Part shown: piece after piece, positions 1-64,000 of the stretch
Layout of the letters: the number at the start of each line of letters is the position of its first letter
How positions within the stretch are numbered: position 1 is the first letter of the stretch
Source: Bacteroidales bacterium
GTDB taxonomy: Bacteria; Bacteroidota; Bacteroidia; Bacteroidales; F082
NCBI GenBank assembly: GCA_016291135.1
Contig: JAEFAE010000003.1
Location: forward strand, 84,516 to 148,515
Length of the DNA stretch: 64,000 bases
Direction: 5' to 3'
The notes under the pieces: model-generated
Told to the model about the DNA's origin: nothing
What the model saw: the letters and a program-made list of their open reading frames with translations, nothing else
Databases searched by the model: none
Program-made: the position numbers and the translations under genes

Positions 1-156
1 GGCGAGTTCGTCTACCAGCTCCGGCAGATCCACCGAAGCGCAGCCTTCTTTCGGGGTCACGGTCATGTGGCCTTTCTCATTGATTGAAAAATAGTTACCA
101 CCCCAACCTTTCACGTTGTAAAGGTCTTCGGAGTCTTCAATGCGCCATTTTCTCAT
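1..156 (-). CDS. speA: Biosynthetic arginine decarboxylase, first 52 codons only (gene runs off the left edge)
   Basis: The reverse complement of 1-156 reads MRKWRIEDSEDLYNVKGWGGNYFSINEKGHMTVTPKEGCASVDLPELVDELA with no stop before the window edge. This matches my memory of the N-terminus of Bacteroidales SpeA. It is absent from the ORF track because it is open-ended. Confidence 0.6.
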   Translation of the reverse strand, partial: MRKWRIEDSEDLYNVKGWGGNYFSINEKGHMTVTPKEGCASVDLPELVDELA

Positions 157-253
157 GCTTTTTGTTTTTTGTTGTTAAAAAAATGTGCTGCAAAGATAGT
201 TTTATTTTGAAAAAAAGTGGTCTGGTTCTTGTAATTGTATGTTTTTTTTTACT

Positions 254-261
254 TAATTTTG
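254..261 (+). promoter_or_regulatory. Candidate Bacteroidota sigma-A -7 box (TAATTTTG) upstream of clpV
   Basis: Exact match to the TAnnTTTG consensus, 35 nt upstream of the clpV ATG in an AT-rich intergenic region. No clean -33 TTTG at the expected spacing. Confidence 0.3.
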
Positions 262-295
262 TCAGTTAAAGACATCAATCGAACAAAAAAACGTT

Positions 296-2791
296 ATGAG
301 TAGAAAAACCATTCTTGCCTCTTATGAGGAACTCTTGAAGAAAGCGATGAGCTATGCGGTAGACAACGCCAACGATGCGGTCTATCCCTGCCATCTCTTC
401 AAAGCGTTGTTGCACAAGGACATGGGCATGGTCTCTTTCCTTGAGGACAACCTCGACAAAGACTACTATTACCTCGTGGAATGGGCCGATGTGGAGATTT
501 CGATGACTCCCAAGTCGTCCCGTCCCAACAGTGACCTCAACCTCTCAGACGAGTCCATCGCCGTCTTCGACATGGCGGACGACTACCGCGCCAAGTTCGG
601 TTTGGAGGAGCCCGACAACTATTGCCTGCTGGCCGCCCTGGTCACGCCGGGTGTGGGCTTCAACTTCAACCAGATGAAGAACCTGCCGCTGAACGTCAAC
701 GAGGTGATCGATGCCATGGGCAAACCCACCCTCGCTGAGGGCGCCGCTGCCCAACCGGCCGTGCAACTCTCACAGAACGCCAAGAAGGTGCTTGCCAAGT
801 ATTGCATCAACAAGGTAGAGCAGGTCGCCTCGGGCCAGACCACCCCGGTCATCGGCTTTGAGCGTGAGATCGCCGTATTCTTTGAGGTGCTGGGCCGCAA
901 GACCAAGTCGAACCTGCTTATTACCGGTGAATCGGGTGTGGGCAAGACCTCGTTGGTCAATGGCTTCGTGAACCGACTGCTTTATGGTGCGGTGCCGGCC
1001 TTCTTGCAAGGTGCTCCCGTCTATGAGTTGGATTTGGCTGCCTTGGCCTCCGGTGCCGTCAACAACATGGAGACGGAAGACCGTTTCAAGAGCGTCCTCG
1101 GCGAACTCCGTGCTTTTGGCAACGCCGTCCTCGTCATCGAAGGACTCGATAAGATGATGGACAAGATGGGTGCCTTGCACGGCTGTGGCGACATCCTCAA
1201 GCAGGAACTCAACAGGGGAGACATCCTTCTCGTGTGCACTTCCACCATCGACGGCTTCACCAAGAACATCGAGACCGACAAGGAGATGGTGCGCAAGTTC
1301 GAGAAGATCAGTATCGACGAGCCCGACATGGACACCTGCTTCCGTATTGTGAAGGGGGCGGTGACCACTTACGAGAAATACCATGGCATGGAGATGGACG
1401 ACAACGTGATCACCGAAGCCATCCGGCTCTCCAAACGCTATATGACGGAGAAGGCCATGCCCGATTCGGTGTTCGACCTCATCGACCGTACCATGGCGCT
1501 CATCAAGACCATGAACGATGTGTCGGAGAAGGACCTGGCCTCGGTGGAAGAAAAGGTCAACCAACTCAAGGCGAATCCCGAGGGCCTCGACGACAAACGC
1601 CTCATGGTGGAGCAGAACTGGCTGCACTACGAGCTGTTCAACAAGATCAACGTGCTGCTTGTCGCCCAACTCGACGACGACACCGACTTCCTGAAGATCC
1701 CCACCAAGGAACAGCGCTTTGAATACCTCGACATGGTCATCGCCAAGCTGAAACCCTTGGCTGCCCAGAAACGCACCCAGGTGCTCGACACCGACTTGCT
1801 GGCCGTTGTCGCCAAGCAGACCGGCATCCCGATGGGTAAGGTCCAGTCGAAAGAGCGTGAGAAGCTGGTCAACGCCGAAGAGATCCTCAAACGCAGGGTC
1901 GTGGGTCAGGACCATGCCATCAAAATTATCCTCGACTCCATCTACGAGTCGCGTTCAGGCCTCAACAAGAAGGGTCAGCCCATGGGCTCCTTCTTCTTCC
2001 TCGGACCCACCGGTACCGGTAAGACCGAGCTCTCCAAGGCCTTGGCCGAGTTCCTTTTCCAGGAGGAATCCTCGTTGATCCGTTTCGACATGTCCGAGTT
2101 CAAGGAAGAGCACTCCGTGGCCTTGCTCTACGGAGCGCCTCCAGGATACGTCGGCTATGAAGAAGGCGGTCTGCTGGTCAACAAGATCCGTCAGAAGCCC
2201 TATTCGGTGGTGCTGTTCGACGAAATCGAGAAGGCCCACAAGTCGGTGTTCGACCTGTTCCTCCAGATCCTCGACGAAGGCAAGCTCCACGACCGTCTGG
2301 GCCGCGTGGGCGACTTCTCGAATGCCTTGATCCTGTTCACCTCCAACATCGGCAGCAAGTTCATCGTGGATTCCTTCGAAAAAGGGGTCATCCCGAAGAA
2401 CAGCGACCTGATGACCATCATGCAGGACTACTTCCGTCCCGAGTTCCTGGGCCGTCTCACCGAGATCGTACCCTTCTCGCCGATTACGCCCGCCACGGTC
2501 ACGCGCATCTTCAGCATCCACCTGAAGGGACTGGTCAAGCTGCTCACCGAACAGAACATCAACTTCAAGATCGACGACGAGACCAAGCAGGCCATCGCCA
2601 TGATGGACTTCAGCCCGCAGTTCGGCGCCCGTCCCATCATCGGCACCATCCGCAAGGAGTTGCGCCGTCCGCTCTCCAAGATGATCATCTCCGGCAAGCT
2701 CAAATCAGGCGACACCGTGGAGGTCAAGATGGAGGAGGGGAAGGTGGCCTTCTATGTCAATGGCGTCAAAACCGAGTATGCGTTGAATTGA
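296..2791 (+). CDS. tssH: T6SS AAA+ ATPase ClpV (TssH)
   Basis: 831-aa ORF with two AAA+ modules: Walker A GESGVGKTS and GPTGTGKTE, Walker B-like LVIEGLD and VVLFDEIEKA. It has a Clp-type N-domain and a ClpB/ClpV-like C-terminal small domain. It sits directly upstream of tssB-tssC-hcp. Confidence 0.85.
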   Translation: MSRKTILASYEELLKKAMSYAVDNANDAVYPCHLFKALLHKDMGMVSFLEDNLDKDYYYLVEWADVEISMTPKSSRPNSDLNLSDESIAVFDMADDYRAKFGLEEPDNYCLLAALVTPGVGFNFNQMKNLPLNVNEVIDAMGKPTLAEGAAAQPAVQLSQNAKKVLAKYCINKVEQVASGQTTPVIGFEREIAVFFEVLGRKTKSNLLITGESGVGKTSLVNGFVNRLLYGAVPAFLQGAPVYELDLAALASGAVNNMETEDRFKSVLGELRAFGNAVLVIEGLDKMMDKMGALHGCGDILKQELNRGDILLVCTSTIDGFTKNIETDKEMVRKFEKISIDEPDMDTCFRIVKGAVTTYEKYHGMEMDDNVITEAIRLSKRYMTEKAMPDSVFDLIDRTMALIKTMNDVSEKDLASVEEKVNQLKANPEGLDDKRLMVEQNWLHYELFNKINVLLVAQLDDDTDFLKIPTKEQRFEYLDMVIAKLKPLAAQKRTQVLDTDLLAVVAKQTGIPMGKVQSKEREKLVNAEEILKRRVVGQDHAIKIILDSIYESRSGLNKKGQPMGSFFFLGPTGTGKTELSKALAEFLFQEESSLIRFDMSEFKEEHSVALLYGAPPGYVGYEEGGLLVNKIRQKPYSVVLFDEIEKAHKSVFDLFLQILDEGKLHDRLGRVGDFSNALILFTSNIGSKFIVDSFEKGVIPKNSDLMTIMQDYFRPEFLGRLTEIVPFSPITPATVTRIFSIHLKGLVKLLTEQNINFKIDDETKQAIAMMDFSPQFGARPIIGTIRKELRRPLSKMIISGKLKSGDTVEVKMEEGKVAFYVNGVKTEYALN

Positions 2792-2792
2792 C

Positions 2793-2856
2793 CACCCCAA
2801 ACCCCGTAGGGGTGCCCTGTCGGTAACCACGGGGTTGAAAACCCCTGGAACAAAAA
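2793..2856. repeat. REP-like nested-hairpin intergenic element, copy A
   Basis: Sequence is CCACCCCAAACCCCGTAGGGGTGCCCTGTCGGTAACCACGGGGTTGAAAACCCCTGGAACAAAA. It contains the hairpin AACCCC-GTA-GGGGT and the outer pairing CCCCGT...ACGGGG. It is closely related to copies at 62644-62717 and 62742-62815 and to an inverted diverged copy at 42213-42283. Confidence 0.8.
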
Positions 2857-2899
2857 AGTAAAACACATAACATATCACTATATCTAAAATCAAAAAAGT

Positions 2900-3361
2900 A
2901 TGGAAGAGAAAAATTTCATTTCAAAAGCCACTGATGAAGAATCAGGGAGTCAGGTAAGTGCCCTTGACACCAACAAAACCCTGTTCATCGACCAGTACAC
3001 CTCCGACGCCCAGGGCGAAGATCCCGAGCTGTTCGAGGACGCCAAGACCATCGGCGACGTGTTTGACCACTTCAAGCCCAATGTAGAGGTCCAGTTCTCC
3101 GGTGAAGACGGCGGTATCATTTCTGAGACGCTGCACTTCAACGAGATCCGTGACTTTGAGGCCGACGGCGGCAAGGGCAACCTGGTTGCCAACAGCGAGT
3201 TCCTTTCCGGCCAGAAGGCCCAGATGGACAGCTACGCCAAGGTGAGAAAGCAAATCGAGCAGAACAAGAAACTCCGCGACATCCTGAAAGACCCCAAGAG
3301 CAAGGAAGAACTCAAGGATTATCTGGAGTACCTGTTGAACGAACTGAAAGACAATGAGTAA
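2900..3361 (+). CDS. tssB: T6SS small sheath subunit TssB (VipA-like)
   Basis: 153-aa ORF immediately upstream of the large sheath gene. Size and position fit TssB. The segment LHFNEIRDFEADG resembles the F-x-x-x-DF region of VipA. The assignment rests mostly on synteny. Confidence 0.7.
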   Translation: MEEKNFISKATDEESGSQVSALDTNKTLFIDQYTSDAQGEDPELFEDAKTIGDVFDHFKPNVEVQFSGEDGGIISETLHFNEIRDFEADGGKGNLVANSEFLSGQKAQMDSYAKVRKQIEQNKKLRDILKDPKSKEELKDYLEYLLNELKDNE

Positions 3362-3426
3362 GAAGACGGAAGACAGAGGTCAGAAGTCAGCATTCAGAAG
3401 TAAAAATAGTAATATAAAATAGTATT

Positions 3427-4797
3427 ATGGCAGATCCTCAATTACAGAAAGCTACCGAAGTAAAGGTAGAACAGCAAGGACAACAACAGTCCAAGAAAGA
3501 AGTAACCGAACTGTTGCAGCAGTTTGGCGGGTTCTCCGCCATCAAGGGCATTATCCCCACTGCGGAGGACATGAACCCCACGAAGAAGGCCATCAAGGAT
3601 TCCTTCCTGAAAGACAGCCGCAAGGCTGCCAAGCGCAAGGCCTTGGCGACCGAACTGGAAGCCTGGCTCGCCATCCTCGGTGAACAGAAGACCTCCGCTA
3701 CCGACCTCGTCGATAGCTGCAAGGCCCAGGAAGAGAAACACCTCAAGGTGTTGACCCAGGGCATCACCGACGCCCTCGATGCCTCCAAGAACCTCGAGCG
3801 TTCCTACCGCGCCCTTGACATGTTCTTCAAGAACGCGGGTGCCGAGAAGGTCGATAAGCTTAAGGTTGTCAATGTGGCCAAAGACGCCATCACCGACAGC
3901 GATTCGAGCTTCGCCTCCCAAGTCGACGACCTGCTCAAGCATGCCTTCGACCGTCTGAGCTTGAAAGACAGCTACAGCTTCATCGTCATTCCCGGCGGTG
4001 TGTTCAAAGACCGCGTGGAACTGCTTCGTTGGGCCAAGATGGCGCACAAGTACAGAACGATCCTCGTCACCGACACCGCATTGGAAGACGAGAACTCCCT
4101 CGAAGACCTCCAGGATGTGACCAAGGGCTTTGTCGATAGCGACGCCGCCCTGCAGAACGTGGTCATGGCCTGCAACTGGCTGGTCGGTCGCCAGAGCGAG
4201 AAGCTCAGCTACGACGAGCAGTATGAAGATGCCTTCTACATTTCACCTGCTGGCGCGCTCGCCGGTATGATGTACGACGAGTCAAGCCCCATCTCACAAG
4301 GCCGTGCCGGTAAGAAATACGGCACCGTGTCGGATGTGAAGGGTGTGAAGCTCGACCTCCTCAAGTCAGAGATCGCTTCTCTGATGGACAACCATGTCGT
4401 GCCGATGGTCTTCTCCGAAGGCCGTGTCATGGCATTCAACAACAACACCTTGTACAATGGCGACCTCGACGCCATGATGGAATATCCCATCGTGCGTGTG
4501 TTCGACTGGGTCAAGAAGGTGTTGATGAACTATGTGCACGAGATTGCCCTCGAAAACTGGGATCCCTACACCTCACCCAAGAAACTGAAAGACAAGATCC
4601 AAGACTTCTTGAACCACTATCAGGGCTACCAGAACTTCTTCTCGAAGTACAAACTGGGCGATCCCAAACAGGATCCTAAGACCAAGATCGTGTCGGTCGA
4701 CATTTCCATCACTCCGTTCTTTGCCGCCAAGAACTTCGTCATCAAGCTCGAGGCCGACAATAAGGACTACATGGGTGCCGAAACCACCGCCGAATAA
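3427..4797 (+). CDS. tssC: T6SS large sheath subunit TssC (VipB-like)
   Basis: 456-aa ORF between tssB and hcp. Its size is typical of Bacteroidota TssC, and strong third-position GC codon bias supports coding. Confidence 0.75.
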   Translation: MADPQLQKATEVKVEQQGQQQSKKEVTELLQQFGGFSAIKGIIPTAEDMNPTKKAIKDSFLKDSRKAAKRKALATELEAWLAILGEQKTSATDLVDSCKAQEEKHLKVLTQGITDALDASKNLERSYRALDMFFKNAGAEKVDKLKVVNVAKDAITDSDSSFASQVDDLLKHAFDRLSLKDSYSFIVIPGGVFKDRVELLRWAKMAHKYRTILVTDTALEDENSLEDLQDVTKGFVDSDAALQNVVMACNWLVGRQSEKLSYDEQYEDAFYISPAGALAGMMYDESSPISQGRAGKKYGTVSDVKGVKLDLLKSEIASLMDNHVVPMVFSEGRVMAFNNNTLYNGDLDAMMEYPIVRVFDWVKKVLMNYVHEIALENWDPYTSPKKLKDKIQDFLNHYQGYQNFFSKYKLGDPKQDPKTKIVSVDISITPFFAAKNFVIKLEADNKDYMGAETTAE

Positions 4798-4856
4798 GGT
4801 CGTTAACAACAACAAATCAAATCAACACAGTATTCACCTTTAAATAATTAATTAAA

Positions 4857-5249
4857 ATGGCTAAAACACCTGTAACACTGAAAGTGGACGGCCTCACCGA
4901 ACGCGAGGTCATGATGGTAACCTATTCGTTTAACCAAGCTGTCGATACCGAAGGACAGATGTCCGGTATCCCGAGAGGTGGTTTGATCACCCTCCGTGTG
5001 AAGGCGCTGAACGACGGCAATCCGGACCTGTTGGACTGGATGATCGCCCCGAACCTCGCCAAGAACGGTGCCGTGGAATTCAACGAAACCAAATCAGGCA
5101 ACCTGATGAAGAAGATTGAGTTCACCGACGGTTACTGCATCAACTTCGTGGAGATGTGGGAAGACAAGATGGGCCACTACGAGGAGATCGTGCTCTCCTG
5201 CCGCGAGATCAAGAACGGCTCGGTGACCTACACCAACGATTGGGCTTAA
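4857..5249 (+). CDS. tssD: T6SS tube protein Hcp (TssD)
   Basis: 130-aa ORF. It shows the Bacteroidota TssD pattern (VMMVTYSFNQAVDTEGQMSGIPRGGLITLRVKA ... IEFTDGYCINFVEMW). It follows tssC and is followed by a strong hairpin. Confidence 0.8.
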   Translation: MAKTPVTLKVDGLTEREVMMVTYSFNQAVDTEGQMSGIPRGGLITLRVKALNDGNPDLLDWMIAPNLAKNGAVEFNETKSGNLMKKIEFTDGYCINFVEMWEDKMGHYEEIVLSCREIKNGSVTYTNDWA

Positions 5250-5258
5250 TGCTCTTAT

Positions 5259-5299
5259 CTGGTACAGCGGGAATCGATTCCCGCTGTACCAGCTTTTTG
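5259..5299 (+). terminator. Rho-independent terminator or attenuator after hcp
   Basis: Perfect 17-bp inverted repeat CTGGTACAGCGGGAATC / GATTCCCGCTGTACCAG (5259-5292) followed by CTTTTTGG. Confidence 0.65.
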
Positions 5300-5328
5300 G
5301 TTCTTTTCAATCACAAAACTACAGTATT

Positions 5329-5817
5329 ATGGCATACAAAGGATTTCTGAAAATAGCCATGGGGCAAGGAACAAGGGCTTTTACCTTGGTTGAATGTGAA
5401 TATCAGTTCCACCGGGAAGTGAATGAAAATGGCACTCCAAAGGGTGGCGTGACTGGTGGTAGAATCATTGCTACTGTCGTAACTCCCCAAAAGAATTTGT
5501 TTATGTATAAGTGGTTGTTTGAAGAGAAGTTGGAAAACGGTTTTGTTGAAATCAATAATTCGCAAAACGAACCTCATTATATCATGTTTGAGCGAGCCCG
5601 TTGTGTAGATATCTATGAATATTTTAACGGTCATAGCAAAGACATGATGATCAGTAGGTTGACCATACAATGTCCGGAGATGGGTTTCTATGGATTTAAT
5701 GAAGATAGTTTTGCATACGATTTCCGCCTCCAGTTCTCAAGAACTATCAATCCAAATTCTTATGCTGGTGCAATTTCACGTGAAGACTATATGTTGGAAG
5801 CAGTCCAAACCATGTAA
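5329..5817 (+). CDS. Second Hcp-family protein with a C-terminal extension
   Basis: 162-aa ORF that aligns by eye to Hcp1. TLVECEYQFHREVNENGTPKGGVTGGRIIATV matches VMMVTYSFNQAVDTEGQMSGIPRGGLITLRV, and IMFERARCVDIYEYF matches IEFTDGYCINFVEMW. About 35 extra residues at the C-terminus. Visibly AT-richer than hcp1. Confidence 0.65.
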   Translation: MAYKGFLKIAMGQGTRAFTLVECEYQFHREVNENGTPKGGVTGGRIIATVVTPQKNLFMYKWLFEEKLENGFVEINNSQNEPHYIMFERARCVDIYEYFNGHSKDMMISRLTIQCPEMGFYGFNEDSFAYDFRLQFSRTINPNSYAGAISREDYMLEAVQTM

Positions 5818-5844
5818 GTAGTATCACTTTAACGATTTAATACT

Positions 5845-8229
5845 ATGGCAATACAATTAAAAGAAGCTCCGAATATCAAAATCACATTAAGAAATGGAGA
5901 CTTGTTCTCGGATGTCGCTCCTAACTATTACTTTGATAGTTTTAATTTACAGAAAAAACTACTGGAGCCCAACTGTTTTACCTTTGAGGTGTGTAGGGAA
6001 GACTTGGTTCTTGAGGCTGCGGATTTCAAATTCAATTTGAGGGACGAGCTCCTGGGTGCCAAAGTGGAATGCTCCTTGATTGCCAAACGGTATGACGATG
6101 AACAAGAGGAGGATGTGGAGGATGTAGTTGAGAATTTCTTCTATGGTTATATCCAAAACATCAAGGTCCTTCGGAAAGGAGTGCGGACGCCTGTTACCTT
6201 TAAATGTACTGCCTATAGTCCCGATTCGCGACTCAAGCAGTTCCCAACCTGCTCGTCACGATACGACGTGCCATTGGCGAAATATGTCGCCGACATCATT
6301 TACGGACCCGCCGAAAACAATTGCAAATTCGATGTGTCCTCAGGTCGTTACGACGACGCAAATCCCATGGAGGCGGAAATCAATCCGAGGCATAACGAAA
6401 ATATGCCCTACACCGTGCAGTATCACGAGAGCGGGTATGACTTCCTGGTGCGGCTTGCCAAACGCTACGGCGAGTTCTTCTATTACGAGGACGGTTGCCT
6501 CCATTTCGGTGAAATGAAGGAATATGAACCCCTCCATCTACGAACGGGGATCGACCTGGATAATTACGCTTATGATATTAATATGAACGACCATGTGGGG
6601 GCATCGATTTGTTCTTATGATTATCTCCGAGGAAATGATCATGGTATGCTTGCGGGAAAATGGGAAGGTGGAGAATGGAAGCAAAGGGTAGAGTCTCCCC
6701 ATGAGATGGCACAATCGGCCTTTGAACGCTCTGTCGAGTATTTCAATGACGATCACTGCATGGTGCAAGAGTGCCGTTCTGCAAGACTCATGAAGGAACC
6801 GACAACAAGGGATGATCATGCTGGCGGAGACGAATGGATTGATGAACAACACTACCTACTTGAGGAATACGTTATGGCCGACTGCTTGATCTGCAACGGT
6901 GTCGCCCGTCGTGCTGTGCTCAAATTGGGCAGCGTGATCGTCATTGAAGACGAAACCCATACTGGACCGGGCGAGAAACCCGATGTGGTTGAGCACGAAC
7001 CCCTAAAGGTGATAGAGGTTCATTATGACTGGAACAGTCATAAGGGAGTGCTTAATCTGGTGAACCGTTTCAAAGCCATCCCACAGAAAACACAGGTGCC
7101 ACCCTATCTGCAACGTGACAAGTATGGCTTCCTCACCTACGGTGATTTTGATATCTTTCCTCGCAGCGGACCTCAGCATGGCCGTGTGGTGGATAACAAC
7201 GATCCTATGGGATTGGGTAGGGTTCGGGTGGTCATGAGCTGGCAATGGCATCAAGAGATACTTAATGACCAAGACAAAGAGCTTATGGAGGTGTCCGTCA
7301 ACAAGACACCTTGGATCCGTGTCTCTCAACCATACGGTGGGTGGAAAAAAGGCTGCTACCTCGTTCCGGAAATCTATGATGAAGTCATCGTGGGCTTTGA
7401 ACACAACAATGCCGAACGTCCTTACGTGTTAGGTCTTGTTCATAACAGCTGGAACGATCAAGTGGTTCCCGAATGGGTAGAACCATCCTCTGTTGAGAAT
7501 AACGAATATAAGGGCATTCGGACCCGCAACGGCCACACCATCGAGATCCGCGACAAAGATGAACATGGCTATATCAAGATCTACGACAACAATACACACA
7601 ACTATGTGGTGACCCTCGACACCGACAGCAAGAAGATCACCCTCGAATCACGAGGCAATATCGAACTTTCCGCGGATAACAATATCGTGCTGAATGCCAA
7701 AAAGAATATTGTCTTCCATGCTGACGAAGACATTATTGGCACTTCAAAAGTTTTTGACTTTAAAATGGAGGAGGGTGCATGGTTTTTTGCAGGTTCACTA
7801 GCAATCAGGACGTTAAAAGAAGGATTTAGTGTCCGCTCGGCTGAAAGAGTTCTTATGTCGGGGTACTTATCTGATCTTGATGATGCGAATTCATGTAAGT
7901 CGGCCTTGGAGTTGTCTGATAATCTTGCTGGTATAGGCTATTGGGATACAGCCAATAAAGAATATTCTAAGGTGGAGCTCAAAAAATCCCATGCGCTACT
8001 AGAAGCTACAACGGGCGATGGAGAAGTAGTACTGCACTCCCAATACAATAAAATTAGGCTTAAAACAGACTTAGAGGATATTGAATTGGGTTCAGGTAAT
8101 AACATCATGATTAACTCAACGTTCGATATGCAACTAAAAGGCATGACCTTGAAAACGAAAGATTTCTTGTCCGTTTCCATTGAAGGTATGACGACTCAAA
8201 TTAAAGGCACACCGTTGAAACTGAATTAA
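5845..8229 (+). CDS. tssI: T6SS spike protein VgrG (TssI), copy 1
   Basis: 794-aa ORF. It has a gp27-like N-terminal region (YTVQYHESGYDFLVRLAKRYGEFFYYEDG) and a gp5 OB-fold motif (GRVVDNNDPMGLGRVRVVMSWQ ... WIRVSQPYGG ... PEIYDEVIVGFEHNNAERPYVLG). It also has beta-helix-like repeats (NIELSADNNIVLNAKKNIVFHADEDI). Confidence 0.85.
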   Translation: MAIQLKEAPNIKITLRNGDLFSDVAPNYYFDSFNLQKKLLEPNCFTFEVCREDLVLEAADFKFNLRDELLGAKVECSLIAKRYDDEQEEDVEDVVENFFYGYIQNIKVLRKGVRTPVTFKCTAYSPDSRLKQFPTCSSRYDVPLAKYVADIIYGPAENNCKFDVSSGRYDDANPMEAEINPRHNENMPYTVQYHESGYDFLVRLAKRYGEFFYYEDGCLHFGEMKEYEPLHLRTGIDLDNYAYDINMNDHVGASICSYDYLRGNDHGMLAGKWEGGEWKQRVESPHEMAQSAFERSVEYFNDDHCMVQECRSARLMKEPTTRDDHAGGDEWIDEQHYLLEEYVMADCLICNGVARRAVLKLGSVIVIEDETHTGPGEKPDVVEHEPLKVIEVHYDWNSHKGVLNLVNRFKAIPQKTQVPPYLQRDKYGFLTYGDFDIFPRSGPQHGRVVDNNDPMGLGRVRVVMSWQWHQEILNDQDKELMEVSVNKTPWIRVSQPYGGWKKGCYLVPEIYDEVIVGFEHNNAERPYVLGLVHNSWNDQVVPEWVEPSSVENNEYKGIRTRNGHTIEIRDKDEHGYIKIYDNNTHNYVVTLDTDSKKITLESRGNIELSADNNIVLNAKKNIVFHADEDIIGTSKVFDFKMEEGAWFFAGSLAIRTLKEGFSVRSAERVLMSGYLSDLDDANSCKSALELSDNLAGIGYWDTANKEYSKVELKKSHALLEATTGDGEVVLHSQYNKIRLKTDLEDIELGSGNNIMINSTFDMQLKGMTLKTKDFLSVSIEGMTTQIKGTPLKLN

Positions 8230-8242
8230 AAAAGGAGAGAAA

Positions 8243-9406
8243 ATGGCTGGAATAGACCCTACACCGGAATTGTTCAAGTTGTATTCTGACGAGGACCAAA
8301 GCGCCGTTTTGAATAAGAAATCATTGGAGATCAATGATCTTCAAAAACAGGCCGATCAGCTCTCCGCAGACATCGATAGGCGTCAACATAACCTTGACAT
8401 GAAGTATGACTCGATGAATCGATCCGGCTATACGGTCAAGGATGGGGAACTGACTGAAGAAAGCACCTTTCTCGAACGTGTGGGAAGTGGAATAATGGAC
8501 GGTTATGCGGAACAACGAGGAGGGGAGAATGTGTACGCACTCAATGATATTGGAGTCACAGGGATGGTAATTTATGATGATTCCAAAATAACTGAGGAAA
8601 AGGAGTCTTTACAAGCTATTAACTCGGAGTTGGGACAAAAGCAGGCCTCATACAATACGCTGTCAAGTGCAGTAGGAGCGCCTCAGGATCAAGATGCGCT
8701 TGATTCCGAGCTGACGAATCTCTATAAATCGCAATTGGATTTACGGGACGAGTTTTTGGCAAATGACGCAGCCATACAACGTAAGGAAAACGCCATTAAT
8801 CAATTAAACAAGATTCTATGGTCAAGTACCAGCAAGTTAGAAAAGGAAAAGAAGGCCCTCGAAAACAGGCAAAATGAAATCCTCGCAGCGTATAATGCCA
8901 ACTCCGAGATGTTGATGAAGGCCGCTGAGTTCCTTACGGAAGATGAGCTCAAAAGGTTCATAGAGCTTGACAAATACATGTCTAAAAAAGCAGGAAAACC
9001 GGTAGGTTCTCAAACAATTCCACCGCCACCGCCACCACCACCTAAGCCAGCGCCTTCGGTTCCTATCGTCCAGCGATTTGTCACGGCCGGAGCCAAGTTG
9101 CAGTGTTCTTTCGGCGCAGCTTGTACCTTGAATGTGAACCGTCCCATGACCTTGTTGGAGAATGCGCCCATGGCGAATATCATGGATTTTGCGCCTTTTA
9201 CTTGTATTGTGCCCACCGGTACCTGTTCGGCACCCTCCAACCCAGCGGTGGTGGCTGCGATGGGTTCTCCCGTACCATGTACTCCTTTGATTGTTGCTCC
9301 GTGGGCTGTGGGGAAACCCGATGTATTGGTGGAAAATTTTCCTGCCTTGTTGAGCACCGATAAGTGTTTCTGTGCCTATGGGGGGGTCATATCAATCATG
9401 CCCTAA
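8243..9406 (+). CDS. Coiled-coil, poly-proline and C-terminal DUF4280 (PAAR-like) protein
   Basis: 387-aa ORF. About 250 aa are coiled-coil-like N-terminal sequence. The linker is PPPPPPPPKPAPSVP (9020-9055). The C-terminal ~115 aa match the DUF4280 pattern (GAKLQCSFG...FAPFTCI...PCTP...APW...C.CAYGG.I) and are paralogous to the stand-alone protein at 33654-34034. Confidence 0.7.
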   Translation: MAGIDPTPELFKLYSDEDQSAVLNKKSLEINDLQKQADQLSADIDRRQHNLDMKYDSMNRSGYTVKDGELTEESTFLERVGSGIMDGYAEQRGGENVYALNDIGVTGMVIYDDSKITEEKESLQAINSELGQKQASYNTLSSAVGAPQDQDALDSELTNLYKSQLDLRDEFLANDAAIQRKENAINQLNKILWSSTSKLEKEKKALENRQNEILAAYNANSEMLMKAAEFLTEDELKRFIELDKYMSKKAGKPVGSQTIPPPPPPPPKPAPSVPIVQRFVTAGAKLQCSFGAACTLNVNRPMTLLENAPMANIMDFAPFTCIVPTGTCSAPSNPAVVAAMGSPVPCTPLIVAPWAVGKPDVLVENFPALLSTDKCFCAYGGVISIMP

Positions 9407-9417
9407 TTATTGTTGTT

Positions 9418-10563
9418 ATGAAGTGGAAACCCAAACAAGACCTATCTAAAGTGGTTGTGGTGAACACCACCCTGCTGGCCGATTTCGACGCGGAACGTTG
9501 CCGTTTCTGTGGCCGCTATGGCTGCACCGACCGGGGTGTCACCCTCACCGTGGGCGACCCACCGGTGACCATCGGCGAAGCTCAATGGGCCCGACAACTC
9601 AACGACAAGTTGGCACAATGCATCGAGGCAAAGAAAGACGATCTTCCACTGTGCTATATCGACTATCAAGAACACCATTGTGTCAGGAAAACCAAAAAGA
9701 GTATCCTGCAAGGGATCCTTCAAAGAATAAAAGCCTGCGGCCCCGACTGCCAACGCAACCTGAACTGCGGCACCTACGGCGGCGTGTGGACGGAACGCGC
9801 TCCGGAGTATCACTGCCCGCATCGGGAAACAGAACTTACCATCTGTGAAAGAAACTGTGAACTTGACGGCGGTCCTTTGGTCTGTATCCCCGATGACCGC
9901 TATGGCCTGACGGACTGCGAGTTCCATGAGGAGGCTTACCGTCGGTGCTTCAAGCGGAAAGAAGGGGAGCCCTGCTATGACTTGAAAGTGAAATATGGGC
10001 TGGATCCTAAAAACGATTACCTGTTCATGCTGGCCCACCGCTTCAGTGCGGCACCCTGCCGCCATTGCGACGAGGGCACCTGCAAGAACGAGTCGAGCAT
10101 GCATTTCGATGGCATCTGTAGCCTCAAGGGATTGATGGCCACCTGCGACCATTATGAGGCGGTGCCGCCCGATCATGCCTATACCGAAGGGGTTTGCGTG
10201 TATGTGGGTAGCGCCGACGGCAAGGATGACCGTAAGATCTTCAATACCTCGGACTACGCGTCGGACCTCTCGAAAACCCAACGTGTCACCTTATGTACCG
10301 CTTGCCGCATCAGCCACAGCATCGCCAAAGCCACGGGACTGAAATGCCTCGGGGTGCGACGCGTGGCCAGCAACCCATGGCTCAACGAAGCCAACCCCCT
10401 GCATGACCATGCCATGCAGATCAACTATATGTACCTGACCCATCCCGAGGATGTGGCCAAGTACCAACCCGATATCATTGCCCAGGCCGTTTATGACGGC
10501 ATCATCCTTAACTGCCACGGCTTGGGATGCGAAGAAATAAAAGAATGTAAGTTTAATCAATAA
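9418..10563 (+). CDS. Cysteine-rich protein of unknown function (possible T6SS cargo or accessory protein)
   Basis: 381 aa counted from the first ATG (MKWKPKQ...); the track ORF begins at an upstream GTG. I count about 28 Cys, including CRFCGRYGC and CRHCDEGTC. No signal peptide or TM segment. It lies in the variable region downstream of vgrG and the PAAR-like gene. Confidence 0.5.
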   Translation: MKWKPKQDLSKVVVVNTTLLADFDAERCRFCGRYGCTDRGVTLTVGDPPVTIGEAQWARQLNDKLAQCIEAKKDDLPLCYIDYQEHHCVRKTKKSILQGILQRIKACGPDCQRNLNCGTYGGVWTERAPEYHCPHRETELTICERNCELDGGPLVCIPDDRYGLTDCEFHEEAYRRCFKRKEGEPCYDLKVKYGLDPKNDYLFMLAHRFSAAPCRHCDEGTCKNESSMHFDGICSLKGLMATCDHYEAVPPDHAYTEGVCVYVGSADGKDDRKIFNTSDYASDLSKTQRVTLCTACRISHSIAKATGLKCLGVRRVASNPWLNEANPLHDHAMQINYMYLTHPEDVAKYQPDIIAQAVYDGIILNCHGLGCEEIKECKFNQ

Positions 10564-10568
10564 TAGCT

Positions 10569-13064
10569 ATGCCAGGCGTTTCACAAAATACAGGATCATC
10601 CTCAAGCGGCGGTGGAGGCAACAACAGCTCCTCCTCCGACTCCTCCGAAAAAGAGGTGAAGAAATGTATCGTGAGATTCTTCCCCTGTGATGGATGGAAA
10701 GGCGAGTACGGCTTTGACTGGTTCCGTACCGAAGACGACCCCATCCGCGAAGAAGTGGATGAGGAAGGGACCAAGGCATCCGCTTACTACGACTGTATCG
10801 GGAAATATACCGGCGGGAAGGTGCGGGATCTGGTCCTTACCTATGCCAAAGAAGGGGAGATTGTGGAACGCAAGTCCGAAACCCGCGACTCGGACGCCCT
10901 GGTCTTCAGCGAGGTTTCCAATGACGTCCATTTCGCCACCTATTACCTTGATAACTACAAACTGAGAATCCCGGTGGTGAAAGAAGGGGAGAAATATTAC
11001 TATTTTTACTATGTCCCGGAAAAGGGTGATGAGAAAGAAGTGCAGTTCAGATACAATCATTATGATAAGAAAAAGGAGCTGTACTATGATAGTTTTTTTG
11101 AGATCGAATACAAGGGCAAGTCGTTGAAAAAACTTACCCTAAAAACAACCAAAGAGGTAGAGAACTCAAAGGGCGAGTCCTATATGGTGGATTATATCGC
11201 GACTTTCGGACCGGGCGACAAACTCAAAGCGAAATCCAAAGAGATACAAAAAAGATACCATGCGGATTCCAAACTGATCGACCGGATTTACAATTGTGAG
11301 ATGATGTTTGAACAGTCCTTGAATGCCCATCCTAGTATTACCTATGTGAAGGTGACACCACACTCTTATAAGAAGTTGGAAGTGCATCTGAAGCATGGTG
11401 AAAAGACAGTCACGCAGACGTTCGAGTTCGAAAACCGCAAATTGTACTCCTTTTTGCAACGTACTGACGATGAGGCTGAGCATTCCGTTGACATCGTCGC
11501 TGGAATGGGCTATGACAGGGCCAAGAAAAAGGCAGAGAAAGAGGGGGTGGACGAAGGCCTGTTGGACCCGGATACCACGCTGGGTTATCTTCCCGATATT
11601 GACGGCGTGGTCTCTGGCATGATTACCATCCACAACGCGGAAGGACAGAAGGGCGACCTCAACGTGACCAAGGAAATGGTGGACGGTGAGGAAGTGCTCA
11701 CCGCTACCGTTGAGGGGGGAGGAGACGAGCAATACGTGTTGCATCCCTACTGGAAGGACTATTACAACGGAAGAGGCTTTACCTATAAATTGGATAGCGA
11801 CTCCCAACACCTCAGACATTACTATTTCTATCCCACCTTGAACCTGTCCTATTTCAAGGGGATGGGGGACTACTCCGAATTCAAGAAAGAGGCAAAAATC
11901 CAAGTCGTCATTGATGGCGAGTATGACGAGATTACGCTGGAACCCACGAACGACAATATCGAAGTCAGCCCGAAAACCCTCAAAGGCAATGGGACCGTGA
12001 CGGTGAAAGTGAAAGGGGATACCTACCAAGATGGTCAGAAATACACCTGGAGCGAACCTGAAATCAACGCTCTGTCGGAAGGTGTCATGGTGGGCAAATT
12101 GAAAATGATGGTGTTCAACGATTTCCCGGCGGAGGCGCTCAACAACTGTCTCGACATCGTCAATGTAGGCTTGAAAGCCAGTACCTATTCGTCGGAAGAG
12201 GACGGTATTCACATGAATCACGATCTGAAATGCCCCACCGAGGCCTCCCTGAAAACCCAACGAAGGTACAATCTCGATAACGAGCAGTTCAAGCAGCTGT
12301 TGGCGCAAGCAGGAGTGCGTTTCAAGGAAGTGACCACGGACAAAAACATTGCACTGGAGTATGAGATTGTTATGGAAGCCGAAGAAGGAGGGGTTTCGTC
12401 CTATGACATCAGTGCGACGGAGATGGATATGGTGACAGGAGTGGTTGTGCCTGAGGTGCCGTACCACTATTTGGATTTTGTACATAGTGCCAGAATGTTC
12501 GAGCGGTACAATATCCCCAATGAAAAGTTTGAAAACGCGAGGACTTTCTTTTCAGACGCGGTGGAAACCCAACAACGTCCTACCCTGAAGGAGTATATCG
12601 ACCGGCGCGTGGTCAGTGTGTTTTATACCATCGCCGATCATCTGAGGGTGTACCTGGTGGACCAGTTCCTGACGAATGATAAGGAAGGGAAGGACCACCG
12701 TTATTATGATGAATATACGGACCATCAACAAGAGAGTGCCCTGGTGTTTATCAAATCGGTGGATGCAAACAACCACGCGAAAAGCAATGTGGTTGCCCAC
12801 TCCATATTCAAAGCCATCAAGCTGAAGGATTTGTTCAACAACTACAACGATTTCACCTTCAAGACAGGCACTACCACCAACATCATGGACTCCAGCCAAA
12901 TTAGGTATTCCATGATGCCTTTCCAATGGGTTGATTTCCATTTGGCCGTGCTGAACGACTTCAAGTATGAGATCCCCGTGATGCGACGTGACCATACTTT
13001 GGCCATGATCGAAGAACATACTACCCCAACCGATGAAGAAGGAGATACCAATTTTTCACTATGA
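10569..13064 (+). CDS. Large soluble protein, candidate T6SS effector (no recognisable catalytic domain)
   Basis: 831-aa ORF with an N-terminal Gly/Ser-rich stretch (SSSSGGGGNNSSSSDSS) followed by CIVRFFPCDGWKGEYGFDWFR. No TM segment or signal peptide. The position in the variable region and the 4-nt ATGA overlap with a small downstream ORF fit an effector/immunity arrangement. The function is an inference. Confidence 0.4.
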   Translation: MPGVSQNTGSSSSGGGGNNSSSSDSSEKEVKKCIVRFFPCDGWKGEYGFDWFRTEDDPIREEVDEEGTKASAYYDCIGKYTGGKVRDLVLTYAKEGEIVERKSETRDSDALVFSEVSNDVHFATYYLDNYKLRIPVVKEGEKYYYFYYVPEKGDEKEVQFRYNHYDKKKELYYDSFFEIEYKGKSLKKLTLKTTKEVENSKGESYMVDYIATFGPGDKLKAKSKEIQKRYHADSKLIDRIYNCEMMFEQSLNAHPSITYVKVTPHSYKKLEVHLKHGEKTVTQTFEFENRKLYSFLQRTDDEAEHSVDIVAGMGYDRAKKKAEKEGVDEGLLDPDTTLGYLPDIDGVVSGMITIHNAEGQKGDLNVTKEMVDGEEVLTATVEGGGDEQYVLHPYWKDYYNGRGFTYKLDSDSQHLRHYYFYPTLNLSYFKGMGDYSEFKKEAKIQVVIDGEYDEITLEPTNDNIEVSPKTLKGNGTVTVKVKGDTYQDGQKYTWSEPEINALSEGVMVGKLKMMVFNDFPAEALNNCLDIVNVGLKASTYSSEEDGIHMNHDLKCPTEASLKTQRRYNLDNEQFKQLLAQAGVRFKEVTTDKNIALEYEIVMEAEEGGVSSYDISATEMDMVTGVVVPEVPYHYLDFVHSARMFERYNIPNEKFENARTFFSDAVETQQRPTLKEYIDRRVVSVFYTIADHLRVYLVDQFLTNDKEGKDHRYYDEYTDHQQESALVFIKSVDANNHAKSNVVAHSIFKAIKLKDLFNNYNDFTFKTGTTTNIMDSSQIRYSMMPFQWVDFHLAVLNDFKYEIPVMRRDHTLAMIEEHTTPTDEEGDTNFSL

Positions 13065-13561
13065 ACGGATTTGATGTTTTTACATACGAACAATACTTTG
13101 CCCAAGGCAAGTGCATGATACGGGAGGGTTCCAACGTCTTGTCGCTCTTCGAGACGAAAGACGCCTACGGGAAACTCATCATCCCGGATGACCCGGAGAT
13201 GGTATGCCAACAACTCATGTACGATCCCGAAACACTTACCCTGATTGAGGAGGGGACGTTTCTGAAAGACTTCAACATCCCCATCGGCGTGTGGAAAAAC
13301 TATGACCTGGAGGGCAATGTAATCGATGAGGAAGACATGGACAAGGACTATCCGGTCAAATGGAACGACCTGAAGGGAATCATGCTCGCCAATGACATCC
13401 ATCTCGATGACGTACAGGAACTGCTTCGGAAGCCCAATGCGGAAAAACAACCCGTCTGGATCCTCAAAATGAAGACCAAGCACGGGATCCGCGAGATCAT
13501 TACCGTCGATGCCGTGAACGGCGATATCATTGAAAGAAAGAAAACCAGTATCAAAGGCTAA
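13061..13561 (+). CDS. Small protein translationally coupled to the 831-aa ORF (candidate immunity or accessory protein)
   Basis: 166-aa ORF whose ATG overlaps the upstream stop (ATGA). No signal peptide. The C-terminal ...IREIITVDAVNGDIIERKK loosely resembles a PepSY-type ending. Confidence 0.4.
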   Translation: MNGFDVFTYEQYFAQGKCMIREGSNVLSLFETKDAYGKLIIPDDPEMVCQQLMYDPETLTLIEEGTFLKDFNIPIGVWKNYDLEGNVIDEEDMDKDYPVKWNDLKGIMLANDIHLDDVQELLRKPNAEKQPVWILKMKTKHGIREIITVDAVNGDIIERKKTSIKG

Positions 13562-13565
13562 AACG

Positions 13566-14054
13566 ATGAATTATATATTTAATAAAAAAGATCGGTTCTA
13601 CGACTATTTTCCCCATATTCCTCCTATGATGTTGAAGAGGGAATTCGGTATGGATTTTTTTGAGCAGACATTGTTCAAACAACAACTGCAACGCGTGATC
13701 GTTCAGGTTTATAAAAGGTTGATTGATGTGCATGACCTGAAACATGTGAACGTGTATCCTAAGATCGGGGATGAGTTTGACCGGAATTTTTATAACGAAC
13801 TGAAACAAAACGTGCAGTTGCAGCTGCGAAACACGAATTTCTGGGATATCCTGGACGATACTATCAAGAAAAAGGATTTTGAATCGGAACAAGATATGCA
13901 AAGTTTCCTGACACGAGTGTTGGCAATGATTGGCATCGGCATTTCAAGATATACGCATGGCTCTATCAAGAGAATTGCTTTCATCGCCCTGTTTAACCAT
14001 GATTTTGATAAACTCTCTGGACAAGAAATACTATATTTGTCGGAAATAAACTAG
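13566..14054 (+). CDS. Hypothetical protein, AT-rich orphan ORF
   Basis: 162 aa from the first ATG after the upstream stop (MNYIFNKKDRFY...). It is markedly AT-richer than its neighbours. No recognisable motifs. Confidence 0.45.
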   Translation: MNYIFNKKDRFYDYFPHIPPMMLKREFGMDFFEQTLFKQQLQRVIVQVYKRLIDVHDLKHVNVYPKIGDEFDRNFYNELKQNVQLQLRNTNFWDILDDTIKKKDFESEQDMQSFLTRVLAMIGIGISRYTHGSIKRIAFIALFNHDFDKLSGQEILYLSEIN

Positions 14055-14118
14055 GAAACAATAGATATAATAATAGATACAATAATAATATGGAATTCAA
14101 TATCAAAATCTATACACT

Positions 14119-15468
14119 ATGAAAAAGTTCTTCCTATTTGCAATGCTGCTGATGGCAACGGCTGCCATGAATGCAGCGACCACACCGAAAGCCATGCTCG
14201 ATGGGGATTCCACCTTCTACATCGAAATCGCGCCCCGCATTCCGCATGGAGTCGTCCTCACCGAACCGACGGAGTTCGCCATGGCCGGAGAGCGTGTATC
14301 TATTCTCGTCGATCCGGAAAACGGCTATCAGCTGCTGTGGGTCAGTGTGACCAAGCAGGGCGACCAGAGCCAGACCGTTCCGGTCAACAACATGGCCTTT
14401 ACGATGCCTCAGTTTAACGTCTATGTCGATGCGGCCTTTGGCGTGATTGGGAATGGTCCGGTCATCAATGGCCAGATTGCGGCCCCCGCGGCCATTTGTG
14501 CGGGAAGCGCCCTTGTCCTGACTCCGCCTGAGGTTACCGGTGCCACACAGACGCAGTGGCAAATCTCCTCGGACAAGAACTTCACCTCTTACGAGGTGTA
14601 TACCAACCAACCCCTCGGCCGCAGCTACAATGGGTGGAAGCTCCGTTTTATGGCTTCCAACAGCGCCGGTACGGTCTATAGCAACACGGTCACCATCACG
14701 GTCAACAACCTGGGTGACTTGAGCCTCACGGGTGACTTGAGTGCCTGTACCCGTCAGGAAAGCAACTATGCGGTTGCAGGTGCCAGCAACGTGACGTATT
14801 CTTGGGAAGTGACAGACGAAAACGCCACCATCGAGGGGACGGGCAAATCCGTCAAGATCCTGTGGGGTACTGCCGGACGCCAAGTGGTGACGGTCACCGT
14901 TGAGGATACCAAGATCGGTTGTAGCGAGACCCTCGAGATGCAGGTGGCCGTACAGTCGTTCATCAAGGATACCGACCTGAACAACATCGTGGCCAAGAAA
15001 CACGAAGGCAAGGAATACATCCTGATCTATCCCAACCCCAAGGATTCCCATTATCGCTACCAGTGGTTCAAGGACGGTGAACCGATCCAAGGTGCCACCG
15101 GTCAGTATTACTATCCGGAGCGCGGCTTGGAGGCGGGCGCCTACCAAGTCTATATCAGCTTCAATACCGACGACAACGGCAACCTGATTTGCGGTGCCTT
15201 CACTCCGGTGTTCAACCTGACTCCCGAGCGCTCGGCTTTCCAGATCCAACCCAACCCGTCGGAAACCGGCCAGGAGCTGATCCTTGAGGCCGACATCGAA
15301 GGGGAGGCCTTCTTCACGGTCTTCACCCTTGACGGCAGAATGGTCTTCCAACAGGCCGTTTCGGGTCAACAGCCCACCGTCCAGCTTAACCTGGCCAAGG
15401 GTCTCTATATCGGTCGTCTCAGCCAAGGGGACGCCTCCGAGCAAGTAGCCAAGATTGTCATTAGATAA
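14119..15468 (+). CDS. Secreted Ig-like repeat protein with a T9SS C-terminal sorting domain
   Basis: 449-aa ORF with a signal peptide (MKKFFLFAMLLMATAAMNAATT). The last ~75 aa (FQIQPNPSETGQELILEADIEGEAFFTVFTLDGRMVFQQAV...LAKGLYIGRLS...KIVIR) fit the Por/T9SS type A CTD pattern. Confidence 0.7.
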   Translation: MKKFFLFAMLLMATAAMNAATTPKAMLDGDSTFYIEIAPRIPHGVVLTEPTEFAMAGERVSILVDPENGYQLLWVSVTKQGDQSQTVPVNNMAFTMPQFNVYVDAAFGVIGNGPVINGQIAAPAAICAGSALVLTPPEVTGATQTQWQISSDKNFTSYEVYTNQPLGRSYNGWKLRFMASNSAGTVYSNTVTITVNNLGDLSLTGDLSACTRQESNYAVAGASNVTYSWEVTDENATIEGTGKSVKILWGTAGRQVVTVTVEDTKIGCSETLEMQVAVQSFIKDTDLNNIVAKKHEGKEYILIYPNPKDSHYRYQWFKDGEPIQGATGQYYYPERGLEAGAYQVYISFNTDDNGNLICGAFTPVFNLTPERSAFQIQPNPSETGQELILEADIEGEAFFTVFTLDGRMVFQQAVSGQQPTVQLNLAKGLYIGRLSQGDASEQVAKIVIR

Positions 15469-15511
15469 AAATCGATAAATATATAGTAATTAATATAAAA
15501 AAAGTATTATC

Positions 15512-15826
15512 ATGGAAGATTTCTTTTTATTCTTGAGGTACAAGAACAAAACCATCAAGTTCAAAGTCACCGACCCCAACACGGATCTTGAAGTGCTGAT
15601 GACCAACCTTCGCAAGGCTGTTGACAACACGGGAACCCGTATCTTCGACCTGCCCGAGATGATCGACTATGTTCCTACCGAGTATTTCTTCGGCAAGAAG
15701 GACGAGACTACAGGCCGCGACATCATTTTGCAGCCCAAGATCGGCAAGACCAAGAAGACCTTGCTCGACTACAACGTCAAGCCGGGCGACACCCTCGAAA
15801 TCATCTCAGACCCCATCGCGGGTTAA
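15512..15826 (+). CDS. Ubiquitin-like (beta-grasp) protein ending in Gly-stop, copy 1
   Basis: 104-aa ORF ending ...GDTLEIISDPIAG followed directly by TAA. It lies immediately upstream of an E2-like gene and in the same operon as the E1, JAB and RING proteins. By my hand alignment it shares 61 of 104 identical residues with the equal-length paralog at 34097-34411. Confidence 0.7.
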   Translation: MEDFFLFLRYKNKTIKFKVTDPNTDLEVLMTNLRKAVDNTGTRIFDLPEMIDYVPTEYFFGKKDETTGRDIILQPKIGKTKKTLLDYNVKPGDTLEIISDPIAG

Positions 15827-15860
15827 TTAACGGATTGTGGTACCTTAATACGTACGCCTT

Positions 15861-16463
15861 ATGCAAATCATGGAATCAGCAAGGGAGATCGACCAGTACA
15901 AACAGAACCGCTATGTGGGACGGAACCGTCGTCTGATGCACGAATGGTCCGCCATCGACCAGCGTTTCAAGGACGATCCCGACATCAGCTACATCATCCG
16001 TAAACGCAATCCTGAGAACCTGCCCACCCAATATGAGATTGTCTTCAAGGTGAAGTCGTTCTGCAACATCGAGGAACCGGACGAGAACGGGCTCTGCAAG
16101 CCGGTGACGGCCGACGAGTTCCGCATGAAGATCACCATCCCGAACAACTATCCGGCGGTCGACAGCAAGCTGGAGTTCAAGTTCATCACCAAGGACGACC
16201 AGGGCAACGAGATCCCGCATCCTTGGCATCCCAACATCCGCTTCTACGGCGACTTTGCCGGTCGTGTGTGCCTCAACACGCCTGCCTGCGGTACCTTTAC
16301 CGACCTGGCATGGTATGTCGATCGCGTGATGTCTTATCTCAAATACGAGAAATACCACGCCTTGAACACGCCTCCCTTCCCGGAGGACAACAAAGTGGCC
16401 GAGTGGATCCTTGAACAGGCGGAACCCAACGGCTGGATTGAACAATTAAGAAACGAAAAATAA
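15861..16463 (+). CDS. UBC-fold E2-like ubiquitin-conjugating enzyme
   Basis: 200-aa ORF containing PWHPNIRFYGDFAGRVCLN. This is the HPN motif (16227-16235) followed by the candidate catalytic Cys (codon 16269-16271) at the spacing seen in eukaryotic E2s (HPN-x(n)-G-x-[IV]-C-L). Confidence 0.75.
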   Translation: MQIMESAREIDQYKQNRYVGRNRRLMHEWSAIDQRFKDDPDISYIIRKRNPENLPTQYEIVFKVKSFCNIEEPDENGLCKPVTADEFRMKITIPNNYPAVDSKLEFKFITKDDQGNEIPHPWHPNIRFYGDFAGRVCLNTPACGTFTDLAWYVDRVMSYLKYEKYHALNTPPFPEDNKVAEWILEQAEPNGWIEQLRNEK

Positions 16464-16470
16464 CAATGCC

Positions 16471-17649
16471 ATGAAAAAAATCGCTTTAATACTGATCGCT
16501 TTTCTGCTGCCTGCAATCGCATTTGCGCAGTATGAGGTAACCGTGTCCGACGAGGGCCCGACCGACTATACGCTTTCCATCCCGGGTTACAACGCCAAAA
16601 TCCCGGCAGCCACCATGCATATGCGGTTCGAATATGAACCCGAAACCGAAACGATCCTGATCCGCCTGGGCAGTGGCTCCGCTGCGCCCGACTACGACAA
16701 GATCTGGCTGCCTCAACATGAATTCACCTATAGCGAGATGGGTTCCTACATGAAGAACCGTGGGGTGAAGTTCAGAAAGGCAAGCACCCTGGTCGACCAG
16801 GAGAACTTCCTCAACCTTGAAAGCAGGACCATCGCCGCCTCCATCGATTGCCAAGGCATGACGTTCAACGGCAACTATGACCTGAAGTCCAAAAAGAGGG
16901 TGAAGAAGCAACTCGACTACCAGATGGTGCCGCTTGACGGAAAAATGGAACTGCAGCTCCGCTTCAAGGTGGCTCCGCGTACGAGCCTCATGAAGCTTAC
17001 GTTGCACAACCCCATGCCGATGAACCGTACCGGAAGCAAGGGGACGGTGGCATTTGTGGCCGATGACGTTACCATCAACATCAAGCTCGAACGTTGCGGA
17101 TCGGTGCAGGATCTGGTCCAAACCGCCCGCGAATATGAAGCCATGTTCCGTGTGGCCGAGGCTAAGATCGTGGATGAGCTGAAATACAGCCCCAATACCA
17201 AGAAGGCCTACCGTGACTTCTTCCTCAACATGATCGATGCCGTCGACATGGACCGTTTGGAGACGGCTTCCTGCGAAGAGGTGCGTGACAGCTATGACCA
17301 TATCCAGGACATGCTGAGCAAGATCAAGGGAGACAGCAAGCCCGATAACGGCGGAGGCGGAAAGGGAAACAGTGGAAACAGCGGCAACAGCGGCAACAGC
17401 GGCGCGGTCTCATGCGACGTGAACGCCCTCGATGCGGAAGTGAAATCCACCACCAGCAAGATCAACAACATCATCAACGAGTGGTCGTTGGCCGGCGATG
17501 CCGCTACCAAGAAGGAGAAAAAAGCGGCCTTCGACGCGGTGGTCAAGGCTTTTGATGCCAAGCTGAACAGCCTTCCTGCAGGTTGCAAGGACAAGCTCAA
17601 CGCCAAGCAGCTGAAAAAGTATGAACAAGCCAAGAAACTGATAAAATAA
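16471..17649 (+). CDS. Periplasmic or secreted protein, T6SS-module component of unknown function
   Basis: 392-aa ORF with a Sec signal peptide (MKKIALILIAFLLPAIAFAQ, no lipobox Cys). It has a Gly/Ser/Asn linker and a Lys-rich helical C-terminal domain. It is paralogous to 28931-30082; both share the C-terminal ...KK.AFD.VVK..DAK.N.L...C..KL....LK.YE.AKKLIK. Confidence 0.6.
   Translation: MKKIALILIAFLLPAIAFAQYEVTVSDEGPTDYTLSIPGYNAKIPAATMHMRFEYEPETETILIRLGSGSAAPDYDKIWLPQHEFTYSEMGSYMKNRGVKFRKASTLVDQENFLNLESRTIAASIDCQGMTFNGNYDLKSKKRVKKQLDYQMVPLDGKMELQLRFKVAPRTSLMKLTLHNPMPMNRTGSKGTVAFVADDVTINIKLERCGSVQDLVQTAREYEAMFRVAEAKIVDELKYSPNTKKAYRDFFLNMIDAVDMDRLETASCEEVRDSYDHIQDMLSKIKGDSKPDNGGGGKGNSGNSGNSGNSGAVSCDVNALDAEVKSTTSKINNIINEWSLAGDAATKKEKKAAFDAVVKAFDAKLNSLPAGCKDKLNAKQLKKYEQAKKLIK
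17365..17403 (+). repeat. In-frame 9-nt tandem repeat encoding (GNS)4G
   Basis: GGAAACAGT GGAAACAGC GGCAACAGC GGCAACAGC GGC, inside the linker of the 392-aa periplasmic protein. Confidence 0.85.
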
Positions 17650-17655
17650 TCTGTC

Positions 17656-18432
17656 ATGAACCGACTATTCCGTGGATGTTTTTTGCTGGCGCTGCTGATT
17701 CTGCTGGCTCCGGTACGGCTGTGGGCCCAGGATGAGGAGATGGCCGAATTCGTCAGGGGCGAACTGGACACCTATTATCGGGAGCTGGTCAAGCTCGACA
17801 AGCAGATTGTGACCGCCGAGGATGCGGAGCGGTATGAGACCCGCGTCAAGAACCATCTTAGACTGGTGGAATCGTGCTACAGCGACTACAGCGAAGTCAT
17901 CCGTTACGACAAGAAGCTCTACTCCTTATATGAGAAATACACCGACTATCACCAGGAACTGGAAAGAAGGATGGAATCCCTGAAGGAGGAGCAGGCGCGG
18001 CAAGAGAAATACGACAAGGTCAACACGAAGCTGAACCGTTACATGGTGACCCTTGCCGAGCTCGAAGAGGCCGGAAACCGTTGCGTCGCCAACAAACGCC
18101 TCGACTCGCTCAACATTATCAAGAAGCAGGCCGAGGAATGCTATGTGGACGAAGCCATGGTGGACTATGGCGCCAACCGCGACTTCATCGAAGAGGACGA
18201 GGACCTTGCCTTGTTGTGGAAAAAACTCAAGGAAACCTATGGGCGCATCTCAAACATGCAGATTGTCAAGACGTCGATTGACATGGTCACGATTCTTGAG
18301 ATCGTTGGCATTGTCGCAGCCGTTGTCCTCATCTTTACGATGATCTCCGGTAAGATCAAGGCGGCCAAGCTCACCAAACCGCAAAAAGAGAAGAAACCCA
18401 AGAAACAAGAAGAAGACATCCCTTCAATCTGA
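17656..18432 (+). CDS. Bitopic coiled-coil protein: signal peptide, periplasmic coiled coil, C-terminal TM and Lys-rich tail
   Basis: 258-aa ORF. N-terminal signal is MNRLFRGCFLLALLILLAPVRLWAQ. It has long heptad-like charged segments, the TM helix MVTILEIVGIVAAVVLIFTMISG, and the tail KIKAAKLTKPQKEKKPKKQEEDIPSI. Paralog at 34431-35189. Confidence 0.6.
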   Translation: MNRLFRGCFLLALLILLAPVRLWAQDEEMAEFVRGELDTYYRELVKLDKQIVTAEDAERYETRVKNHLRLVESCYSDYSEVIRYDKKLYSLYEKYTDYHQELERRMESLKEEQARQEKYDKVNTKLNRYMVTLAELEEAGNRCVANKRLDSLNIIKKQAEECYVDEAMVDYGANRDFIEEDEDLALLWKKLKETYGRISNMQIVKTSIDMVTILEIVGIVAAVVLIFTMISGKIKAAKLTKPQKEKKPKKQEEDIPSI

Positions 18433-18437
18433 GTATT

Positions 18438-20018
18438 ATGAAACGAAGAATCATTACCATACTAAGCCTGATTTTGGTGTGCTTCGCGGGTGTTATGGCC
18501 CAGCAGCCGACGGCCACTTTCGACGGCAACAAGCTGAGCATCGTGGTGCCCGAAGGGTATCTGGAGTTGGAGCGCAGCGCGATTGCCAATGCGGCGGTTC
18601 GTGACTGCATCAAATGGGAGGACGAAACCGCTTTCTTCATGTCGCAACCCGAACCTTACCTGCTTTATCCCGAGGGGCTCGCTGCCAACGAACCGCTGCA
18701 AATCGAAGGCAAGTTTAACGGTGAGCCGATCACCCTGCAGGTGGAGATGAAGGAACCCGCCCCGCAAAAGCCCGTCGATCCCGAAGGGGGAGATCCCTCC
18801 AAACGGAACCTGTTCCTGTATGGCGGACTGGGCCTGTTGGTGTTGGTGCTACTGACATTGGTGTTGCTCTTGCTGCGCAAGAAGAAAACCAACAAGGAAC
18901 CGGAGAAACCTTTCGATCCCAGCGTCATCTCGGTCATCACCGACGAATCGGTCCAATACGAACATGGGTTGAAACATGTCAAGGAGCATTTGGCGGACTA
19001 CCTCGTGTTCGACATGGACATGGTCTATGCCGACACGGCAGTCAACAAGGTGTATTTCAGCACCGCCCTCATCAAGAAGCTCTACGATTTCTTCAACAAC
19101 TCGCTGGAAACCGATGGACGCACCAACGAGACGGGCTGCTTCATCTTGGGTTGTTGGGATCGGGAGCCGGGCAATGCCGGCCGCTACGACATCAGCCTTG
19201 AGTACATGGTGGAGCCCGGCGATGACGCCGACTTTGGCGAATACAGCCTGAACTTCGGCAAGAAGATCAGCATCAACATGGCCTCGGTGATTGCCAACCT
19301 GGGCGAGAAGTCGAAACGCGACTATGTGCTCACCTGTTGGATGCACTCGCACCCCGGACTGGGGCTCTTCCTCTCGAACCAGGACCTCATCGTCCAGAAG
19401 CAGCTGACCTATTCCGATCACCGCAACCGCTTGTTGGCGCTCGTCATCGACACCAACACGCCCAAGCTGAAGCTGGGATTCTTCACGGCTCAAGCCCATG
19501 GCGAAATGAACAACAAGGAAGCGGTGAAGCGCTGGTTCTCCTTCGAGGAGATCAACCGTCAGGCCCGCGACATGAACCGAAACCATGCCCCCAAGGAAGA
19601 CCTGCTGTCGGAGTTTGTGGCCGATGCCGATTACTATACCCTCGACCTGAACGATTCCGAGCTTCCTCATCTCGGCCTGGCCGCCCATTGCATCAACCAG
19701 ATCGACAATGCCATCTATTCCTGCAACAAGGGAATTGTGGGTTACTTCTTCGGTGAGGAGGAGAACGGCTATCTCAAGGTGGGTTGCTGCCTGCCGTATG
19801 AGAACGAGGAACGGGTGGGTTGCCTGATCTACGGCGACGACCTCGATCGGGCCAAGTTGGTTGCCTATGCCTCGGACCTTGCCGGATGCCGGTTCTTCCT
19901 CAACTGCACCTCCGACGACAAGGCACACGTATGGTCTCGCAAGGGAGACGCTTTCGAGCCGGTTTGCGACACCACATTGACACAAATGAAAGAATGGATT
20001 AGAAGAAAACGCGTTTAA
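18438..20018 (+). CDS. Membrane-anchored JAB/MPN (JAMM) metallopeptidase, candidate deconjugating or processing enzyme
   Basis: 526-aa ORF with a signal peptide, ~130 aa periplasmic segment and the TM LFLYGGLGLLVLVLLTLVLLLL. The cytoplasmic domain has an upstream Glu (NETGCFILG) and an intact JAMM motif WMHSHPGLGLFLSNQD (H-x-H-x7-S-x2-D, 19344-19385). Confidence 0.75.
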   Translation: MKRRIITILSLILVCFAGVMAQQPTATFDGNKLSIVVPEGYLELERSAIANAAVRDCIKWEDETAFFMSQPEPYLLYPEGLAANEPLQIEGKFNGEPITLQVEMKEPAPQKPVDPEGGDPSKRNLFLYGGLGLLVLVLLTLVLLLLRKKKTNKEPEKPFDPSVISVITDESVQYEHGLKHVKEHLADYLVFDMDMVYADTAVNKVYFSTALIKKLYDFFNNSLETDGRTNETGCFILGCWDREPGNAGRYDISLEYMVEPGDDADFGEYSLNFGKKISINMASVIANLGEKSKRDYVLTCWMHSHPGLGLFLSNQDLIVQKQLTYSDHRNRLLALVIDTNTPKLKLGFFTAQAHGEMNNKEAVKRWFSFEEINRQARDMNRNHAPKEDLLSEFVADADYYTLDLNDSELPHLGLAAHCINQIDNAIYSCNKGIVGYFFGEEENGYLKVGCCLPYENEERVGCLIYGDDLDRAKLVAYASDLAGCRFFLNCTSDDKAHVWSRKGDAFEPVCDTTLTQMKEWIRRKRV

Positions 20019-20027
20019 TTGTTTGAT

Positions 20028-22379
20028 ATGAAACGACTGTCATTATTAACCCTATTACTCATATTTTTGTTCCAGTCCGCCAGGGCACAGGTGGGCATGG
20101 AATTCGGTCCTGTTGAATCCGACAACATGACCCGTTTCGTCGATTTCAAGATGATGAAAGACGGCAACAAAGTGCCTTATTTCGGCCTGACGGCCGACGA
20201 CTGCCGCTGTTTCGAGCTTGTGAACGGCGATACCGTGGTGCTGTATGTGGACAGCCTGGTGGACATCAGCAGCCGCAAGCTGGTCTCCAAGAACCTGACC
20301 ATCGTCATCCTGGCCGACCAGGGCATGATGCTCAGCGATGCCGACTACCTGAAACTGAAGGAAGCCATCGTGTCGTTTGTGGACGCCTTGCCGGAGTACG
20401 TCAAGGTATACATCGCCATGATGGGAACCGACGTCACCGAAACCGAGCGCGTCTATCCCGGCGAAAGCATCCGCTCGTACGTGCGTCGCGACGAGCTGGT
20501 GGAGCAGTCGGACGAGGAGAAGTCGATCTATGCCGCCATCATCTCCAAAATCCAGGAGATTGCCAACCTCGACGAGGACGACTGCTTCTACTCGGATGTG
20601 CCGCACAACCGTGAACTGACGGCCGATACGGAGTCGGACAAGATCCTCTTTGTGCTTTCGGGCGCGGTGGACGAGGATGAGGACGAGGATTTCTATCGCG
20701 ACAAGCTCCTCTTCAACAACCCCGACTATCTGGAGATCCCCGACCAGCTCAAGGCCATCTACTGCATCTATTTCGGCGATGAGCTGGAAGAGGACATGGC
20801 CAATGAGTTCAAGTTCATCTGCCATCGTACCCCCGAAGGCAAGTTCTATCCCCACTATGCGGTCGATTCGTTGAAATACATGCTGTTGGGTGCCATCGAC
20901 TCCATCGCCATGGACTACCGTATGTATTACACAGTGGGAGAGAAGGTGACCTATAACGGCCAACCCTTGGCCCTGTTCCTCGACATCGACCGCGCCAAGG
21001 CCCATGGCGAGAAGAACTATTCGTTCGGCTCCACGCTGGCCCCGATCACCCTGGCTCCTGCCGAGGCAGCTGGTGGCAAGGGCGGGTATTCCGTGCTGCT
21101 GTTCGGACTCCTGCTGGGCATCGCCTTCATCGCCTTGGCCTATCTGGTCATGCAGTATCTCGTGCCCTGGCTCCAATACCAGCTCTTCAAGAAGAAATAC
21201 GTCAAGAAGTTCAGCCCCAACGCCATCCAGAAAGATGGCAAGGATGTGGTGCTGCAACAGTGCTACTATTGCAAGGACGACTTCCAAGAAGGCGACATGA
21301 TCGTCACCAAATGCAAGCATACCGTCCACTGGGAGTGCTGGGAGGAAAACCATGACCGTTGCCCTGAATATGGCCTCAACAGTTGCAAGGAAGGCATCTA
21401 CTTCTATAATCGCAACCACCTGGCCGACCCGCGCAATTCGCCGTATTTCACCTCATGGCTGATCTACGGCCTGGCCGGCGGCCTCATATCCTGGCTGTTG
21501 TTCAAGCTGATACCCACCATCCCGTTCTTCGGAAAGCTGATCACTTGGATCGTCAGCCTGTTCCATGGGGAGAACACCCCGAACGTGGCCCCCGAGTTTG
21601 TCCAGAAGATTGCTCCTCTATTGATGTGCGGCCTGATCCTGGGCTTTGTGATCACTTTCCTGTTCAGCTTCCTGATCGATTTCCGCAGAAAGACCGCGAA
21701 GACCATCTTGCTCATGGTGGCTCGCGCCTTTGGCAACGCCATCATCGGTTTCCTCGCTTTCCTGCTGGGTGCGGTGGTCATCATCGCCTTGGGCAAGTCG
21801 AGCAACTGCTGGTGGATCGACTGGGTGCCGTGGCTCTTCTTTGGCTGTGCCATCCCGTGGCTGCTCTCGTTCAAGACCGACATCAAGTTCAAGGAAGCCT
21901 TCCTGGGTGGCTTGATCTCCGTGGTGTTGAGCTTTGTGGCCGTTTACGGACTGGGTTCCTCGGTGCCGGTGATGGGTTTGTTCGCCTTCATGATCTACGC
22001 GGCCGGTCTGGGTGCCTCGATCGCGGTGGTCCACTATACTTCGGAGAACTACTACCTCCATATCGAAGGCCCGACCAAGGAACGCGACATCGCCATCTAC
22101 AAATGGATGAACGTGGCGGGTGGATCCAACCATGTCACCATCGGCCGCTCGCCAAACTGTGTCATTGAGATGAACTGGGATCCGAGCGAAGAGATCCGCG
22201 ACAAGCAGGTGGAGCTGTACATCGACAACGACCATCCGTACTGCCGCGCCTTGACCGAAGGCACCACCTTCGGCAACGAGCAGCGGGTGCTCAAGGAGGG
22301 TGACTCGATCCTCTTGGTCCATGGCAGCTGTTTCACCGTGGGCAATACGAAATTCACTTATATTGAAAAAGATAAATAA
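20028..22379 (+). CDS. Polytopic membrane protein: periplasmic vWA-like domain, cytoplasmic RING-H2-like zinc finger, 6 further TM helices, C-terminal FHA-like domain (E3 candidate), copy 1
   Basis: 783 aa from the ATG at 20028; the track ORF begins at an upstream TTG. Signal peptide is MKRLSLLTLLLIFLFQSARAQ. The segment LTIVILADQG...KILFVLSGAVDED has a vWA-like pattern without a MIDAS motif. TM1 is YSVLLFGLLLGIAFIALAYLV. Eight metal ligands lie at 21261-21396: C-x2-C-x13-C-x-H-x2-H-x2-C-x7-C-x7-C (CYYCKDDFQEGDMIVTKCKHTVHWECWEENHDRCPEYGLNSC). About six more hydrophobic helices follow. The C-terminus VTIGRSPNCVIEM...LLVHGSCFTVGNTKFTY is FHA-like, with the GR present but no obvious S-x-x-H. Confidence 0.65.
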   Translation: MKRLSLLTLLLIFLFQSARAQVGMEFGPVESDNMTRFVDFKMMKDGNKVPYFGLTADDCRCFELVNGDTVVLYVDSLVDISSRKLVSKNLTIVILADQGMMLSDADYLKLKEAIVSFVDALPEYVKVYIAMMGTDVTETERVYPGESIRSYVRRDELVEQSDEEKSIYAAIISKIQEIANLDEDDCFYSDVPHNRELTADTESDKILFVLSGAVDEDEDEDFYRDKLLFNNPDYLEIPDQLKAIYCIYFGDELEEDMANEFKFICHRTPEGKFYPHYAVDSLKYMLLGAIDSIAMDYRMYYTVGEKVTYNGQPLALFLDIDRAKAHGEKNYSFGSTLAPITLAPAEAAGGKGGYSVLLFGLLLGIAFIALAYLVMQYLVPWLQYQLFKKKYVKKFSPNAIQKDGKDVVLQQCYYCKDDFQEGDMIVTKCKHTVHWECWEENHDRCPEYGLNSCKEGIYFYNRNHLADPRNSPYFTSWLIYGLAGGLISWLLFKLIPTIPFFGKLITWIVSLFHGENTPNVAPEFVQKIAPLLMCGLILGFVITFLFSFLIDFRRKTAKTILLMVARAFGNAIIGFLAFLLGAVVIIALGKSSNCWWIDWVPWLFFGCAIPWLLSFKTDIKFKEAFLGGLISVVLSFVAVYGLGSSVPVMGLFAFMIYAAGLGASIAVVHYTSENYYLHIEGPTKERDIAIYKWMNVAGGSNHVTIGRSPNCVIEMNWDPSEEIRDKQVELYIDNDHPYCRALTEGTTFGNEQRVLKEGDSILLVHGSCFTVGNTKFTYIEKDK

Positions 22380-22396
22380 TTGAAAATCAATATATT

Positions 22397-23692
22397 ATGA
22401 AAAAGTTATTTCTTATCCTAACGATGACGGGCCTCGCCATGACGGCCATGGCCCAGTCCCAACTTTCGACGGTCCGTGGCAAGACCAAGGACGGAAAGAA
22501 CCTCAAGGTCCAGTACTACAAGGGGACGGTCGAAGACGTGATCCAGTCCGTCAGCTACGATTTGGTGGACGAACTTCAGGCCAAGTCCAACAAACTCCAG
22601 GCAGACCTGGATGCGGCCAAAAAGGAGATCAAGAACCTGCAGGCAAGCGGCGGTGGGGCAGACGCTAACGAGTTGAAGAACCTCCGCAAGAAGGTGAAAG
22701 ACTACGAGAAGGAGAATGCCACCCTGACCAAGCAAATCAAAGAATTGAAAAATCAACTGGGCGGAGACGTGGTTGAGCCGTCCTCCGACAACGACCAGGC
22801 CGTGGCCGAAGCCCAGCGTCAGGTCGCCGAAAAGGACAAGGCCATTGCCGAGCTCAATACCGTGTTGGATGCCTGCAATGCCAAGGTCAAGGACATGGAA
22901 CGGCAGATTGGCGAGCTGAAAGGCGCCGTCCGTCCGCCCGCGAGTCCGGTGATCGGCGCCACCTTCGGGATGGGGCCTGCCTTCATCGGCAAGAGCACGC
23001 CGGACTATTGGGCCAAAAACGTGAAGCCGGCCATCTTGTTCGAGGTCTATTACGGCACGGGCAACCTGACCCCGAGCTTCCCGCTTTCGGTGGAGGCTGG
23101 ATTGGGCTTCCGCAACTTCAAGATGTCCGCTACATTGCCTGAATACACCACCGTCATCACGGGTGACGACAACGACGGCGATCCCTTCAAGGCCCACTAC
23201 AGCTTCAACAACCTGGAGGAGCGCTTGGGATTGACCTACCTTGACATTCCGGTGCGTGTGTGTGTGTCGCAACCCCTCAAGGACCGTGTCACGGTCTATG
23301 CCAAGGCGGGCTTGACCCCCTCCATCAAGGTGGGATCCAACTTCAACGGCAGCGGCACCTACAGCCTGTTCGGTTATTATCCGCAATGGGATGTCAACCT
23401 TCAGGACATTGAACCCCTTGGCTTTGGAGAGGACCTCGAGTGCTACGACGGTTTTACGCCTGAAGTGAAGTCCTTCGTCCTTTGGGGCAACCTCGCCTTT
23501 GGGGCCTACGTGCCGTTCAATGGCAGCCCCATCGAGCTGAATGCCGGCGTGAAGTTCGACTTCCCGTTGACTTCGTTCGGAACCGCCGCTACGGGCGACT
23601 TCATCCCGGGTACCCATGCCGCGGTGCTCGGCAACGGAGGCAAGGCCACCATTATGAGTCTGCAACTCGGCGTCGTTTACAACTTGAAATAA
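22397..23692 (+). CDS. Outer-membrane beta-barrel protein with an N-terminal periplasmic coiled coil
   Basis: 431-aa ORF with a signal peptide (MKKLFLILTMTGLAMTAMAQ). About 150 aa are coiled coil (KLQADLDAAKKEIKNLQ...KQIKELKNQL...). The C-terminal half has alternating-hydrophobic strands, including the LTYLDIPVRV motif typical of small Bacteroidota porin-family barrels. Confidence 0.55.
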   Translation: MKKLFLILTMTGLAMTAMAQSQLSTVRGKTKDGKNLKVQYYKGTVEDVIQSVSYDLVDELQAKSNKLQADLDAAKKEIKNLQASGGGADANELKNLRKKVKDYEKENATLTKQIKELKNQLGGDVVEPSSDNDQAVAEAQRQVAEKDKAIAELNTVLDACNAKVKDMERQIGELKGAVRPPASPVIGATFGMGPAFIGKSTPDYWAKNVKPAILFEVYYGTGNLTPSFPLSVEAGLGFRNFKMSATLPEYTTVITGDDNDGDPFKAHYSFNNLEERLGLTYLDIPVRVCVSQPLKDRVTVYAKAGLTPSIKVGSNFNGSGTYSLFGYYPQWDVNLQDIEPLGFGEDLECYDGFTPEVKSFVLWGNLAFGAYVPFNGSPIELNAGVKFDFPLTSFGTAATGDFIPGTHAAVLGNGGKATIMSLQLGVVYNLK

Positions 23693-23700
23693 TTCCGATC

Positions 23701-24909
23701 ATGGAAGAAATCGAAATCAAAGAATGGGGTAAAGAAGTGTTCGACCTCTTGTCGTGGTACAAGATGGACGTGGTCAAGAACGCCAAGGTGATGGTGGTCG
23801 GTGCCGGTGCGCTCGGCAACGAGGTGTTGAAGAACCTCGCCCTGTTTGGCGTAGGCAACATCTATATCGTGGACTTCGACACCATCGAATACACCAACTT
23901 GACCCGTTCGGTGCTCTTCCGCGAGGAGGATGCCGACAAGGGCTATTTCAAGTCGGAGGTGGCTGCCCGGAAGTTGCGTGAGATCAACCCCAACATCAAT
24001 GTGCAGTATATCTGCGGCAAGCTCAACACCGATGTGGGCTTGGGACTCTACCGGAAGATGGACGTGGTGGTCGGCTGTCTCGACAGCCGGCTGGCCCGTC
24101 TCCAGCTGAACCGGCTCTGCATGCGTGCCGACATCCCTTGGGTGGAGGGCGGCATGGAGAACCTCACCGGCAACGTCAGGGTCTTCAAACCCGGAGAGAA
24201 CTGCTACGAATGCGGCTTGACCGAAAACGCCAAGCAGAACATCTTCCAGCAGCTCTCCTGCGCTGGAGTAGCCCACCGCAACGAGAACGTGGGGCGTATT
24301 CCCACCACGCCGGTCATCGCCTCGATCATCGGCGCCGTTGAGACCCAGGAGGCCATGAAGCTTCTCCACAAGGAGGAGGTGCAGTCGGGCGTGTTCTCGA
24401 CCCTCATGGGCAAATGGTTCCACTATGAGGGCATGCACAACCACATCTCGGTGTATGACTCCCAAGCCTACTTTGAGGACTGTCCCTCGCACGAGTGCTG
24501 GAACGACGTGGTCAAGATCGCTGCCTTGAGCGCCGATACCCGGATCAACGATGTGTTCACCCTGATCCAGGAGACCCTGGGCGTGAAGGAAGTGGAGATC
24601 AACCTCCGCAACGACAAGTTTGTCGACATCATCGTTTCCAAGAACGACAACCAGCGTTTCACGCCCATGTTGCCCGAGTCCAAGATCTCGGACTACATCG
24701 ACTCGAACTACGACCTCTATACCCGTTCCCGTTCCGACCTTAACCAAAACGCCTACGAGAACATCAACGAGGAGTTCCCGTACCAGCGGCTCACCCTCCA
24801 CGAAATCGGCATCCCCTATTACGACGTCATCGAAGTGACCACCGAAAACGGGGTGTTCCATGTGGAGCTTACAGCGGATGAGGCACGTTTCCCGATCATT
24901 GTCAAATAA
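23701..24909 (+). CDS. ThiF/MoeB-family E1-like activating enzyme with a C-terminal extension
   Basis: 402 aa from the ATG at 23701. The track ORF 23482-24909 overlaps the upstream gene in another frame and is over-extended. Motifs: nucleotide loop VVGAGALGNE; DFDTIEYTNLTRS (arginine-finger region); NCYEC; and a crossover-loop Cys in QQLSCAGVA (codon 24259-24261), analogous to TCVEAGV of MoeB. About 130 aa lie beyond the adenylation domain and could be a UFD-like domain. Confidence 0.75.
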   Translation: MEEIEIKEWGKEVFDLLSWYKMDVVKNAKVMVVGAGALGNEVLKNLALFGVGNIYIVDFDTIEYTNLTRSVLFREEDADKGYFKSEVAARKLREINPNINVQYICGKLNTDVGLGLYRKMDVVVGCLDSRLARLQLNRLCMRADIPWVEGGMENLTGNVRVFKPGENCYECGLTENAKQNIFQQLSCAGVAHRNENVGRIPTTPVIASIIGAVETQEAMKLLHKEEVQSGVFSTLMGKWFHYEGMHNHISVYDSQAYFEDCPSHECWNDVVKIAALSADTRINDVFTLIQETLGVKEVEINLRNDKFVDIIVSKNDNQRFTPMLPESKISDYIDSNYDLYTRSRSDLNQNAYENINEEFPYQRLTLHEIGIPYYDVIEVTTENGVFHVELTADEARFPIIVK

Positions 24910-24917
24910 CTGTTGCC

Positions 24918-25691
24918 ATGTCTTATTTTGACCAAAACAGCCTTCAACAAGAGCTTTGCGCCGAACAGGTGCTTGCGGTGCATTTCCCCGACATCAAGGA
25001 GTGGACGGCCAACTATGGCAGCTTCTTCTCGAGGAACTACACGGGCGACTTGAAGGAATGTAACCCCAGGGATAAAAAGGTTTCCCTCTCCCGGAACGGC
25101 ATCTACGACATCCTTCCCGAGAAGATGTTCTTCGACCCTAACGAGTTGCGGAACAAGGAAAGCCGGGCCTTTGCACAACGGGTGGCCGAACTCTATGAGG
25201 AGGAAAGGAACATCCAGAAATATTTCCAGCCTTTCGACTCTTATTTCTTTAACCGGTCGCTAAACATCCGCTTGAATGTCAATAGGTTGGTGGACGATAA
25301 GGTCGAGATGATGCTCCGGCTGCTTTTCGACTACGACCTTCATGCGGAGAAGAATCCCTATATCCGCCTGCTGGCGCCTATGTTGCTTCAAGTAACCGAG
25401 TTGCGGTCCGACTTCGACCGGCTGTCGACGATGCTCGCCGCTATCATCGATTGTCGCGTGGACTACAAGATGCCGACCCAGGACCGTGTGCTCTTTACGG
25501 TGCATAAGTTGCAACTGAACAGCCGTGAGTACGCCGATTTCATGTTGCTGTTGAAGCCGTTGTTCGACTTTGTACAAGAGTGGTTCGTCCCCATGGAGAT
25601 GGACTGCGGCTATCAGGTGAAAGACTATCAGCAGCCTTTCGTGCTTTCCGACGATCGGGCTTTGGTATTGGACTACAACACACAGATTTGA
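24918..25691 (+). CDS. Conserved T6SS-module protein, positional candidate for TssG
   Basis: 257-aa ORF paralogous to 37547-38329 (HFPDIKEWTANYGSFFSRNYTGD... versus HYPFQREWIAHHKGIFTRNYADD...). It directly precedes the TssK-like, TssE and TssF genes in both modules. No other TssG candidate is present, and I recognise no TssG motif. Confidence 0.35.
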   Translation: MSYFDQNSLQQELCAEQVLAVHFPDIKEWTANYGSFFSRNYTGDLKECNPRDKKVSLSRNGIYDILPEKMFFDPNELRNKESRAFAQRVAELYEEERNIQKYFQPFDSYFFNRSLNIRLNVNRLVDDKVEMMLRLLFDYDLHAEKNPYIRLLAPMLLQVTELRSDFDRLSTMLAAIIDCRVDYKMPTQDRVLFTVHKLQLNSREYADFMLLLKPLFDFVQEWFVPMEMDCGYQVKDYQQPFVLSDDRALVLDYNTQI

Positions 25692-25715
25692 TTCTTTTAG
25701 ACAAAAAACCATACA

Positions 25716-26603
25716 ATGAATACAGATATCAGAATTGATTGGCGGTCGGGCATGGAGATCACTCCACAGACCTTTATCGACATGGAGAACAACATTTCAG
25801 AGAACCGCTTGCTGGTTCGCAAGATGATTGCCGCCAAGTCGTTCGGCGTCATCCCCAGAACGAAGTTCTCCATCAGCCATGAGCTGCTTAACGGAAGTCT
25901 GGTCCTCAAGCAGATCACCTGCGACGTGTTGCTGCCTGCCGGTCAGGTGGCCGTGGTGGAGACCAAGGCGCCCATCACCCTGGCCATCCCCGACAAGGAA
26001 GCCGATGAGCTCTACCTCACCCTAGAGGTGGGCGACCATCTCGTCACCTTTGAACGGGACGGCGTGCCGCATGTGGTCAACGAATACAAGTTCGACTTCA
26101 AGGCGCTTCCCGATGTGAGGACCCAGCAGCCGTTGCTCAAACTGGTCCGTGCCAACGAGGCTTGGACTGTTTATGAGAACTATGTCCCTCCGGTCATGAC
26201 GGTCAGGACTTCCGTGCCGTTGCTTGAGAAGCTCGACGCCTTGAAGCAATCGGCCGACAAGATCGTTACCCACGAACATGCCGACCTGATGGAAGACCCG
26301 GTGCTGGTGATGTTGCTCATCGACCAGCTGATGACCTTCTCGGCCGACGACTCCTCACGTGAGTTGGTGCTGCTGTGCAAGCGTATCGCCACGGCCTTGA
26401 GCTATGCCGTCATGAAACACAAGGTGGAGTTGCCCGCACCCAATATCATGGATGTGGAACCGTATCTGAATGCGTTCCAGCATTTTTTGGCCGACATCGC
26501 CGTCGCCATGAACGACCTGCAACCCAAGGTAGTGGAAGTGAAGGCCCCGGAACCCGAACCGGAACCGGAACCCGAACCGGATGAGTGGCTCCCGATGATT
26601 TAA
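25716..26603 (+). CDS. tssK: Short TssK-like baseplate protein with an acidic (PE)n tail
   Basis: 295-aa ORF. The N-terminus IRIDWRSGMEITPQTFIDMENNISENRLLVRKM resembles the TssK start (V.WsEGmfL.PQHFQQ.drY...). It is about 150 aa shorter than canonical TssK and ends EVKAPEPEPEPEPEPDEWLPMI. Confidence 0.5.
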   Translation: MNTDIRIDWRSGMEITPQTFIDMENNISENRLLVRKMIAAKSFGVIPRTKFSISHELLNGSLVLKQITCDVLLPAGQVAVVETKAPITLAIPDKEADELYLTLEVGDHLVTFERDGVPHVVNEYKFDFKALPDVRTQQPLLKLVRANEAWTVYENYVPPVMTVRTSVPLLEKLDALKQSADKIVTHEHADLMEDPVLVMLLIDQLMTFSADDSSRELVLLCKRIATALSYAVMKHKVELPAPNIMDVEPYLNAFQHFLADIAVAMNDLQPKVVEVKAPEPEPEPEPEPDEWLPMI

Positions 26604-26622
26604 CCTACTAACGCTTCTTGTT

Positions 26623-27102
26623 ATGTTCATCAGAAACCCTTTGCAACTGCGTTATCCCATTGTGGATCTAGACGGTAGCCAACTGAAAGGCTCTATCGAC
26701 GCCTTCTTGCGCCTGCTGATCGCCTCCAACAAGTACGACAGCATCGCCGATCAGGAGTTCGGATTCTGTCTGGAGGACTTCCGTTTCGAAGGCTTCAGTT
26801 CGGAACGGGCTGAGTTTTTGGAGCGGAAGACCGTGCCGCGAGACCGGTCGGAGAATACCGAATTGGCTGAGATCCGCAGTCCGTTGTATTCCAAAAGACT
26901 CGTCGGAAACAGCAAAAACGCCGACACGTTTGCCCGTGAATTGAAAAAGAGCATCGAGCGTTATGAACGAAGGCTCCGCGAGGTACAGGTGAACACGGAC
27001 TTCCAGAAAAACGGCCGGATCCTCCACATCATCGTGACCGGGAAGATCAACAATGCCGCCAATACCCTTTATTTTAACGAGTTTAATGTTGATGTTTGGT
27101 AA
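26623..27102 (+). CDS. tssE: Baseplate wedge protein TssE (gp25-like), copy 1
   Basis: 159-aa ORF directly upstream of tssF. It has a gp25/GPW-like start (LKGSIDAFLRLLIASNKYDSIADQEFGFCLEDFRFE). Paralog at 39230-39691. Confidence 0.6.
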   Translation: MFIRNPLQLRYPIVDLDGSQLKGSIDAFLRLLIASNKYDSIADQEFGFCLEDFRFEGFSSERAEFLERKTVPRDRSENTELAEIRSPLYSKRLVGNSKNADTFARELKKSIERYERRLREVQVNTDFQKNGRILHIIVTGKINNAANTLYFNEFNVDVW

Positions 27103-27117
27103 CAACACTTTAAGATT

Positions 27118-28872
27118 ATGACACAAGAAGATTACGATATTCAGGTACAGGTGGACAGCCTGATGCAGAAAGTCCTGGAGACCTGGAAACGCGAAGGGAA
27201 ATGGGACGGCAGCAACCCCAATTCGCCCTTTTACGGTTTCGAGAAAGACCCCTTGCTCCGTATCCTGATCACCGCCTTCGTATATCAGACCAATGGCCTG
27301 AAGGCCGATATCCAGAACTTGGAACGGGACGTGGTGAGCGATTTCCAAAACAGTATTCTGCCGTACCAGATCACCCAGGCCATTCCGGCCATGACCTTGA
27401 TCCAGACGGCCAAGAGCCCCGATGAGCCCGGCGACGTGTATTGCGACGAAACGACCGCCTTCCTGGTAAAGAAAGAATCGCTCCGCGTCAAGGAAGTGTT
27501 TCCTTTCCATCCGCTCTTTAAAGCCAAGATCATCGGGATGACCGTGAATGGTGTCACCAAGATTGCCAGCGACAAATGGAACGTCAACATCGACGTCGCC
27601 GACCAAAGCGCCGACCTCTCGAATTTCGGTTTCCTGATTACCGGCCTGCGCTACAGCAACGTGAATGTTTATTGGAACAACGAGAAGCTGCCCCTGATCC
27701 AACCCTGGGAGTTCGACCGCTTCCCCAAGATGGCCTGGTTCAACGACGCCAACATCGTCTTCAACAAGTCGATGCTCTTTGGCGGTGAAAGCAAATGGTA
27801 TGACCTCTGGGCCCAGATGAATGTGAACTACTACATGGTGGCTCCGACCTTCCGTCGTCCGATCGACTCCGATATGATCAATTTCGTGTTCGAGTTCTCG
27901 GGGATGTCGAAACCCTTCAATTTCGAAGCGGAAAACCTGGCCTTCAACTGCTTCCCGGCCGTCAACGTGCTGAAAAAAGACTTCCAGCTCTCCGGAGCGG
28001 AACCCATCGTCAAACTGACCAATGAAACGGATTACACCGATGAGGATGCCGAGCCGGTCAAAGGGGTCCGTTCTTCCGTGGATGAGAACAACCACGAAGA
28101 CTTCTTTATGAACCTGGTCATGAATCCGAATTCCTCGATCGACGACCTGGATCGCTTTAGCATCCGTCATTTCGGCTGCGAGCGGTTCAATCTGAATGCC
28201 TTGGTACGTCTGGCCAACGATCTCAGCTTGCGCTACGAGTCGGATTTCTACGCCTTCCAGAAGGTGCACAAGATGCAGAACACCGACAAGATCCGTCGTC
28301 TCAACATCGTACTGAAGGATGTGTTGGGGGTGATCCTGAACAACAAGGAGCCGCGTTCCGGCGTATATGCCATCCTGAAACATGGCAAGGGGGAGGGTAA
28401 TCCTGCGCCGATCCATCTCTCCGGTCTGTTCACCGACGGTGCCTACGCCAACGACATCGATGTGTTCAGCGACGTTTCGGGACCCAAGTGCTTCGACAAG
28501 AAGGAAACCAAGATGCTGTACAAGACCTTTGGCGGACGCGATGAGGTGGTCGATCGGGAGGAGAAGGCCATGTTGGCCAAGTACTATGCCCGTACCAACG
28601 ACCGTATCGTGACACGTGCCGACCTAAAGGCCTTCTGCAACCGTTATTTTGTCCAAATCGGTTATGCGGACGCCTTGCTCGACGTGAACAGTGTCATCGA
28701 ACGCCAAGAGGACGGCTTGTCCCGTCAGCACATCACCGTCCAGCTGAAAAACGAATTCGTGCGTGACCGCGAAGACGTGCCCATGATTGTCGACCGCTTG
28801 CGCAAACTGGTCGAGGTGCATAGCATGACCCACCTGCCGATCGTGGTGGATTACCTGGCGGTTGTGAGTTAA
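27118..28872 (+). CDS. tssF: Baseplate protein TssF, copy 1
   Basis: 584-aa ORF. The N-terminal KDPLLRILITAFVYQTNGLKADIQNLERDVVSDFQNSILPYQITQAIPAMTLIQ follows the TssF pattern (dP.v..LlE.fAyL...l...ld...p.....ll..l.P.yl.P.PS). Its size and its position after tssE also fit. Confidence 0.7.
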   Translation: MTQEDYDIQVQVDSLMQKVLETWKREGKWDGSNPNSPFYGFEKDPLLRILITAFVYQTNGLKADIQNLERDVVSDFQNSILPYQITQAIPAMTLIQTAKSPDEPGDVYCDETTAFLVKKESLRVKEVFPFHPLFKAKIIGMTVNGVTKIASDKWNVNIDVADQSADLSNFGFLITGLRYSNVNVYWNNEKLPLIQPWEFDRFPKMAWFNDANIVFNKSMLFGGESKWYDLWAQMNVNYYMVAPTFRRPIDSDMINFVFEFSGMSKPFNFEAENLAFNCFPAVNVLKKDFQLSGAEPIVKLTNETDYTDEDAEPVKGVRSSVDENNHEDFFMNLVMNPNSSIDDLDRFSIRHFGCERFNLNALVRLANDLSLRYESDFYAFQKVHKMQNTDKIRRLNIVLKDVLGVILNNKEPRSGVYAILKHGKGEGNPAPIHLSGLFTDGAYANDIDVFSDVSGPKCFDKKETKMLYKTFGGRDEVVDREEKAMLAKYYARTNDRIVTRADLKAFCNRYFVQIGYADALLDVNSVIERQEDGLSRQHITVQLKNEFVRDREDVPMIVDRLRKLVEVHSMTHLPIVVDYLAVVS

Positions 28873-28930
28873 GAGGTGACGGCGAGCGGCGTTTTCTCAA
28901 TGAATTGAATCATAAAATGAAAGGTTTGAG

Positions 28931-30082
28931 ATGAAAAGAGTTGTTGTTTTGTTATTGGCAATGCTTCCTGTGTGGGCTTGGGCTCAAAAGGAATTGGTCA
29001 TCGAGGGGCCGAACGACAAAGTGGCGCCTGTGACGTTCCAGGTGACCTCGGATTTCGATCAGGAGAATGGGACGCTACGACTGACGCTCACCGGAGATGA
29101 CACGGCGGAGGCCAATGCGCTGTGGCTCCTCCAAGAAGCTACCGGCTATGATGTGCTGGACAAGTATTTCAAAAAGAACGAAGGGAAGCTCTCGCTATCG
29201 TCCTTTGCCAAGGAACAGATGAGTTTCATGAACCTTTGGGAGAAAACCGCTGATCCGGTCATCCAGGTTACAGGTGCTCAGTTGAGCGACAAGACGGCCA
29301 TCCAAACCAAGGAAGGGATGAAAGCCAAAATCCAGAAGCAGATCCTTCCCCTGGACACACGTTCCGCCCTCGTGCTTAACCTTCAAGTGACGCCAGGAAT
29401 CGAAACGGTCACCCTCACTTTGAACAATCCACTGCTTCTTTTCAACAACTCCGGGCGGTATGAACTGGCATTTATCGGCCAGCCTGTCAGCATGGACTTC
29501 GACGTCAAGATCGACTATTGTGGCGCTCATGCGGAAATGCTTGCCCAGCTTGAAGAATACATCCGTATCTTCGGCAAGGGGGAGGAGACCCTACAGCAAG
29601 CTCAGAGTACTTGTGTTGACAAGCTTAAAGCACTGTTAATCATAGAATATACACAGATTGATTTCAAGCGTTTTGAGAACACAAAGTGTCAGGAAATCGA
29701 CGATGCATTGGCGGCTTTGAAAGCCTTGACGGAACGCATTGCAAAGTTTGAGCTTCCCAAAGACAATGGAGGTGGTGGTGCCGGTAGCGCCAGTGGTGCC
29801 AGTGGTGCCAGTGGTTCTTCTGCATCCACCGCTGTCGACGATTGCAATACCAAGAAGGTGAACGATGACCTGAAGGCCGCTGTGGTTAAGATGAACACAT
29901 ACGCCAACGACTGGATCTCATCCAACGATCCCACCGTTAAACAGGCCAAGAAACTGGCCTTTGACGGTGTGGTGAAGGAGACGGACGCCAAAATTAATGC
30001 CCTTGCGCCCGCTTGCCGTAAGAAACTCGACAGCGGCTCGCTGAAGAACTACGAGATGGCGAAGAAACTAATCAAGAATTAA
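28931..30082 (+). CDS. Periplasmic or secreted protein, paralog of 16471-17649 (start of module 2)
   Basis: 383-aa ORF with a signal peptide (MKRVVVLLLAMLPVWAWAQ). It has a Gly/Ala/Ser linker and the same conserved Lys-rich C-terminal domain ending ...LKNYEMAKKLIKN. Confidence 0.6.
   Translation: MKRVVVLLLAMLPVWAWAQKELVIEGPNDKVAPVTFQVTSDFDQENGTLRLTLTGDDTAEANALWLLQEATGYDVLDKYFKKNEGKLSLSSFAKEQMSFMNLWEKTADPVIQVTGAQLSDKTAIQTKEGMKAKIQKQILPLDTRSALVLNLQVTPGIETVTLTLNNPLLLFNNSGRYELAFIGQPVSMDFDVKIDYCGAHAEMLAQLEEYIRIFGKGEETLQQAQSTCVDKLKALLIIEYTQIDFKRFENTKCQEIDDALAALKALTERIAKFELPKDNGGGGAGSASGASGASGSSASTAVDDCNTKKVNDDLKAAVVKMNTYANDWISSNDPTVKQAKKLAFDGVVKETDAKINALAPACRKKLDSGSLKNYEMAKKLIKN
29789..29815 (+). 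repeat. In-frame 9-nt tandem repeat (GCCAGTGGT x3) encoding (ASG)3
   Basis: Three perfect 9-nt units inside the linker GGGGAGSASGASGASGSSAS of the 383-aa protein. The position is equivalent to the GNS repeat of its paralog. Confidence 0.85.
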
Positions 30083-30141
30083 GAAGACAGAAATCAGGAG
30101 ACCGCATACAGAATACAAAAACAATATAAGGAGATATTACT

Positions 30142-31302
30142 ATGTCAGTTTCGGCAACCTTGCAGTTTGCAGAGTCAGGCGGAGGAATAACCGCTTTTCT
30201 TGCAAAGAACTTGAAAGACATCTATACGGTACTCGACCTTGACTATACGGTCGAAAAGCCTTTTGATAAGACAGGACATCCCTCGGGTGGTGCATACATT
30301 TCATTCATTAAGGTGACTGTTCGGGCTGCCAAGCAAATGGGGGCGCCTTTCCATGATTGGATCAACAAGCCTGACCAACAGATGGATGGCGTGATTAAGA
30401 TCTACGACTCAACCGGTATCATTTCTTCTACCATGCAGGATGTCACCGGTGCCGATCCTCTTGTGGACGTGGGCAATACGATGTTTGGTCTCCCAGAAGA
30501 TATGATGGAGGGGGCGATGAACCAGGCTATGGATCAAGCCTCGAATTACGACACCCGTGAACATGACCTGTACGACGAGCTTGAACATAAGGATTTGTTG
30601 GAGCAAGCTGATGACTATAAAATCAAGGTTATGGCGAATGACAGCGATGATGTGATCAAAGACAAACTACGTAAGACAAAAAAGGAGCTTGATACGCTTG
30701 ATACAAACGATGACGCATTGAGAGCGTTCATAAAGGAACACCCGGAAGTGGGATGGCCGAACAAAGAAAAGGAGACCGCGGAAATGGACCTTGAAGCCTT
30801 GAAACAGTATGCTGCAGATAACAAATTGAATGATGCGCCCCAAAAAAAGGACAATGAAACGGATGAAGAATATCTGAAGCGTTATCGGGCTTATGTGAAA
30901 GATGATATGGAATTCAAGGCGGCGAAACAAATGGTGAAGGATCGGCCAGATAAAGTTAAGAAGGCTGTTGGGGACGATGTGGAGCAACAAATCAAAAATG
31001 AAGAGGTGCTTGCTCCTGCATACCAAACCGCCGACAAACTGAAAAAACAAACGGCATCCACTGCAAAGGGTATTGCTAAGGAATTCGTCAAAAGAACCAT
31101 GGAATGCGCTCGCAGTATTACTTTCGAGAATGCCTATTGCGTCAGTTTAAAAGAGCATTTTACCAACAGACCTGATTCCCAAGGAAAACTCGACGCTTCC
31201 TATCCATGGATCCTCGAAATCGGTATCAAACCGACAACCGTGAAGGTTACGGGTGAGCAGCTTGGGCCAAAGGCCATTGGTGGCGAAATTGAGTTTAAGT
31301 AG
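30142..31302 (+). CDS. Hcp-family protein with a ~230-aa charged insertion inside the fold
   Basis: 386-aa ORF. Residues ~25-95 (VLDLDYTVEKPFDKTGHPSGGAYISFIKVTVRA...FHDWINKPDQQMDGVIKIYDS) and ~330-386 (ITFENAYCVSLKEHF...YPWILEIGIKPTTVKV) align to the two halves of Hcp1. A Lys/Asp/Glu-rich segment sits between them, where Hcp1 has only a short loop. Confidence 0.6.
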   Translation: MSVSATLQFAESGGGITAFLAKNLKDIYTVLDLDYTVEKPFDKTGHPSGGAYISFIKVTVRAAKQMGAPFHDWINKPDQQMDGVIKIYDSTGIISSTMQDVTGADPLVDVGNTMFGLPEDMMEGAMNQAMDQASNYDTREHDLYDELEHKDLLEQADDYKIKVMANDSDDVIKDKLRKTKKELDTLDTNDDALRAFIKEHPEVGWPNKEKETAEMDLEALKQYAADNKLNDAPQKKDNETDEEYLKRYRAYVKDDMEFKAAKQMVKDRPDKVKKAVGDDVEQQIKNEEVLAPAYQTADKLKKQTASTAKGIAKEFVKRTMECARSITFENAYCVSLKEHFTNRPDSQGKLDASYPWILEIGIKPTTVKVTGEQLGPKAIGGEIEFK

Positions 31303-31326
31303 GGGAAACGATAGGAGACCTTTGCC

Positions 31327-33627
31327 ATGACAATGTGTTTGATAAACAAGTTTGAAATCAATGGCGTGCGCATTGATGATAGTTTCAAGAAAAGACCTGA
31401 ATGGGTTCCGGTTAACGACCAGAATGACCCTCAATACCTTGAAGGCTACTCGGTAATGGACTGCTCCTTGACTAAAGAGTTGCTGAAACCCAACGTGTTC
31501 TCGTTTACGATGCGGCATCAAAAAGCCCAGGGGAAAAGCTTTGCTATTATAGACAATCTCATGGGCAAATCAGTAACATGTCAAGTGTATACGTTGTTTG
31601 AGGGGAATTCGAACTCATCAGTCGTTTTTTCCGGTACCATTGCTAAGGTCGGGGTGAAAGGTGCTGTTGTATCCTGCATCGCCTATAGTGAAGACGCCAA
31701 GTTGCAGGGTTCTCCCAAGTGTCGGTGTTTTTGCGGAAAGAAGCTATCGGAAATTGTCGATGCCGTTGTGAAAGATGATGTTTATCATATTAAAAAGACA
31801 ATTAGTATTCATTCCTCCTTCGATACGCTAACCCTGCCCTATATCGTCCAATACAATGAAAGCGATTACGATTTCCTTGTAAGGTTGGCAAAGCGCTTCG
31901 GGGCTTTTTTCTATTACGATCAGGATGGAGTTATAAAAAGGCTCTATTTCGGTATAATCCCTGGCTCCAATCAAGTGGATTTTGACTTGAGCGGCACGCC
32001 AAATGCAAAAAGTGTCAGCTATGAGCTCATGGCGGTAAACCCTAATTTCAGGTATATGTCGTATTTTGATGAAAAAGACAAATACCTGCAAACTGCTGTT
32101 CCCGATTTGGGTGGACTTGGTTCCACAGGCCTTATGGGTAAGGCAGTAGCTGGTTCCCGTCCACTTGTTGCTAACTATGCCCATTTTGTGGACGAACCCA
32201 ACAGACTGCCTAAGACGCCCAACAATGATATGTTAAAACTATTCAGTGAAGCAGCTTTGCGCAGTATGTCTGACAGTATGGTAACCTGTACCTTCATTAG
32301 CTATCGTTTTGATATTCATGTTGGATCTGTGGTGAAGATCGATAGCAATGATCCGATGCTGGTGACTGCAGTCCATCTCACCTGGGATTGCAATGGATCG
32401 CCTCAAAATGAGGTCACGGCTGTTGTTCTTCCCAAAACCGACTTTGTAAAAGACAAGCTATTTGCTCCTTATATGGACCCTTACGCCTATCCCAAGTCAA
32501 GCGCCTTACGCGCTGTGGTGGTCAACAACATCGATGAGAAGAAAATGGGGCGGGTACAAGTGCGCTTTGCTTGGCAACCAGCTGACATGGCTAACGATGA
32601 AAAGCAGTTGTTGCCTTGGATCCGCATTGCTCAACCCTACGGGGGTGGCAAAAAAGACAAAGAACAAGGTTGTTACATTCTGCCGGAAATTGGAGAGGAG
32701 GTCATGGTTGGATTCGAACACGACAACCTGGAAAAGCCCTATGTGATAGGTGCATTGTATCATGACTCGGATACGGCCGACAACGTTCAAATGCCGGATC
32801 CTGCATGGGTGGAAACCGACCAAGCCAACAAGAACAACGAGGTGAAAGCCTTCCGTACCAAGAAAGGCCATACCATTGAGTTCCACGACGTGGATGGCAA
32901 TGACAACTACGGTTTCATCCGCATCTATGGCAAAAACCAGTCGGAAAAGAACTATGACATCTACCTTTCCTCCAACCCAGTCAAAAACGGAGATGCTTTT
33001 TACAAAGTGAATGGTCCCAAGGAAGATGCGGAGGCAAAAAAGGAGATCGGATTGCAAGAGTATGAGGCGAAAGAGCTTCGTATCCTGGTGAGGAGCAATG
33101 GCGGAGATATTGTATTGGATGCCGGTGATGGGGATATCATCATGAATGCCAAGAACATTCGCGTCAATGTCGCCGGCAATCGTACCACAGCGATACAAGA
33201 CGACGACATCGTTAGTATCGGGGGAAACCGGTTGGTAGACGCGGGTAACGATTCCTTGATGCTACGTGGAAAACAAACCGTTATGGTACATGGAGAATTG
33301 GATGCGGAGTACAAAGCCGCGGTCAATTTGGTCGCTGACCGGGATCTTAAGGCCGACGTCAAACGAACAATGAAACTCATGGCATCGGATCTTGAGGCTG
33401 AAGCCAGCCAGACGGCAAAGGTGAAAACCAACTCCGGCATTGAACTGAATGGGGGTATGAAGGTCGATATACAGGCTACCAACTTCAAAGCCGAAGGGCG
33501 GGCCGATGCTACTTTGAAAGGCACCGATATTACCGTTGATGCCCTCGTGGCTGCTACGATAAAGGCAACCGATATCACGCTCGATTCCGAAGCGGGCACC
33601 CGAAAAGGATTGTGGACAGACATGTAA
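31327..33627 (+). CDS. tssI: T6SS spike protein VgrG (TssI), copy 2
   Basis: 766-aa ORF with YIVQYNESDYDFLVRLAKRFGAFFYYDQDG, AVVVNNIDEKKMGRVQVRFAWQ, WIRIAQPYGGG and PEIGEEVMVGFEHDNLEKPYVIG motifs. It also has C-terminal beta-helix-like repeats. Confidence 0.85.
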   Translation: MTMCLINKFEINGVRIDDSFKKRPEWVPVNDQNDPQYLEGYSVMDCSLTKELLKPNVFSFTMRHQKAQGKSFAIIDNLMGKSVTCQVYTLFEGNSNSSVVFSGTIAKVGVKGAVVSCIAYSEDAKLQGSPKCRCFCGKKLSEIVDAVVKDDVYHIKKTISIHSSFDTLTLPYIVQYNESDYDFLVRLAKRFGAFFYYDQDGVIKRLYFGIIPGSNQVDFDLSGTPNAKSVSYELMAVNPNFRYMSYFDEKDKYLQTAVPDLGGLGSTGLMGKAVAGSRPLVANYAHFVDEPNRLPKTPNNDMLKLFSEAALRSMSDSMVTCTFISYRFDIHVGSVVKIDSNDPMLVTAVHLTWDCNGSPQNEVTAVVLPKTDFVKDKLFAPYMDPYAYPKSSALRAVVVNNIDEKKMGRVQVRFAWQPADMANDEKQLLPWIRIAQPYGGGKKDKEQGCYILPEIGEEVMVGFEHDNLEKPYVIGALYHDSDTADNVQMPDPAWVETDQANKNNEVKAFRTKKGHTIEFHDVDGNDNYGFIRIYGKNQSEKNYDIYLSSNPVKNGDAFYKVNGPKEDAEAKKEIGLQEYEAKELRILVRSNGGDIVLDAGDGDIIMNAKNIRVNVAGNRTTAIQDDDIVSIGGNRLVDAGNDSLMLRGKQTVMVHGELDAEYKAAVNLVADRDLKADVKRTMKLMASDLEAEASQTAKVKTNSGIELNGGMKVDIQATNFKAEGRADATLKGTDITVDALVAATIKATDITLDSEAGTRKGLWTDM

Positions 33628-33653
33628 ACCATTCACTTATAACTCTTGATTAA

Positions 33654-34034
33654 ATGGCAGGCGACGCAACAACCGTATGTATGGGCGCGACAATGAAATG
33701 CAGCATGGGGATGACTCCGGCGCCTCTCGTGGTGATTCCACCTCGGAACTCGATGATTCAGGGTAGGTTTGTGGCCAATATCATGGATAACAAACCAATG
33801 GTCAACATCCCCACTTTCGGGATGTGCCGTTCCCTGGCCAACCCCAGCGTGGCTTCAGCCACCTCGGCCGCTTGCGGTGTCCTGACGCCCATGCCCTGCA
33901 TCCCCAGCACCGTGGCACCTTGGGCACCAGGCAACACACAGGTGCTTACGCAAGGCGCCCCTACACTGACCGTGACCAGCAAACTCGTATGCATGTGGGG
34001 TGGGGTGATTGATTTTGTTAACTCGGGGCATTGA
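33654..34034 (+). CDS. Stand-alone DUF4280 (PAAR-like) spike-tip protein
   Basis: 126-aa ORF immediately after vgrG2: VCMGATMKCSMG...NIPTFGMCRS...PCIPSTVAPWAPG...KLVCMWGGVIDF. It matches the DUF4280 Cys/Gly/Pro pattern as I remember it. Confidence 0.75.
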   Translation: MAGDATTVCMGATMKCSMGMTPAPLVVIPPRNSMIQGRFVANIMDNKPMVNIPTFGMCRSLANPSVASATSAACGVLTPMPCIPSTVAPWAPGNTQVLTQGAPTLTVTSKLVCMWGGVIDFVNSGH

Positions 34035-34049
34035 TAATCCAAATTTTTT

Positions 34050-34057
34050 TATATTTG
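34050..34057 (+). promoter_or_regulatory. Candidate internal -7 box (TATATTTG) upstream of Ubl copy 2
   Basis: Exact TAnnTTTG, 40 nt upstream of the ATG at 34097. A TTG lies at 34031-34033 (about 16-nt spacing), in a 62-nt AT-rich gap. Confidence 0.4.
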
Positions 34058-34096
34058 TGGTGTGTAATGGAATGAACTAATACAATACCACAAGCC

Positions 34097-34411
34097 ATGG
34101 AAGACTTCTACGTTCACATCCGGTATCGGAACAAATCCATCCGGTTCAAGATCTCCGATCCCAACTATGAGATGGAGCAACTCATGAACAGCTTGAAGAA
34201 CGCCTCTGACAAAGAGGGGAAGCGCTTTTTCAACCTACCGGAGATGATTGACTTCACGCCCACGGATTATTATTTTGGGAAGATGGATGAAACCACCGGC
34301 CAATGCATCATCCTTCAACCGCGTGTTGGGAAAACCCACATGAAGATGTCGGACTATAACATCCAGAACGGGGACACCCTGGAGGTCGTTCCCGATCCCA
34401 TTGCCGGTTAA
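34097..34411 (+). CDS. Ubiquitin-like (beta-grasp) protein ending in Gly-stop, copy 2
   Basis: 104-aa ORF ending ...GDTLEVVPDPIAG followed by TAA. It has the same length and the same C-terminal DPIAG as copy 1. Confidence 0.7.
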   Translation: MEDFYVHIRYRNKSIRFKISDPNYEMEQLMNSLKNASDKEGKRFFNLPEMIDFTPTDYYFGKMDETTGQCIILQPRVGKTHMKMSDYNIQNGDTLEVVPDPIAG

Positions 34412-34430
34412 TCCTTAACTCGATACAGCC

Positions 34431-35189
34431 ATGAAGCGCTTCATCCCATTGCTGTTCATGTTGCTTTTGTGGGCGGTGCCTTTTCAGGCATGGCCACAAG
34501 AGGAGGAAGAAGACAACCCTTTGGAAGCCAACCTCACCGCCCTTCATAACGACTTGAACGGTCTTAGCAACAACCTGCAGACGTACGACGATATCGCATT
34601 GTACGACTATGAGTTTCAGGAAGCCGGCAACCGATTGAAGTCGTTTGCCGCCCTCGTTGCCAAAGACAGTCCGCTCTACGATGCCTACGACCTCTGCAAC
34701 CATACCTACTATATGCTTCAGAAACGCATCGAAGGGCTCCGCGAGGATCACGAACGCCAACAAGACTACGACCGGCTGATGGATCGTTTCCAGCAGACCA
34801 TCGTCGATCTCGGTTCCTTGAAAGAACAAGGCGAGCATCTGGTGGATAACAACGAGCCGGATTCCCTTGCCGCCGTGAAGAAAAAAGCCACGAGGCTTTA
34901 TTTGAAGGCTTCTGCGGACAATGAGACCCAAAAAGCCTTGGTGGAGTCGGATCCTACCATGCAACAGTTGTGGGATACCATTGAGTCGTATAATGAAGCC
35001 ATCGAAGCGCTGGAATGCCGCTCCAGGGCGCACCTGTACGAGACACTGTTTCGCATTGCCATGGTAGCCATGGCGCTGATCCTGGTGTTGAACATGATGC
35101 GCTCCAAACTGAAAGCAAAAAAGATGTCGAAAGAGGCACGACAACAAATGAGTAAACTCATGGGGAACGACGACACCCCGGTTTTATAA
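34431..35189 (+). CDS. Bitopic coiled-coil protein, paralog of 17656-18432
   Basis: 252-aa ORF with signal MKRFIPLLFMLLLWAVPFQAWPQ. It has a charged coiled-coil body, the C-terminal TM LFRIAMVAMALILVLNMM and a basic tail. Confidence 0.6.
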   Translation: MKRFIPLLFMLLLWAVPFQAWPQEEEEDNPLEANLTALHNDLNGLSNNLQTYDDIALYDYEFQEAGNRLKSFAALVAKDSPLYDAYDLCNHTYYMLQKRIEGLREDHERQQDYDRLMDRFQQTIVDLGSLKEQGEHLVDNNEPDSLAAVKKKATRLYLKASADNETQKALVESDPTMQQLWDTIESYNEAIEALECRSRAHLYETLFRIAMVAMALILVLNMMRSKLKAKKMSKEARQQMSKLMGNDDTPVL

Positions 35190-35204
35190 AAGAAAGGATT
35201 GCGC

Positions 35205-37547
35205 ATGAAACGAATCATCCTCTTAGGAATGTTGCTGTTAATGGTCATGCCGATGATGCTGGCCCAGGAGTTGGTGCTGGATTATCCCAAGTTCCAGCCA
35301 AGTCTGGATACGGTTTTTGTGGATTTCAAGGTCGTTGATGACGGAACGAAACTGAACCTCGGTTCCATCGACAAGGGAGCCCTCTCCATCTCGGAAACCG
35401 GCTACAACGGCCTTGACGATGGCACCACTTTGGTGGACGTCTTGGACATCCGTAACTATGATCCCGATTATGAAGCAGGTAACTATTCCATGATCGTTTT
35501 GGCCGATCGTGCCGCCACCAGCGCGCAGATGGAGGAGCAACGACAGGCCATCACGGAACTATACAAGGGACTCCCCAAAGCGCATTTTTACCTGTCTGCC
35601 ATGGACGAAGTGCGCACCCCCACAACGGAGATCAAGGATTTTTACCAGCTGACGCAGTGGTTTGACAGTTGTTTCAACATGCCGTCTGCCAAGGAAAAGT
35701 TCATCTATAAGGCACTGGCTTCCGTGTTGGAAGAGATCTCGAAAACGGATACCCATGACTTTTATCCTGAACTGGAATACAATCCCAATCTGAAAAACGA
35801 TACCAAAAAGGTGGTTGTAATGCTGACCAACGGCGTTTACAAGAAAGCGGATGGCAGCTATATCGGAGGGGAGGATTTCTTCCGGATCAAGATGACGCTG
35901 ATCTCTGAGCAGGACCTGAGAGAAAACACACAAGTGAGCTATGTGTTTTTGGGTGACCGCTTTATCGAAGAGGACTTCCACCATGAGATCCAATATGTTT
36001 TCAAGGAAGGTGACCGTTATGACTCGGACTTTGACTTCCAAACCCTTAAGGAGGCACTGGTCATGCACCCCGACCCGAAAGCCATGGATTACCGCATGGT
36101 CATCACCAACCTTGCGGAGAAGTTATACGACGGTCAGAAGATTACCTTGTATGCCTACCTGCATCAGGGTGATGTGGATGCCATGGGTTCCCGATCCTTT
36201 ACCAAAGGATGCCTGATCGACCCCATGCCCGTACATGACAGCCTCTCGTTACGTCTTACCCGTATCGCCCAATGCCTGATCTTGGCCCTGATCGTCATCG
36301 GATTGCTGTGGCTGTTCTTCCGACTTCTGTATCCAAGATGGAGACATGCTCTTTTCAAAAGGAAATACGTTAAGGAGTTCGACAAGGCCAATGTGTTGCC
36401 TACCCGCGCCAGCGACTATGTGGGACAGAAGTGCTACTATTGCAAGGATGCCTTCCAGCCGGGCGATGAAATAGTGACCCGCTGTGAGCACACCATGCAC
36501 TACGACTGCTGGAAGGAGAATGGTTATCAGTGTCCCGAGTTCGGCAAGGAATGTGATAACGGCGATTATTTCTATAACGAGGATCATCGTTGGGATCGCC
36601 GGAATGCGCCTTATTTCCTGAAATGGTTGGTTGCCGGTTGTTTGGCAGGGTTGGTCAGCTGGCTGGTGTTCCGCCTGGCAGTGCATAACAATCTCTTCCA
36701 TGGCCTCATCAGCGATATGGTGATGCTCTTTCAAAAAGTCGGTTTGGATGCTTCAGGACAAGCCTTTGCCGATAAGATCCACGACATGCTCTTCTTCGGG
36801 GTCATTGTTGGTGGAATTGTTACCCTGGTGGCTTCCTGTCTGTTAGAACGTCGGAAGAAAACCGCCCAAAGGGTGGGGGTCATCATCGGACGTGTCTTAT
36901 GCGGGATGCTGGTCGGCTTTGCTGCTTTCCTTGTTGGCAGTTGGGTTGCCTTGGCTACGGGAAAGGACTACAACAGCTTTCTTGTCGATCTTATTCCTTG
37001 GCTCCTGATGGGGGCTGGATTGGGTCTGGTGATCGCCTACCGCACCGAGGTGCCCCTCAAACGTGCCGTTTTGTGTGGCTTCCTCTTTGCCATGCTCGGC
37101 TTCGGTGTTCTTTACATGTTCAGCTTTGAAAACAGCAACTTCGAGTTCCATTTCCTCGGTTTGTTGACCAGCATGCTGTGTCTGATTGGATTGATGGTCT
37201 TTGCGGGAGGCTTGTATGCCTGCATAGCGCAGCGGGAACAGGTCTCAAAACGGTATTTCCTCCATATCGACGGCAACCTCAAGAGCCGAGATGTGGCGAT
37301 TTACAAATGGATGAACCGTGTTGGCGGCTACCGTGTAGTGACCATCGGCAGGTCGGACCGCTGTTACATCGACATGGATTGGGACAACACGGAAGGACTT
37401 GAAGGCGTTCAAGCCGAGGTCTATATTGAGAATGACGTGCCGTATCTCAAGAACATGAGAACCAATGAAGCCACCAGGCTCTACCATGGCAGTTCGTTTA
37501 GGGTTGGAAAGACTGTGTTCACTTATCTTGAAAAAGACCGGATCTGA
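35205..37547 (+). CDS. Polytopic membrane protein with RING-H2-like finger and C-terminal FHA-like domain, copy 2
   Basis: 780 aa from the ATG at 35205; the track ORF starts at an upstream TTG. It has the same architecture as 20028-22379. All eight candidate metal ligands are conserved (CYYCKDAFQPGDEIVTRCEHTMHYDCWKENGYQCPEFGKEC, 36432-36554). The C-terminus is VTIGRSDRCYIDM...FRVGKTVFTY. Confidence 0.65.
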   Translation: MKRIILLGMLLLMVMPMMLAQELVLDYPKFQPSLDTVFVDFKVVDDGTKLNLGSIDKGALSISETGYNGLDDGTTLVDVLDIRNYDPDYEAGNYSMIVLADRAATSAQMEEQRQAITELYKGLPKAHFYLSAMDEVRTPTTEIKDFYQLTQWFDSCFNMPSAKEKFIYKALASVLEEISKTDTHDFYPELEYNPNLKNDTKKVVVMLTNGVYKKADGSYIGGEDFFRIKMTLISEQDLRENTQVSYVFLGDRFIEEDFHHEIQYVFKEGDRYDSDFDFQTLKEALVMHPDPKAMDYRMVITNLAEKLYDGQKITLYAYLHQGDVDAMGSRSFTKGCLIDPMPVHDSLSLRLTRIAQCLILALIVIGLLWLFFRLLYPRWRHALFKRKYVKEFDKANVLPTRASDYVGQKCYYCKDAFQPGDEIVTRCEHTMHYDCWKENGYQCPEFGKECDNGDYFYNEDHRWDRRNAPYFLKWLVAGCLAGLVSWLVFRLAVHNNLFHGLISDMVMLFQKVGLDASGQAFADKIHDMLFFGVIVGGIVTLVASCLLERRKKTAQRVGVIIGRVLCGMLVGFAAFLVGSWVALATGKDYNSFLVDLIPWLLMGAGLGLVIAYRTEVPLKRAVLCGFLFAMLGFGVLYMFSFENSNFEFHFLGLLTSMLCLIGLMVFAGGLYACIAQREQVSKRYFLHIDGNLKSRDVAIYKWMNRVGGYRVVTIGRSDRCYIDMDWDNTEGLEGVQAEVYIENDVPYLKNMRTNEATRLYHGSSFRVGKTVFTYLEKDRI

Positions 37548-38329
37548 TGGAACCACATGATATCAAAGCGGAAACCTGGGTAGCGGCGCATTATCCTTTT
37601 CAAAGGGAATGGATTGCGCACCATAAAGGCATTTTTACCAGGAATTATGCGGATGATATGCGTTCCTGCGATCCGCAAACGACTGTAGTGGAATTGTCTC
37701 GTGACGGCCTTTATGAGATCCTTCCCAATAAGTTGTTTTTCAATGGCAGTGAGTTGCAGGGCATCAATCAGAGTGATTTTGAGTGGACGCATCGGGTGCT
37801 GAAACAGCGTGTGGAACGCATCAAGACGGTGTTTCTGCCGTTCGACACCTCATTTTTCAACCATTCTTTGGCCTTGGAACAGGAACTGAATGCCCACTTG
37901 GCCGATAAAACCAACGTTCTCCTGAAGGCTTTTATAGGGGAGGACTACTCCAACGACCGGAATGCTTACATTCGCAGGATGGCTCCCATGGTGCTACAGG
38001 CCGCCCACCTTCGTGGGAAATATGCTGTGCTGTGCAAAATCATCACCTGTGTTTTGGGATCTTCGACCCATTACATCAAGAAAGGGAATAGGATCCGGTT
38101 TGTGGTGAACCGTCCCAACTTGGAACGAAAGGCGTTCTTGAACTATCTTGAGGAACTGAAACCCTTTTTCCAATGGGTGGAGGAGTGGTTCATCCCTTTC
38201 GACTTCCAATGTGAGTTCAAAGTGAGGGACTATGGACGCGACGACCGTTTTACGGGTCCAAACAAACTGTTACTCGACTACAACGCCACCCTTGGCAACC
38301 AACCTCATAAAGCATCAACCAAACCATGA
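37547..38329 (+). CDS. Conserved T6SS-module protein, positional TssG candidate, copy 2
   Basis: 260-aa ORF whose start overlaps the upstream stop by 1 nt. Paralog of 24918-25691. Confidence 0.35.
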   Translation: MEPHDIKAETWVAAHYPFQREWIAHHKGIFTRNYADDMRSCDPQTTVVELSRDGLYEILPNKLFFNGSELQGINQSDFEWTHRVLKQRVERIKTVFLPFDTSFFNHSLALEQELNAHLADKTNVLLKAFIGEDYSNDRNAYIRRMAPMVLQAAHLRGKYAVLCKIITCVLGSSTHYIKKGNRIRFVVNRPNLERKAFLNYLEELKPFFQWVEEWFIPFDFQCEFKVRDYGRDDRFTGPNKLLLDYNATLGNQPHKASTKP

Positions 38330-39219
38330 ACAAGGATATTAGAATCAACTGGAATGTCGGGATGGAACTCCTTCCAGAGACTTTCATCCATTTAGAGAAT
38401 CAATTGGCCGAATACCGTCAACTGTTGCGTAAAGTTCAGGCTTCCAAACAGTTCGGGCTGATCCCGGGATCGGCTTTCAAGACGATGGTGTCGGTTGAGG
38501 GTGACGCAGTTTCCGTGGGAGAGGTAGACTGCCAAGCGCTCTTGGAAGACGGCGGCATGGTGGATTACCATCGCGACGCCCGTTGGCAACTGACGATTCC
38601 AGGATCATCGGGTAGTTATTATCTCGCGCTTGCTCCGTCGGAGAAGACACGAGAATATGAATTAGACGAGGTTCCATTCGTCGAGAATGAATATGAATTC
38701 ACGCTCCGTACCTTGGAACAGCTCCCTGGCCACATGCCCATTGCCAAGGTAATCCATGAGAACGGTGCATGGGAATTGCAGGAGGACTACATCCTCCCGG
38801 TCATCGCTATGCAAGACGCCCCCTTGTTGATGGAGATGGAGAAAGCCATTCTACAGTTGGTCCGACAGGTTCTCAACCACGAGAAATTCACATACCTCCG
38901 AAACCACGACGTGATGCGGATGTTTGCAGAAGAGATGGAGTGTCTTGGGATGAACCAAAGTCCCCGAGACTTCGTGACGTTGTGCCGCCGTTTCGTTCGC
39001 TTGCTTTCCTATGTTATTCAGGATGCACCGGTACAGCTTCCGGAATACAATCCTTACGACCTCCAACTGTTTCTCACCGCGGTTTGTGGATTCCTTATCC
39101 AAGCCATCGAGCGCCTTCCTATGGTGGAGGTGGTGGAATACCAGCCGGTGCCAAAACAAGAATCCAAGCCGGAATCCGAGTCAGAACCCGAACCCGAAGA
39201 CGATTGTCCCATCCTTTAA
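38326..39219 (+). CDS. tssK: Short TssK-like baseplate protein with an acidic tail, copy 2
   Basis: 297-aa ORF with an ATGA overlap to the upstream gene. The N-terminus is IRINWNVGMELLPETFIHLENQLAEYRQLLRKV. The C-terminus is QPVPKQESKPESESEPEPEDDCPIL. Confidence 0.5.
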   Translation: MNKDIRINWNVGMELLPETFIHLENQLAEYRQLLRKVQASKQFGLIPGSAFKTMVSVEGDAVSVGEVDCQALLEDGGMVDYHRDARWQLTIPGSSGSYYLALAPSEKTREYELDEVPFVENEYEFTLRTLEQLPGHMPIAKVIHENGAWELQEDYILPVIAMQDAPLLMEMEKAILQLVRQVLNHEKFTYLRNHDVMRMFAEEMECLGMNQSPRDFVTLCRRFVRLLSYVIQDAPVQLPEYNPYDLQLFLTAVCGFLIQAIERLPMVEVVEYQPVPKQESKPESESEPEPEDDCPIL

Positions 39220-39229
39220 TTGAAAAGCC

Positions 39230-39691
39230 ATGTACGTCAAGCGACCGATCATCATGAAATATCCTACCGTGGCCAAGGATGCGTTGAAAAAGTCCATTGA
39301 CGCTTTCCTTGACCTGCTAATCACCTCGGGAAAAGACAGTTTCAAGGCAGATGCGGATTTCGGCTTCGCCTTGGAGGATTTCCGTTTTGAGATCTACAGT
39401 CCTGAGACCGGTATGTTCCATGGGGATGTCCGAAAACAGAAGAAAGATATCATAGGGACCATCGAAGATCCCATGCAAAAATACAGGATCAAGGGTTCCA
39501 GTGTCAATACCGAAACTTTTGCGGGACATCTTAAGAATTCCATCGAGCAGTATGAGCATCGGTTGAAAAATGTAGAAGTGGCCATGGATTTCCTGGCACG
39601 AGGCACGGTGTTGTTGGTTTCGGTAAACGGCATCATGGACGATGGGTACGACTCGCCCTACACTTACTATAACAAAATCCAAATCTGGTAA
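39230..39691 (+). CDS. tssE: Baseplate wedge protein TssE (gp25-like), copy 2
   Basis: 153-aa ORF. LKKSIDAFLDLLITSGKDSFKADADFGFALEDFRFE is paralogous to copy 1. Confidence 0.6.
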   Translation: MYVKRPIIMKYPTVAKDALKKSIDAFLDLLITSGKDSFKADADFGFALEDFRFEIYSPETGMFHGDVRKQKKDIIGTIEDPMQKYRIKGSSVNTETFAGHLKNSIEQYEHRLKNVEVAMDFLARGTVLLVSVNGIMDDGYDSPYTYYNKIQIW

Positions 39692-39696
39692 ACAGC

Positions 39697-41340
39697 ATGA
39701 AGAACGACGATATCAAAAACCGGGTGGTGGAGCTGAGAAACAAGGTGTTCTCACTCTGGGCAAGTGAAGGAAAATGGGAAAGCGACAATCCCAATACGCC
39801 TTTATACGGAATGGATAAAGACCCGCTGGTGTCGATGATGATTACAGCCCTGGCCTATCAAGAGGATCAGATCGAACAGGACCTGGCACGGTTCCGTTCC
39901 GGCATGGTGGGCGAGTTGGAAGAGGCCATGCTGCCTTACCATCTGCTTAAAGCCAATCCGTCCGTGGCCATGATGGCCACCGCCAAAGCGCCAGGCAATC
40001 CCGCTCGCTGCCTGGTGGGAAGCGACACGGTGTTCGCCGTGCTGAAAGAGACCTTTCAAGGGCGCGACAAAATCAACTACTGCCCCTTGTTTGAGTCGAA
40101 CATCATTGGTGCCAAGGTAGTGTCTGTCAAGCCCCTGCTTCAAGGGCAATGGAAACTGACACTGGAAGTGGAGGATGAGAAGACGGTACTCGGCGGCGTG
40201 GGGCTCTTCTTTAAAGACCTGGCGTTCGACGAGGTGACCATGCAGCTCGGAGACAAAGAGGTTCCGTTGATCAACCCGTGGGAATACGACCGTTTCCCGA
40301 TGAATCCTGATTTCTCGTTTTGGAACCTGATCTACAACCGTTCATTGACCTTCGGGACCAATGAGCAATGGTTCGATCTTTGGGCGGAGATGGATGTTCC
40401 GTACTACATGGTGGATCCTTATACGCCCATCGTGCTTGAACGCGGCATCGTGGAACTCACGCTTGATTTCGCGGGGTTGAAAGAGGATATGCTCAATGTC
40501 AATAATGTGGTGATCAACGCGTTCCCGGTAGTCAATGTCAACAAGAAACACTTTGCGTTAACACCTTCCGAACCCATTGTGAAGATTGCGGACGATAACG
40601 ATTTCTTCATGAATTTGGTTGGGGAATACGACACCATGGATGAAGCCGACAAGTTCATCCTTCGCCGTTTTGGTTGCGAACGTTTCGGGTTCAACGAGTT
40701 GCTTCGGCTGGCCGACGAGCTGCAACGTAGAAATAGCACCGACTTCTATGCGTATCAGACGATCCCTGCGTTACAAGATAGCGACCGGATCCGTAAGTTG
40801 CGGATTTTGCTGAAAGATATCATTGCCATCGTGAAGAAAGATGGAAACCCGAAAACGGGGGTTTATGCCCTGTTAAAGGAAGACGCCAAGGTGGAGGTCT
40901 CCATCCCGCTGACCGCCCTCTACACCGATGGCGCCAAGGGCAATGGCGTCGAAGCTGGTGCTTCGGTGGTGAACGTGCCGAGCGATTTCGATGCCGGCCA
41001 GACCCGCTTGTTGACGCGAACCACCGGTGGACGCGACGAGGTGGTGGACGAGGAAGAAAGGAAGATGCTCTCGCATTATTATGCCCTAACCAACGACCGG
41101 GTGGTGACTCGAGCCGACCTGAAGTCGTTTTGTATCAAGGAATTGTACAACTACGACATCGGCAACGTCAACCGCGTTGAAATCGCTAGCGACGAAGAAG
41201 GTACGCGTACGGTGGTTGTCTTTGTCTCGAACGTAAATCCAGATTTGAACCTGACCAACATCCAACAGCGAATTGAAAGGATGATCGAAGTGCACGGCGC
41301 CGGCCAAATGCAGGTCAAAGTGATGATTGTCAAACAATAG
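39697..41340 (+). CDS. tssF: Baseplate protein TssF, copy 2
   Basis: 547-aa ORF. KDPLVSMMITALAYQEDQIEQDLARFRSGMVGELEEAMLPYHLLKANPSVAMM follows the TssF N-terminal pattern. It is collinear with copy 1. Confidence 0.7.
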   Translation: MKNDDIKNRVVELRNKVFSLWASEGKWESDNPNTPLYGMDKDPLVSMMITALAYQEDQIEQDLARFRSGMVGELEEAMLPYHLLKANPSVAMMATAKAPGNPARCLVGSDTVFAVLKETFQGRDKINYCPLFESNIIGAKVVSVKPLLQGQWKLTLEVEDEKTVLGGVGLFFKDLAFDEVTMQLGDKEVPLINPWEYDRFPMNPDFSFWNLIYNRSLTFGTNEQWFDLWAEMDVPYYMVDPYTPIVLERGIVELTLDFAGLKEDMLNVNNVVINAFPVVNVNKKHFALTPSEPIVKIADDNDFFMNLVGEYDTMDEADKFILRRFGCERFGFNELLRLADELQRRNSTDFYAYQTIPALQDSDRIRKLRILLKDIIAIVKKDGNPKTGVYALLKEDAKVEVSIPLTALYTDGAKGNGVEAGASVVNVPSDFDAGQTRLLTRTTGGRDEVVDEEERKMLSHYYALTNDRVVTRADLKSFCIKELYNYDIGNVNRVEIASDEEGTRTVVVFVSNVNPDLNLTNIQQRIERMIEVHGAGQMQVKVMIVKQ

Positions 41341-41365
41341 CAGTCATATTTGGCGCTTTTTTACC

Positions 41366-42202
41366 ATGAGAAAACTGATTATCGATGCGGGATCCACCAA
41401 AACGGAGTGGATCCTTTTGGATGGCGGACGGGTGGTGGACCGGTTCACCTTGGGCGGCTATAACCCGAATTACAACGAGCCGGACGTACTCTTGGACCTG
41501 CTATATCAAGATCTCAAGAATTTCCCTGCCGTTGACGCGGTCTATTACTATGGTTCGGGTTGTGGAACAACGGACAATCAGGAAGCCACTGCCCAGTTTC
41601 TGCGTGTCCGGTTTGAGGAGGCTGTGGTGGTTGAGGTGACCCACGACCTGATGGCGGTGTGCCATGCCGTGTTAGGTCATGATAAAGGCATTGCCTGTAT
41701 CCTGGGTACGGGGGCCAACTCCTGCCTGTACGATGGCAAGGACGTGGTGGACCGAGCGGTCTCGTTGGGCTATCTGGTGGGCGACGAGGGGAGTGGCTGC
41801 TATCTTGGAAGGCAGGTGGCCAAGGCCTATTTCTACGATTGGATGCCTCTTGAACTAAAGCTTTCATTCGAGCAATGTTATCATCTGGAACTCAAAGAGT
41901 TTATTGATAACGTATATCACCAACAAGGGGCCTCGAAATACCTGGCGGGTTTCGCCAAGTTTGCCGGCGATCACCAGCAGCATCCCTTCATCAAGAACTT
42001 GGTGAAGGACGGTTTCCGGGAGTTTATCCGGGTGTTTGTGTTGCGGTATCCCGAAGCGCGTTTGCTGCCCGTCAGCTTTGTGGGATCGGTGGCGTATTAT
42101 TTTCAGGAATTGTTGCAGGAATGTCTAGAGGCCGAAGGCCTCACCCTGGGAAAGGTCCGTCAGACCCCATCCGAAGGTTTAATCCGTTTCCATCAATCCT
42201 GA
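41366..42202 (+). CDS. BadF/BadG/BcrA/BcrD-type ATPase (N-acetylglucosamine kinase-like, ASKHA fold)
   Basis: 278 aa from the ATG at 41366; the track start 41327 overlaps tssF. ASKHA motifs are present: IIDAGSTKTEW, ACILGTGANS and VGDEGSGCYLG. Confidence 0.7.
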   Translation: MRKLIIDAGSTKTEWILLDGGRVVDRFTLGGYNPNYNEPDVLLDLLYQDLKNFPAVDAVYYYGSGCGTTDNQEATAQFLRVRFEEAVVVEVTHDLMAVCHAVLGHDKGIACILGTGANSCLYDGKDVVDRAVSLGYLVGDEGSGCYLGRQVAKAYFYDWMPLELKLSFEQCYHLELKEFIDNVYHQQGASKYLAGFAKFAGDHQQHPFIKNLVKDGFREFIRVFVLRYPEARLLPVSFVGSVAYYFQELLQECLEAEGLTLGKVRQTPSEGLIRFHQS

Positions 42203-42212
42203 CGGTTGATAT

Positions 42213-42283
42213 GGGTTTTCAACAACCCCGGAGGGGTTGAAGGTGGGTGGCTACCGATGGAGACCCCCTATGGGGTTCCAACC
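42213..42283. repeat. REP-like element, diverged inverted copy D
   Basis: The reverse complement reads GGTTGGAACCCCATAGGGGGTCTCCATCGGTAGCCACCCACCTTCAACCCCTCCGGGGTTGTTGAAAACCC. It aligns to copy A (AACCCCGTAGGGG..C.GTCGGTAACCAC...GGGGTTG..AAAACCC) with an insertion of about 16 nt. It lies between convergent genes and overlaps the last codons and stop of miaA. Confidence 0.55.
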
Positions 42284-43149
42284 AACTCCGAAGGGGAAAC
42301 CCATTGATAGGACGGATCCTTCCGAAGCCAGGTCATCTGCCGTTTGGCATAGTGACGCGTGTTCAATTTGATTTGTTCAACGGCTTCGCCGAGGGTGCAT
42401 TTTTCATCGAAATAATCGAACAATTCCTTGTAGCCCACCGTGTTGAGGGCATTCAGGTGCCGGTGGGGGTAGAGTCCGCGGGCTTCGTCCACCAGCCCTT
42501 GGGCCAACATGCGTTCCACCCGTTGGTTGATGCGGTTGTTGAGCTCCTGGCGATCCCACAGCAAGGCGTATTTCACGATGTCGAAATCCCGCTTGGCAGT
42601 CGTCCGGGTACGGAATGTCGTGTAAGGCTGCCCCGTCTGTAGACAGACCTCCAGGGCCCGCAGCAGGCGTCGGGGGTTCTTGCGGTCCACGATGGCGTAG
42701 TATTCGGGGTCCAACCGTTGCACGGCTTCCTGTAAGGCAGCCAATCCTCCTTCCTGGAACAAGTCGTTCACCTGTTTGCGGAGGGCGGGGTCGATGTCGG
42801 GCATGGCATCGATACCGTTGCACACCGCATCGATGAACAGGCCGGAGCCTCCGGTTAGCACCACGGTGTCATGATCTAAGAAAAGCTTGTCCAACAAGAG
42901 GAGGGCTTCCCGTTCGTAGGTGCCTGCATCATAATGGTCGAAAATGCTGATATGCTGAACAAAATGATGCTTTACTTGAAGTAATTCTTTAGGTGTCGGT
43001 GCCGCGGTTCCGATCGACATCTCGCGGTAGAACTGCCGGCTGTCGGCGTTGAGGATCTCCGTGTGATGCCGCTTGGCAACTTGGATGGCCGCCTCGGTCT
43101 TGCCCGAGGCGGTGGGCCCGGCGATGACGATCAGGGTGCGGCCGTTCAT
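42268..43149 (-). CDS. miaA: tRNA dimethylallyltransferase
   Basis: 293-aa ORF starting MNGRTLIVIAGPTASGKTEAAIQVAKRHHTEILNADSRQFYREMSIGTAAPT. The P-loop and SRQ.YR motif are characteristic of MiaA. Confidence 0.9.
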   Translation of the reverse strand: MNGRTLIVIAGPTASGKTEAAIQVAKRHHTEILNADSRQFYREMSIGTAAPTPKELLQVKHHFVQHISIFDHYDAGTYEREALLLLDKLFLDHDTVVLTGGSGLFIDAVCNGIDAMPDIDPALRKQVNDLFQEGGLAALQEAVQRLDPEYYAIVDRKNPRRLLRALEVCLQTGQPYTTFRTRTTAKRDFDIVKYALLWDRQELNNRINQRVERMLAQGLVDEARGLYPHRHLNALNTVGYKELFDYFDEKCTLGEAVEQIKLNTRHYAKRQMTWLRKDPSYQWVSPSELVGTP

Positions 43150-44629
43150 GGGGTGTCGAGCTTTTTGGGGACGGGACCGTTGTTGGAGACGACGACGGGC
43201 GCCTCCAGTTCCTTCACGACGTGAAGGCCCTGTTCGGCGCCGACCTGCTTCATGTAGGCATAGGCTTCCTCAAAGTCGTTTCCGATGATGCCGTCCAACA
43301 CCGCTTCGCGGATGGCGTTCTTGATGATGCCCACCTCGCGTCCGGCAGGGATGCCGAAGGTCTCCATGATGGCCGTGCCGTCGATGGGGGGCTGCCAGTT
43401 GCGCAAGTGGTCTTTGGCTTCGATCTCCTTGAGCTTCTCCTGCACGATCTCGAAGTTGTGGTGGTATTTCTTGATCTTCTCCTCGTTTTTCGAGGTGATG
43501 TCGGCATGACAGAGCAGCATCAGGTCGTCGATGTCGTCGCCCGCGTCGAACAGCAGGCGTCGTACGGCGGAGTCGGTGACGATGTCCTCGGCGAGGACGA
43601 TGGGGCGGAGGTGGAGCAGCACGAGCTTCTCCACATATTTCATCTTCTCGTTGAGCGGCAACTTGAGCTGGGCGAAGATCTTGGGGACCATCTTGGACCC
43701 CTTGAACTCATGGCCGTGGAAGGTCCATCCGGTGCCGTCCTCCCAGCGCTTGGTCTGCGGCTTGGCGATGTCGTGCAGTAGGGCGGCCCAGCGCAGCCAG
43801 AGGTTGTCGCTCTTCTCGGCCACCTGGTCGAGCACCTGCATGGTATGGAAGAAGTTGTCTTTGTGACCCTTGCCATGGATCACCTCGACGCCCTTGAGCA
43901 GGCAAAGCTGGGGCAGGATGTACTTCAGCAGTCCCGATTCGTCGAGCAGCAGGAACCCGGTGGAGGGTCGGGAAGACATCATGATCTTGTTCAGTTCCTC
44001 GGTGATCCGTTCCATCGAGACGATCTTGATGCGTTCTGCGTTGCGGGTGATGGAATAGAACGAGTCGGGGTCGATGTAGAAATGCAGTTGCGTGGCGAAG
44101 CGGATGGCCCGCATCATGCGCAGGGGGTCGTCGGAATAGGTGATGTCGGGGTCGAGCGGGGTGCGGATGGTCAGGTCTTCGAGGTCGCTCATCCCGTCGA
44201 AAGGATCGAGGAAGGCCCCGAAGTCGTCTTCGTTGAGGCTGATGGCCATCGCATTGATGGTGAAGTCGCGCCGGTTCTGGTCGTCCTCCAGGGTGCCGTC
44301 TTCCACAAAGGGTTTGCGGCTGTTGCGGTCGTACGACTCGCGGCGGGCGCCCACAAACTCGATTTCGATTCCCTTGTAACGGATCATGGCCGTGCCGAAA
44401 GCGCCATAGTACTTCGCTTCCTTGTGCCCGGGCAGGTGAGAGGCCACCTTCTTGGCCAAGGCGATGCCGCTTCCGATGGTCACGATGTCGATGTCGTTCG
44501 ATTTCCGCCGAAGCAGGATGTCGCGCACATAGCCTCCGATGACATAGCCCCTTACGCCTAGTTCCTTGCAGGACTGGGAGATGAGGCGGAACAGTGGGTT
44601 GTCGATATGGGGCAGGAAATCGTATTCCA

Positions 44630-44630
<1 letters not shown>
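43146..44630 (-). CDS. Poly(A) polymerase / tRNA nucleotidyltransferase family protein with HD domain (CCA-adding enzyme-like)
   Basis: 494-aa ORF with the nucleotidyltransferase motif GYVIGGYVRDILLRRKSNDIDIVT. It also has RDFTINAM and an HD region (LLHDIAKP). Its 3' end overlaps the miaA start by 4 nt, and its start codon overlaps the clpC stop codon by 1 nt. Confidence 0.8.
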
Positions 44631-47212
<2,582 letters not shown>

Positions 47213-47261
47213 AATCCAATTTTAGTTGAAAAAAGGTAATGACTCTACTTAAAAACAAATG

Positions 47262-47269
47262 CAAAGTTA
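47262..47269 (-). promoter_or_regulatory. Candidate -7 box (TAACTTTG on the minus strand) for clpC
   Basis: Exact TAnnTTTG on the minus strand, about 50 nt upstream of the clpC ATG (47212). Confidence 0.4.
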
Positions 47270-47362
47270 ATAACAAAAATCGCTCCTCGCTCGTTTTTTG
47301 GGCCTTTTTGACAAAATTTCATGAAAAAAGACATTCTTCGTGGGTTGGAAAGGTTTTTTTTG

Positions 47363-47370
47363 TAACTTTG
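47363..47370 (+). promoter_or_regulatory. Candidate -7 box (TAACTTTG) for gyrA
   Basis: Exact TAnnTTTG, 65 nt upstream of the gyrA ATG and preceded by a T-run. Confidence 0.4.
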
Positions 47371-47434
47371 CGCCTGCTTTTAAAAAGGCCCTTAAATTTG
47401 AATATTGGAAATTGAATATTGAGAATCTATTGCG

Positions 47435-50035
47435 ATGGATGAAAAGAATTTGAACGAAGAGAATCTTCCAACCGAAAAGATAATCAGGGTAAACCTTGAG
47501 AACCAGATGAAATCGGCCTACATCGACTATTCGATGTCGGTCATCATCTCCCGCGCCTTGCCCGATGTGCGCGACGGACTGAAACCGGTGCACCGCCGTG
47601 TGCTGTACGGCATGCTGGGCATGGGCGTGACTTCCCACAGCGGCTACAAGAAATCGGCCAGAATCGTCGGTGAGGTGCTTGGTAAGTACCACCCGCACGG
47701 CGACTCCTCCGTGTACGACGCCATGGTGCGTATGGCCCAGCCGTGGTCGCTCCGCTATCCCTTGGTGGATGGCCAAGGCAACTTCGGCTCCGTCGACGGC
47801 GACAGCCCGGCAGCCATGCGTTATACCGAGGCCCGTCTGAAGAAAATAGGTGAGGAGATGCTCGACGACCTTGAAAAAGACACCGTCGATTTCCAGAACA
47901 ACTTCGACGACTCCCTGCAGGAGCCGACGGTGCTGCCCACCCAGATCCCTGCCTTGCTGGTCAACGGCTCCAACGGTATCGCCGTGGGTATGGCCACCAA
48001 CATGGCCCCGCACAACCTCAGCGAGTGCGTGGACGGCATCATTGCCTACATCGACAACCGCGACATCACCGTCCAGGAGCTGATGGAATACATCAAGGCC
48101 CCCGATTTCCCTACCGCCGGCGTCATCTATGGTTACGAAGGCGTCCGTGAGGCGTTTGAGACGGGTAGGGGACGTATCGTGGTGCGTGGCGAGGCCACCA
48201 TCGAGGAACACAACGGTCACGAGCGCATCATCGCCACCTCCATCCCGTATCAGGTCAACAAGGCCGACATGATCAAGAAGACCGCCGACCTGGTCAACGA
48301 CAAGAAGCTCGACGGCATCGCCGACATCCGCGACGAGTCCGACCGCAAGGGCATCCGCATCGTGTATGAACTCAAGCGCGACGCCAACGCCGAGATCGTC
48401 CTCAACAAGCTGTACCAGATGACCGCCCTCCAGAGCTCGTTCAACGTGAACAACGTGGCGTTGGTCAACGGCCGTCCTTACACGCTGAACCTGAAGGACC
48501 TCATCAAGCATTTCGTGGATCACCGCCATGAGGTGGTCATCCGCCGTACCCAGTTCGACCTGAAGAAAGCCGAGGAACGCGCCCACATCCTGGAGGGATT
48601 GGCTCGGGCCATCGACATCGTCGACGAGATCATCGCCACCATCCGTGCCTGTAAGGGCGGTACCCCCGAGGCCAAGCAGGCCATCATGGAGAAGTTCGGC
48701 TTTGACGATCCGCAGGCTTCCGCCATCGTGGCCTACCGTCTAGGTCAGTTGGCCGGACTCGAGATCAAGAAGATCATGGACGAATTGCACGACCTTGAGG
48801 AAAAGATCCGCCATTTCCACGAAGTTCTACAAAATGTGGAAATGCAGTTCCAGATCATCAAGGACGAATTGCTGAACATCAAGGAAAAATATGGCGATGA
48901 ACGCCGTACCAAGATCGTCCCTGCCGCCGGTGAGTTCCGCATCGAGGACATGATTGCCGACGACACCGTCGTGGTCACCATCTCGCACCTGGGCTATGTG
49001 AAGCGCACCCCGTTGCGCGAATACCGTCGCCAGAGTAGGGGAGGCAAGGGCTCCAAGGGCTCTTCGACCCGCGAGACCGACTTCATCGAGCACATCTTCA
49101 CCTGCACCAACCACAACTACCTGCTGTTCTTTACCGAACAAGGCAAGTGCTACTGGCTCCGTGCTTTCGAGATCCCCGAGGAAGGCAAGAACAGCAAGGG
49201 GAGGGCCATCCAGAACCTGCTGAACGTCGACAAGGATAACAAGGTGATCACCGTCTTGAATGTCAAGGACCTGAGGGATGAGGAATTCATCAACAACCAC
49301 TATGTGATCCTGTGCACCAAGAAGGGCATCATCAAGAAGACCTCGCTGGAGGCCTATTCCCGTCCGCGCAAGGCGGGTATCAACGCCATCAACATCCGCG
49401 AGGGAGATGAGCTGTTGACCGCCAACATGACCAGTGGCGAGGACGAAGTGCTGATGGCTCTGCGTTCCGGCAAGGCCGTGCGTTTCAACGAGAAGACCGT
49501 GCGCCCGATGGGTCGTACCGCCTCCGGCGTGAAGGGCATTACCTTGGCTTCGGAAAACGACGAGGTCATCGGCATGATCTGCCTCCACAGCCCCGAACAG
49601 ACGGTGCTCGTGGTTTCGGAGAAGGGCTTCGGCAAACGTAGTGGCATTGAAGACTACCGCGTCACCAACCGTGGCGGCAAGGGCGTCAAGACTTTGAATA
49701 TCACCGACAAGACCGGCGAGCTGATCGCCATCAAGGACGTGACCGACGAAGACGACCTGATCATCATCAACAAGTCGGGCATCCTGATCCGCATCGGTGC
49801 CGACACGCTCCGTGTGATGGGCCGTGCCACCCAGGGGGTCAAACTGATCGACCTCCGCGGCAACGACGAGATTGCCGCCGTCACCAAGGTGAAGCGTGAG
49901 GACGAAGACGAGGAGATCCAGTATGACGAGGAAGGCAATCCCATCGTCGTGGAACCGGTAGCAGGGGAAGCGATGGAGGAGGGGACCCAACCCGAGGCCA
50001 ACCCCGACAACCAGCCCGAACCCGACGCGGAATAA
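47435..50035 (+). CDS. gyrA: DNA gyrase subunit A
   Basis: 866-aa ORF with [49 protein letters not shown] (QRDR region) and the active-site AAMRYTE. It has C-terminal beta-pinwheel repeats and an acidic tail. Confidence 0.95.
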
Positions 50036-50113
50036 GTTTGGAACGGGATTTGATAAACAGTATGATATTTTGAACGTAAGAGAACAATTGTATCACCATA
50101 ACTCAGAAAGAAA

Positions 50114-51277
50114 ATGAAAAAGTTAATGATTTTGTTGGCTGTCATGCTCACTGCAAACGTGATGATGGCCCAAAAGACCGACCGTACGAACGCTTATATG
50201 TACAACAAGAACGGTCAGTATGAAAAGGCGGCTGAATCGATCGAGAAGTGCGTTCACCACGAATCGTTCCTCGGCATGAAGCCGAAAGACCAAGCCCAGG
50301 CTTGGCTTTATCGTGGCATGATCTACCTCAACATCCACCAGAACCCCGAACTGGCTGCCAAGTACCCGGATTGCCTCGAGAAGGCTTACGAAGCCCTTGA
50401 GAACTGCATCAAAGCCGATGCCGGCTATGCCAAAGACAATGCTCAGGATGTGTATCCCCGTATTGCTGCCATTGCAGTCAACTACTTCCAGGACGGTGTG
50501 AACCAATTCAACAATCAGTCCTATCCTGAAGCTGCCGTCAACTTCCGCAAGTCGTATGACATCTCCAAGAATGGTGCTGCTCCCGACACTTCAGCACTGA
50601 TCAACACGGCTTTGGCCTATCAGCGTGCCAAGATGTTCGACGAGGCCATCGTCAACTACAACGACCTGAAGACCTTGGGTTACAACCACGTGGATCTCTA
50701 CAAGAACCTGGCTGCCTGCTACCTGGGCAAGGACGACCAAAACAGCGCCGTTGGCGTGATCGAAGAAGGTATGGCCAAGTTCCCCGGTGATGCCGGCATG
50801 ATCATCGAGAAGGTGAACCTGTTCCTGAAGCAAGGCAAGGGTGATGAAGCCCTGAACGACCTCAACAAGCTTGCCGAGCTCGACCCGAACAACCCGTCGA
50901 TCTTGTTCATCCTCGGTACCATCTACGGTGACGATACCCACGACATCTACAATCCCGACAAAGCCATCGAGTATTACACCCAGGCCATCAATGTCAATCC
51001 TGAGTATTACGATGCCGTTTACAACCTCGGCGCCTTGTACATCACGATGTCCAACAAGCTGAAGGCCGAAGCCAACGAAATCACCGGTTTCTCCAAGGCT
51101 GAGATCGAACGTTACGACTCGCTGGTGAAGCAAGCCGAAGACCTGGTCCGCACCGGTCTGCCGTATGTGAAGCAGGCTTACGAAGCCCAGCCTTCCGACG
51201 ATATCAAGCACGTGCTGAAGACCATGTACGTCCAGCTGAAGATGATGGACGAGGCCAAGGCCTTGGATGCTGAGTAA
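50114..51277 (+). CDS. Secreted tetratricopeptide-repeat protein
   Basis: 387-aa ORF with a signal peptide (MKKLMILLAVMLTANVMMAQ). It contains repeated TPR-like A/Y/L patterns (e.g. AIEYYTQAINVNPEYYDAVYNLGALY). Confidence 0.6.
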   Translation: MKKLMILLAVMLTANVMMAQKTDRTNAYMYNKNGQYEKAAESIEKCVHHESFLGMKPKDQAQAWLYRGMIYLNIHQNPELAAKYPDCLEKAYEALENCIKADAGYAKDNAQDVYPRIAAIAVNYFQDGVNQFNNQSYPEAAVNFRKSYDISKNGAAPDTSALINTALAYQRAKMFDEAIVNYNDLKTLGYNHVDLYKNLAACYLGKDDQNSAVGVIEEGMAKFPGDAGMIIEKVNLFLKQGKGDEALNDLNKLAELDPNNPSILFILGTIYGDDTHDIYNPDKAIEYYTQAINVNPEYYDAVYNLGALYITMSNKLKAEANEITGFSKAEIERYDSLVKQAEDLVRTGLPYVKQAYEAQPSDDIKHVLKTMYVQLKMMDEAKALDAE

Positions 51278-51327
51278 GAAAACGCCTGAAGTCTGAAGTC
51301 GGTTGACCGAAGACAAAGGGAAGAAGA

Positions 51328-51364
51328 AGACCCCGGGGGAGCACCTCCGGGGTCTTTGCTTTTT
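51328..51364 (+). terminator. Rho-independent terminator after the TPR gene
   Basis: 9-bp stem AGACCCCGG / CCGGGGTCT with a 10-nt loop, followed by TTTGCTTTTT. Confidence 0.6.
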
Positions 51365-51483
51365 GAACGATGCTCAGTGGTTTTCCATGCTATTTAACAT
51401 AATATTGATTATATTTGAAAAGGGTTGCAAAAAAAAGTTCTGAAAAGAATGACACAAACCACCTATTTTAATGAAAGGTTGGG

Positions 51484-51491
51484 TATATTTG
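51484..51491 (+). promoter_or_regulatory. Candidate -7 box (TATATTTG) for the DUF3127 gene
   Basis: Exact TAnnTTTG, 58 nt upstream of the ATG at 51549. A second exact TATATTTG lies at 51410-51417. Confidence 0.4.
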
Positions 51492-51548
51492 CAACGGATT
51501 TGGATGAACCGTGCAAAGAACGAATTATCAACAATAAAAACCACTACT

Positions 51549-51950
51549 ATGGAAATTACTGGAAAAGTCGTAAGACTAGGCGGACTCACCGAAGGCACCA
51601 GTGCCCGCGGCCCGTGGCGCAAACAAGACTTAATTATTGAAACAGACGAACAGTTTCCCAAGACGGTTTGCCTGACCTGCTGGACGAATCAGATCGACGA
51701 GATCCAGAATATGGTTCCCGGTCAAATGATCAAGGCACAGATCGACATTTCTTCAAGGGAATTCAACGGGAAATGGTACACCGATGTGCGTGTGTGGCGT
51801 TTTGAGAATCCCAACGCGGCTCCTCAACCTGCTCCCACTTTTGGCGCAGCACCGCAACCGCAACCCATGCACCAGACGCCTCCCATGGCCACGTCGCCCC
51901 AGGAAACGTATTTTGACGACTCCAACAACGGCGACGATCTGCCGTTCTGA
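51549..51950 (+). CDS. DUF3127-family (OB-fold-like) protein with a Pro/Gln-rich acidic tail
   Basis: 133 aa from MEITGKVVRLGGLTEGTSARGPWRKQDLIIETDEQFPKTVCLTCW.... This pattern is typical of Bacteroidota DUF3127 proteins. The tail ends DDLPF, which resembles an SSB-type C-terminus. The track ORF start (51471) is over-extended. Confidence 0.65.
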   Translation: MEITGKVVRLGGLTEGTSARGPWRKQDLIIETDEQFPKTVCLTCWTNQIDEIQNMVPGQMIKAQIDISSREFNGKWYTDVRVWRFENPNAAPQPAPTFGAAPQPQPMHQTPPMATSPQETYFDDSNNGDDLPF

Positions 51951-52021
51951 TCCCTTCAATGATTTAACATAATGTAAGAATCCCGGGGTGTTTCACTCTG
52001 GGATTTTTGTTTTGGCGTGCT

Positions 52022-53089
52022 TTATTTCAGCGCTTTTTGTGCTTCCTCAAAGAGTTTCCATTGCGCCCGTGTGCGGACCAGGTTGTGTTCGGGATACCTT
52101 ATTTTATAATAGGTGTCACCATTAATATAGTCGGCAAAGAACCGTACGGCTTGCATGTATGGGAACAGACAGGCGGCATACGGCAGGTTTTCGCGCTCCA
52201 CTGGGGTTAGGAAGGATTTCGTGCCTTCCAGATAGCCTTCCAGGAAGGCATCGTAGATGGCCCTGTTGAAATGGATGTTCCCCAGGTCGGGGTCGTCCTC
52301 GGCGCCGGTGTTGGCCGCCGACCGCAGGAAATCGCCGAAATCGCTAAAGACAAAGCTCGGCATAATGGTATCTAAGTCAATGATACACAATACATTTCCT
52401 TCTTTGTCGAAGAGCATGTTGTTGACCTTGGTATCGCAATGGCAGATGCGTTTCGGAAGCTTGCCCTCGCGGTACAGGCGCTCGCCGAGGCACATGGCCG
52501 AGGCGTGCTCTTGGATCTTTTTGACATAATCTTGAACCTCTGCATCTTTCATCCTGCCCACAGGGTTGGCAGCGATGGCCTCCTCCAACTGTTTCAGGCG
52601 GAACTCGATGTTGTGGAAGTTGGGAATGATCTCCCCGATCGGCTCCTTCAAGTCGGCCAGCAGGGCCTCGAAGTCGCCGAAGTTGCGTCCGGCGTCGTAG
52701 GCCGATTGCGGGGTGACGGCCTCCTGGGTCACGCTGTCGGCGATGAAGTCCATCACCCGCCAGTACTCCTCACCTACCTTCACGTAAGTCTTTCCCGTGT
52801 CGGCTTTTAGGAAATGCAGCACCCGTCGGTTGATATCGGTCATCCCGGCCGCTTCATATTTACGACGGATATGGTCCGTCACGGTCTCGATGTTGCGCTG
52901 CAGCATCTCCACATCGGTGAACACCTTGTCGTTGATGTGCTGCAGGACGTAACGGGGCTGCTCCTCCCCTTTCATCATGATCTTAAACGTGTCGTTGATA
53001 AGGCCGTTGCCCAGCGGCAGCACGGCGTCGATATGTTCCGCAGTCACAAAATGGCTAGCGATCGTCTGCAGTGTTTGAGGTTCGTACAT
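52022..53089 (-). CDS. APH/choline-kinase-family phosphotransferase (sugar-kinase-like)
   Basis: 355-aa ORF with the catalytic loop ICHCDTKVNNMLFD (H-x-D-x4-N) and the downstream IIDLDT motif. Confidence 0.6.
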   Translation of the reverse strand: MYEPQTLQTIASHFVTAEHIDAVLPLGNGLINDTFKIMMKGEEQPRYVLQHINDKVFTDVEMLQRNIETVTDHIRRKYEAAGMTDINRRVLHFLKADTGKTYVKVGEEYWRVMDFIADSVTQEAVTPQSAYDAGRNFGDFEALLADLKEPIGEIIPNFHNIEFRLKQLEEAIAANPVGRMKDAEVQDYVKKIQEHASAMCLGERLYREGKLPKRICHCDTKVNNMLFDKEGNVLCIIDLDTIMPSFVFSDFGDFLRSAANTGAEDDPDLGNIHFNRAIYDAFLEGYLEGTKSFLTPVERENLPYAACLFPYMQAVRFFADYINGDTYYKIRYPEHNLVRTRAQWKLFEEAQKALK

Positions 53090-53260
53090 GGTTGGAAGTT
53101 TTTGACAAAGATAGAAATCTTGTTTGAAAAAGGAACAAAAAACGTTTATATATGCGAAGTTGATAAATTACCGAGCAATTATTTTTTGTTTTTCAGATAA
53201 GAAATAGAATGAATCATATCTTTTTATAAATTAGCCGCTTGAAATCAACACGATGAACCT

Positions 53261-54676
53261 ATGAAAACAAGACTTACCGCCATTATCCTTGTCGCGGCCA
53301 GTATCCTGATGGCTTGTACGCCCAAACCCAAAGAGGATCGCCACGGCAACTATGTCATTAAAGACAACATGATCGTATTTGATGAGCCGCAACGTGCCCC
53401 CGGGCAACAAAGCGTGCTGCAGTTCGCTGCCGATCCCATCGAGAATGTCCGCATTGGATTCATCGGCTTGGGCATGCGTGGCTATGACGCCGTGGACCGC
53501 ATCACTTATATCGATGGCGTCACCGTGACTGCCTTGTGCGACATCGTCCCCGATCGCGTGGAGAGCGTCCAGACCGATATTCTGGAAGCCCGTGGATTGC
53601 CTCGCGCCGCCGATTATTCGGGCAGTACGGAAAGCTGGATCGGACTCTGTGAGCGCGACGACGTCGACTTGGTGTATATCTGCACCGACTGGGTCAACCA
53701 CGTGCCGATGGCCGTCTATGCCATGCAACACGGCAAGCACGTGGCCGTTGAAGTGCCCGCCGCCACCTCCATCGAAGAATGCTGGCAACTGGTCGATGTG
53801 GCCGAACAGACACAACGCCACTGCATGATGCTCGAGAACTGCTGCTACGACTTCTTCGAGCTGACGGCCTTGAACATGGCCCAGCAAGGGATGTTCGGCG
53901 AGCTGATCCATGGCGAAGGCGCCTACATCCATAACCTGGAGCCTTTCTGGCACGAGTACTACGACAACTGGCGTCTCAAGTTCAACCAGAACCATGCGGG
54001 CGACGTGTATCCCACCCACGGCCTCGGACCCCTCTGCCAGGCCTTCAACATCCACCGTGGCGACCGCATGAAGACCCTGGTCTCGATGTCAACGCCGTCC
54101 TACAACGGCAAGAAGATTGCGAAGGAGATGATGAACACGGAGGAATTCGCCAATGGCGACATGACCACCACGATGATTTCCACCGAAAAAGGCAAGACCT
54201 TGTTGATCGAGCATAATGTCTATACCTACCGTCCTTACAACCGTCTGTACCAACTCACGGGCACCGAGGGTTTCGCCAACAAGTATCCCATTGAGGGCTT
54301 TACCGTGCTCGACGAGAAGCTGCCGGCAGGATTCCTTGCCGAGGGCCAGCACCTCAATCCCCATGGCTTTGTGCCCGCCGAAGTGCGCGACAAGATCATG
54401 AAGGAATACCTGCACCCCATCGCGGTGGAAATCGAAGAGAAAGCCAAGGAGGTTGGTGGCCACGGCGGCATGGACTTTATCATGGACTACCGCTTGATCT
54501 ACTGCCTGCACAACGGTCTGCCGCTCGACCAGGACGTGTACGACGCCGCTGAGTGGTCCTGCCTCGGCGAGCTCACCGCTGCCTCCATCGCCAACGGCGG
54601 TATGCCGGTGGCGATGCCCGATTTCACCCGTGGCGACTGGAACAAGGTCCAGGGGTACCGCCATGCTGTCAAGTGA
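53261..54676 (+). CDS. Gfo/Idh/MocA-family NAD-dependent enzyme, glycoside hydrolase family 109-like
   Basis: 471-aa ORF with a lipoprotein-type signal (MKTRLTAIILVAASILMAC) and a Rossmann start (RIGFIGLGMRG). Its length and C-terminal region are typical of GH109 alpha-N-acetylgalactosaminidase-like proteins of Bacteroidota. Confidence 0.6.
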   Translation: MKTRLTAIILVAASILMACTPKPKEDRHGNYVIKDNMIVFDEPQRAPGQQSVLQFAADPIENVRIGFIGLGMRGYDAVDRITYIDGVTVTALCDIVPDRVESVQTDILEARGLPRAADYSGSTESWIGLCERDDVDLVYICTDWVNHVPMAVYAMQHGKHVAVEVPAATSIEECWQLVDVAEQTQRHCMMLENCCYDFFELTALNMAQQGMFGELIHGEGAYIHNLEPFWHEYYDNWRLKFNQNHAGDVYPTHGLGPLCQAFNIHRGDRMKTLVSMSTPSYNGKKIAKEMMNTEEFANGDMTTTMISTEKGKTLLIEHNVYTYRPYNRLYQLTGTEGFANKYPIEGFTVLDEKLPAGFLAEGQHLNPHGFVPAEVRDKIMKEYLHPIAVEIEEKAKEVGGHGGMDFIMDYRLIYCLHNGLPLDQDVYDAAEWSCLGELTAASIANGGMPVAMPDFTRGDWNKVQGYRHAVK

Positions 54677-54702
54677 ATCACAGAACAGGAATCGTGAAAA
54701 AG

Positions 54703-54737
54703 CAAGAGAGGGTGACCCCAGCGGTCACCCTCTCTTG
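54703..54737. terminator. Bidirectional hairpin terminator between convergent genes
   Basis: Perfect 15-bp inverted repeat CAAGAGAGGGTGACC / GGTCACCCTCTCTTG with a 5-nt loop. It is flanked by an A-run upstream and TTGT downstream. Confidence 0.6.
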
Positions 54738-54759
54738 TTGTAAACAGTTGCAACCTGTC

Positions 54760-55575
54760 TTATTTCGAAGAAGGAAAGGTCAGGGTGAAGGTGGCACCGG
54801 TGTTGAGGTACATATAGCCTGTGCCCGGTTTAAGCTGGGTTAAGGAGCCCTGCCATTCGTTGCCTGAATACGTGGAAGTCTTGCCGACGTCCTTGATGAC
54901 GTCGCCTTCATTGGGTTGGATGCCAGACAGGGCCTCCTCCAAGGTCATCGAACGGGTCTCAGGAAATCCGATCCAGTTCCAGCCTGGAAAAAGCGTAATG
55001 GTGTTGGATTCCGGTTTGGCGAGGGTGCCATGGAGTGTCAACGGGGTGTCGTTCTTCACCAGGATCATGTACATCGACTTATTGGTGAAGGTCAGGTTGC
55101 CGTCATACCATACGCCGTTTTGGAGCATGCTGTTCTGGCTTATGTCCTTGATCAGCGATTCGTCGTTGTTTTGGGCGATGTCCTCCTTAAGTCCGGCAAT
55201 AAAACCGGCATCGCACTCCAAGAAGAACGAGACCCAATTCCAGCCAGCATACAGGCTTATTGTTTGTGTCGTTTGGGCAGGCGTCTCACTATCGGCATCC
55301 TGGTTGCCGCCTTGTCCATGGTCTCCCGGCAGGAGCGGGGTGTCCGAGGTTCCCGGGGTTACGATGCCGTCAGCATCATGGTTGCCACCTTGTCCATGGT
55401 CTCCCGGCAGGTTGGGATTCTCACCGTCACGGGTCACGACGAGACGTTCTTGTCCATAGAGGACACTGCCGCCAGCGGAACCCAGCAGGAACAGAAGCAC
55501 CAAGGCGGCAGCCACCTTGTTGAATGGGGCGTTATGAATTTTCGAGGGATGAGTGAAGGGTAATGGATTTTTCAT
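54760..55575 (-). CDS. Secreted protein with a duplicated LPGDHGQGGN-x-DAD motif and two GWNW-containing domains
   Basis: 271-aa ORF with an N-terminal hydrophobic signal (AAALVLLFLLGSAGG). A 78-nt-period DNA repeat covers 55291-55332 and 55369-55410. No recognisable family. Confidence 0.5.
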   Translation of the reverse strand: MKNPLPFTHPSKIHNAPFNKVAAALVLLFLLGSAGGSVLYGQERLVVTRDGENPNLPGDHGQGGNHDADGIVTPGTSDTPLLPGDHGQGGNQDADSETPAQTTQTISLYAGWNWVSFFLECDAGFIAGLKEDIAQNNDESLIKDISQNSMLQNGVWYDGNLTFTNKSMYMILVKNDTPLTLHGTLAKPESNTITLFPGWNWIGFPETRSMTLEEALSGIQPNEGDVIKDVGKTSTYSGNEWQGSLTQLKPGTGYMYLNTGATFTLTFPSSK

Positions 55576-55602
55576 GGGAAATGGATTTGGATGTTGAAAC
55601 GA

Positions 55603-57561
55603 TTAGGCCATGGCAGACTTGAAGAAGATTTCTGCGTCTTTCCAGACGGTGTAGTCTCGGGCGTAAAGCAGGTTGAGTTGGTTGTAAACGCTGGGGTCTT
55701 CGATGCCACCTGCCTTTTCCAGCGGTGTGGCGGGTGAATAGACACCCCGGCGGATCTTGGGAAGCTTCTGGAGCTCTTCGTCGGCATTGCAATAACCGAC
55801 CCAGGTGCGGCGCCCAATCAGCACGAGCAAGGCGTCTTTCAGGAAACGCACCGGCTTTTTCACCACCAACGCCAGCGGAAGCCAGAACAGGAGGCCGAAG
55901 CCGGAGAGGATGATGTCGATCAGCCGTTTGTTGCGCCGGTTGGCCACGGTATCGATGGCTTTGATATCGACGGTATAGAGGTCGCCCCGCGTGTTGATGC
56001 TGTTGCTGCCGATGATCGAGAGGCTGTCTTCGGGCGCGATCTTGTAATCGACGTTGGAGGCATGCCATTCCACCATCTTGTCGATGATGACCTGGTGCGG
56101 CACGTCCTTGGAGCAGAAGATGATCTCCGTAATCTTGTAGATGGTGATGATATCCGGTACCTGTGAAAGGTTGCCGATGAACCCGTCGGGGGCCTCCCCT
56201 TGCGTTTCCGAGCTGACCAGGCCGATGAAATCGGGCTTGATGGAGGTGCTTTGGAGGAGCGACTCCACCCGATGGGCTTCCTCGGGGCTGCCGATCAACA
56301 GGAAACGCTTCTTGGCGTTGTGTTTCGAGAGGAAGGTCTCATTCCCCATCGCCATGCCGATCAGCCGCACCACACTCATCACCAGGGCGAGCCAGAGCGT
56401 GCCGAAGACGATCAAGGCACGCGAGAAGCGGAGCGACTCAGGCAGCAAGGCGTAGAGCATCAGCACGAAGACGCTGCCAATGGCGACGCCGAACACCCCC
56501 TTGCTAAGGCGATAGGGCTTGTCGTAGCCGCCTGCGAAGTAGGTGCACAGCAGCCAGATGAGGATGTAGGCGGGCAATACCACGGCAAACAAGGTGGTCG
56601 GATAGCTTCCCGAGCCGCCGTACACCATGCTCTTGCCCCAGAAATAGCTGATGGCGGCCAGCCCGCCATAACCCAACACCGCGTCGAGGAAGGGGATGGC
56701 GATCTTGTGGAAGAATTGGCTGAGTAAGGCCAGGAAGGCCTTGAAGTAGATGGCCATGTTGATGAAAAACGAGAACCAGAAGGCCCGTTTCTGCCCGAAG
56801 TGCTTCTTGGCGAAGATCTCCATGGCCTTGTAGAACACCAGGACGTAGTTGACGCTGGTCTTCTTGGTGCTCTCCCCTTTGTAGTGGATGATGCGGGTCT
56901 CGGGGAAGTAGTAGTTCTTGTAACCGCCTTGGGTGATGCGGTACGAAAGGTCGATGTCTTCGCCATACATGAAGAAGGTCTCGTCAAGGAGTCCCACCTT
57001 GTCCAAGGTCTCTCGTCGCATCAGCATGAAGGCGCCGGCCAGGATCTCCACCTCGTTGGTCTCATCGTCGGAGAGATGTCCCATGTAATAACGGGCAAAG
57101 CGCTTGGAATGCGGAAACAGCTTGGCCAGGCCGAACATCTTGTAGAAAGCCGCCGCCGGCGTGGGCAGTCCACGCTTCGACTCGGGAAGGAAATTACCCT
57201 TGCCGTCCACCATCTTCACGCCAAGGCCTCCCGCGTCGGGATGGGCATCCATAAAGGCGATGCACTTCGCGAAGGTGTCGTCCTCGACCACCGTGTCGGG
57301 GTTGAGCAGCAAGACGTACTGTCCCGTGGAGACGCGGATGGCCTGGTTGTTGGCCCGGCTGAAGCCCACGTTGTCCTTGTTGGCGATGACGTTCACCTCG
57401 GGAAACTTCTCCGAGAGCATCCTGAGCGAGCCGTCCACCGAGTTGTTGTCGACCACAAACACTTCGCCTTCAATGCCCTGCATGGCCCTGCGGACCGAAT
57501 AGAGACATTGCTCGAGGAAATGCTCCACATTGTAGTTGACGATGACGACGGATAGTTTCAT
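55603..57561 (-). CDS. Family 2 glycosyltransferase fused to a multi-TM region and a degenerate sugar-transferase-like C-terminus
   Basis: About 652 aa from MKLSVVIVNYNVEHFLEQCL...VFVVDNNSVDGS (GT2 signature, with DTVVEDD and GAFMLMRRE). Several hydrophobic helices occupy the middle. The C-terminal RRNKRLIDIILSGFGLLFWLPL resembles the start of bacterial sugar transferases. Confidence 0.65.
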   Translation of the reverse strand: MKLSVVIVNYNVEHFLEQCLYSVRRAMQGIEGEVFVVDNNSVDGSLRMLSEKFPEVNVIANKDNVGFSRANNQAIRVSTGQYVLLLNPDTVVEDDTFAKCIAFMDAHPDAGGLGVKMVDGKGNFLPESKRGLPTPAAAFYKMFGLAKLFPHSKRFARYYMGHLSDDETNEVEILAGAFMLMRRETLDKVGLLDETFFMYGEDIDLSYRITQGGYKNYYFPETRIIHYKGESTKKTSVNYVLVFYKAMEIFAKKHFGQKRAFWFSFFINMAIYFKAFLALLSQFFHKIAIPFLDAVLGYGGLAAISYFWGKSMVYGGSGSYPTTLFAVVLPAYILIWLLCTYFAGGYDKPYRLSKGVFGVAIGSVFVLMLYALLPESLRFSRALIVFGTLWLALVMSVVRLIGMAMGNETFLSKHNAKKRFLLIGSPEEAHRVESLLQSTSIKPDFIGLVSSETQGEAPDGFIGNLSQVPDIITIYKITEIIFCSKDVPHQVIIDKMVEWHASNVDYKIAPEDSLSIIGSNSINTRGDLYTVDIKAIDTVANRRNKRLIDIILSGFGLLFWLPLALVVKKPVRFLKDALLVLIGRRTWVGYCNADEELQKLPKIRRGVYSPATPLEKAGGIEDPSVYNQLNLLYARDYTVWKDAEIFFKSAMA

Positions 57562-57669
57562 GGCGTAATAACGGCCAAAATTAGGAAATTTTCCCAAAAG
57601 GATTGCTGTAGTAACGATTATTCCCCGAAAGAATTGTAATTTTGACCCGATTTATTCGTTAGTCTCGTT

Positions 57670-59382
57670 ATGGAAGATCAAACCAGGACATCGCTGCGTT
57701 TCGGCATCATGGTCGACGACCTCGCGCTGGAGGCGTGGAAGGTGGATGCGGTCAAGCTGCTCGTGGAAGGTGGCATGACCCTCGCCCTGGTGATCCGCAA
57801 CGGGGCGCCGGCCCCTTCGAAGGGATTCTTCCAGAAACTCGCCCACTATCCGGTGCGGCGGCTGTTCTTCCAACGGTGGAACCACCGTCAGTTCAAGCCG
57901 GAGAGCAAGCGGATGAAAGCATTGGCTCCTGCCCTTGCCCCGCTGGGGCTGAAGCTGGAGGAAGTGCCTTCCCTGATCTGTGTCCCTGTGGAGAAAGGTG
58001 CTTCAACCTTTATTTCAAATAACGATATCGAAAGTATTCGTTTACAAGAACTTGACTTCATATTACGCTTTGGATTCGGTATCCTGAAAGGCGCGATCTT
58101 GCAGGCCGCCCGCTACGGCGTATGGTCCTATCATCACGACGACGAGATGGTCTATCGGGGCGGCCCGCCCGGTTTCTGGGAGTGGATGCACAACGATCCC
58201 CGCAACGGGGTGATCCTGCAACGGCTGACCGAGTCGCTCGATCGGGGCTACGTCCTCCAGAAACGCTGGTATCCCACCCTCCTCCATTCCTATAGGGCGC
58301 ATCTCGACCAACTGTATTTCGACAGTGCCGACATGCCCTTGCAGGTGTGTCGTGAGCTCCTGCATACCGGTGAACTTCGGGAGACGCTTTCCGAGTCGAA
58401 GGCCTCGTTGTACCGACCTCCGTTGAACTACCAGATGTTGCAGTATTGGATCCGGTGCCCCTTCCGTCGGCTCCGTTTTCACCTGCATGACCTCTTTCGT
58501 CAGGAAGACTGGGATGTAGGCTATGTGGAGGCGCCGTTGAACGAATTTTTGGAATCACCCCAACATGATGCCGACCAGGTGCACTGGTTTCGTCGCCGTC
58601 GGGCCTCCTTGTACTATGCGGATCCCTTCGTGGTGACCACCTCAAAGGATACGTACATCTTTTTCGAACAATACGACTACCGTAAGGGCCGGGGCTGTCT
58701 CCAGGCGGCGAAGCGTTCCGAGGAATTCAAGAAACACTATACCCTGTTGGAGGAAGGCTATCACCTCTCCTATCCCTCGGTCATCGAGCATGAGGGGGTG
58801 GTCTACTGCCTCCCCGAAGCCAACGCCTCGCAGCGGATCAACCTGTACCGTTTCAACGAGAAGGCGATGAAGCTGGAACAGGAATGCGTGTTGATGGAGC
58901 ACGTCCGTGCCGTGGATCCCACGCTGTTGTTCCGCGACGGCCGCTGGAACCTCTTCTTCACCCAGAAGGACTTCCCCAGCGTGAAGCTTTATCGTTACCT
59001 CGCCGACGACCTCCACGGTCCCTATGTGCCTTTCTTCGGCAATCCCGTCAAAGTGGACTGCGCCGACGCACGCCCCGCAGGATCGTTCTTCGAGTTGCAC
59101 GGGGTGTTGGTGCGACCGGCTCAGGACTGTGTCCGCTATTACGGCAATGCGGTTCATCTGAACCGGGTGGACCGGCTCGACGAAGACACTTTCGAGGAGT
59201 CCATCATGGACACGGTGGCGCCCTTCGCGTCGTCCAGCTTCAAACAAGGCCTCCATACCCTGAATGGCAACGGTACCTTGACCGTGTTCGACGGCAAGCG
59301 CTGGCGTTTCACCCTCTCCGGCTTCTTTAGGCAGTGGCGGGTCAAGCGTAACGACAGGGAGAACAGGAGGTCGCATGTTTAA
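57670..59382 (+). CDS. Formyltransferase-fold N-domain protein with a large C-terminal domain of unknown function
   Basis: 570-aa ORF. WSYHHDDEMVYRGGPPGFWEWMHNDPRNGVILQRLTESLDRGYVLQK resembles the catalytic core pattern of formyl_trans_N enzymes (H...RG...W.....GV......D.G.vl.q). Confidence 0.45.
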   Translation: MEDQTRTSLRFGIMVDDLALEAWKVDAVKLLVEGGMTLALVIRNGAPAPSKGFFQKLAHYPVRRLFFQRWNHRQFKPESKRMKALAPALAPLGLKLEEVPSLICVPVEKGASTFISNNDIESIRLQELDFILRFGFGILKGAILQAARYGVWSYHHDDEMVYRGGPPGFWEWMHNDPRNGVILQRLTESLDRGYVLQKRWYPTLLHSYRAHLDQLYFDSADMPLQVCRELLHTGELRETLSESKASLYRPPLNYQMLQYWIRCPFRRLRFHLHDLFRQEDWDVGYVEAPLNEFLESPQHDADQVHWFRRRRASLYYADPFVVTTSKDTYIFFEQYDYRKGRGCLQAAKRSEEFKKHYTLLEEGYHLSYPSVIEHEGVVYCLPEANASQRINLYRFNEKAMKLEQECVLMEHVRAVDPTLLFRDGRWNLFFTQKDFPSVKLYRYLADDLHGPYVPFFGNPVKVDCADARPAGSFFELHGVLVRPAQDCVRYYGNAVHLNRVDRLDEDTFEESIMDTVAPFASSSFKQGLHTLNGNGTLTVFDGKRWRFTLSGFFRQWRVKRNDRENRRSHV

Positions 59383-60676
59383 GAAGATCCTGGGAACGGG
59401 CATGACGCGGGTGATGAACCTGCTGATCGGCTTCATCACGATGATGATGGGTACCCGGGTGCTGGGCCCTGCCGAATGGGGCATCGGTTTCACCATCCTG
59501 ACTGACGTGACCTTCCTCTTGATCGGTATCGAGTTCCTCGCCGGCAGCGGATTGGTGTATTTCACCCCAAGGAAGAAGCTTTCGACCTTGATGACGGTCT
59601 CCTACACCTGGATCCTGATGGTGATGGCCTTGTATGTGCTGCTGTTCTGGATCCTGTCGTACCATCCCGTGGTCTTCGACCGCATTGTCCCCAAAGGCTA
59701 CGAGGGGTTGACCTTGCTGCTGACGCTCATCTATAGCTTCCATAACTTCAACCTGAACGTGCTGCTCGGCAAGGAGAAGGTGGGCACCTTCAACTGGATC
59801 TTCCTGTTGCAGATCTTCGTCCAGGTATGCTCCATGGCCCTGTTCATCTTCGTGTTTGGCCTGCGCGACGCCCATGCCTTCGTCTATTCCCTGCTTTGCG
59901 GCTATTCCACGGCTTTTGTGGTGGGCCTCCTGTTCGTCCTTCCCATGCTCAAGAAGGAAGGGCGCGACCCTTTGCTGCCTACGGCCAAGGAGATGCTGCG
60001 CTATGGCTACGTGATCCAGCTCTCCACCCTCGTCAGCACCTTGAACCGCCGCATGAGCATCTATCTGATCCGTCAGCACTGTACGGAGAAAGCCGTGGGC
60101 GTGTATGGTGCCGGTTCCCAGGTCGGTGAGGGCGTCAAGGTGTTCGGCCTGAGCATCTCGATGGTGCAGTTCTCTCGTTTGAGCAACCTCACCGACCCCA
60201 AGCAGATCGTGTCGCTTACCATCAAATTCCTGAAAATCACCGTAGTGCTGACCCTGCTCTCTTTGTTGGTGTTGGCCTGTTTGCCGGTGGGCTTCTTCGA
60301 ATGGCTGTTCTCCAGCGAGTTTGGCGAGGTCAAGCGCATCATCCTGCTCATGTCGCCCGGACTGCTCTTCCTCTCGGCCCAGATGATCTTCTCGCATTAC
60401 TTCTCTGGGACGGGCGTGCCGAAATACAACCTCTACGCCTCGCTGACGGGCTTGGCCGTGACCATCCCCTGCACCTTCCTGCTGATCCCTCCCTACGGCA
60501 TTACAGGCGCTGCGGTGGCGTTCTCCTGTACCTACACCGCCATCATGCTCTACCAGTGGTTTGCCTTCAGGCGACTGACGGGGGTTAAGGCGCGCGACCT
60601 GTTGTTGACAAAAGAAGACTGGAATTGGTGTAAAGAGGAATTTTTCGCTATCTTTGCAAAAAATAAGGAATCATGA
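59375..60676 (+). CDS. Polysaccharide biosynthesis or export protein (Wzx/MOP flippase-like)
   Basis: 433-aa ORF with about 12 hydrophobic helices. It overlaps the upstream gene by 8 nt. Confidence 0.6.
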
Positions 60677-62619
60677 CAAACGAAGTGTTAGACGACGAAC
60701 GCGATATCTTCACCCAACCTGAGGAAACGCCGGCCGTGACAGGGCATTACGGCGAAGACCAGATCATCCACTTGGAGGACATGGAACACATCCGCCTCCG
60801 TCCGGGCATGTATATCGGCAAGCTGGGCGACGGCGCCTCGCAAGACGACGGCATCTACGTGTTGATCAAGGAGGTCATGGACAACTCCATCGACGAGTTC
60901 ACCTCCGGATACGGAAAGAAAATCGAACTGCATATCGACACCAACGAGAAAAAGGTCTCCATCCGCGACTATGGCCGGGGCATTCCCTTGGGCAAGCTGG
61001 TGGAGGCTGTGTCGCAGCTGAATACCGGTGCCAAGTACGACAGCAAGGTGTTCCAGAAGTCGGTCGGACTGAACGGCGTGGGTACCAAGGCGGTGAATGC
61101 GCTCTCCTCCTATTTCAAGGTGCAGTCCATCCGCGAAGGCAAGACGCGCATCGTGGAATTCGCCCAAGGCAAGATGACCTCCGACACGGGCATCGTTCCG
61201 TATGATGGTGGCGAGGAAAGCGGCACCTTGGTGGAGTTCATCCCCGACAGCGCCAAGTTCGGCAACTACCACTATGTGGACGACTATGTGGAGAAACGGG
61301 TCTGGAACTACGCTTACCTGAACCGGGGACTGACCTTGGTCTACAACGACAAGCGCTACTACTCCAAGAATGGTCTGCTCGACCTGTTGAACAACAACAT
61401 GGAAGGCGAAGGCCTCTACCCCATCATCCATATCAAAGACGGCGATTTCGAGGCGGCTTTCACCCATGTCAACGGCCAGTCGAGCGACTATTTCTACTCG
61501 TTTGTCAACGGCCAGCACACCACCGAGGGCGGCACACACCAGTCGGCGTTCCGCGAGGGCTATGCCCGTGTGGTGCGTGAGTTCTTCCAAAAGGAGTACG
61601 AGCCCGCCGACATCCGGCAAGGCCTGATCTGCGCCCTCTGTGTGCGCATCCAGGAACCGGTGTTCGAGGCACAGACCAAGACCAAGCTGGGCTCTACCCA
61701 CCTGGCGCCCAACAACCCCGATGGCACCAACGACAGCCCCTTCCTCAAGACCTACGTGTTCGACATCCTCAAACGGCACCTCGACAACTACCTGCACAAG
61801 AACCCCGAGACCGTCACGGTGTTGCAGCAGAAGATCCAGGCCAACGAGAAGGAACGCAAAGAGATTGCCGGCATCAAGAAGGCGGCCCGCGAGAGCGCCA
61901 AGAAAGTCAGCCTCAACAACAAGAAGCTGCGTGACTGCCGTATCCACTTGAACACCAACCACGAGAAACGGCTGGAGAGCACCCTCTTCATCACCGAGGG
62001 CGACTCCGCTTCGGGAAGCATCACCAAGAGCCGCGACGTGCAGACCCAGGCCGTGTTCAGCCTCCGGGGCAAGCCGCTCAACTGCTTGGGCATGACCAAG
62101 AAAGTGTGCTACGAGAACGAGGAGTTCAACTTGCTGCAGGCAGCCCTGAACATCGACGAGGACATCGAGAACCTCCGTTACAACAACATCGTCATCGCCA
62201 CCGATGCCGATGTCGACGGCATGCACATCCGCCTGCTCATGCTCACCTTCTTCCTCCAGTTCTATCCCGACGTGGTCCGTAACGGGCATGTCTATATCCT
62301 GCAGACGCCCCTGTTCCGGGTGCGCAACAAGAAAGAGACCCACTACTGTTATTCCGAGGAGGAACGCATCAATGCCATCGTGCAATGCGGCAAGCAGGCC
62401 GAGATCACCCGTTTCAAGGGCTTGGGCGAGATCTCGCCCGACGAGTTCCGTGCCTTCATCGGACCCAACATGCGGTTGGAGCCGGTGATCCTGCAGTACG
62501 ACTTCGGCATCAAGGAACTGCTGAAATACTACATGGGCAACAACACCCCTGAGCGGCAACGCTTTATCATCGACAACCTACGCATCGAAGACGACACCTA
62601 TATAGATAAAATACAATAA
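60673..62619 (+). CDS. parE: Type IIA topoisomerase subunit B, probably topoisomerase IV ParE
   Basis: 648-aa ORF with a GHKL ATPase N-terminus ([12 protein letters not shown]...[11 protein letters not shown]...GRGIP...[13 protein letters not shown]) and a Toprim domain ([30 protein letters not shown]). The ParE versus GyrB choice is based on the atypical N-terminus and is uncertain. Confidence 0.7.
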
Positions 62620-62643
62620 CCCCACTCCTGACTACAACCTCGG

Positions 62644-62717
62644 CCACAACCCCGTAGGGGTTACCTGTCGGTAACCACGGGGTTGACCAAAGGGAAACCC
62701 CTGGAACAAAACACAAC
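62644..62717. repeat. REP-like nested-hairpin element, copy B
   Basis: Sequence is CCACAACCCCGTAGGGGTTACCTGTCGGTAACCACGGGGTTGACCAAAGGGAAACCCCTGGAACAAAACACAAC. It has three mutually exclusive or nested stems: AACCCC/GGGGTT, GGTTACC/GGTAACC and AACCCCGT/ACGGGGTT. Confidence 0.85.
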
Positions 62718-62741
62718 ACATATAATAAAACACGATACCCT

Positions 62742-62815
62742 CCACAACCCCGTAGGGGTTACCTGTCGGTAACCACGGGGTTGACCGAAGGGAAACCCCT
62801 GGAACAAAACACAAC
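62742..62815. repeat. REP-like nested-hairpin element, copy C (tandem with B, 98-nt period)
   Basis: Differs from copy B at a single position (GACCGAAGGG versus GACCAAAGGG). Confidence 0.85.
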
Positions 62816-62829
62816 CTATTATCATAAAA

Positions 62830-64000
62830 ATGAAACACATTACATTGATTGTTATGGCATGCATCATCGCAATGACTGCTTGTAAAGAGAAACCGGATCC
62901 GGAACCGCGTTATCAAGTGCCGGCCTATCCGGAGGCCCGTCAAGACACTTCGGTGGTTGACGACTATTTTGGAACCATGGTGGCGGATCCCTACCGCTGG
63001 TTGGAGAACGACACCTCCGCCGAGACCAACGCTTGGGTGCAAGCCCAACGGGCGGTCACCGACGCCTACCTCAGCCAGATTCCCTTTAGGTCGGCCATCA
63101 AGGACCGGCTGACCCAGCTTATGAACTATGAGCGCTACAGCGTTCCTTCCAAGCGCTTCGGTCGCTACCTCTTCAGCAAGAACGACGGCTTGCAGAACCA
63201 GAGTGTGCTGTATATCCAGAACGGCCCTGACGCCAAGCCCGAGGTCCTGCTCGACCCCAACCAGCTTTCCGAAGACGGCACCGTGGCCTTCGGCGGCGGC
63301 TCCCAGTCGAACGACGGCAAGTACTTTGCCTATACCATCCAACGGAGCGGCTCCGACTGGGTGGAGATCTACGTGATGGACATCGAAACCCGCGAGCTCC
63401 TTCCCGACCACATCGAATGGGCCAAGTTCACCGGCGCCTCCTGGTTCCAGGACGGCTTCTTCTACTCTGCCTACGACGCCCCGAAGAAAGGCAAGGAGTT
63501 CTCCAACGTGAACGAGAACCACAAGGTTTATTACCACAAGCTGGGCACCGAACAGAAAAAAGACAAGCTGGTGTATGAGAACCGCAACGAACCCCGCTTC
63601 TTCCATTCGCTGAGTGTCACCGACGACGAGAAGTACGCTTTCCTGATGGAGAGTGGTGCTGGATCTGGTAACTCGCTGCTTATCAAAGACCTGTCGAACC
63701 TCGACAATCCCTTCGTCCGTATCACCGACGACCAGGACCACTTCTACAGCCCCTTCGACGTGGTCGATGACCATGTGTACCTGTTCACCAACTACGGTGC
63801 CGACAAGGGCCGGATCGTCCGCTTCCCCGCCTCGGCCCCGCAGGAGGCCAACTGGGAGGAGATCGTCCCTGAGTCGGAGAACGTCATCGTCTCCGCGGAG
63901 ATGGCTGCCGGCAAGATGATCGTCACCTTCGACCGCGATGCCGCCAACCATGCCTACGTCTATACGCTGAATGGCGAGATGCTCCACGAGATCGAGCTCC
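62830..64000 (+). CDS. Prolyl oligopeptidase (S9A) family protein, N-terminal ~390 codons (runs off the right edge)
   Basis: Open frame from the ATG at 62830 to the window end. It reads MKHITLIVMACIIAMTAC (lipoprotein signal) ...DDYFGTMVADPYRWLENDTSAETNAWVQAQ..., the hallmark N-terminal motif of prolyl endopeptidases. It is not in the ORF track because it has no stop. Confidence 0.8.
   Translation, partial: MKHITLIVMACIIAMTACKEKPDPEPRYQVPAYPEARQDTSVVDDYFGTMVADPYRWLENDTSAETNAWVQAQRAVTDAYLSQIPFRSAIKDRLTQLMNYERYSVPSKRFGRYLFSKNDGLQNQSVLYIQNGPDAKPEVLLDPNQLSEDGTVAFGGGSQSNDGKYFAYTIQRSGSDWVEIYVMDIETRELLPDHIEWAKFTGASWFQDGFFYSAYDAPKKGKEFSNVNENHKVYYHKLGTEQKKDKLVYENRNEPRFFHSLSVTDDEKYAFLMESGAGSGNSLLIKDLSNLDNPFVRITDDQDHFYSPFDVVDDHVYLFTNYGADKGRIVRFPASAPQEANWEEIVPESENVIVSAEMAAGKMIVTFDRDAANHAYVYTLNGEMLHEIEL

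Follow-up and report, generated by a model that had tools for sequence, protein, structure and literature searches.

For the type VI secretion systems (T6SSs) of Bacteroidota, the architectures GA1-GA3 have been described (Coyne et al. 2016, PMC4714493), and the T6SS-iii of this phylum possesses a TssNQOPR membrane complex, in whose canonical form TssK of the baseplate is docked by TssN, a multi-TM protein proposed by the authors to do so via a ubiquitin-like cytoplasmic domain (Bongiovanni et al. 2024, PMC10781749). Reviews up to 2024-2026 list no architectures besides GA1-3 and are silent on ubiquitin-like accessory genes, and we found no link in the searchable literature between a T6SS and a ubiquitin-like (Ubl) cascade of the kind described below. 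As to the cascade itself, Burroughs, Iyer and Aravind are said to have predicted prokaryotic RING/E1/E2/JAB/Ubl operons (in Mol Biosyst, 2011) and reportedly proposed that YukD-like Ubls are conjugated.

The window analyzed here, a stretch of 64,000 nucleotides from an uncultured gut or rumen Bacteroidales bacterium, contains a Bacteroidota-type, T6SS-iii-like locus (positions 296-41340, Table 1), whose operon includes a full Ubl conjugation system: Ubl, E1, E2, a membrane RING protein and a JAMM peptidase. All five proteins were found on the plus strand at the positions assigned to them by an earlier, sequence-only reading of this DNA; the gaps are short (5-43 nt), as that reading had stated, but the cassette (15512-24909) comprises eight tightly packed genes and not five, with three envelope genes interleaved. 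It is preceded by ClpV-TssBC-Hcp-VgrG and followed by TssK/E/F, the baseplate genes coming directly after the block of RING, JAMM and envelope genes, and among these flanking components ClpV, TssC, both Hcp proteins, VgrG, TssE (gp25) and TssK have been confirmed. Terminator-like sites show no excess in the operon (18 observed vs 18.0 expected). The TssB candidate is called from its position and from being 63-74% identical to the gene that precedes TssC in two other loci (L025, L043), while a conserved cytoplasmic protein, x257, present in 36 of 40 RING-seeded loci and without a match in Pfam or PDB searches, is a candidate TssG by position and size. According to hydropathy, the locus encodes no multi-TM protein other than the RING proteins; no Pfam or NCBIfam matches to further membrane-complex proteins were found in it, and TssN/O/P/Q/R were not detected there, as judged by profile searches rather than by direct comparison with reference sequences.

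Table 1. Genes of the T6SS locus and of its two Ubl/RING/baseplate sets
Feature	Position	Strand	Description	Basis
ClpV (TssH)	296-2791	+	AAA+ ATPase	Pfam AAA_2 5e-57, AAA_lid_9, ClpB_D2-small
Sheath	2900-4797	+	TssB candidate 2900-3361; TssC 3427-4797	TssC: PF17541 3e-102
Hcp (two), VgrG1	4857-8229	+	Hcp 4857-5249 and 5329-5817; VgrG1 5845-8229	Hcp: TssD PF17642 3e-27 and 4e-18; VgrG1: Phage_base_V 7e-16
Ubl1	15512-15826	+	104-aa beta-grasp modifier, ends DPIAG-stop	AlphaFold2 + Foldseek
E2	15861-16463	+	UBC fold, HPN 123-125, catalytic Cys137 (codon 16269)	conservation, model, UQ_con
p392	16471-17649	+	secreted/periplasmic, conserved in cassette	N-terminal signal sequence
p258	17656-18432	+	signal sequence, periplasmic coiled coil, C-terminal TM anchor	hydropathy
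JAB	18438-20018	+	JAMM/JAB isopeptidase, inner membrane	invariant motif, Rpn11 profile match, hydropathy
RING1	20019-22379	+	candidate E3, inner membrane; probable start ATG at 20028	zf-RING_2, ligand pattern, hydropathy
OMP431	22397-23692	+	signal peptide, coiled coil, outer-membrane beta-barrel	weak Pfam matches: OMP_b-brl 6e-4, OMP_b-brl_2 5e-3
E1	23701-24909	+	ThiF-type, GAGALGN, catalytic Cys188 (codon 24259); true ATG at 23701	ThiF 2e-53
x257	24918-25691	+	cytoplasmic, conserved	always between E1 and TssK
Baseplate set 1	25716-28872	+	TssK1 25716-26603; TssE1 26623-27102; TssF1 candidate 27118-28872	TssK1: TIGR03353 TssK 3e-8; TssE1: GPW_gp25 1e-6, above Pfam cutoff; TssF1: position and size only
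p383	28931-30082	+	paralog of p392, opens second set	28% identity
Spike set 2	30142-34034	+	Hcp-fusion 30142-31302; VgrG2 31327-33627; PAAR-like DUF4280 33654-34034	
Ubl2	34097-34411	+	104 aa, DPIAG-stop end as in Ubl1	59% identity to Ubl1
p252	34431-35189	+	paralog of p258	
RING2	35199-37547	+	paralog of RING1, 33% identity full-length	Prok-RING_1 8e-5, zf-RING_2 5e-4
Baseplate set 2	37547-41340	+	x260 37547-38329; TssK2 38326-39219; TssE2 candidate 39230-39691; TssF2 candidate 39697-41340	

The fold assignments of the sequence-only reading were borne out by AlphaFold2 models and Foldseek comparisons in the case of Ubl (beta-grasp) and E2 (UBC), and by profile matches in the case of E1 (ThiF) and JAB (JAMM). 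The model of Ubl1 (mean pLDDT 83.5) has among its top PDB matches the UBL domain of USP15, SUMO, ubiquitin, BilA and the ubiquitin of Caldiarchaeum, all with a probability of 1.0, and its exposed C-terminal Gly is invariant across the homologs, which always end either in this residue or 2-3 residues beyond it. E2 carries PWHPNIRFYGDFAGRVCLN, and its HPN motif and Cys137 are invariant in 15 homologs and in 24 homologs; the top 50 Foldseek matches of its model (pLDDT 89.7) are all eukaryotic UBC E2 enzymes, while support at the level of sequence is weak (Pfam UQ_con, E=0.003) and a profile search of the PDB returned no match. In the PDB, E1 is best matched by the E1 enzymes of the SUMO and ubiquitin pathways; it exhibits a zinc site (C169xxC172...C262xxH265) and a crossover-loop Cys188 invariant in 35 sequences, with residues numbered from codon 23698, one codon before the ATG.

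Ubl, E1 and E2 are the soluble parts of the system; the JAMM peptidase and the RING-H2 protein reside in the inner membrane, each with a catalytic domain facing the cytoplasm and a further domain in the periplasm. In JAB, hydropathy places residues 24-126 in the periplasm and a TM segment at 127-145, followed by the cytoplasmic JAMM domain, in which E231, H303-x-H305, S313 and D316 are invariant; the motif is intact, as had been noticed, and its spacing, slightly miscounted before (HSHP-x7-S), is the canonical H-x-H-x7-S-x2-D. The profile of the JAB family matches Rpn11 (E=3e-8). RING1 comprises a signal peptide, a periplasmic vWA-like domain, a TM segment, the cytoplasmic RING-H2 finger, about six further TM segments and a cytoplasmic FHA domain. 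The eight ligands of the finger proposed earlier (C415, C418, C432, H434, H437, C440, C448, C456) are invariant or almost so, the last pair forming an unusual C-x7-C instead of C-x2-C, and Pfam zf-RING_2 was matched by 14/14 tested members of this family (E<=0.01), which includes 264 clusters at E<=1e-30. The best PDB matches of the family profile are RING-H2 E3 ligases, at only E=0.008-0.4. The RING assignment is based on weak E-values and on the ligand pattern, and the protein is a candidate E3. Among the interleaved envelope proteins, p392 has homologs in the matching position in 13 loci, and OMP431 and JAB occur together in 21 loci.

A second Ubl/RING/baseplate set, absent from the sequence-only reading, occupies positions 28931-41340 and comprises Ubl2, RING2, two envelope paralogs, a spike set and a second baseplate. 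The genes duplicated in pairs are those of Ubl, RING, p392, p258, x257, TssK, TssE and TssF, while a single E1, E2, JAB, sheath and ClpV are common to both sets. The same two-set layout was found in the MAG RUI549 (loci L009, L022).

The conservation of this arrangement was surveyed in 40 RING-seeded loci from a collection with one genome per species, covering among Bacteroidales Alistipes, Parabacteroides, Mediterranea and rumen MAGs. E1, E2 and Ubl lie beside TssK/E/F in every locus with enough flank: Ubl, E2 and E1 are each present in 34/40 loci and TssK and TssE in 35/40, those lacking any of them being situated on truncated contigs, and all four contexts seeded independently with E2 are T6SS loci. 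Gene order varies by clade, e.g. E1-x257-TssK-TssE-TssF-Ubl-E2-...-RING in the Alistipes type, yet the Ubl genes are always interleaved with baseplate genes. The linkage to the T6SS, suspected from the single locus, is therefore not accidental, and its conservation in dozens of related genomes suggests that tagging probably governs T6SS assembly. In the loci of the Alistipes type and of the horse MAGs, JAB and OMP431 are both missing, which indicates that the reversibility of tagging is not universal.

We favor, with a probability of roughly 55%, the interpretation that a membrane-anchored switch based on Ubl conjugation and deconjugation controls assembly of this T6SS-iii variant. E1 would adenylate the C-terminal Gly of Ubl and form a thioester on Cys188, from which Ubl would be handed to Cys137 of E2; the membrane RING protein would then position E2~Ubl next to a lysine on some T6SS component, on the cytoplasmic side of the envelope complex; this component could be the RING protein itself, the envelope complex or, in the baseplate, x257/TssK. 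Conjugation may toggle docking of the baseplate, and hence assembly of the sheath, on and off, while the JAMM peptidase would remove Ubl for recycling and could trim the short tails of some Ubl homologs. The periplasmic vWA and cytoplasmic FHA domains might relay envelope or phospho-threonine signals to the switch, and the two Ubl/RING/envelope/baseplate/spike sets could represent two specificity units that select the spike and effector set to be assembled. If this is true, ubiquitin-style tagging controls how a bacterial T6SS weapon gets assembled.

The cassette is not, however, always linked to a T6SS, as free-standing homologs without T6SS genes exist in Chitinophagales and on other contigs, with the composition E1–YukD-like Ubl–E2–JAB–RING, a type probably already predicted in 2011. 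Their identity to the T6SS-linked proteins amounts to 41-44% for E1, 31-34% for E2, 24-30% for JAB and 22-24% for RING; their Ubls match Pfam YukD, while the Ubl of the window does not and reaches an hhalign probability of only 73% against YukD-like Ubls. Since these distant relatives reside away from any T6SS, the T6SS-linked version is a derived capture, descended from a free-standing Bacteroidota module in one Bacteroidales clade, and the ancestral role was not T6SS assembly. The module might have kept that ancestral function as a conflict or defense system that only shares its location or regulation with the T6SS and does not act on its parts, e.g. by tagging foreign or damaged proteins in immunity against phages or envelope stress. 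The neighbors of the free-standing homologs agree with this, namely a Ser/Thr kinase and a TIR–WD40 protein (L050), a kinase and an FHA-ABC transporter (L049), SrfB/Virul_Fac genes (L046) and Rep3 and ParA on a plasmid-like contig (L051), as do Bil and CBASS Cap2/3, other bacterial Ubl systems with anti-phage function. Nonetheless, we consider it rather unlikely: in the Bacteroidales clade the genes are split and interleaved with those of the baseplate in at least two orders, the cassette is never apart from baseplate genes where the flank suffices, Ubl and RING have been duplicated jointly with the baseplate and spike set, and PADLOC reports no Bil-type match, its only matches being to the E1 adenylation domain of Cap2-type models.

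The genetic integration that supports an assembly switch would equally be expected if Ubl, without gating assembly, marked T6SS parts that are spent or wrongly assembled, such as contracted sheath, baseplate or membrane complex, for extraction or unfolding by ClpV or another AAA+ machine, with the RING, JAB, p392, p258 and OMP proteins serving as structural parts of the envelope complex. Ubiquitin and Pup route their substrates to AAA+ unfoldases, and ClpV is encoded in the locus; neither a ubiquitin-binding domain nor any other tie between ClpV and Ubl was found, however, and we regard such a role in turnover or quality control as unlikely.

It is very improbable that Ubl or Ubl-tagged effectors are carried by the T6SS, whether for loading of effectors on Hcp/VgrG or for delivery of Ubl into target cells. 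The Ubl genes do lie just 3' of VgrG, PAAR or effector-like genes in several loci, and in Bacteroides fragilis a homologue of ubiquitin serves as a secreted toxin, albeit one exported by another route; against this, Ubl is highly conserved (84-99% identity in the rumen clade) while the neighboring effector regions are variable and lower in GC content, it is not fused to Hcp or PAAR, and the E3 and the DUB are anchored in the inner membrane of the producer. Sulfur-carrier chemistry of the ThiS/MoaD type without protein conjugation, with which the membership of E1 in the ThiF/MoeB superfamily would agree, is hardly conceivable given an E2 with invariant HPN and Cys, the RING protein and the JAMM peptidase, an E1 whose closest PDB entries are the activating enzymes of SUMO and ubiquitin, and the absence of thiamine or molybdopterin biosynthesis genes nearby.

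Among known systems, Bil (BilABCD) resembles the cassette in providing a bacterial Ubl, E1, E2 and JAB for conjugating Ubl to a target, and the Ubl model has BilA (8tyx) among its structural matches; Bil, however, lacks both an E3 and membrane anchoring and occurs in defense contexts, in contrast to the membrane RING and JAB described here, and the top 50 matches of the E2 model, which is of the classical UBC type, do not include BilB, so that the comparison with Bil and CBASS made by the sequence-only reading holds by analogy only. The archaeal E1–E2–RING–Rpn11–Ub operon of Caldiarchaeum subterraneum likewise combines five components into a eukaryote-like cascade, among them a RING E3 and an Rpn11-type JAMM protein; its Rpn11 homolog is the best single-sequence PDB match of JAB (6fjv, E=6e-5) and its ubiquitin is among the matches of Ubl, but that system is soluble and associated with no secretion machine, whereas here the E3 and the DUB are polytopic and bitopic membrane proteins. 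A reversible post-translational switch with an FHA domain and envelope sensors is also found in the TagQRST–PpkA–Fha1–PppA pathway of the Pseudomonas H1-T6SS, as a functional analogy only, since phosphorylation is used there and Ubl conjugation here, and the window encodes neither kinase nor phosphatase. The operons predicted in 2011 share E1, a classical-type E2, a RING E3, JAB and a small Ubl, and the free-standing cassettes with YukD-like Ubls match the reported proposal that such Ubls are conjugated; the cassette of the window differs in being dispersed among T6SS genes and in having extra envelope proteins, in that a baseplate set was duplicated together with its Ubl, RING and envelope genes, and in the loss of JAB in some clades. 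With T6SS-iii the locus shares VgrG, ClpV, TssE and TssK, TssC and Hcp from the Pfam families of Bacteroidota, as well as five envelope proteins encoded adjacent to the baseplate genes, one of which spans the inner membrane several times and has a cytoplasmic domain; it differs in that no TssN/O/P/Q/R is detectable, in an envelope set that contains the JAMM peptidase and the RING-H2/FHA/vWA protein, and in additionally encoding E1, E2 and a free Ubl.

The window carries a continuous array of plus-strand genes from 296 to 41340, delimited by ORF listing and profile scans, whose upstream part encodes a T6SS core and whose central part encodes a ubiquitin-like conjugation cascade. As regards the contractile core of a T6SS-iii, TssC, TssD, Phage_base_V and ClpV domains and gp25 were recognized, TssK was matched weakly, and TssB, TssF and TssG were assigned by position only. 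The candidate TssG (x257, a conserved protein encoded between E1 and TssK1) matched nothing in the PDB or in Pfam, even when 15 homologs were included, which leaves TssG as our inference for this protein. Two other genes were considered for this role and rejected: the first gene of the second set (as TssG1), which encodes a paralog of the envelope protein p392, and the gene that marks the end of the locus (as TssG2), which encodes a NagK/BadF-like kinase.

The sequence-only reading had described five cascade genes (Ubl, E2, JAB, RING and E1) lying on one strand with short gaps, in one operon with the T6SS. The common strand and the gaps (5-43 nt) stand, but the five genes are not contiguous, as three genes for envelope proteins are interleaved with them: the secreted p392; p258, in which a signal sequence and a coiled coil are followed by a C-terminal transmembrane (TM) helix; and OMP431, which combines a coiled coil with an outer-membrane beta-barrel. 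The short gaps and a terminator scan that found terminator-like sites at chance level only in the array bear out the co-operonic arrangement; sigma-70 promoter scans are not meaningful for Bacteroidota.

Features of the T6SS locus and its border (window coordinates)
Feature	Position	Strand	Description
ClpV	296-2791	+	ClpV domains; first gene of upstream core
Upstream core after ClpV		+	TssB candidate, TssC (PF17541, 3e-102), two Hcp, VgrG1, PAAR-like DUF4280 protein
Extended DUF4280/PAAR-like protein	8243-9406	+	387 aa, ~280-aa N-terminal extension
PKD/T9SS protein	14119-15468	+	Directly upstream of Ubl1
Ubl1	15512-15826	+	Ubiquitin-like modifier
E2	15861-16463	+	UBC-fold model, HPN, Cys137
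JAB protein	18438-20018	+	JAMM site E231, H303xH305, S313, D316
RING1	20019-22379	+	Eight conserved ligands
E1	23701-24909	+	ThiF 2e-53
Downstream of cassette		+	x257, TssK1, TssE1 (gp25), TssF-sized gene; second set starts 28931
p383	28931-30082	+	p392 paralog
Extended Hcp	30142-31302	+	386 aa, ~250-aa C-terminal extension
Ubl2	34097-34411	+	59% identity to Ubl1, same DPIAG-stop
p252	34431-35189	+	p258 paralog
RING2	35199-37547	+	33% full-length identity to RING1
x260, TssK2, TssE2, TssF2	37547-41340	+	About 32-33% identity to x257 and TssK1
NagK/BadF-like kinase	41327-42202		Marks locus end
Housekeeping border	41327-50035		Kinase, MiaA, PolyA_pol + HD enzyme, GyrA
ClpB-type chaperone	44630-47212	-	Second such chaperone, in border region

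The folds proposed earlier for the five products were confirmed by structural models for Ubl1 and E2 and by sequence for E1 and JAB, while the RING finger is only likely. Ubl1 has no match in Pfam; its AF2 model (pLDDT 83.5) was matched by Foldseek, with probability 1.0, to ubiquitin, SUMO, UBL domains, the bacterial BilA and the Caldiarchaeum ubiquitin, so it combines a beta-grasp fold with a free or processable C-terminal Gly. This Gly is invariant across the homologs, some of which have 2-3 additional residues: the Ubl ends in ...DP[IFKL][AP]G in every locus, mostly with the stop codon straight after the Gly, and a tail is present in four loci, comprising an extra Gly and two residues in L015, L019 and L021 (AGG-LK/HK/TN) and two residues in L039 (PG-AK). 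The Ubls that end with AGG and two residues therefore need processing, and the overall pattern is that of a modifier which is conjugated and, in some cases, processed. Tryptic digestion of the conjugates would be expected to leave a 14-residue remnant, PGDTLEIISDPIAG. The rumen-type loci L015, L019 and L021 encode two or three tandem E2 paralogs and, in L021, two Ubls, each with one RING protein.

In the case of E2, the match to Pfam UQ_con is below threshold and the family profile matched no PDB sequence, so that the evidence for the fold comes from structure prediction. The AlphaFold2 model, built from 24 sequences (pLDDT 89.7), retrieved exclusively eukaryotic UBC enzymes among the top 50 Foldseek matches, and H123-P124-N125 and Cys137 are invariant in the homolog alignments, hence the UBC fold, the HPN motif and the catalytic Cys are all present. 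The E1, with its adenylation domain and predicted catalytic Cys, is unambiguous as judged from sequence; its nearest PDB relatives are the SUMO-E1 UBA2 and UBA1, ahead of MoeB and ThiF, and C169xxC172, C262xxH265 and Cys188 (codon 24259) are unchanged in 35 homologs. The profile of the JAB protein matches Rpn11 and CSN5 at 3e-8, and all residues of its JAMM isopeptidase site (E...HxHx7Sx2D) are invariant.

The putative RING finger shows the conserved ligand pattern C-x2-C-x13-C-x-H-x2-H-x2-C-x7-C-x7-C, in which the last spacing is atypical. On single sequences the RING and FHA assignments are weak; all 14 family members tested matched zf-RING_2, weakly but consistently, subsets of the family matched VWA and FHA, and the match to Pfam Prok-RING_1 is below threshold. 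The best PDB matches of the RING-region profile are the RING-H2 ligases RNF24, RNF126, RCHY1 and Hrd1, with the ligands in register. Because the family matches are consistent but weak and the PDB matches reach only E=0.008-0.4, the RING finger of RING1 is rated as likely, not as proven. Hydropathy analysis places the vWA-like domain (26-358) of the RING protein in the periplasm, after a signal peptide; one TM helix leads from there to the RING in the cytoplasm, and about six TM helices then precede an FHA domain, again cytoplasmic. The JAB protein comprises a periplasmic segment (24-126), a single TM helix and the cytoplasmic JAMM domain. [quoted passage not shown] The RING proteins are the only multi-TM proteins of the locus by the same analysis.

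The sequence-only reading had overlooked a second set of genes (28931-41340), which is 25-59% identical to the first and is an ancient paralogous set. Between p383 and Ubl2 it includes a second Hcp-fusion, VgrG2 and a PAAR-like gene. E1, E2, JAB, OMP431, the sheath genes and ClpV are present in one copy each, common to both sets; since a paralogous set is combined with a single shared sheath, ClpV, E1, E2 and JAB, the locus appears to encode two alternative membrane/baseplate/spike modules. The same two-set layout was found in the MAG RUI549 (L009 and L022).

The upstream core also contains lower-GC genes of unknown function, presumably effector/immunity genes, followed by the gene for a protein that combines a PKD domain, a signal peptide and a C-terminal T9SS sorting domain (TIGR04183, 4e-10, over cutoff). 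Homologs of the latter (449-1103 aa) occupy the same position in L019, L021 and L044, and it may be a surface protein that the type IX system supplies to a type VI locus. The extended Hcp and the extended DUF4280/PAAR-like protein are likely specialized effectors; the regions around their genes (4-14 kb and 30-32 kb) have a GC content of 0.45-0.50, compared with 0.54. The housekeeping border encodes the NagK/BadF-like kinase, MiaA (IPP transferase), an enzyme of the poly(A) polymerase/CCA-adding family, GyrA and a second ClpB-type chaperone. No integrase or conjugation genes were found in this border region, so that the ICE setting usual for GA1 and GA2, two of the known Bacteroidota T6SS-iii architectures, is not apparent within the window.

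A search with the RING-family alignment against one genome per species yielded 40 loci, which were analyzed with 10 kb flanks. They come from rumen and gut Bacteroidales MAGs, from Alistipes, Parabacteroides and Bacteroides MAGs and from cultured strains, namely Mediterranea massiliensis Marseille-P2645T and Caecibacteroides pullorum AN421. The nearest relatives of the RING protein (76-93% identity) are encoded in ruminant MAGs and 'Candidatus Limimorpha', and the source organism is an uncultured rumen-type Bacteroidales. According to tblastn, Ubl, E2 and E1 are each present in 34/40 loci, x257 in 36/40, and TssK and TssE in 35/40; the loci that lack a component are those cut by contig ends. 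The rumen-type order is Ubl-E2-p392-p258-JAB-RING-OMP-E1-x257-TssK-E-F, and the Alistipes-type order is E1-x257-TssK-TssE-TssF-Ubl-E2-p38x-p28x-RING, from a divergent promoter region; JAB and OMP431 are confined to the rumen-type clade (21 loci). Independent E2-homolog seeds led to T6SS loci in 4/4 contexts, one of them compact, from ClpV to TssK. The linkage of the cassette to the baseplate genes is re-arranged but never broken in these loci, and Ubl, RING, envelope and baseplate genes are co-duplicated; chance co-location with the T6SS is rejected on conserved synteny. In the Alistipes-type loci L041 and L045, a PEGA-domain protein (~460 aa) and a 233-245-aa protein with a match to the RRF (ribosome-recycling-factor) Pfam family are encoded ~0.1-2.5 kb upstream of E1 on the opposite strand, divergent from the E1-baseplate operon and adjoining a PAAR-like gene.

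The T6SS linkage, kept throughout the RING-seeded Bacteroidales loci and the E2-seeded contexts, is not universal. An exhaustive HMMER search (E<=1e-30) delineated a vWA-RING-TM-FHA family of 264 clusters at 50% identity, from which six distant members were sampled; two of these lie on short contigs uninformative on context. The other four (L046, L049, L050 and L051) belong to free-standing cassettes with the order E1-Ubl-E2-(x)-JAB-RING and no T6SS genes within 10 kb. In a Chitinophagales genome the cassette adjoins genes for a Ser/Thr kinase and a TIR-WD40 protein; the others lie beside a kinase and an FHA-FHA-ABC transporter, beside SrfB/Virul_Fac genes, and on a plasmid-like contig with Rep3/ParA. 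All four catalytic proteins are homologous to those of the window, and hhalign aligned the two Ubl families with a probability of 73% (E=3e-5) and the terminal Gly in register; all four free-standing Ubls have a short tail after the Gly, and two match Pfam YukD, L051 strongly and L050 faintly. At 760-870 aa the free-standing JAB proteins are much longer, and a second, small JAB is encoded in some of these loci. A neighbor-joining tree groups the T6SS-linked RING proteins in a single clade, apart from the free-standing ones. The free-standing homologs and this separate clade argue that the T6SS version is a derived capture of an older mobile cassette.

Taking the component folds (with the RING as likely), catalytic residues, membrane topology and operonic integration as established, the chemistry would follow the standard route from E1 to E2 and RING-assisted transfer, the target would be a T6SS component at the inner membrane, and conjugation would serve to control either baseplate docking and assembly or recycling. 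We put the probability of this reading, in which the cascade acts on the T6SS itself, slightly above one half (about 0.55). Supporting context comes from the canonical T6SS-iii, in which TssN, with its five TM helices, interacts with TssK of the baseplate (PMC10781749), its docking being proposed by the same authors to involve a ubiquitin-like cytoplasmic domain; here profile searches detected no TssN/O/P/Q/R, and only the RING proteins are polytopic. A bolder and rather improbable version is that a covalently conjugated Ubl takes the place of the ubiquitin-like docking domain that is built into TssN. As the core of a new membrane complex, the polytopic RING protein would ligate free Ubl onto itself or the baseplate, the ligated Ubl would serve as a docking site for TssK/x257, the membrane JAMM peptidase would dismantle this site after firing, and each Ubl-RING pair (two in the window) would license a different baseplate/spike/effector set. 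If this were true, a minimal 'ubiquitin code' would decide which weapon load gets assembled. Control of the T6SS by the cascade remains our preferred reading; a sulfur-carrier role for the Ubl is rejected on account of the E2, RING and JAB encoded with it.

To our knowledge, cascades that include a RING E3 are known in bacteria from predictions only; none has been characterized, and no cellular target is known for them. Here such a cascade is linked to a defined machine whose output can be measured as Hcp secretion or killing, candidate substrates are few and encoded next door, and the carriers include the cultured M. massiliensis and C. pullorum, of the JAB-less type, so that the long-standing question of the role of bacterial E1-E2-RING systems becomes directly testable.

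Among the closest known systems is the prokaryotic RING/E1/E2/JAB/YukD-Ubl cassette predicted in 2011; all five proteins of the window are homologous to those of the four free-standing cassettes. That comparative-genomics study reportedly proposed in its abstract that YukD-like Ubls are conjugated, in agreement with the free-standing cassettes. Bacterial E1/E2/JAB/Ubl operons with 'rare' RING E3s are cited as predicted and uncharacterized. Bil (BilABCD) comprises four soluble proteins (Ubl, E2, JAB and E1), has no E3 and occurs in a defence context, whereas the window system has a RING E3, membrane anchoring and a T6SS context; PADLOC found no Bil model in the window, only Cap2-type 'E1-E2' matches to the E1 adenylation domain, and membership in Bil is rejected on these grounds. 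CBASS type II is rejected too: its Cap2/Cap3 are an E1-E2 fusion and a JAB protein beside a CD-NTase and effector, while in the window E1 and E2 are separate genes and profile scans found no CD-NTase. On the T6SS side, papers from 2016-2026 recognize only the GA1-3 architectures and the TssNQOPR membrane complex. Profile comparison with Pfam and NCBIfam revealed no TssN/Q/O/P/R match among the locus proteins; the envelope proteins bear no relation to TssJLM and no detectable one to TssNQOPR. In the literature searched, ubiquitin-like conjugation is not mentioned in T6SS reviews or papers, including a 2026 review of T6SS accessory factors, and no paper joins a Bacteroidota T6SS with Ubl/E1/E2/RING. 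On this basis the Ubl cassette is an unprecedented kind of T6SS accessory system, and the locus represents a Bacteroidales T6SS architecture beyond GA1-3, undescribed so far. We conclude that, in a way undescribed in the literature accessible to us, the window joins a T6SS-iii-like system with the predicted bacterial RING-type Ubl cascade.

Follow-up and report, generated by a model that had tools for sequence, protein, structure and literature searches.

A new T6SS variant of uncultured Bacteroidales in which an envelope gene set and a Ubl conjugation system probably dock and control the baseplate

In T6SSi, a threonine-phosphorylation pathway, TagQRST-PpkA-Fha1-PppA, exists in addition to TssJLM; it comprises an inner-membrane writer whose vWA domain is periplasmic, an FHA-type domain, an eraser of its own, and accessory proteins in the periplasm and outer membrane. 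Prokaryotic operons combining RING, E1, E2, JAB and Ubl genes (Pfam Prok-RING_1) were reportedly described by Burroughs, Iyer and Aravind in 2011. To our knowledge, YukD of T7SSb has no accompanying E1 or E2 and acts non-covalently. The T6SSiii with TssN-Q-O-P-R (Bongiovanni et al. 2024, PMC10781749) is of the same phylum and core type (TssC, TssD and TssK/G/E/F) as the locus analysed here; its TssO and TssQ, small helical proteins that evolve fast, frequently escape detection in sequence searches.

We analysed a 64-kb stretch of DNA, the window, from a Bacteroidales bacterium (GTDB F082; GCA_016291135.1, JAEFAE010000003.1, positions 84,516-148,515 of the forward strand). Judged from its genes, the system encoded there belongs to uncultured gut and rumen Bacteroidales and is a diverged secretion system of T6SSiii type; the locus is a new T6SS variant (Table 1). 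TssC matched PF17541 (3.2e-102) and has only ∼36% identity to canonical T6SSiii TssC. An earlier reading of the sequence alone had listed sheath, tube, spike, ClpV and baseplate genes; Pfam and profile matches confirmed these, with the exception of TssB, where the ORF matched no model and is named by position only. The five envelope ORFs that this reading had placed in the middle of the operon were all found at 16471-23692, separated from one another by 0-17 bp; they are on the + strand and have spike genes on one side and baseplate genes on the other. The Ubl cassette lies inside this closely packed same-strand gene array, which is consistent with one operon. Beyond these five, the locus encodes just two downstream paralogues, another RING protein and a PKD protein exported by the T9SS as envelope proteins.

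Table 1. Features of the T6SS locus in the window (coordinates are those of the window).
Feature	Coordinates	Strand	Basis or remarks
ClpV-type AAA+ ATPase (sheath recycling)	296-2791	+	Pfam AAA_2 4.7e-57, AAA_lid_9, ClpB_D2-small
Sheath pair, T6SSiii type	2900-4797	+	putative TssB 2900-3361, TssC 3427-4797
Two Hcp genes	4857-5249, 5329-5817	+	Pfam PF17642 TssD
VgrG-A	5845-8229	+	Pfam Phage_base_V, Phage_GPD
DUF4280/PAAR-like protein, module A	8243-9406	+	Pfam DUF4280
Ubl-A, ubiquitin/YukD-like beta-grasp protein	15512-15826	+	C-terminus ...DPIAG-COOH
E2-like conjugating enzyme	15861-16463	+	weak UQ_con match 0.0034; HPN...C motif
g392, periplasmic, orphan family	16471-17649	+	signal peptide as sole hydrophobic segment
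g258, coiled-coil TM protein	17656-18432	+	signal peptide, periplasmic helical region, C-terminal TM, tail; paralogue g252
g526, JAB/JAMM deubiquitinase-like peptidase, one TM	18438-20018	+	JAMM motif, PDB matches, TM prediction
RING-A (g786), 7-TM	20019-22379 (likely start ATG 20028)	+	Pfam, AF2 model, Foldseek
g431, OM beta-barrel with N-terminal coiled coil of ∼120 aa	22397-23692	+	AF2, Foldseek, weak OMP_b-brl matches
E1-like adenylating enzyme (ThiF family), 402 aa	23701-24909	+	ThiF 3.2e-53
Baseplate A	24918-28872	+	TssG 24918-25691, headless TssK 25716-26603, TssE 26623-27102, TssF 27118-28872
g383, periplasmic component of module B	28931-30082	+	g392 paralogue (28% identity)
Module B spike/tube	30142-34034	+	Hcp fusion, VgrG-B, DUF4280/PAAR-B
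Module B	34097-37547	+	Ubl-B 34097-34411, g252 34431-35189, RING-B 7-TM protein 35199-37547
Baseplate B	37547-41340	+	TssG, headless TssK (tail ...DDCPIL), TssE, TssF

Neither TssJLM nor TssN-R was detected within the whole 64-kb window. The Pfam models TssN, TssO and TssR, which scored 3e-67, 6.5e-27 and 3.5e-42 in a canonical Bacteroides locus used as positive control, found nothing when run on the window with cut-offs of E <= 0.1 or 0.01. Custom HMMs of the canonical TssN/O/Q/P/R were run on every ORF in the six reading frames of the window and of 20 related loci. Among T6SS-linked loci the best match had E = 0.07, against 1e-7 to 1e-33 for TssK/G/F/E HMMs drawn from the same genomes. The sole significant match, TssP to a PKD-repeat protein of the T6SS-free locus L021 (1.7e-25), was rejected as a PKD domain signal. 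In hhalign comparisons with TssN/O/Q/P/R, the five envelope families reached at most 2.2% probability, against 96.5-98.9% for the baseplate families. The sequence-only reading had seen nothing like TssJ, TssL or TssM, which the profile searches bore out for the window, and had been unable to say whether distant TssN/O/P/Q/R homologues were present; Pfam, custom HMMs and hhalign found no such homology in the five ORFs. TssN-R or another anchor could lie elsewhere in the genome, beyond the 64 kb examined.

The set is predicted to reach from the outer membrane through periplasm and inner membrane into the cytoplasm, and the architectures proposed earlier were largely recovered. The 392-aa periplasmic protein has an N-terminal signal peptide, with neither a further hydrophobic segment nor a lipobox Cys; it matches nothing in Pfam, NCBIfam or PDB, its family has conserved Cys residues, and a paralogue lies downstream of baseplate A. 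The 258-aa protein has the expected signal peptide, coiled coil, C-terminal TM and basic tail: residues 27-205 are proline-free with a heptad signal (crude test), and the TM (212-230) is followed by a Lys-rich cytoplasmic tail ending in ...EEDIPSI-COOH. The JAB protein likewise agreed with its description, having a signal peptide, a periplasmic N-domain of ∼100 aa, one TM at 127-145 and an intact JAMM motif (HSHPGLGLFLSNQD); by sequence, the PDB entries closest to it are Rpn11-like and CSN5 proteins (E = 5.8e-5).

For g786, the AF2 model (mean pLDDT 76.7) gave the order signal peptide, beta-sandwich, vWA (93-294), TM1, RING, six-helix TM bundle and FHA-like beta domain. The seven TM helices and the positive-inside rule predict a periplasmic beta-sandwich and vWA and cytoplasmic RING-H2 and FHA-like domains, as had been proposed. 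The Pfam matches (zf-RING_2, FHA and VWA_3) are all weak; the C/H ligands of the RING are invariant, and Foldseek confirms the vWA. Two points correct the earlier description: the vWA has no DxSxS MIDAS motif, and the GR and SxxH residues that canonically bind phosphothreonine are absent from the FHA-like domain. The g431 model has a signal peptide, helices at 55-174 and a beta-barrel at 185-431 (pLDDT ∼90), with outer-membrane barrels (NalP, OmpA, Dot/Icm porin) as best Foldseek matches and at least 147 homologue clusters. The barrel was upheld; its preceding coiled coil is ∼120 aa long, against about 150 in the earlier reading.

The genes of Ubl, E2 and E1 flank this set. The terminal Gly of Ubl is invariant in the family alignment, where 5 of the 11 members match the Pfam ubiquitin model and 4 match YukD; two relatives have short extensions beyond it. 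The HPN...C motif of the E2-like protein is present in HPNIRFYGDFAGRVCL, and its homologues in L021, L024 and L028 carry UQ_con on record. No PADLOC system model matched the cassette; only generic E1 similarity was found, the E1 sharing its adenylation domain with the CBASS E1-E2 models.

The baseplate proteins showed hhalign probabilities of 98.9, 98.2, 96.5 and 97.8% (TssG, TssK, TssE and TssF) to the canonical T6SSiii families. The baseplate A TssK has 295 aa as against 359-391 aa in canonical systems, and its alignment is confined to columns 8-273 of 386; the C-terminal domain has been lost. It ends in (EP)n-DEWLPMI. A P-x-[ILV]-COOH end was observed in 88 of the 89 TssK proteins of the clade and an (EP)n spacer in 78; canonical TssK proteins have neither. 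The P-x-I motif is shared by the TssK C-terminus and the cytoplasmic tail of g258, and the two tails co-vary by lineage (PMI/PSI, PIL/PVL, IKI/IKI and PRI/DRI). No tssN separates the neighbouring genes tssG and tssK.

A second module in the window repeats part of this arrangement. Ubl, g392, g258, the RING-TM protein, TssG/K/E/F, VgrG and PAAR have A and B copies with 25-59% identity (Ubl-B 59%, g252 25%, RING-B 33%), whereas E1, E2, JAB, the OM barrel, sheath and ClpV are single-copy. The tail of g252 reads ...DDTPVL, and RING-B matches Prok-RING_1 (8.1e-5). Orthologues of B type from other genomes share 55-92% identity with the B proteins of the window, and the duplication is therefore old. 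In addition, fusions of g258-like and RING-TM proteins were seen in L010 as well as in three distinct clusters at 50% identity.

The gene order recurs, through rearrangements, in more than 20 loci of uncultured Bacteroidales from 93% down to ∼25% identity. The arrangement g392-g258-JAB-RING-OMP-E1-TssG-K-E-F or its variants was found in L001-L015, L023-L025, L029 and L030, and the linkage of envelope genes to tssG-K-E-F is kept over deep divergence. The examined parts of L012, L024, L025 and L030 yielded neither JAB nor the OM barrel, and module B of the window has no copy of either. Distant RING-TM relatives (E ∼1e-65) belong to E1-Ubl-E2-JAB-RING cassettes around which T6SS genes are not seen (L021, L027 and L028). 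Such cassettes can adjoin other effector-like genes, among them an ion channel and SrfB/Virul_Fac, and one lies on a plasmid-like contig. None of the papers in the library searched links such a Ubl cassette to T6SS.

These observations suggest that the conserved envelope set, together with a complete Ubl conjugation system, probably docks and controls the baseplate. In the reading that we favour, whose chance of being right as a whole we put at about even, the locus lacks TssNQOPR, and the operon has taken up a membrane-bound Ubl cassette between its spike genes and its baseplate genes. Here g392, the inner-membrane-anchored g258 and the 7-TM vWA/RING/FHA-like protein, a likely three-protein inner-membrane platform, would form the periplasmic and inner-membrane base on which the baseplate docks. 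We infer this assembly and its docking contact, which would be made through a conserved C-terminal acidic-Phi-P-x-I motif standing in for the TssK C-terminal domain in this clade and present also on the g258 cytoplasmic tail. In loci that have it, the coiled-coil barrel g431 would add a connection to the outer membrane. With E1, E2 and the RING domain, the TM-anchored JAB would write and erase a Ubl mark, ending in Gly, on the platform or the baseplate. This mark would control assembly or turnover, whichever way the regulation runs, as phosphorylation by PpkA, Fha1 and PppA controls T6SSi; the role of Ubl conjugation is probably regulatory.

The proposal that five proteins form the anchor is therefore only partly sustained. 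Co-duplication, fusions and tail co-variation tie g392, g258 and the RING 7-TM protein to the baseplate; as JAB and the OM barrel are undetected in the examined parts of several loci and have no module B copies, the five-protein statement is too strong. It had further been proposed that the Ubl machinery is physically part of the anchor. The T6SS-free cassettes speak against RING and JAB as dedicated structural parts. Such cassettes indicate that both belonged ancestrally to a membrane-bound Ubl-conjugation system that was recruited; on this comparative evidence, they did not originate as T6SS structural parts. A role like that of PpkA, Fha and PppA would fit RING and JAB at least as well.

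It is possible, though we consider it doubtful, that the whole set is purely regulatory: a trans-envelope module sensing an envelope or periplasmic signal and switching the T6SS by reversible Ubl conjugation, with RING as writer and JAB as eraser, a counterpart of TagQRST-PpkA-Fha1-PppA beside another anchor or with none needed. Writer and eraser are both TM-anchored with periplasmic domains, an FHA-like domain is present, and the periplasmic vWA of the writer resembles that of PpkA; the same cassette standing without T6SS beside effector-like genes suits a general signalling or conflict module, and JAB and the OM barrel are variably present. However, this would leave the T6SS without a cis-encoded anchor and the headless TssK unexplained, and it accounts neither for the duplication of g392, g258 and RING-TM, but not of E1, E2 and JAB, with spike and baseplate, nor for the TssK/g258 tail co-variation.

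An action of Ubl on cargo instead of the machine appears unlikely. Ubl would then either be conjugated to the spike, to effectors or to immunity proteins, serving their loading or quality control, or be delivered itself. In favour of this, the Ubl gene directly follows that of PAAR in both module B and L012, and each spike module has its own Ubl paralogue. Yet Ubl always lies beside E2, g392, g258 and RING regardless of effector genes, the enzymes are membrane-anchored, and the missing anchor and the TssK tail would go unexplained.

We regard it as slightly more improbable still that some or all of the five are TssN/O/P/Q/R homologues diverged past detection (for example, g258 as TssO/Q, the RING-TM bundle as TssN and its vWA as that of TssR). 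The fast evolution and poor detectability of TssO and TssQ (PMC10781749) would allow it, and the vWA domains of TssR and g786 both match PDB 5BV8 (Foldseek rank 21 for g786); however, the vWA fold is widespread, and the best off-diagonal hhalign score, g786 against TssN over 192 TM columns, is just 2.2% probability over hydrophobic helices. The topologies differ too: TssO/Q/P have an N-terminal TMH, but g258 combines a cleavable signal peptide with a C-terminal TM, and the vWA here lies inside a 7-TM protein, unlike that of TssR, a lipoprotein. Baseplate proteins of the same loci were recovered at 96-99% probability. Chance insertion of an unrelated mobile defence or conflict system is very improbable: although such cassettes are mobile, one being on a plasmid-like contig, and the E1 adenylation domain is common to CBASS E1-E2 models, linkage and order are kept from 93% to ∼25% identity through rearrangements, the cassette lies within the operon-like array, parts of it are co-duplicated with the baseplate, and no PADLOC system model matches.

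Compared with known systems, the locus proposed here to carry a Ubl-controlled platform is like TssN-Q-O-P-R in having envelope genes only inside the T6SS locus, next to tssK/tssG, and in combining a periplasmic vWA with elongated, helical proteins of the periplasm and a multi-TM protein whose docking domain is cytoplasmic. It differs in topologies and in lacking sequence or profile homology, a tssN between tssK and tssG, and the C-terminal part of TssK; its outer-membrane component is a beta-barrel, not a lipoprotein, and an E1/E2/RING/JAB/Ubl enzyme set is integrated. As in the T6SSi phosphorylation pathway, a vWA writer, an FHA-type domain, an eraser and accessory proteins are encoded in the T6SS locus, but the chemistry would be Ubl conjugation, with no kinase or phosphatase, the FHA-like domain lacks pThr-binding residues and no other anchor is encoded. 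There is a parallel with YukD of the T7SSb core complex (Oka et al. 2025, PMC12637312) and with the beta-grasp domains of EccD and TssN, in that a contact-dependent secretion system has a ubiquitin-like beta-grasp protein linked genetically to its membrane complex, and several Ubl family members match the YukD model; unlike YukD, the Ubl here, with its free terminal Gly, comes with a complete set of conjugating and deconjugating enzymes. Anti-phage Bil and CBASS Cap2/Cap3 (PMC10557695) are also bacterial E1/E2/JAB/Ubl conjugation systems, but have no RING, membrane anchoring or T6SS context. The prokaryotic RING/E1/E2/JAB/Ubl operons share the TM RING, the Gly-ended YukD/ubiquitin-like Ubl, the ThiF-type E1, the HPN-type E2 and the JAMM peptidase, and L021 and L028 resemble such a cassette standing alone; unlike those operons, the cassette of this clade is embedded in a T6SS together with g392-like and g258-like proteins and an OM barrel.

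A single long same-strand array of genes, in which the intergenic gaps are mostly 0–60 bp, carries the core of a T6SSiii: TssC, TssD, VgrG, a PAAR-like protein, ClpV and TssE/F/G/K are all present. The array starts with ClpV, a putative TssB, a T6SSiii-type TssC, two T6SSiii-type Hcp, VgrG and a DUF4280/PAAR-like protein; four genes without assignment, a protein with a signal peptide, domains of the PKD type and a C-terminal T9SS sorting domain (Por_Secre_tail), a 104-aa ubiquitin-like protein (Ubl) and an E2-like protein come next; these are followed by five envelope proteins (g392, g258, g526, g786 and g431), a ThiF-type E1, TssG, TssK, TssE and TssF. TssC matches PF17541 at 3.2e-102 and is only ~36% identical to the TssC of canonical T6SSiii systems, those having the TssN/O/P/Q/R membrane complex. 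TssD matches PF17642 at 2.9e-27, and in profile–profile comparisons (hhalign) TssG/K/E/F align with their canonical families at 96.5–98.9% probability. The four genes without assignment encode proteins of 399, 831, 166 and 174 aa, the second with an N-terminal stretch rich in Gly/Ser/Asn; they are kept in L002 and not in L001 (L001–L030 are related loci from other genomes or contigs), and likely have effector, adaptor or immunity functions. The end of the second tssF is overlapped by a gene for a BadF/NagK-like ATPase. This gene directly follows tssF in L003 and L004 too, and this adjacency is consistent, yet the gene is probably unrelated housekeeping.

We observed that the window contains two modules: module A, the first set of spike, Ubl, platform and baseplate genes, and a paralogous module B. 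Between them, Ubl is 59% and the RING-containing 7-TM protein (RING-TM; g786 in module A) 33% identical. The window has only one copy each of the genes for E1, E2, JAB, OM barrel, sheath and ClpV, none of which lies within module B. As L010 and L013 have B-type orthologues that are 55–92% identical to the B-module proteins of the window, the duplication must be old and maintained. L010 has the same tandem arrangement of two modules, and L013 probably has it too. An Hcp (TssD) domain at the head of module B is joined to a C-terminal extension of ~250 aa (386 aa in total); this product is probably an Hcp-effector or minor-Hcp fusion.

Coordinates of the features in the window and in related loci
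Feature	Sequence	Coordinates	Remark
Same-strand gene array	window	296-41340	
Four genes without assignment	window	9364-14054	between the PAAR and PKD genes
PKD protein gene	window	14119-15468	just upstream of Ubl
Five envelope protein genes (+ strand)	window	16471-23692	
g786 gene	window	20019-22379	
Module B	window	28931-41340	g392 paralogue, Hcp fusion, VgrG, PAAR, Ubl, g258 paralogue, RING-TM paralogue, TssG/K/E/F
Hcp with C-terminal extension	window	30142-31302	
BadF/NagK-like ATPase gene	window	41327-42202	14-bp overlap with tssF of module B
Tandem E2-like paralogues	L001	5001-6300	197 and 200 aa
Fused g258-like and RING-TM gene	L010	17424-20486	
M23 peptidase gene	L023	19318-19902	directly after tssF
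M23 peptidase gene	L024	15189-15896	directly after tssF
M23 peptidase gene	L021	3278-4651	adjoins the E1 gene
T6SS-free cassette	L021	4926-13325	
T6SS-free cassette	L028	1548-18543	
T6SS-free cassette	L027		

The sequence-only reading had described the five envelope proteins in some detail, and sequence, topology prediction and structure models agree with that description: all five are predicted to have a signal peptide, and TM helices are predicted in g258, g526 and g786. No further feature was predicted in g392; a match of its C-terminus to TolA (E = 3e-4), obtained with the single sequence, was lost with the family profile and is treated as compositional. In g258, a helical region that lacks proline and shows a heptad signal is followed by a C-terminal TM helix and a Lys-rich tail. 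The JAB protein, g526, has a small N-domain, one TM helix and an intact JAMM motif, its closest relatives in the PDB being Rpn11 and CSN5. In g786, a beta-sandwich and vWA unit is followed by TM1, by a RING domain whose Cys/His ligands are invariant, by a bundle of six helices and by an FHA-like domain. On two points the findings depart from the earlier description: the vWA domain is without a MIDAS motif, and the FHA-like domain has the consensus TIGSSPNC and KQVE where the canonical pThr-binding GR and SxxH are expected. In the AF2 model, the top structural match of the periplasmic beta-sandwich and vWA unit is archaeal ArnB (8s05, 5a8j). ArnB partners with ArnA, a zinc-ribbon and FHA protein, and g786 has the same three types of domain (vWA, zinc-binding and FHA) in one polypeptide.

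In the fifth protein, g431, a helical stretch of ~120 residues is combined with a beta-barrel that is predicted with confidence (residues 185–431, pLDDT ~90 in the AF2 model). Foldseek gave only OM barrels as its neighbours (NalP, OmpA, Dot/Icm porin and OpcA; E = 1e-5 to 5e-4), and it gives weak OMP_b-brl and OMP_b-brl_2 matches. With a signal peptide, a modelled closed antiparallel barrel and OMP-like neighbours, g431 appears to belong to the OM beta-barrel proteins.

Two other kinds of gene may have a link to the envelope. The PKD protein has a longer homologue at the same place in L001 and L023 and none in L002, and may be a T9SS-exported surface protein working with the T6SS. M23 peptidase genes occur in two distant T6SS-linked loci and in one cassette lacking T6SS genes; their products could be peptidoglycan hydrolases aiding insertion of an envelope complex.

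We searched for known anchors using canonical T6SSiii loci obtained from plasmid records of Bacteroides finegoldii, Hymenobacter, Tenacibaculum, Capnocytophaga and Bernardetia by tblastn with TssC. The Pfam models for TssN, TssO and TssR recognised Bacteroides proteins (3e-67, 6.5e-27 and 3.5e-42, respectively), and did not match any gene of the 64-kb window. The earlier remark that TssJ, TssL and TssM are not recognisable held as well: the Pfam families of TssJ, TssL (DotU) and TssM (IcmF) were found on no window gene, in a search whose positive control covered TssN/O/R only. Custom HMMs built from the canonical proteins were run on all six-frame ORFs of the window and 20 related loci. The best match of the TssN/O/Q/P/R HMMs from any T6SS-linked locus had E = 0.07; the TssK/G/F/E HMMs made from the same canonical genomes gave 1e-7 to 1e-33. 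The sole significant match, of the TssP HMM to a PKD-repeat protein of the T6SS-free locus L021 (1.7e-25), reflects the PKD domain. The silence of NCBIfam on TssN–R means nothing, because NCBIfam misses even TssC and Hcp of this locus. Whether the five ORFs might be distant TssN–R homologues had been left open by the sequence-only reading; the five families and Ubl reached no more than 2.2% probability against TssN/O/Q/P/R by hhalign.

The components gave the same result one by one. TssN (five TM helices and a cytoplasmic beta-grasp domain, PF17555) matched no window protein, the best E of its custom HMM being 1.9, and TssO/TssQ (PF17561; N-terminal TM helix and helical periplasmic domain) had no match in the window, with at most 1.7% probability by hhalign. 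The topology of g258, with its signal peptide and C-terminal TM helix, is opposite to that of TssO/TssQ. The HMM of TssP (N-terminal TM helix and PKD domains) does not match the only PKD protein of the operon. TssR (a lipoprotein with barrel, vWA and C-terminal domains; PF17643, PF20780-2) was not matched by Pfam, custom HMM or hhalign, and the vWA fold of the locus belongs to the 7-TM RING protein, not to a TssR-type lipoprotein. Two candidate relationships were rejected: an alignment of g786 with TssN over 192 columns (2.2% probability by hhalign), which is a TM-helix match, and a 'split TssN', where Ubl aligned to the cytoplasmic domain of TssN at 0.1% probability (hhalign) and which is without sequence support.

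The gene order points in the same direction. In canonical loci tssN sits between tssK and tssG (PMC10781749), and this is not so in either module: tssG and tssK are separated by 24 bp in module A, overlap by 4 bp in module B, and are likewise adjacent in the related loci. The best-supported reading is that, within the 64 kb of genome examined, TssNQOPR has been replaced in cis in a T6SSiii-derived subtype.

We also observed that TssK of this clade is short, 288–320 aa against 359–391 aa in the canonical proteins, and aligns only to columns 8–273 of 386. Its C-terminal part is replaced by an (EP)n spacer that leads to a short motif at the C-terminus. A P-x-[ILV]-COOH end is found in 88 of 89 full-length TssK clusters and the EP spacer in 78, and neither occurs in the five TssK proteins from canonical loci. 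A motif of this kind also closes the cytoplasmic tail of g258-family proteins and varies in step with that of TssK by lineage: the pairs (TssK and g258 family, respectively) are ...WLPMI and ...DIPSI in module A, ...DCPIL and ...DTPVL in module B, ...RRDIKI and ...RKKIKI in L023, ...FTPRI and ...DLDRI in L024, and ...FMPLI and ...DIPTI in L025. Single ORFs of 1015–1100 aa that fuse a g258-like protein to RING-TM were found in L010 and, separately, in three 50%-identity clusters (P0180, P0202 and P0261). Deletion has removed the stop codon, the ribosome-binding site and the start codon in L010. The former signal peptide stays as a hydrophobic helix, a TM helix that keeps the fusions topologically consistent, and the P-x-I-type motif is retained directly before the next TM helix.

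The ~55 close clusters of the RING 7-TM protein all come from uncultured Bacteroidales; a full HMMER scan found 260 full-length-type representatives at E ≤ 1e-30. Scanning contigs with TssF patterns gave only 13 close relatives, none of them a canonical T6SSiii locus. These relatives of the window TssF are in 13 GTDB species genomes, all MAGs of ruminant, horse or other gut, including Candidatus Limimorpha, and most have the same gene order in the stretch examined. The order g392-g258-JAB-RING-OMP-E1-TssG-K-E-F is kept in L001–L011, L014 and L015. Five distant relatives (L023, L024, L025, L029 and L030; 26–31% identity), in which the order is sometimes rearranged, combine Ubl, E2, RING-TM and E1 with TssG/K/E/F or PAAR, and also encode two signal-peptide proteins, one of ~390 aa and one of ~280 aa that has a C-terminal TM helix. 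Two proteins, L023_6390 and L024_6548, have the architecture of g258 (signal peptide, C-terminal TM helix, Lys-rich tail and motif), and their homology to g258 was not demonstrable. No JAB or OM barrel was seen in the examined stretches of L012, L024, L025 and L030.

The most distant relatives of the RING 7-TM protein (L021, L027 and L028) belong to E1-Ubl-E2-JAB-RING cassettes with no T6SS genes in view. One such cassette, on a contig that is plasmid-like (Rep3, ParA and KilA-N), adjoins a gene for an Ion_trans channel, another is next to SrfB and Virul_Fac genes, and one has three JAB-domain proteins in a row. From these sequence relationships, RING and JAB appear to have been recruited from a pre-existing membrane Ubl system.

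The gene content of the locus is that of a prokaryotic Ubl conjugation cassette with a RING E3: it has a Ubl whose C-terminal residue is Gly, an E1 of the ThiF type, an E2, a RING protein with all its ligands and a JAMM peptidase, the activity of these enzymes being predicted. E1 matches ThiF at 3.2e-53; E2 has an HPN...Cys signature and a weak UQ_con match. Among 11 members of the Ubl family, five matched ubiquitin and four YukD in Pfam. The terminal Gly is invariant in the family, and the short extensions past it in two relatives fit processing by JAB. The Ubl of L001 terminates in AGGLK instead of a free AG, an ending that implies processing; this locus also has two E2-like paralogues in tandem.

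We propose that g392, g258 and the RING 7-TM protein would form an inner-membrane/periplasmic platform, which would dock the headless TssK (lacking its C-terminal domain) through a proposed contact at the P-x-I tail. The OM barrel, where present, would be the outer link, and E1, E2, RING, JAB and Ubl would reversibly modify the platform or the baseplate. The five-protein anchor of the sequence-only reading is thus supported for three of its members, whereas JAB and the OM barrel are doubtful as obligatory structural parts.

The chief alternative is a module with a purely regulatory role, similar to TagQRST-PpkA-Fha1-PppA. Such a module accounts for the writer/eraser architecture and for the cassettes that occur apart from any T6SS genes; however, it does not account for why the anchor is missing, why TssK is truncated, why the co-duplication is selective or why the TssK and g258 tails co-vary. 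A homology to TssN–R hidden from profile comparison is less likely, and so is a Ubl system directed at cargo. A hitchhiking defence cassette is also less likely; PADLOC gave no defence model beyond generic E1 similarity and coiled-coil matches.

The platform reading can be carried further, to an anchor built and dismantled by covalent ubiquitin-like modification, which we consider improbable. E1, E2 and RING would ligate Ubl onto the Lys-rich tail of g258, RING-TM or TssK, making a membrane-bound beta-grasp docking site on demand; the membrane JAB peptidase would remove Ubl, so that the baseplate is released or recycled; and each spike/baseplate module, with its own Ubl, g392, g258 and RING set, would make one of two orthogonal firing sites served by one sheath pool.

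To our knowledge, all T6SSs studied to date depend on a dedicated complex in the envelope, which is TssJLM or TssNQOPR. A 2024 survey of complete Bacteroidota genomes found TssNQOPR, whole or in part, in all T6SSiii systems (PMC10781749). If our proposal is true, this clade has a third, independent way of anchoring the same machine, and its T6SS would be the first case of a secretion system whose operon includes a complete E1/E2/RING-E3/DUB ubiquitin-like pathway; bacterial ubiquitin-like conjugation would gain a concrete physiological target beyond phage defence, one that is open to genetic tests. With an EP spacer and a P-x-I tail, the headless TssK offers a simple handle for testing baseplate docking, and the two co-duplicated spike/baseplate/platform sets suggest two cargo-specific firing sites run from one sheath.

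In the literature searched, which did not cover Burroughs et al. 2011 and 2012, no T6SS was tied to an E1/E2/RING/JAB cassette. The Thr-phosphorylation pathway of T6SSi relies on PpkA, a Hanks kinase, on PppA, a PP2C phosphatase, and on an FHA domain that has the residues for pThr binding, whereas this operon has no kinase or phosphatase domain and its FHA-like domain lacks those residues. In canonical T6SSiii, the beta-grasp docking site is built in as a domain of TssN, unlike the on-demand site of the covalent scenario. The nearest functional precedent for a Ubl in this locus is YukD, which controls the assembly of the T7SSb core complex (PMC12637312).

Follow-up and report, generated by a model that had tools for sequence, protein, structure and literature searches.

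What is a RING-H2-like finger doing in a polytopic membrane protein that is encoded among the genes of a ubiquitin-like (Ubl) conjugation cascade and of a T6SS baseplate? The question is raised by a gene and its paralog in the 64,000-nucleotide stretch of Bacteroidales DNA that was analysed here (the window; Table 1), in which the presence of the TssC and TssD Pfam families points to the T6SSiii lineage.

Table 1. Features of the window, with coordinates counted from its first nucleotide.
Feature	Coordinates	Strand	Remarks
Ubl1	15512..15826	+	104 aa, ends ...DPIAG-stop
E2-like protein	15861..16463	+	HPN at residue 123, then ...GRVCLN catalytic-Cys context; counterparts match UQ_con
258-aa protein	17656..18432	+	signal peptide and C-terminal TM; paralog at 34431..35189
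Membrane-tethered JAMM/JAB peptidase	18438..20018	+	signal peptide, TM 127-145, HSHPGLGLFLSNQD at residue 303
vWA-TM-RING-6TM-FHA protein gene (target)	20028..22379	+	783 aa from ATG 20028; ORF opens with TTG 20019
Signal peptide of target	20028..20087	+	MKRLSLLTLLLIFLFQSARA followed by Q, AXA cleavage motif; hydropathy
Periplasmic vWA-fold core, residues 93-294	20295..20900	+	Foldseek, secondary structure; MIDAS degenerate (D100-Q-G-M-M)
TM1	21084..21158	+	followed by basic stretch QYQLFKKKYVKKF (cytoplasmic side)
RING-H2-like finger	21261..21386	+	C415 C418 C432 H434 H437 C440 C448 C456
Six further TM helices, residues 478-671	21450..22031	+	hydropathy, AlphaFold2 model, loop charge
FHA-fold domain lacking canonical pThr-binding residues	22044..22376	+	Foldseek, domain profile; K695-W696, W720-D721
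Outer-membrane beta-barrel protein	22397..23692	+	N-terminal coiled coil; between RING gene and E1
E1-like adenylating enzyme	23701..24909	+	ThiF, E 2e-53
Baseplate block 1	24918..28872	+	257-aa protein, TssK-like, TssE (gp25), TssF-like
Ubl2	34097..34411	+	104 aa, ends ...DPIAG-stop; 59% identical to Ubl1
Paralog of target, same architecture	35205..37547	+	ATG 35205 in ORF 35199..37547; finger 36432..36554
Baseplate block 2	37547..41340	+	260-aa protein, TssK-like, TssE-like, TssF-like

Architecture and topology of the protein

The open reading frame of the target spans 20019..22379 with TTG as its start codon and includes an ATG at 20028, which on sequence is likely the true start because homologues begin with MKR there. 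Target and paralog align over their full length with 33% identity (E 4e-133) and share a common order of parts: a signal peptide, a periplasmic vWA module, TM1, the finger, six TM helices and an FHA-fold domain. The family to which they belong comprises at least 308 clusters (50% identity, E <= 1e-30), hosted by gut and rumen Bacteroidales. The target has no match in an NCBIfam scan, and a PDB search with its full-length profile returned weak matches only. We note that every named family member encountered is annotated as a hypothetical protein.

Hydropathy and an AlphaFold2 model place TM1 at residues ~356-380 and the helices after the finger at residues 478-497, 531-553, 560-591, 603-617, 624-644 and 652-671, and the loops after TM1, TM3 and TM5 are rich in lysine and arginine. 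Together, the signal peptide, the helix positions and the K+R-rich loops predict that the N-terminus lies outside and that both the finger and the C-terminal domain are cytoplasmic. The first-pass annotation of this DNA had set the finger directly after TM1 on the cytoplasmic side, with six more helices ahead of a cytoplasmic FHA-like domain, and this topology, with seven TM helices in total, is borne out by hydropathy, model and charge distribution alike. The protein had been proposed to be an adaptor and is probably more than that: a compact related locus (L026) encodes no polytopic membrane protein besides this one, and on gene content this makes it the likely membrane anchor of the machine.

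The N-terminal region, previously called vWA-like, matches the vWA fold by Foldseek (TMt about 0.6, E 1e-4 to 1e-6), and the signal peptide puts the module in the periplasm. Its structural matches are vWF A1/A3, integrin I domains, ArnB and ITIH1, the sequence profile gives weak integrin matches, and beta-sandwiches (residues 25-82 and 300-345) flank the core. The MIDAS motif D-x-S-x-S is degenerate in both window copies (DQGMM and DRAAT), which weakens the case for a metal-dependent ligand-sensing role; it is intact (DxSxS) in other clades of the family.

A RING-H2-type finger with a conserved predicted E2-contact surface

Both proteins contain the pattern C-x2-C-x13-C-x-H-x2-H-x2-C-x7-C-x6/7-C, with a final spacing of x6 in the paralog (ligand residue numbers count from the TTG start of the target). 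The ligand order C-C-C-H-H-C-C-C and the spacing are those of a RING finger except that six or seven residues, and not two, precede the last cysteine; the final pair C-x6/7-C is therefore non-canonical (canonical C-x2-C). A relaxed RING regular expression matched none of 20,000 shuffles of the target protein. All eight ligands are intact in 161 of the 189 full-length family representatives and in 33 of 35 close and distant homologues, the two exceptions being a protein with Asp at ligand 2 and one from which ligands 1, 2, 5 and 6 are gone. The finger claimed for both paralogs by the first-pass annotation is present with its full ligand set, and its DNA coordinates were correct, the codon for C415 beginning at 21261 and the paralogous finger lying where Table 1 gives it.

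The two relevant Pfam models score the finger below their gathering thresholds: zf-RING_2 at E 3.6e-4 (21.2 bits against 27.3) and Prok-RING_1 (PF14446), the top Pfam match of the paralog, at E 8e-5 (22.9 bits against 29.1). A profile of the finger only, compared with PDB sequences, matched RING-H2 E3 ligases exclusively (E 1.5e-4 to 1e-2), namely RCHY1 (1.5e-4), ZNRF1, ARK2C/RNF165, Arkadia, RNF126, synoviolin, EL5 and ZNRF3. By sequence, then, the finger is homologous to the fingers of RING-H2 E3 ligases. An AlphaFold2 model of the finger alone (pLDDT 68) gave Foldseek matches that are almost all RINGs, but these are not significant (E >= 0.14, TM 0.4-0.5).

Three positions correspond to canonical E2 contacts. 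Position 417, between ligands 1 and 2, is hydrophobic or aromatic in nearly all family members (Y, L, F, W or I), W441 is invariant (181/181 representatives), and P449, after ligand 7, is kept in 143 of the 161 representatives with eight ligands. W441 directly follows ligand 6, and its alignment by HMM to the canonical Trp requires a 3-residue gap. In one clade, clade 1, ligands 1, 2, 5 and 6 have been lost jointly while 3, 7 and 8 are retained, as fits a cross-brace zinc fold, and the three contact positions are conserved in this clade too. Its genes are still adjoined by those for E1, E2, Ubl and JAB; a link between loss of zinc ligands and loss of E1/E2 neighbors was considered and is ruled out by this clade. 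The persistence of the cascade despite ligand loss weakens a strict requirement for zinc and fits a U-box-like ligase, and because a clade without zinc site I retains the E2 surface, the family would, if the finger is an active E3, offer a prokaryotic model of the RING-to-U-box transition.

These same features bear on an alternative that we consider unlikely, in which the Cys/His cluster belongs to a subunit of the T6SS membrane complex and serves only as a zinc module for structure or oligomerisation, Ubl conjugation by the E2 needs no E3, and the membrane protein acts as target or scaffold and not as a ligase. No E3 need be involved, since the Bil and Bub pathways conjugate without a RING E3, and the last ligand spacing, the shifted Trp, the Pfam scores and the Foldseek result could all be read this way, as could an entire clade that lacks Zn site I yet keeps E1, E2, Ubl and JAB as neighbors; the invariant cytoplasmic lysines K695 and K687 would be possible acceptor sites. 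It is countered by the finding that the significant relatives of the finger by sequence are all bona fide RING-H2 E3s, by the conservation of all three E2-contact positions even where zinc ligands are missing, as in U-boxes, and by the strict co-occurrence of the E2 with the RING gene.

An FHA fold with a remodelled phosphopeptide loop

The C-terminal domain was earlier described as FHA-like, and it does have the FHA fold: Foldseek matches it to the FHA domains of DgcB, GarA, MDC1 and ArnA (TMt 0.65-0.81, rmsd 2.1-3.3 Å), and its profile matches the DgcB FHA domain (E 5.8e-6) and Ki-67 (7e-3) in the PDB. At the positions that bind pThr the window protein has R710, R727, Q730 and E747. A G-R dipeptide had been reported as kept and the S-x-x-H and N-G motifs as missing; the dipeptide is there in the window protein (G709, R710) but is not a feature of the family, in which G709 is invariant and position 710 is K, R or S, whereas the absence of both motifs extends to most relatives. 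Position 727 (Ser of SxxH) is mostly A, R, Q or E; among the 189 representatives, position 730 (His of SxxH) carries Q in 107 cases and H in 57, and position 747 (Asn of NG) carries D or E in 106. The phosphopeptide loop is reshaped by an insertion of three residues, W720-D721 lie in a loop insertion, K695-W696 are specific to the family, and both pairs are invariant.

It is improbable, in our estimate, that this domain reads pThr deposited by a Hanks-type kinase encoded elsewhere, with the protein acting as a TagH/Fha1-like assembly factor and the Ubl system as a secondary layer. The fold is genuine, FHA proteins govern T6SSi assembly (PMC3953482, PMC13584744), and G-[RK] and the His of SxxH are kept in some clades; yet most representatives have Ala, Arg or Gln in place of the Ser of SxxH, the His and Asn are replaced at the frequencies given above, the Arg of GR is unconserved, and the insertion alters the loop that would hold the phosphopeptide. 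Furthermore, the window ORFs scanned, nearly all of the long ones, gave no Pkinase or PP2C match, in agreement with the earlier remark that the window holds no Ser/Thr kinase or phosphatase, and neither enzyme was noted among the called genes of the related loci retrieved.

A Ubl cascade interleaved with baseplate genes

The genes around the target encode predicted conjugation components (Table 1). Members of the Ubl family end in Gly, or in GG with a tail of 2-3 residues, and the matches of the Ubl profile, in which the terminal Gly falls on G76, are mainly to ubiquitin and otherwise to a small number of ubiquitin-like proteins. Counterparts of the JAMM peptidase match Pfam JAB. The E1 matches the CBASS E1-E2 models of PADLOC, while the RING, E2, JAB and Ubl proteins are unrecognised by PADLOC and PHROGs, and the conserved 257/260-aa neighbor has no Pfam or PDB relative.

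The gene order PKD-Ubl-E2-..-JAB-RING-OMP-E1-x-TssK-TssE-TssF is kept in about 25 loci, down to 28-40% identity, and the same linkage is found in further clades. Every related locus examined that is long enough has the RING gene among those for Ubl, E2, JAB, E1 and TssK/E/F, although a JAB neighbor is usual rather than universal beside Ubl, E1, E2 and the RING gene. Within the window, the genes for Ubl, RING protein and baseplate have been duplicated jointly as a single block: the RING gene of module A is followed by the OMP, E1 and g257 genes before the TssK-like gene is reached, that of module B by g260 only. The constant company of Ubl, E1, E2 and usually JAB suggests an injection machine that is assembled or switched by Ubl tagging.

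We regard as very improbable the view that the E1/Ubl/E2/JAB/RING cassette serves conflict or defence on its own, residing in or near T6SS islands with no role in secretion. The antiphage roles of the known bacterial Ubl systems (Bil, CBASS Cap2) speak for it, as do the match of the E1 to CBASS models and one related locus (L033) in which the cassette sits on a plasmid-like contig, with TerB and an ion channel as neighbors and the 10 kb around it free of T6SS genes. Against it, cassette and baseplate genes are interleaved in conserved order across deeply diverged loci and have been co-duplicated as one block, four of the five cassette proteins are without PADLOC match, and even the divergent clade 1 adjoins genes for TssC, Hcp, VgrG and a PAAR toxin in another locus (L043).

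A proposed membrane-embedded E3-like hub

The reading that we favor, with a probability of roughly 60%, is that the target is a polytopic inner-membrane E3-like hub of a Bacteroidales T6SSiii variant with a built-in Ubl conjugation cascade. The finger would hold two zinc ions in a cross-brace and dock the E2~Ubl thioester of the locus through the hydrophobic residue 417, W441 and P449, helping to transfer the Ubl to a lysine of a protein at the membrane-baseplate interface; candidates are the RING protein itself, the 257/260-aa protein, the TssK-like protein or another component. The JAMM peptidase would reverse the modification. The FHA-like domain, having lost its pThr pocket and gained the KW and WD motifs, may dock a non-phosphorylated partner from the baseplate or the Ubl/E2 pair, and the periplasmic vWA module may touch envelope partners such as the OMP, the signal-peptide/TM proteins and the PKD protein. 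Taken as a whole, this would be a switch of writer, reader and eraser for T6SS assembly or firing, analogous to PpkA/Fha1/PppA, with the RING E3 standing for the kinase and the DUB for the phosphatase. Zinc binding by the finger, its E3 activity, its targets and its coupling to a signal are what we infer from sequence.

A more far-reaching version, which we offer tentatively and hold to be rather doubtful, is that Ubl conjugation replaces both the phosphorylation switch of the proteobacterial T6SS and the beta-grasp docking of TssN, the anchor itself being the RING E3. The free YukD/ubiquitin-like protein would be joined by the anchor either to the anchor itself or to a subunit of the baseplate, the docking site so formed would license baseplate assembly and firing, and the membrane-tethered JAMM peptidase would strip the Ubl so that the machine is reset or disassembled; each duplicated Ubl/E3/baseplate set would form a separately addressable firing module, with E1, E2 and DUB shared. 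If so, this would be the first case of a secretion machine whose construction or gating depends on Ubl tagging by the bacterium itself, and a bacterial counterpart to eukaryotic polytopic RING-H2 ligases such as Hrd1.

The E3-like hub would itself have consequences. If its finger is active, the protein would be a RING ligase native to bacteria and embedded in the membrane, served by an E1, E2, Ubl and DUB of its own, and not an effector aimed at a eukaryotic host. The post-translational control of contractile injection systems, or even the chemistry of their assembly, would be extended by a new class, there would be an explanation for the way in which numerous T6SS loci of gut and rumen Bacteroidales could function without a recognisable TssNOPQR membrane complex, and a prokaryotic model for polytopic RING-H2 ligases would be at hand.

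Relationship to known systems

Burroughs, Iyer and Aravind reportedly predicted, in 2011, 'tri-ligase' Ubl operons with E1, E2, RING and JAB components, as well as TM-bearing prokaryotic RINGs. The present locus resembles those operons and PF14446 in having a RING-type finger in a TM-bearing bacterial protein beside Ubl, E1, E2 and JAB, the Ubl being YukD-like in clade 1 of the family; according to a review, prokaryotic RINGs likewise have a longer insert in the last ligand pair, and there are bacterial forms without two ligand pairs. The window proteins are set apart from PF14446, as that family is described, by their full eight-ligand RING-H2 pattern and sub-threshold score, and from the 2011 operons by a cassette that is woven into, and duplicated with, T6SS baseplate and membrane genes. 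In the literature searched we found no description of a T6SS-ubiquitin link or of the integration of such a cassette into a T6SS, and an August 2026 review on T6SS accessory factors leaves ubiquitin unmentioned; a TM-bearing RING with E1, E2 and JAB has thus been predicted before, and its T6SS integration is apparently undescribed.

Eukaryotic TM RING-H2 E3s (Hrd1/synoviolin, gp78/AMFR, the PA-TM-RING proteins RNF13/RNF24, and ZNRF3) rank with the top matches of the finger profile to PDB sequences. They too have membrane spans to which a cytosolic C3H2C3 finger is attached and, on the other face of the membrane, a lumenal or extracellular domain. The target differs in being bacterial, in its vWA and FHA termini, in the location of the finger between TM1 and TM2, in the 6-7 residues that separate the last ligand pair, and in its modifier, a 104-aa Ubl ending in AG.

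Neither Pfam nor NCBIfam scans, whose libraries we take to contain TssN, TssO and TssR models, yielded a match to TssN, TssO, TssP, TssQ or TssR. In the T6SSiii of B. fragilis these proteins form the membrane complex TssNQOPR (Bongiovanni et al. 2024; PMC10781749), in which TssN is a polytopic inner-membrane protein with five TM helices, encoded beside tssK, that docks the baseplate through an EccD-like, ubiquitin-like beta-grasp domain, and TssR has a periplasmic vWA domain (PMC10781749). The target belongs to the same T6SS lineage and likewise combines a polytopic inner-membrane protein with a periplasmic vWA module, but it has seven TM helices and not five, an FHA fold in place of a beta-grasp, and the beta-grasp is here a free Ubl predicted to be conjugatable. 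The idea that the six TM helices and C-terminal domain represent a TssN homologue was rejected on the FHA fold, the helix count and the lack of a TssN-type match.

PpkA of the T6SSi pathway combines, in one membrane protein, a kinase with a periplasmic vWA domain (PMC3224232), and the pathway (PpkA/TagE, Fha1/TagH, PppA) resembles the target locus in encoding a periplasmic vWA domain with a cytoplasmic 'writer', an FHA module and an 'eraser'. The target locus has a RING instead of the kinase and a JAMM peptidase instead of a PP2C, its FHA domain lacks pThr-binding residues, and the modules are on one polytopic protein; the likeness is one of analogy, not homology. The Bil and Bub systems also encode a bacterial Ubl together with E1, E2 and a JAB-type peptidase (PMC10557695, PMC11601596), grouped as in the target locus; unlike the target, they are soluble, antiphage or of a role not known, and have no RING E3. 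Finally, the top Foldseek matches of the full model are archaeal ArnA (zinc finger and FHA) and ArnB (vWA), PDB 8s05 and 5a8i, which share the trio of zinc finger, FHA and vWA-plus-beta-sandwich but are soluble, divide it between two polypeptides, serve the phosphorylation-regulated expression of the archaellum, and have a zinc finger that is not a RING.

The T6SS locus and its duplicated block

The vWA-TM-RING-6TM-FHA protein considered here (the RING protein, a name also used for its family) is encoded within a type VI secretion (T6SS) locus of the T6SSiii lineage that occupies the plus strand of the window from about 300 to 42,200. It is tightly coupled genetically to baseplate genes and to a complete ubiquitin-like protein (Ubl) cascade, and the genes around it look co-transcribed, as they are separated by gaps of only 9-18 nt. 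Scans of the window ORFs against the model libraries gave no TssN, O, P, Q or R match. We note that TssP of canonical T6SSiii systems, like the protein encoded just upstream of Ubl1, contains PKD-like domains.

Genes and features of the T6SS locus
Feature	Coordinates	Strand	Remarks
ClpV	296..2791	+	
TssC	3427..4797	+	PF17541, E 3e-102
Hcp-type genes	4857..5249, 5329..5817, 30142..31302 (fusion)	+	3-4 in the locus in total
VgrG, two	5845..8229, 31327..33627	+	
DUF4280/PAAR-like, two	8243..9406, 33654..34034	+	
Four ORFs	9364..14054		
PKD protein	14119..15468	+	T9SS C-terminal sorting domain; conserved just upstream of Ubl gene
Ubl1	15512..15826	+	
E2	15861..16463	+	HPN at residue 123, then GRVCLN
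Two envelope proteins	16471..18432	+	first at 16471..17649
JAMM peptidase	18438..20018	+	signal peptide, TM, HSHPGLGLFLSNQD
RING protein	20028..22379	+	
Outer-membrane beta-barrel	22397..23692	+	coiled coil
E1	23701..24909	+	ThiF, E 2e-53
257-aa protein	24918..25691	+	without assigned family
TssK-like	25716..26603	+	
TssE	26623..27102	+	
TssF-like	27118..28872	+	
Envelope protein paralog	28931..30082		
Second set	34097..41340	+	Ubl2 (34097..34411), 252-aa SP/TM protein, RING paralog, 260-aa protein (37547..38329), TssK-like (38326..39219), TssE-like, TssF-like

The two copies of a multi-gene block (15512..28872 and 34097..41340) have diverged to a similar degree in all their paralog pairs (Ubl 59% identity, SP/TM protein 25%, RING protein 33%, 257/260-aa protein 33%, TssK 32%, TssE 40%, TssF 37%), so the block was duplicated as a unit; E1, E2 and JAB are present in single copy. 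Both window Ubls are 104 aa long and end in Gly (...DPIAG-stop), in keeping with a family of 97-111 aa with the C-terminus ...DP[IFV][AP]G-stop. A Ubl profile matched mainly ubiquitin among PDB sequences, plus a few ubiquitin-like proteins, with its last Gly aligned to G76. Some Ubl relatives, from the related loci L015, L019 and L021, end in ...AGG plus 2-3 residues, in the manner of ubiquitin precursors that need trimming.

A finger homologous to RING-H2

The RING gene lies in a single plus-strand ORF (20019..22379) that opens at TTG, and residues are numbered here from that codon (minus 3 for the ATG start). Because the upstream gene stops at 20018 and homologues begin (MKR...) at the ATG at 20028, the latter, chosen in the first-pass annotation, is the likely true start. 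The paralog (ORF 35199..37547, ATG at 35205) is 33% identical across the whole length (E 4e-133). The Cys/His cluster described from the first reading falls exactly at its assigned DNA coordinates and reads C415-x2-C418-x13-C432-x-H434-x2-H437-x2-C440-x7-C448-x7-C456, with x6 before the last Cys in the paralog. All eight positions are kept in 33 of 35 aligned homologues, one of the others having Asp at ligand 2 and the other lacking ligands 1, 2, 5 and 6. Every fully conserved Cys or His in this alignment is one of the eight ligands, and the sole near-conserved others, C597 and C714, lie outside the finger. A relaxed RING regular expression matched none of 20,000 shuffles of the protein.

Single-sequence Pfam matches fall below the gathering thresholds but are coherent with one another: zf-RING_2 (E 3.6e-4), FHA (4.6e-3), VWA_3 (0.05) and, in the paralog, Prok-RING_1 (8e-5). 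When a finger-only profile of 40 diverse family members was run against all PDB sequences, the top matches were exclusively RING-H2 E3 ligases: RCHY1/Pirh2 (1.5e-4) and ZNRF1 (2.9e-4), then ARK2C/RNF165, Arkadia, RNF126, synoviolin/Hrd1, EL5, ZNRF3, RNF13, RNF24 and AMFR. Homology of the finger to RING-H2 is established.

An exhaustive HMMER search recovered 491 family clusters (50% identity) at E <= 1e-3, 308 of them at E <= 1e-30, nearly all full-length at about 780-820 aa. Ligand strings were scored in 189 full-length representatives. The complete set, CCCHHCCC, is present in 161; four have CDCHHCCC, with Asp at ligand 2, one has CDCNHCCC, with Asn at ligand 4 as well, and three have CCCHHCCN, where the sequence CPEH provides the canonical C-x2-H last pair. 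The remaining 20, all from one clade (clade 1), read D-T-C-(Q/H)-x-T-C-C, having jointly lost ligands 1, 2, 5 and 6, and often ligand 4, while retaining ligands 3, 7 and 8 together with extra Cys residues in a CPNYPDC...C tail. A cross-brace has two zinc sites, one built from ligands 1, 2, 5 and 6 and the other from 3, 4, 7 and 8; joint loss of the first four is thus what a cross-brace predicts, and a tandem layout (1-4 and 5-8) would not give it.

Canonical RINGs contact E2 through a hydrophobic residue at ligand 1+2, a helix Trp and a Pro after ligand 7. All three are conserved in the family, including clade 1: the first is Y, L, F, W, I or V, the second (W441) is invariant (181/181), and the Pro is retained. 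Loss of ligands with these positions kept resembles the transition from RING to U-box. The last ligand pair is spaced by 6-7 residues, and the HMM places a 3-residue gap at the Trp because W441 directly follows ligand 6. A finger-only AlphaFold2 model (pLDDT 68) gave a Foldseek list made up almost wholly of RING domains (RNF126, RNF24, COP1, TRIM32, Rbx1, RNF165, RNF38, Arkadia, Pirh2 and RNF8), but with E >= 0.14 and TM 0.4-0.5. The cross-brace fold is supported indirectly, and zinc binding and E3 activity are putative.

Membrane topology and terminal domains

The full-length AlphaFold2 model (35 input sequences, mean pLDDT 80) opens with a signal-peptide helix, followed by an alpha/beta domain (93-294) set between two beta-sandwiches (25-82 and 300-345). 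Next come a long TM1 helix (356-394), the finger as a small beta-hairpin-plus-helix unit, further helices (478-497, 502-553, 560-591, 603-617, 624-644 and 652-671) and an all-beta C-terminal domain (678-783). The N-terminus, MKRLSLLTLLLIFLFQSARA|Q, is a classical cleavable signal peptide, and hydropathy identifies TM1 and six more hydrophobic spans. Lys/Arg-rich segments follow TM1 (QYQLFKKKYVKKF), TM3 (DFRRKT) and TM5 (FKTDIK), and the alternate loops are not so enriched; the positive-inside rule places the vWA module in the periplasm, and the finger and FHA-like domain in the cytoplasm. E1, E2 and Ubl have neither signal peptide nor TM segment, so a finger acting with them must be cytoplasmic. 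The seven-TM, N-out/C-in arrangement proposed at first reading is supported.

The vWA-like and FHA-like assignments of the first-pass annotation are likewise borne out by Foldseek comparison against the PDB. The N-terminal part matched vWF A1/A3, integrin I domains, ITIH1 and archaeal ArnB (TMt about 0.6); the MIDAS metal-site motif D-x-S-x-S is intact in several clades and degenerate in both window copies (DQGMM, DRAAT). The C-terminal part matched the FHA domains of DgcB, GarA, MDC1 and ArnA (TMt 0.65-0.81, rmsd 2.1-3.3 Å), and a profile of this domain alone matched FHA domains among PDB sequences, first DgcB (5.8e-6), then Ki-67, Rad53, Dun1 and CHFR. Relative to DgcB, the family has a 3-residue insertion, with invariant W720-D721, in the loop usual for S-x-x-H. 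Most members have Ala, Arg or Gln in place of the motif's Ser, and Asp or Glu in place of the Asn of NG; at the His position, 107 of 189 representatives have Gln and 57 have His. The RING protein itself has R727, Q730 and E747 there, in agreement with the earlier failure to find either motif. The G-R dipeptide noted at the same time stands for this protein (R710), but in the family only G709 is invariant, the next position being K, R or S. Family-specific invariants are K695-W696, W720, G775 and a C-terminal YIEKDK. The domain is an FHA fold in which the phosphothreonine pocket is not conserved. As first reported, no Ser/Thr kinase or phosphatase was seen in the window: the ORFs scanned gave no Pkinase or PP2C match.

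Related loci and earlier predictions

A genome scan found 32 loci. Apart from one weak match, their sources are MAGs of Bacteroidales: rumen, gut, 'Ca. Limimorpha' and Prevotella. By tblastn, the order PKD-Ubl-E2-..-JAB-RING-OMP-E1-x-TssK-TssE-TssF is kept in about 25 of the 32, down to about 40% identity; at 28-30% identity the order is rearranged, with E1, Ubl, E2 and TssK/E/F retained. Ubl, E2 and E1 are the best-conserved proteins of the locus, ahead of the structural genes, and at locus L001 are about 95%, 88% and 89% identical, respectively, with the RING protein at 76% and JAB at 59%. In the compact locus L026 (TssB-TssC-Hcp-Hcp-VgrG-PAAR-Ubl-E2-two envelope proteins-RING protein-E1-x-TssK-TssE-TssF) the RING protein is the sole polytopic membrane protein.

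Exact look-up of further clades showed the RING protein likewise linked to Ubl-cascade and T6SS genes. In clade 1, known from metagenome and MAG contigs (L033, L043, L045), it lies within E1-YukD-E2-..-JAB cassettes, the Ubl counterpart being YukD by Pfam, and its finger (DPxT…C.Q…TW…CPNYPDC…C.GAG) is degenerate and U-box-like. Directly after the L043 cassette come TssC, Hcp, VgrG and a PAAR-AHH toxin paired with an immunity gene; the cassette of L033, on a plasmid-like contig, adjoins an ion channel and TerB, with no T6SS genes within 10 kb.

Burroughs, Iyer and Aravind reportedly predicted, in 2011, prokaryotic RING fingers adjoining E1, E2, JAB and Ubl genes, among them, by the Pfam description, TM-bearing bacterial forms. 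A later review restates that the last ligand pair of prokaryotic RINGs encloses a longer insert, and adds that bacterial ones lack two ligand pairs while retaining the central-hairpin and C-terminal pairs (PMC11354881), which is exactly the clade-1 pattern. Our literature search found no paper tying such a cascade to type VI secretion; the word ubiquitin is absent from a review on T6SS accessory factors dated August 2026, and RING, membranes and secretion all go unmentioned in a 2024 preprint on bacterial ubiquitin-like proteins (the Bub operon family). All named family members among those examined are annotated 'hypothetical protein'. The form described here is a polytopic RING-H2 protein with all eight ligands and vWA and FHA ends that belongs to a T6SS baseplate/membrane module and was duplicated together with it.

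A proposed mechanism

We propose that the finger would recruit E2~Ubl at the cytoplasmic membrane face and steer conjugation towards one of the components where membrane and baseplate meet, and that the membrane-tethered JAMM peptidase would undo this modification; K687, K695 and K784 of the RING protein are candidate acceptor lysines. The FHA-like domain may serve as a non-phospho docking module, and the vWA module may connect to the envelope part. In functional terms the nearest parallel is the PpkA-Fha1-PppA pathway of T6SSi, where PpkA, like the RING protein, has a periplasmic vWA domain (PMC3224232). In T6SSiii, TssN docks TssK via a built-in EccD/YukD-like ubiquitin fold (PMC10781749); in the present lineage a separate, conjugatable protein provides the ubiquitin fold, and this Ubl may therefore be attached post-translationally. 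We speculate that such attachment may create or gate a TssN-type docking site.

Other genes of the locus

In the JAMM peptidase, which no Pfam, NCBIfam or PADLOC model matches, a signal peptide and about 100 periplasmic residues precede a single TM helix and a cytoplasmic HxHx7SxxD domain. The four ORFs between the first PAAR-like and PKD genes, partly conserved in related loci and without a family match, are candidate effector/immunity genes. The fusion Hcp carries a C-terminal extension of about 250 aa and the first DUF4280 protein a 280-aa N-terminal extension; either might be a specialised effector or adaptor. The first envelope protein (392 aa) and the 383-aa product of 28931..30082 are paralogs (28% identity, E 1e-41), and the provisional 'TssG' label of the latter is doubtful. 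Both TssK-like proteins are short (about 296 aa versus about 430 usual) and align to the TssK model over its N-terminal part alone (positions 2-200 and 2-259 of 429); the usual C-terminal head domain is thus absent or separately encoded. Always immediately upstream of these genes, the conserved cytoplasmic 257/260-aa protein carries an LDYN motif that is invariant in its C-terminal part, lacks any Pfam or PDB relative, and could be a diverged baseplate subunit or a partner for the FHA-like domain. The gene for the beta-barrel protein, whose N-terminal region is a long coiled coil, keeps its place between the RING gene and E1 in most related loci, and its product may form the outer-membrane portion of the apparatus.
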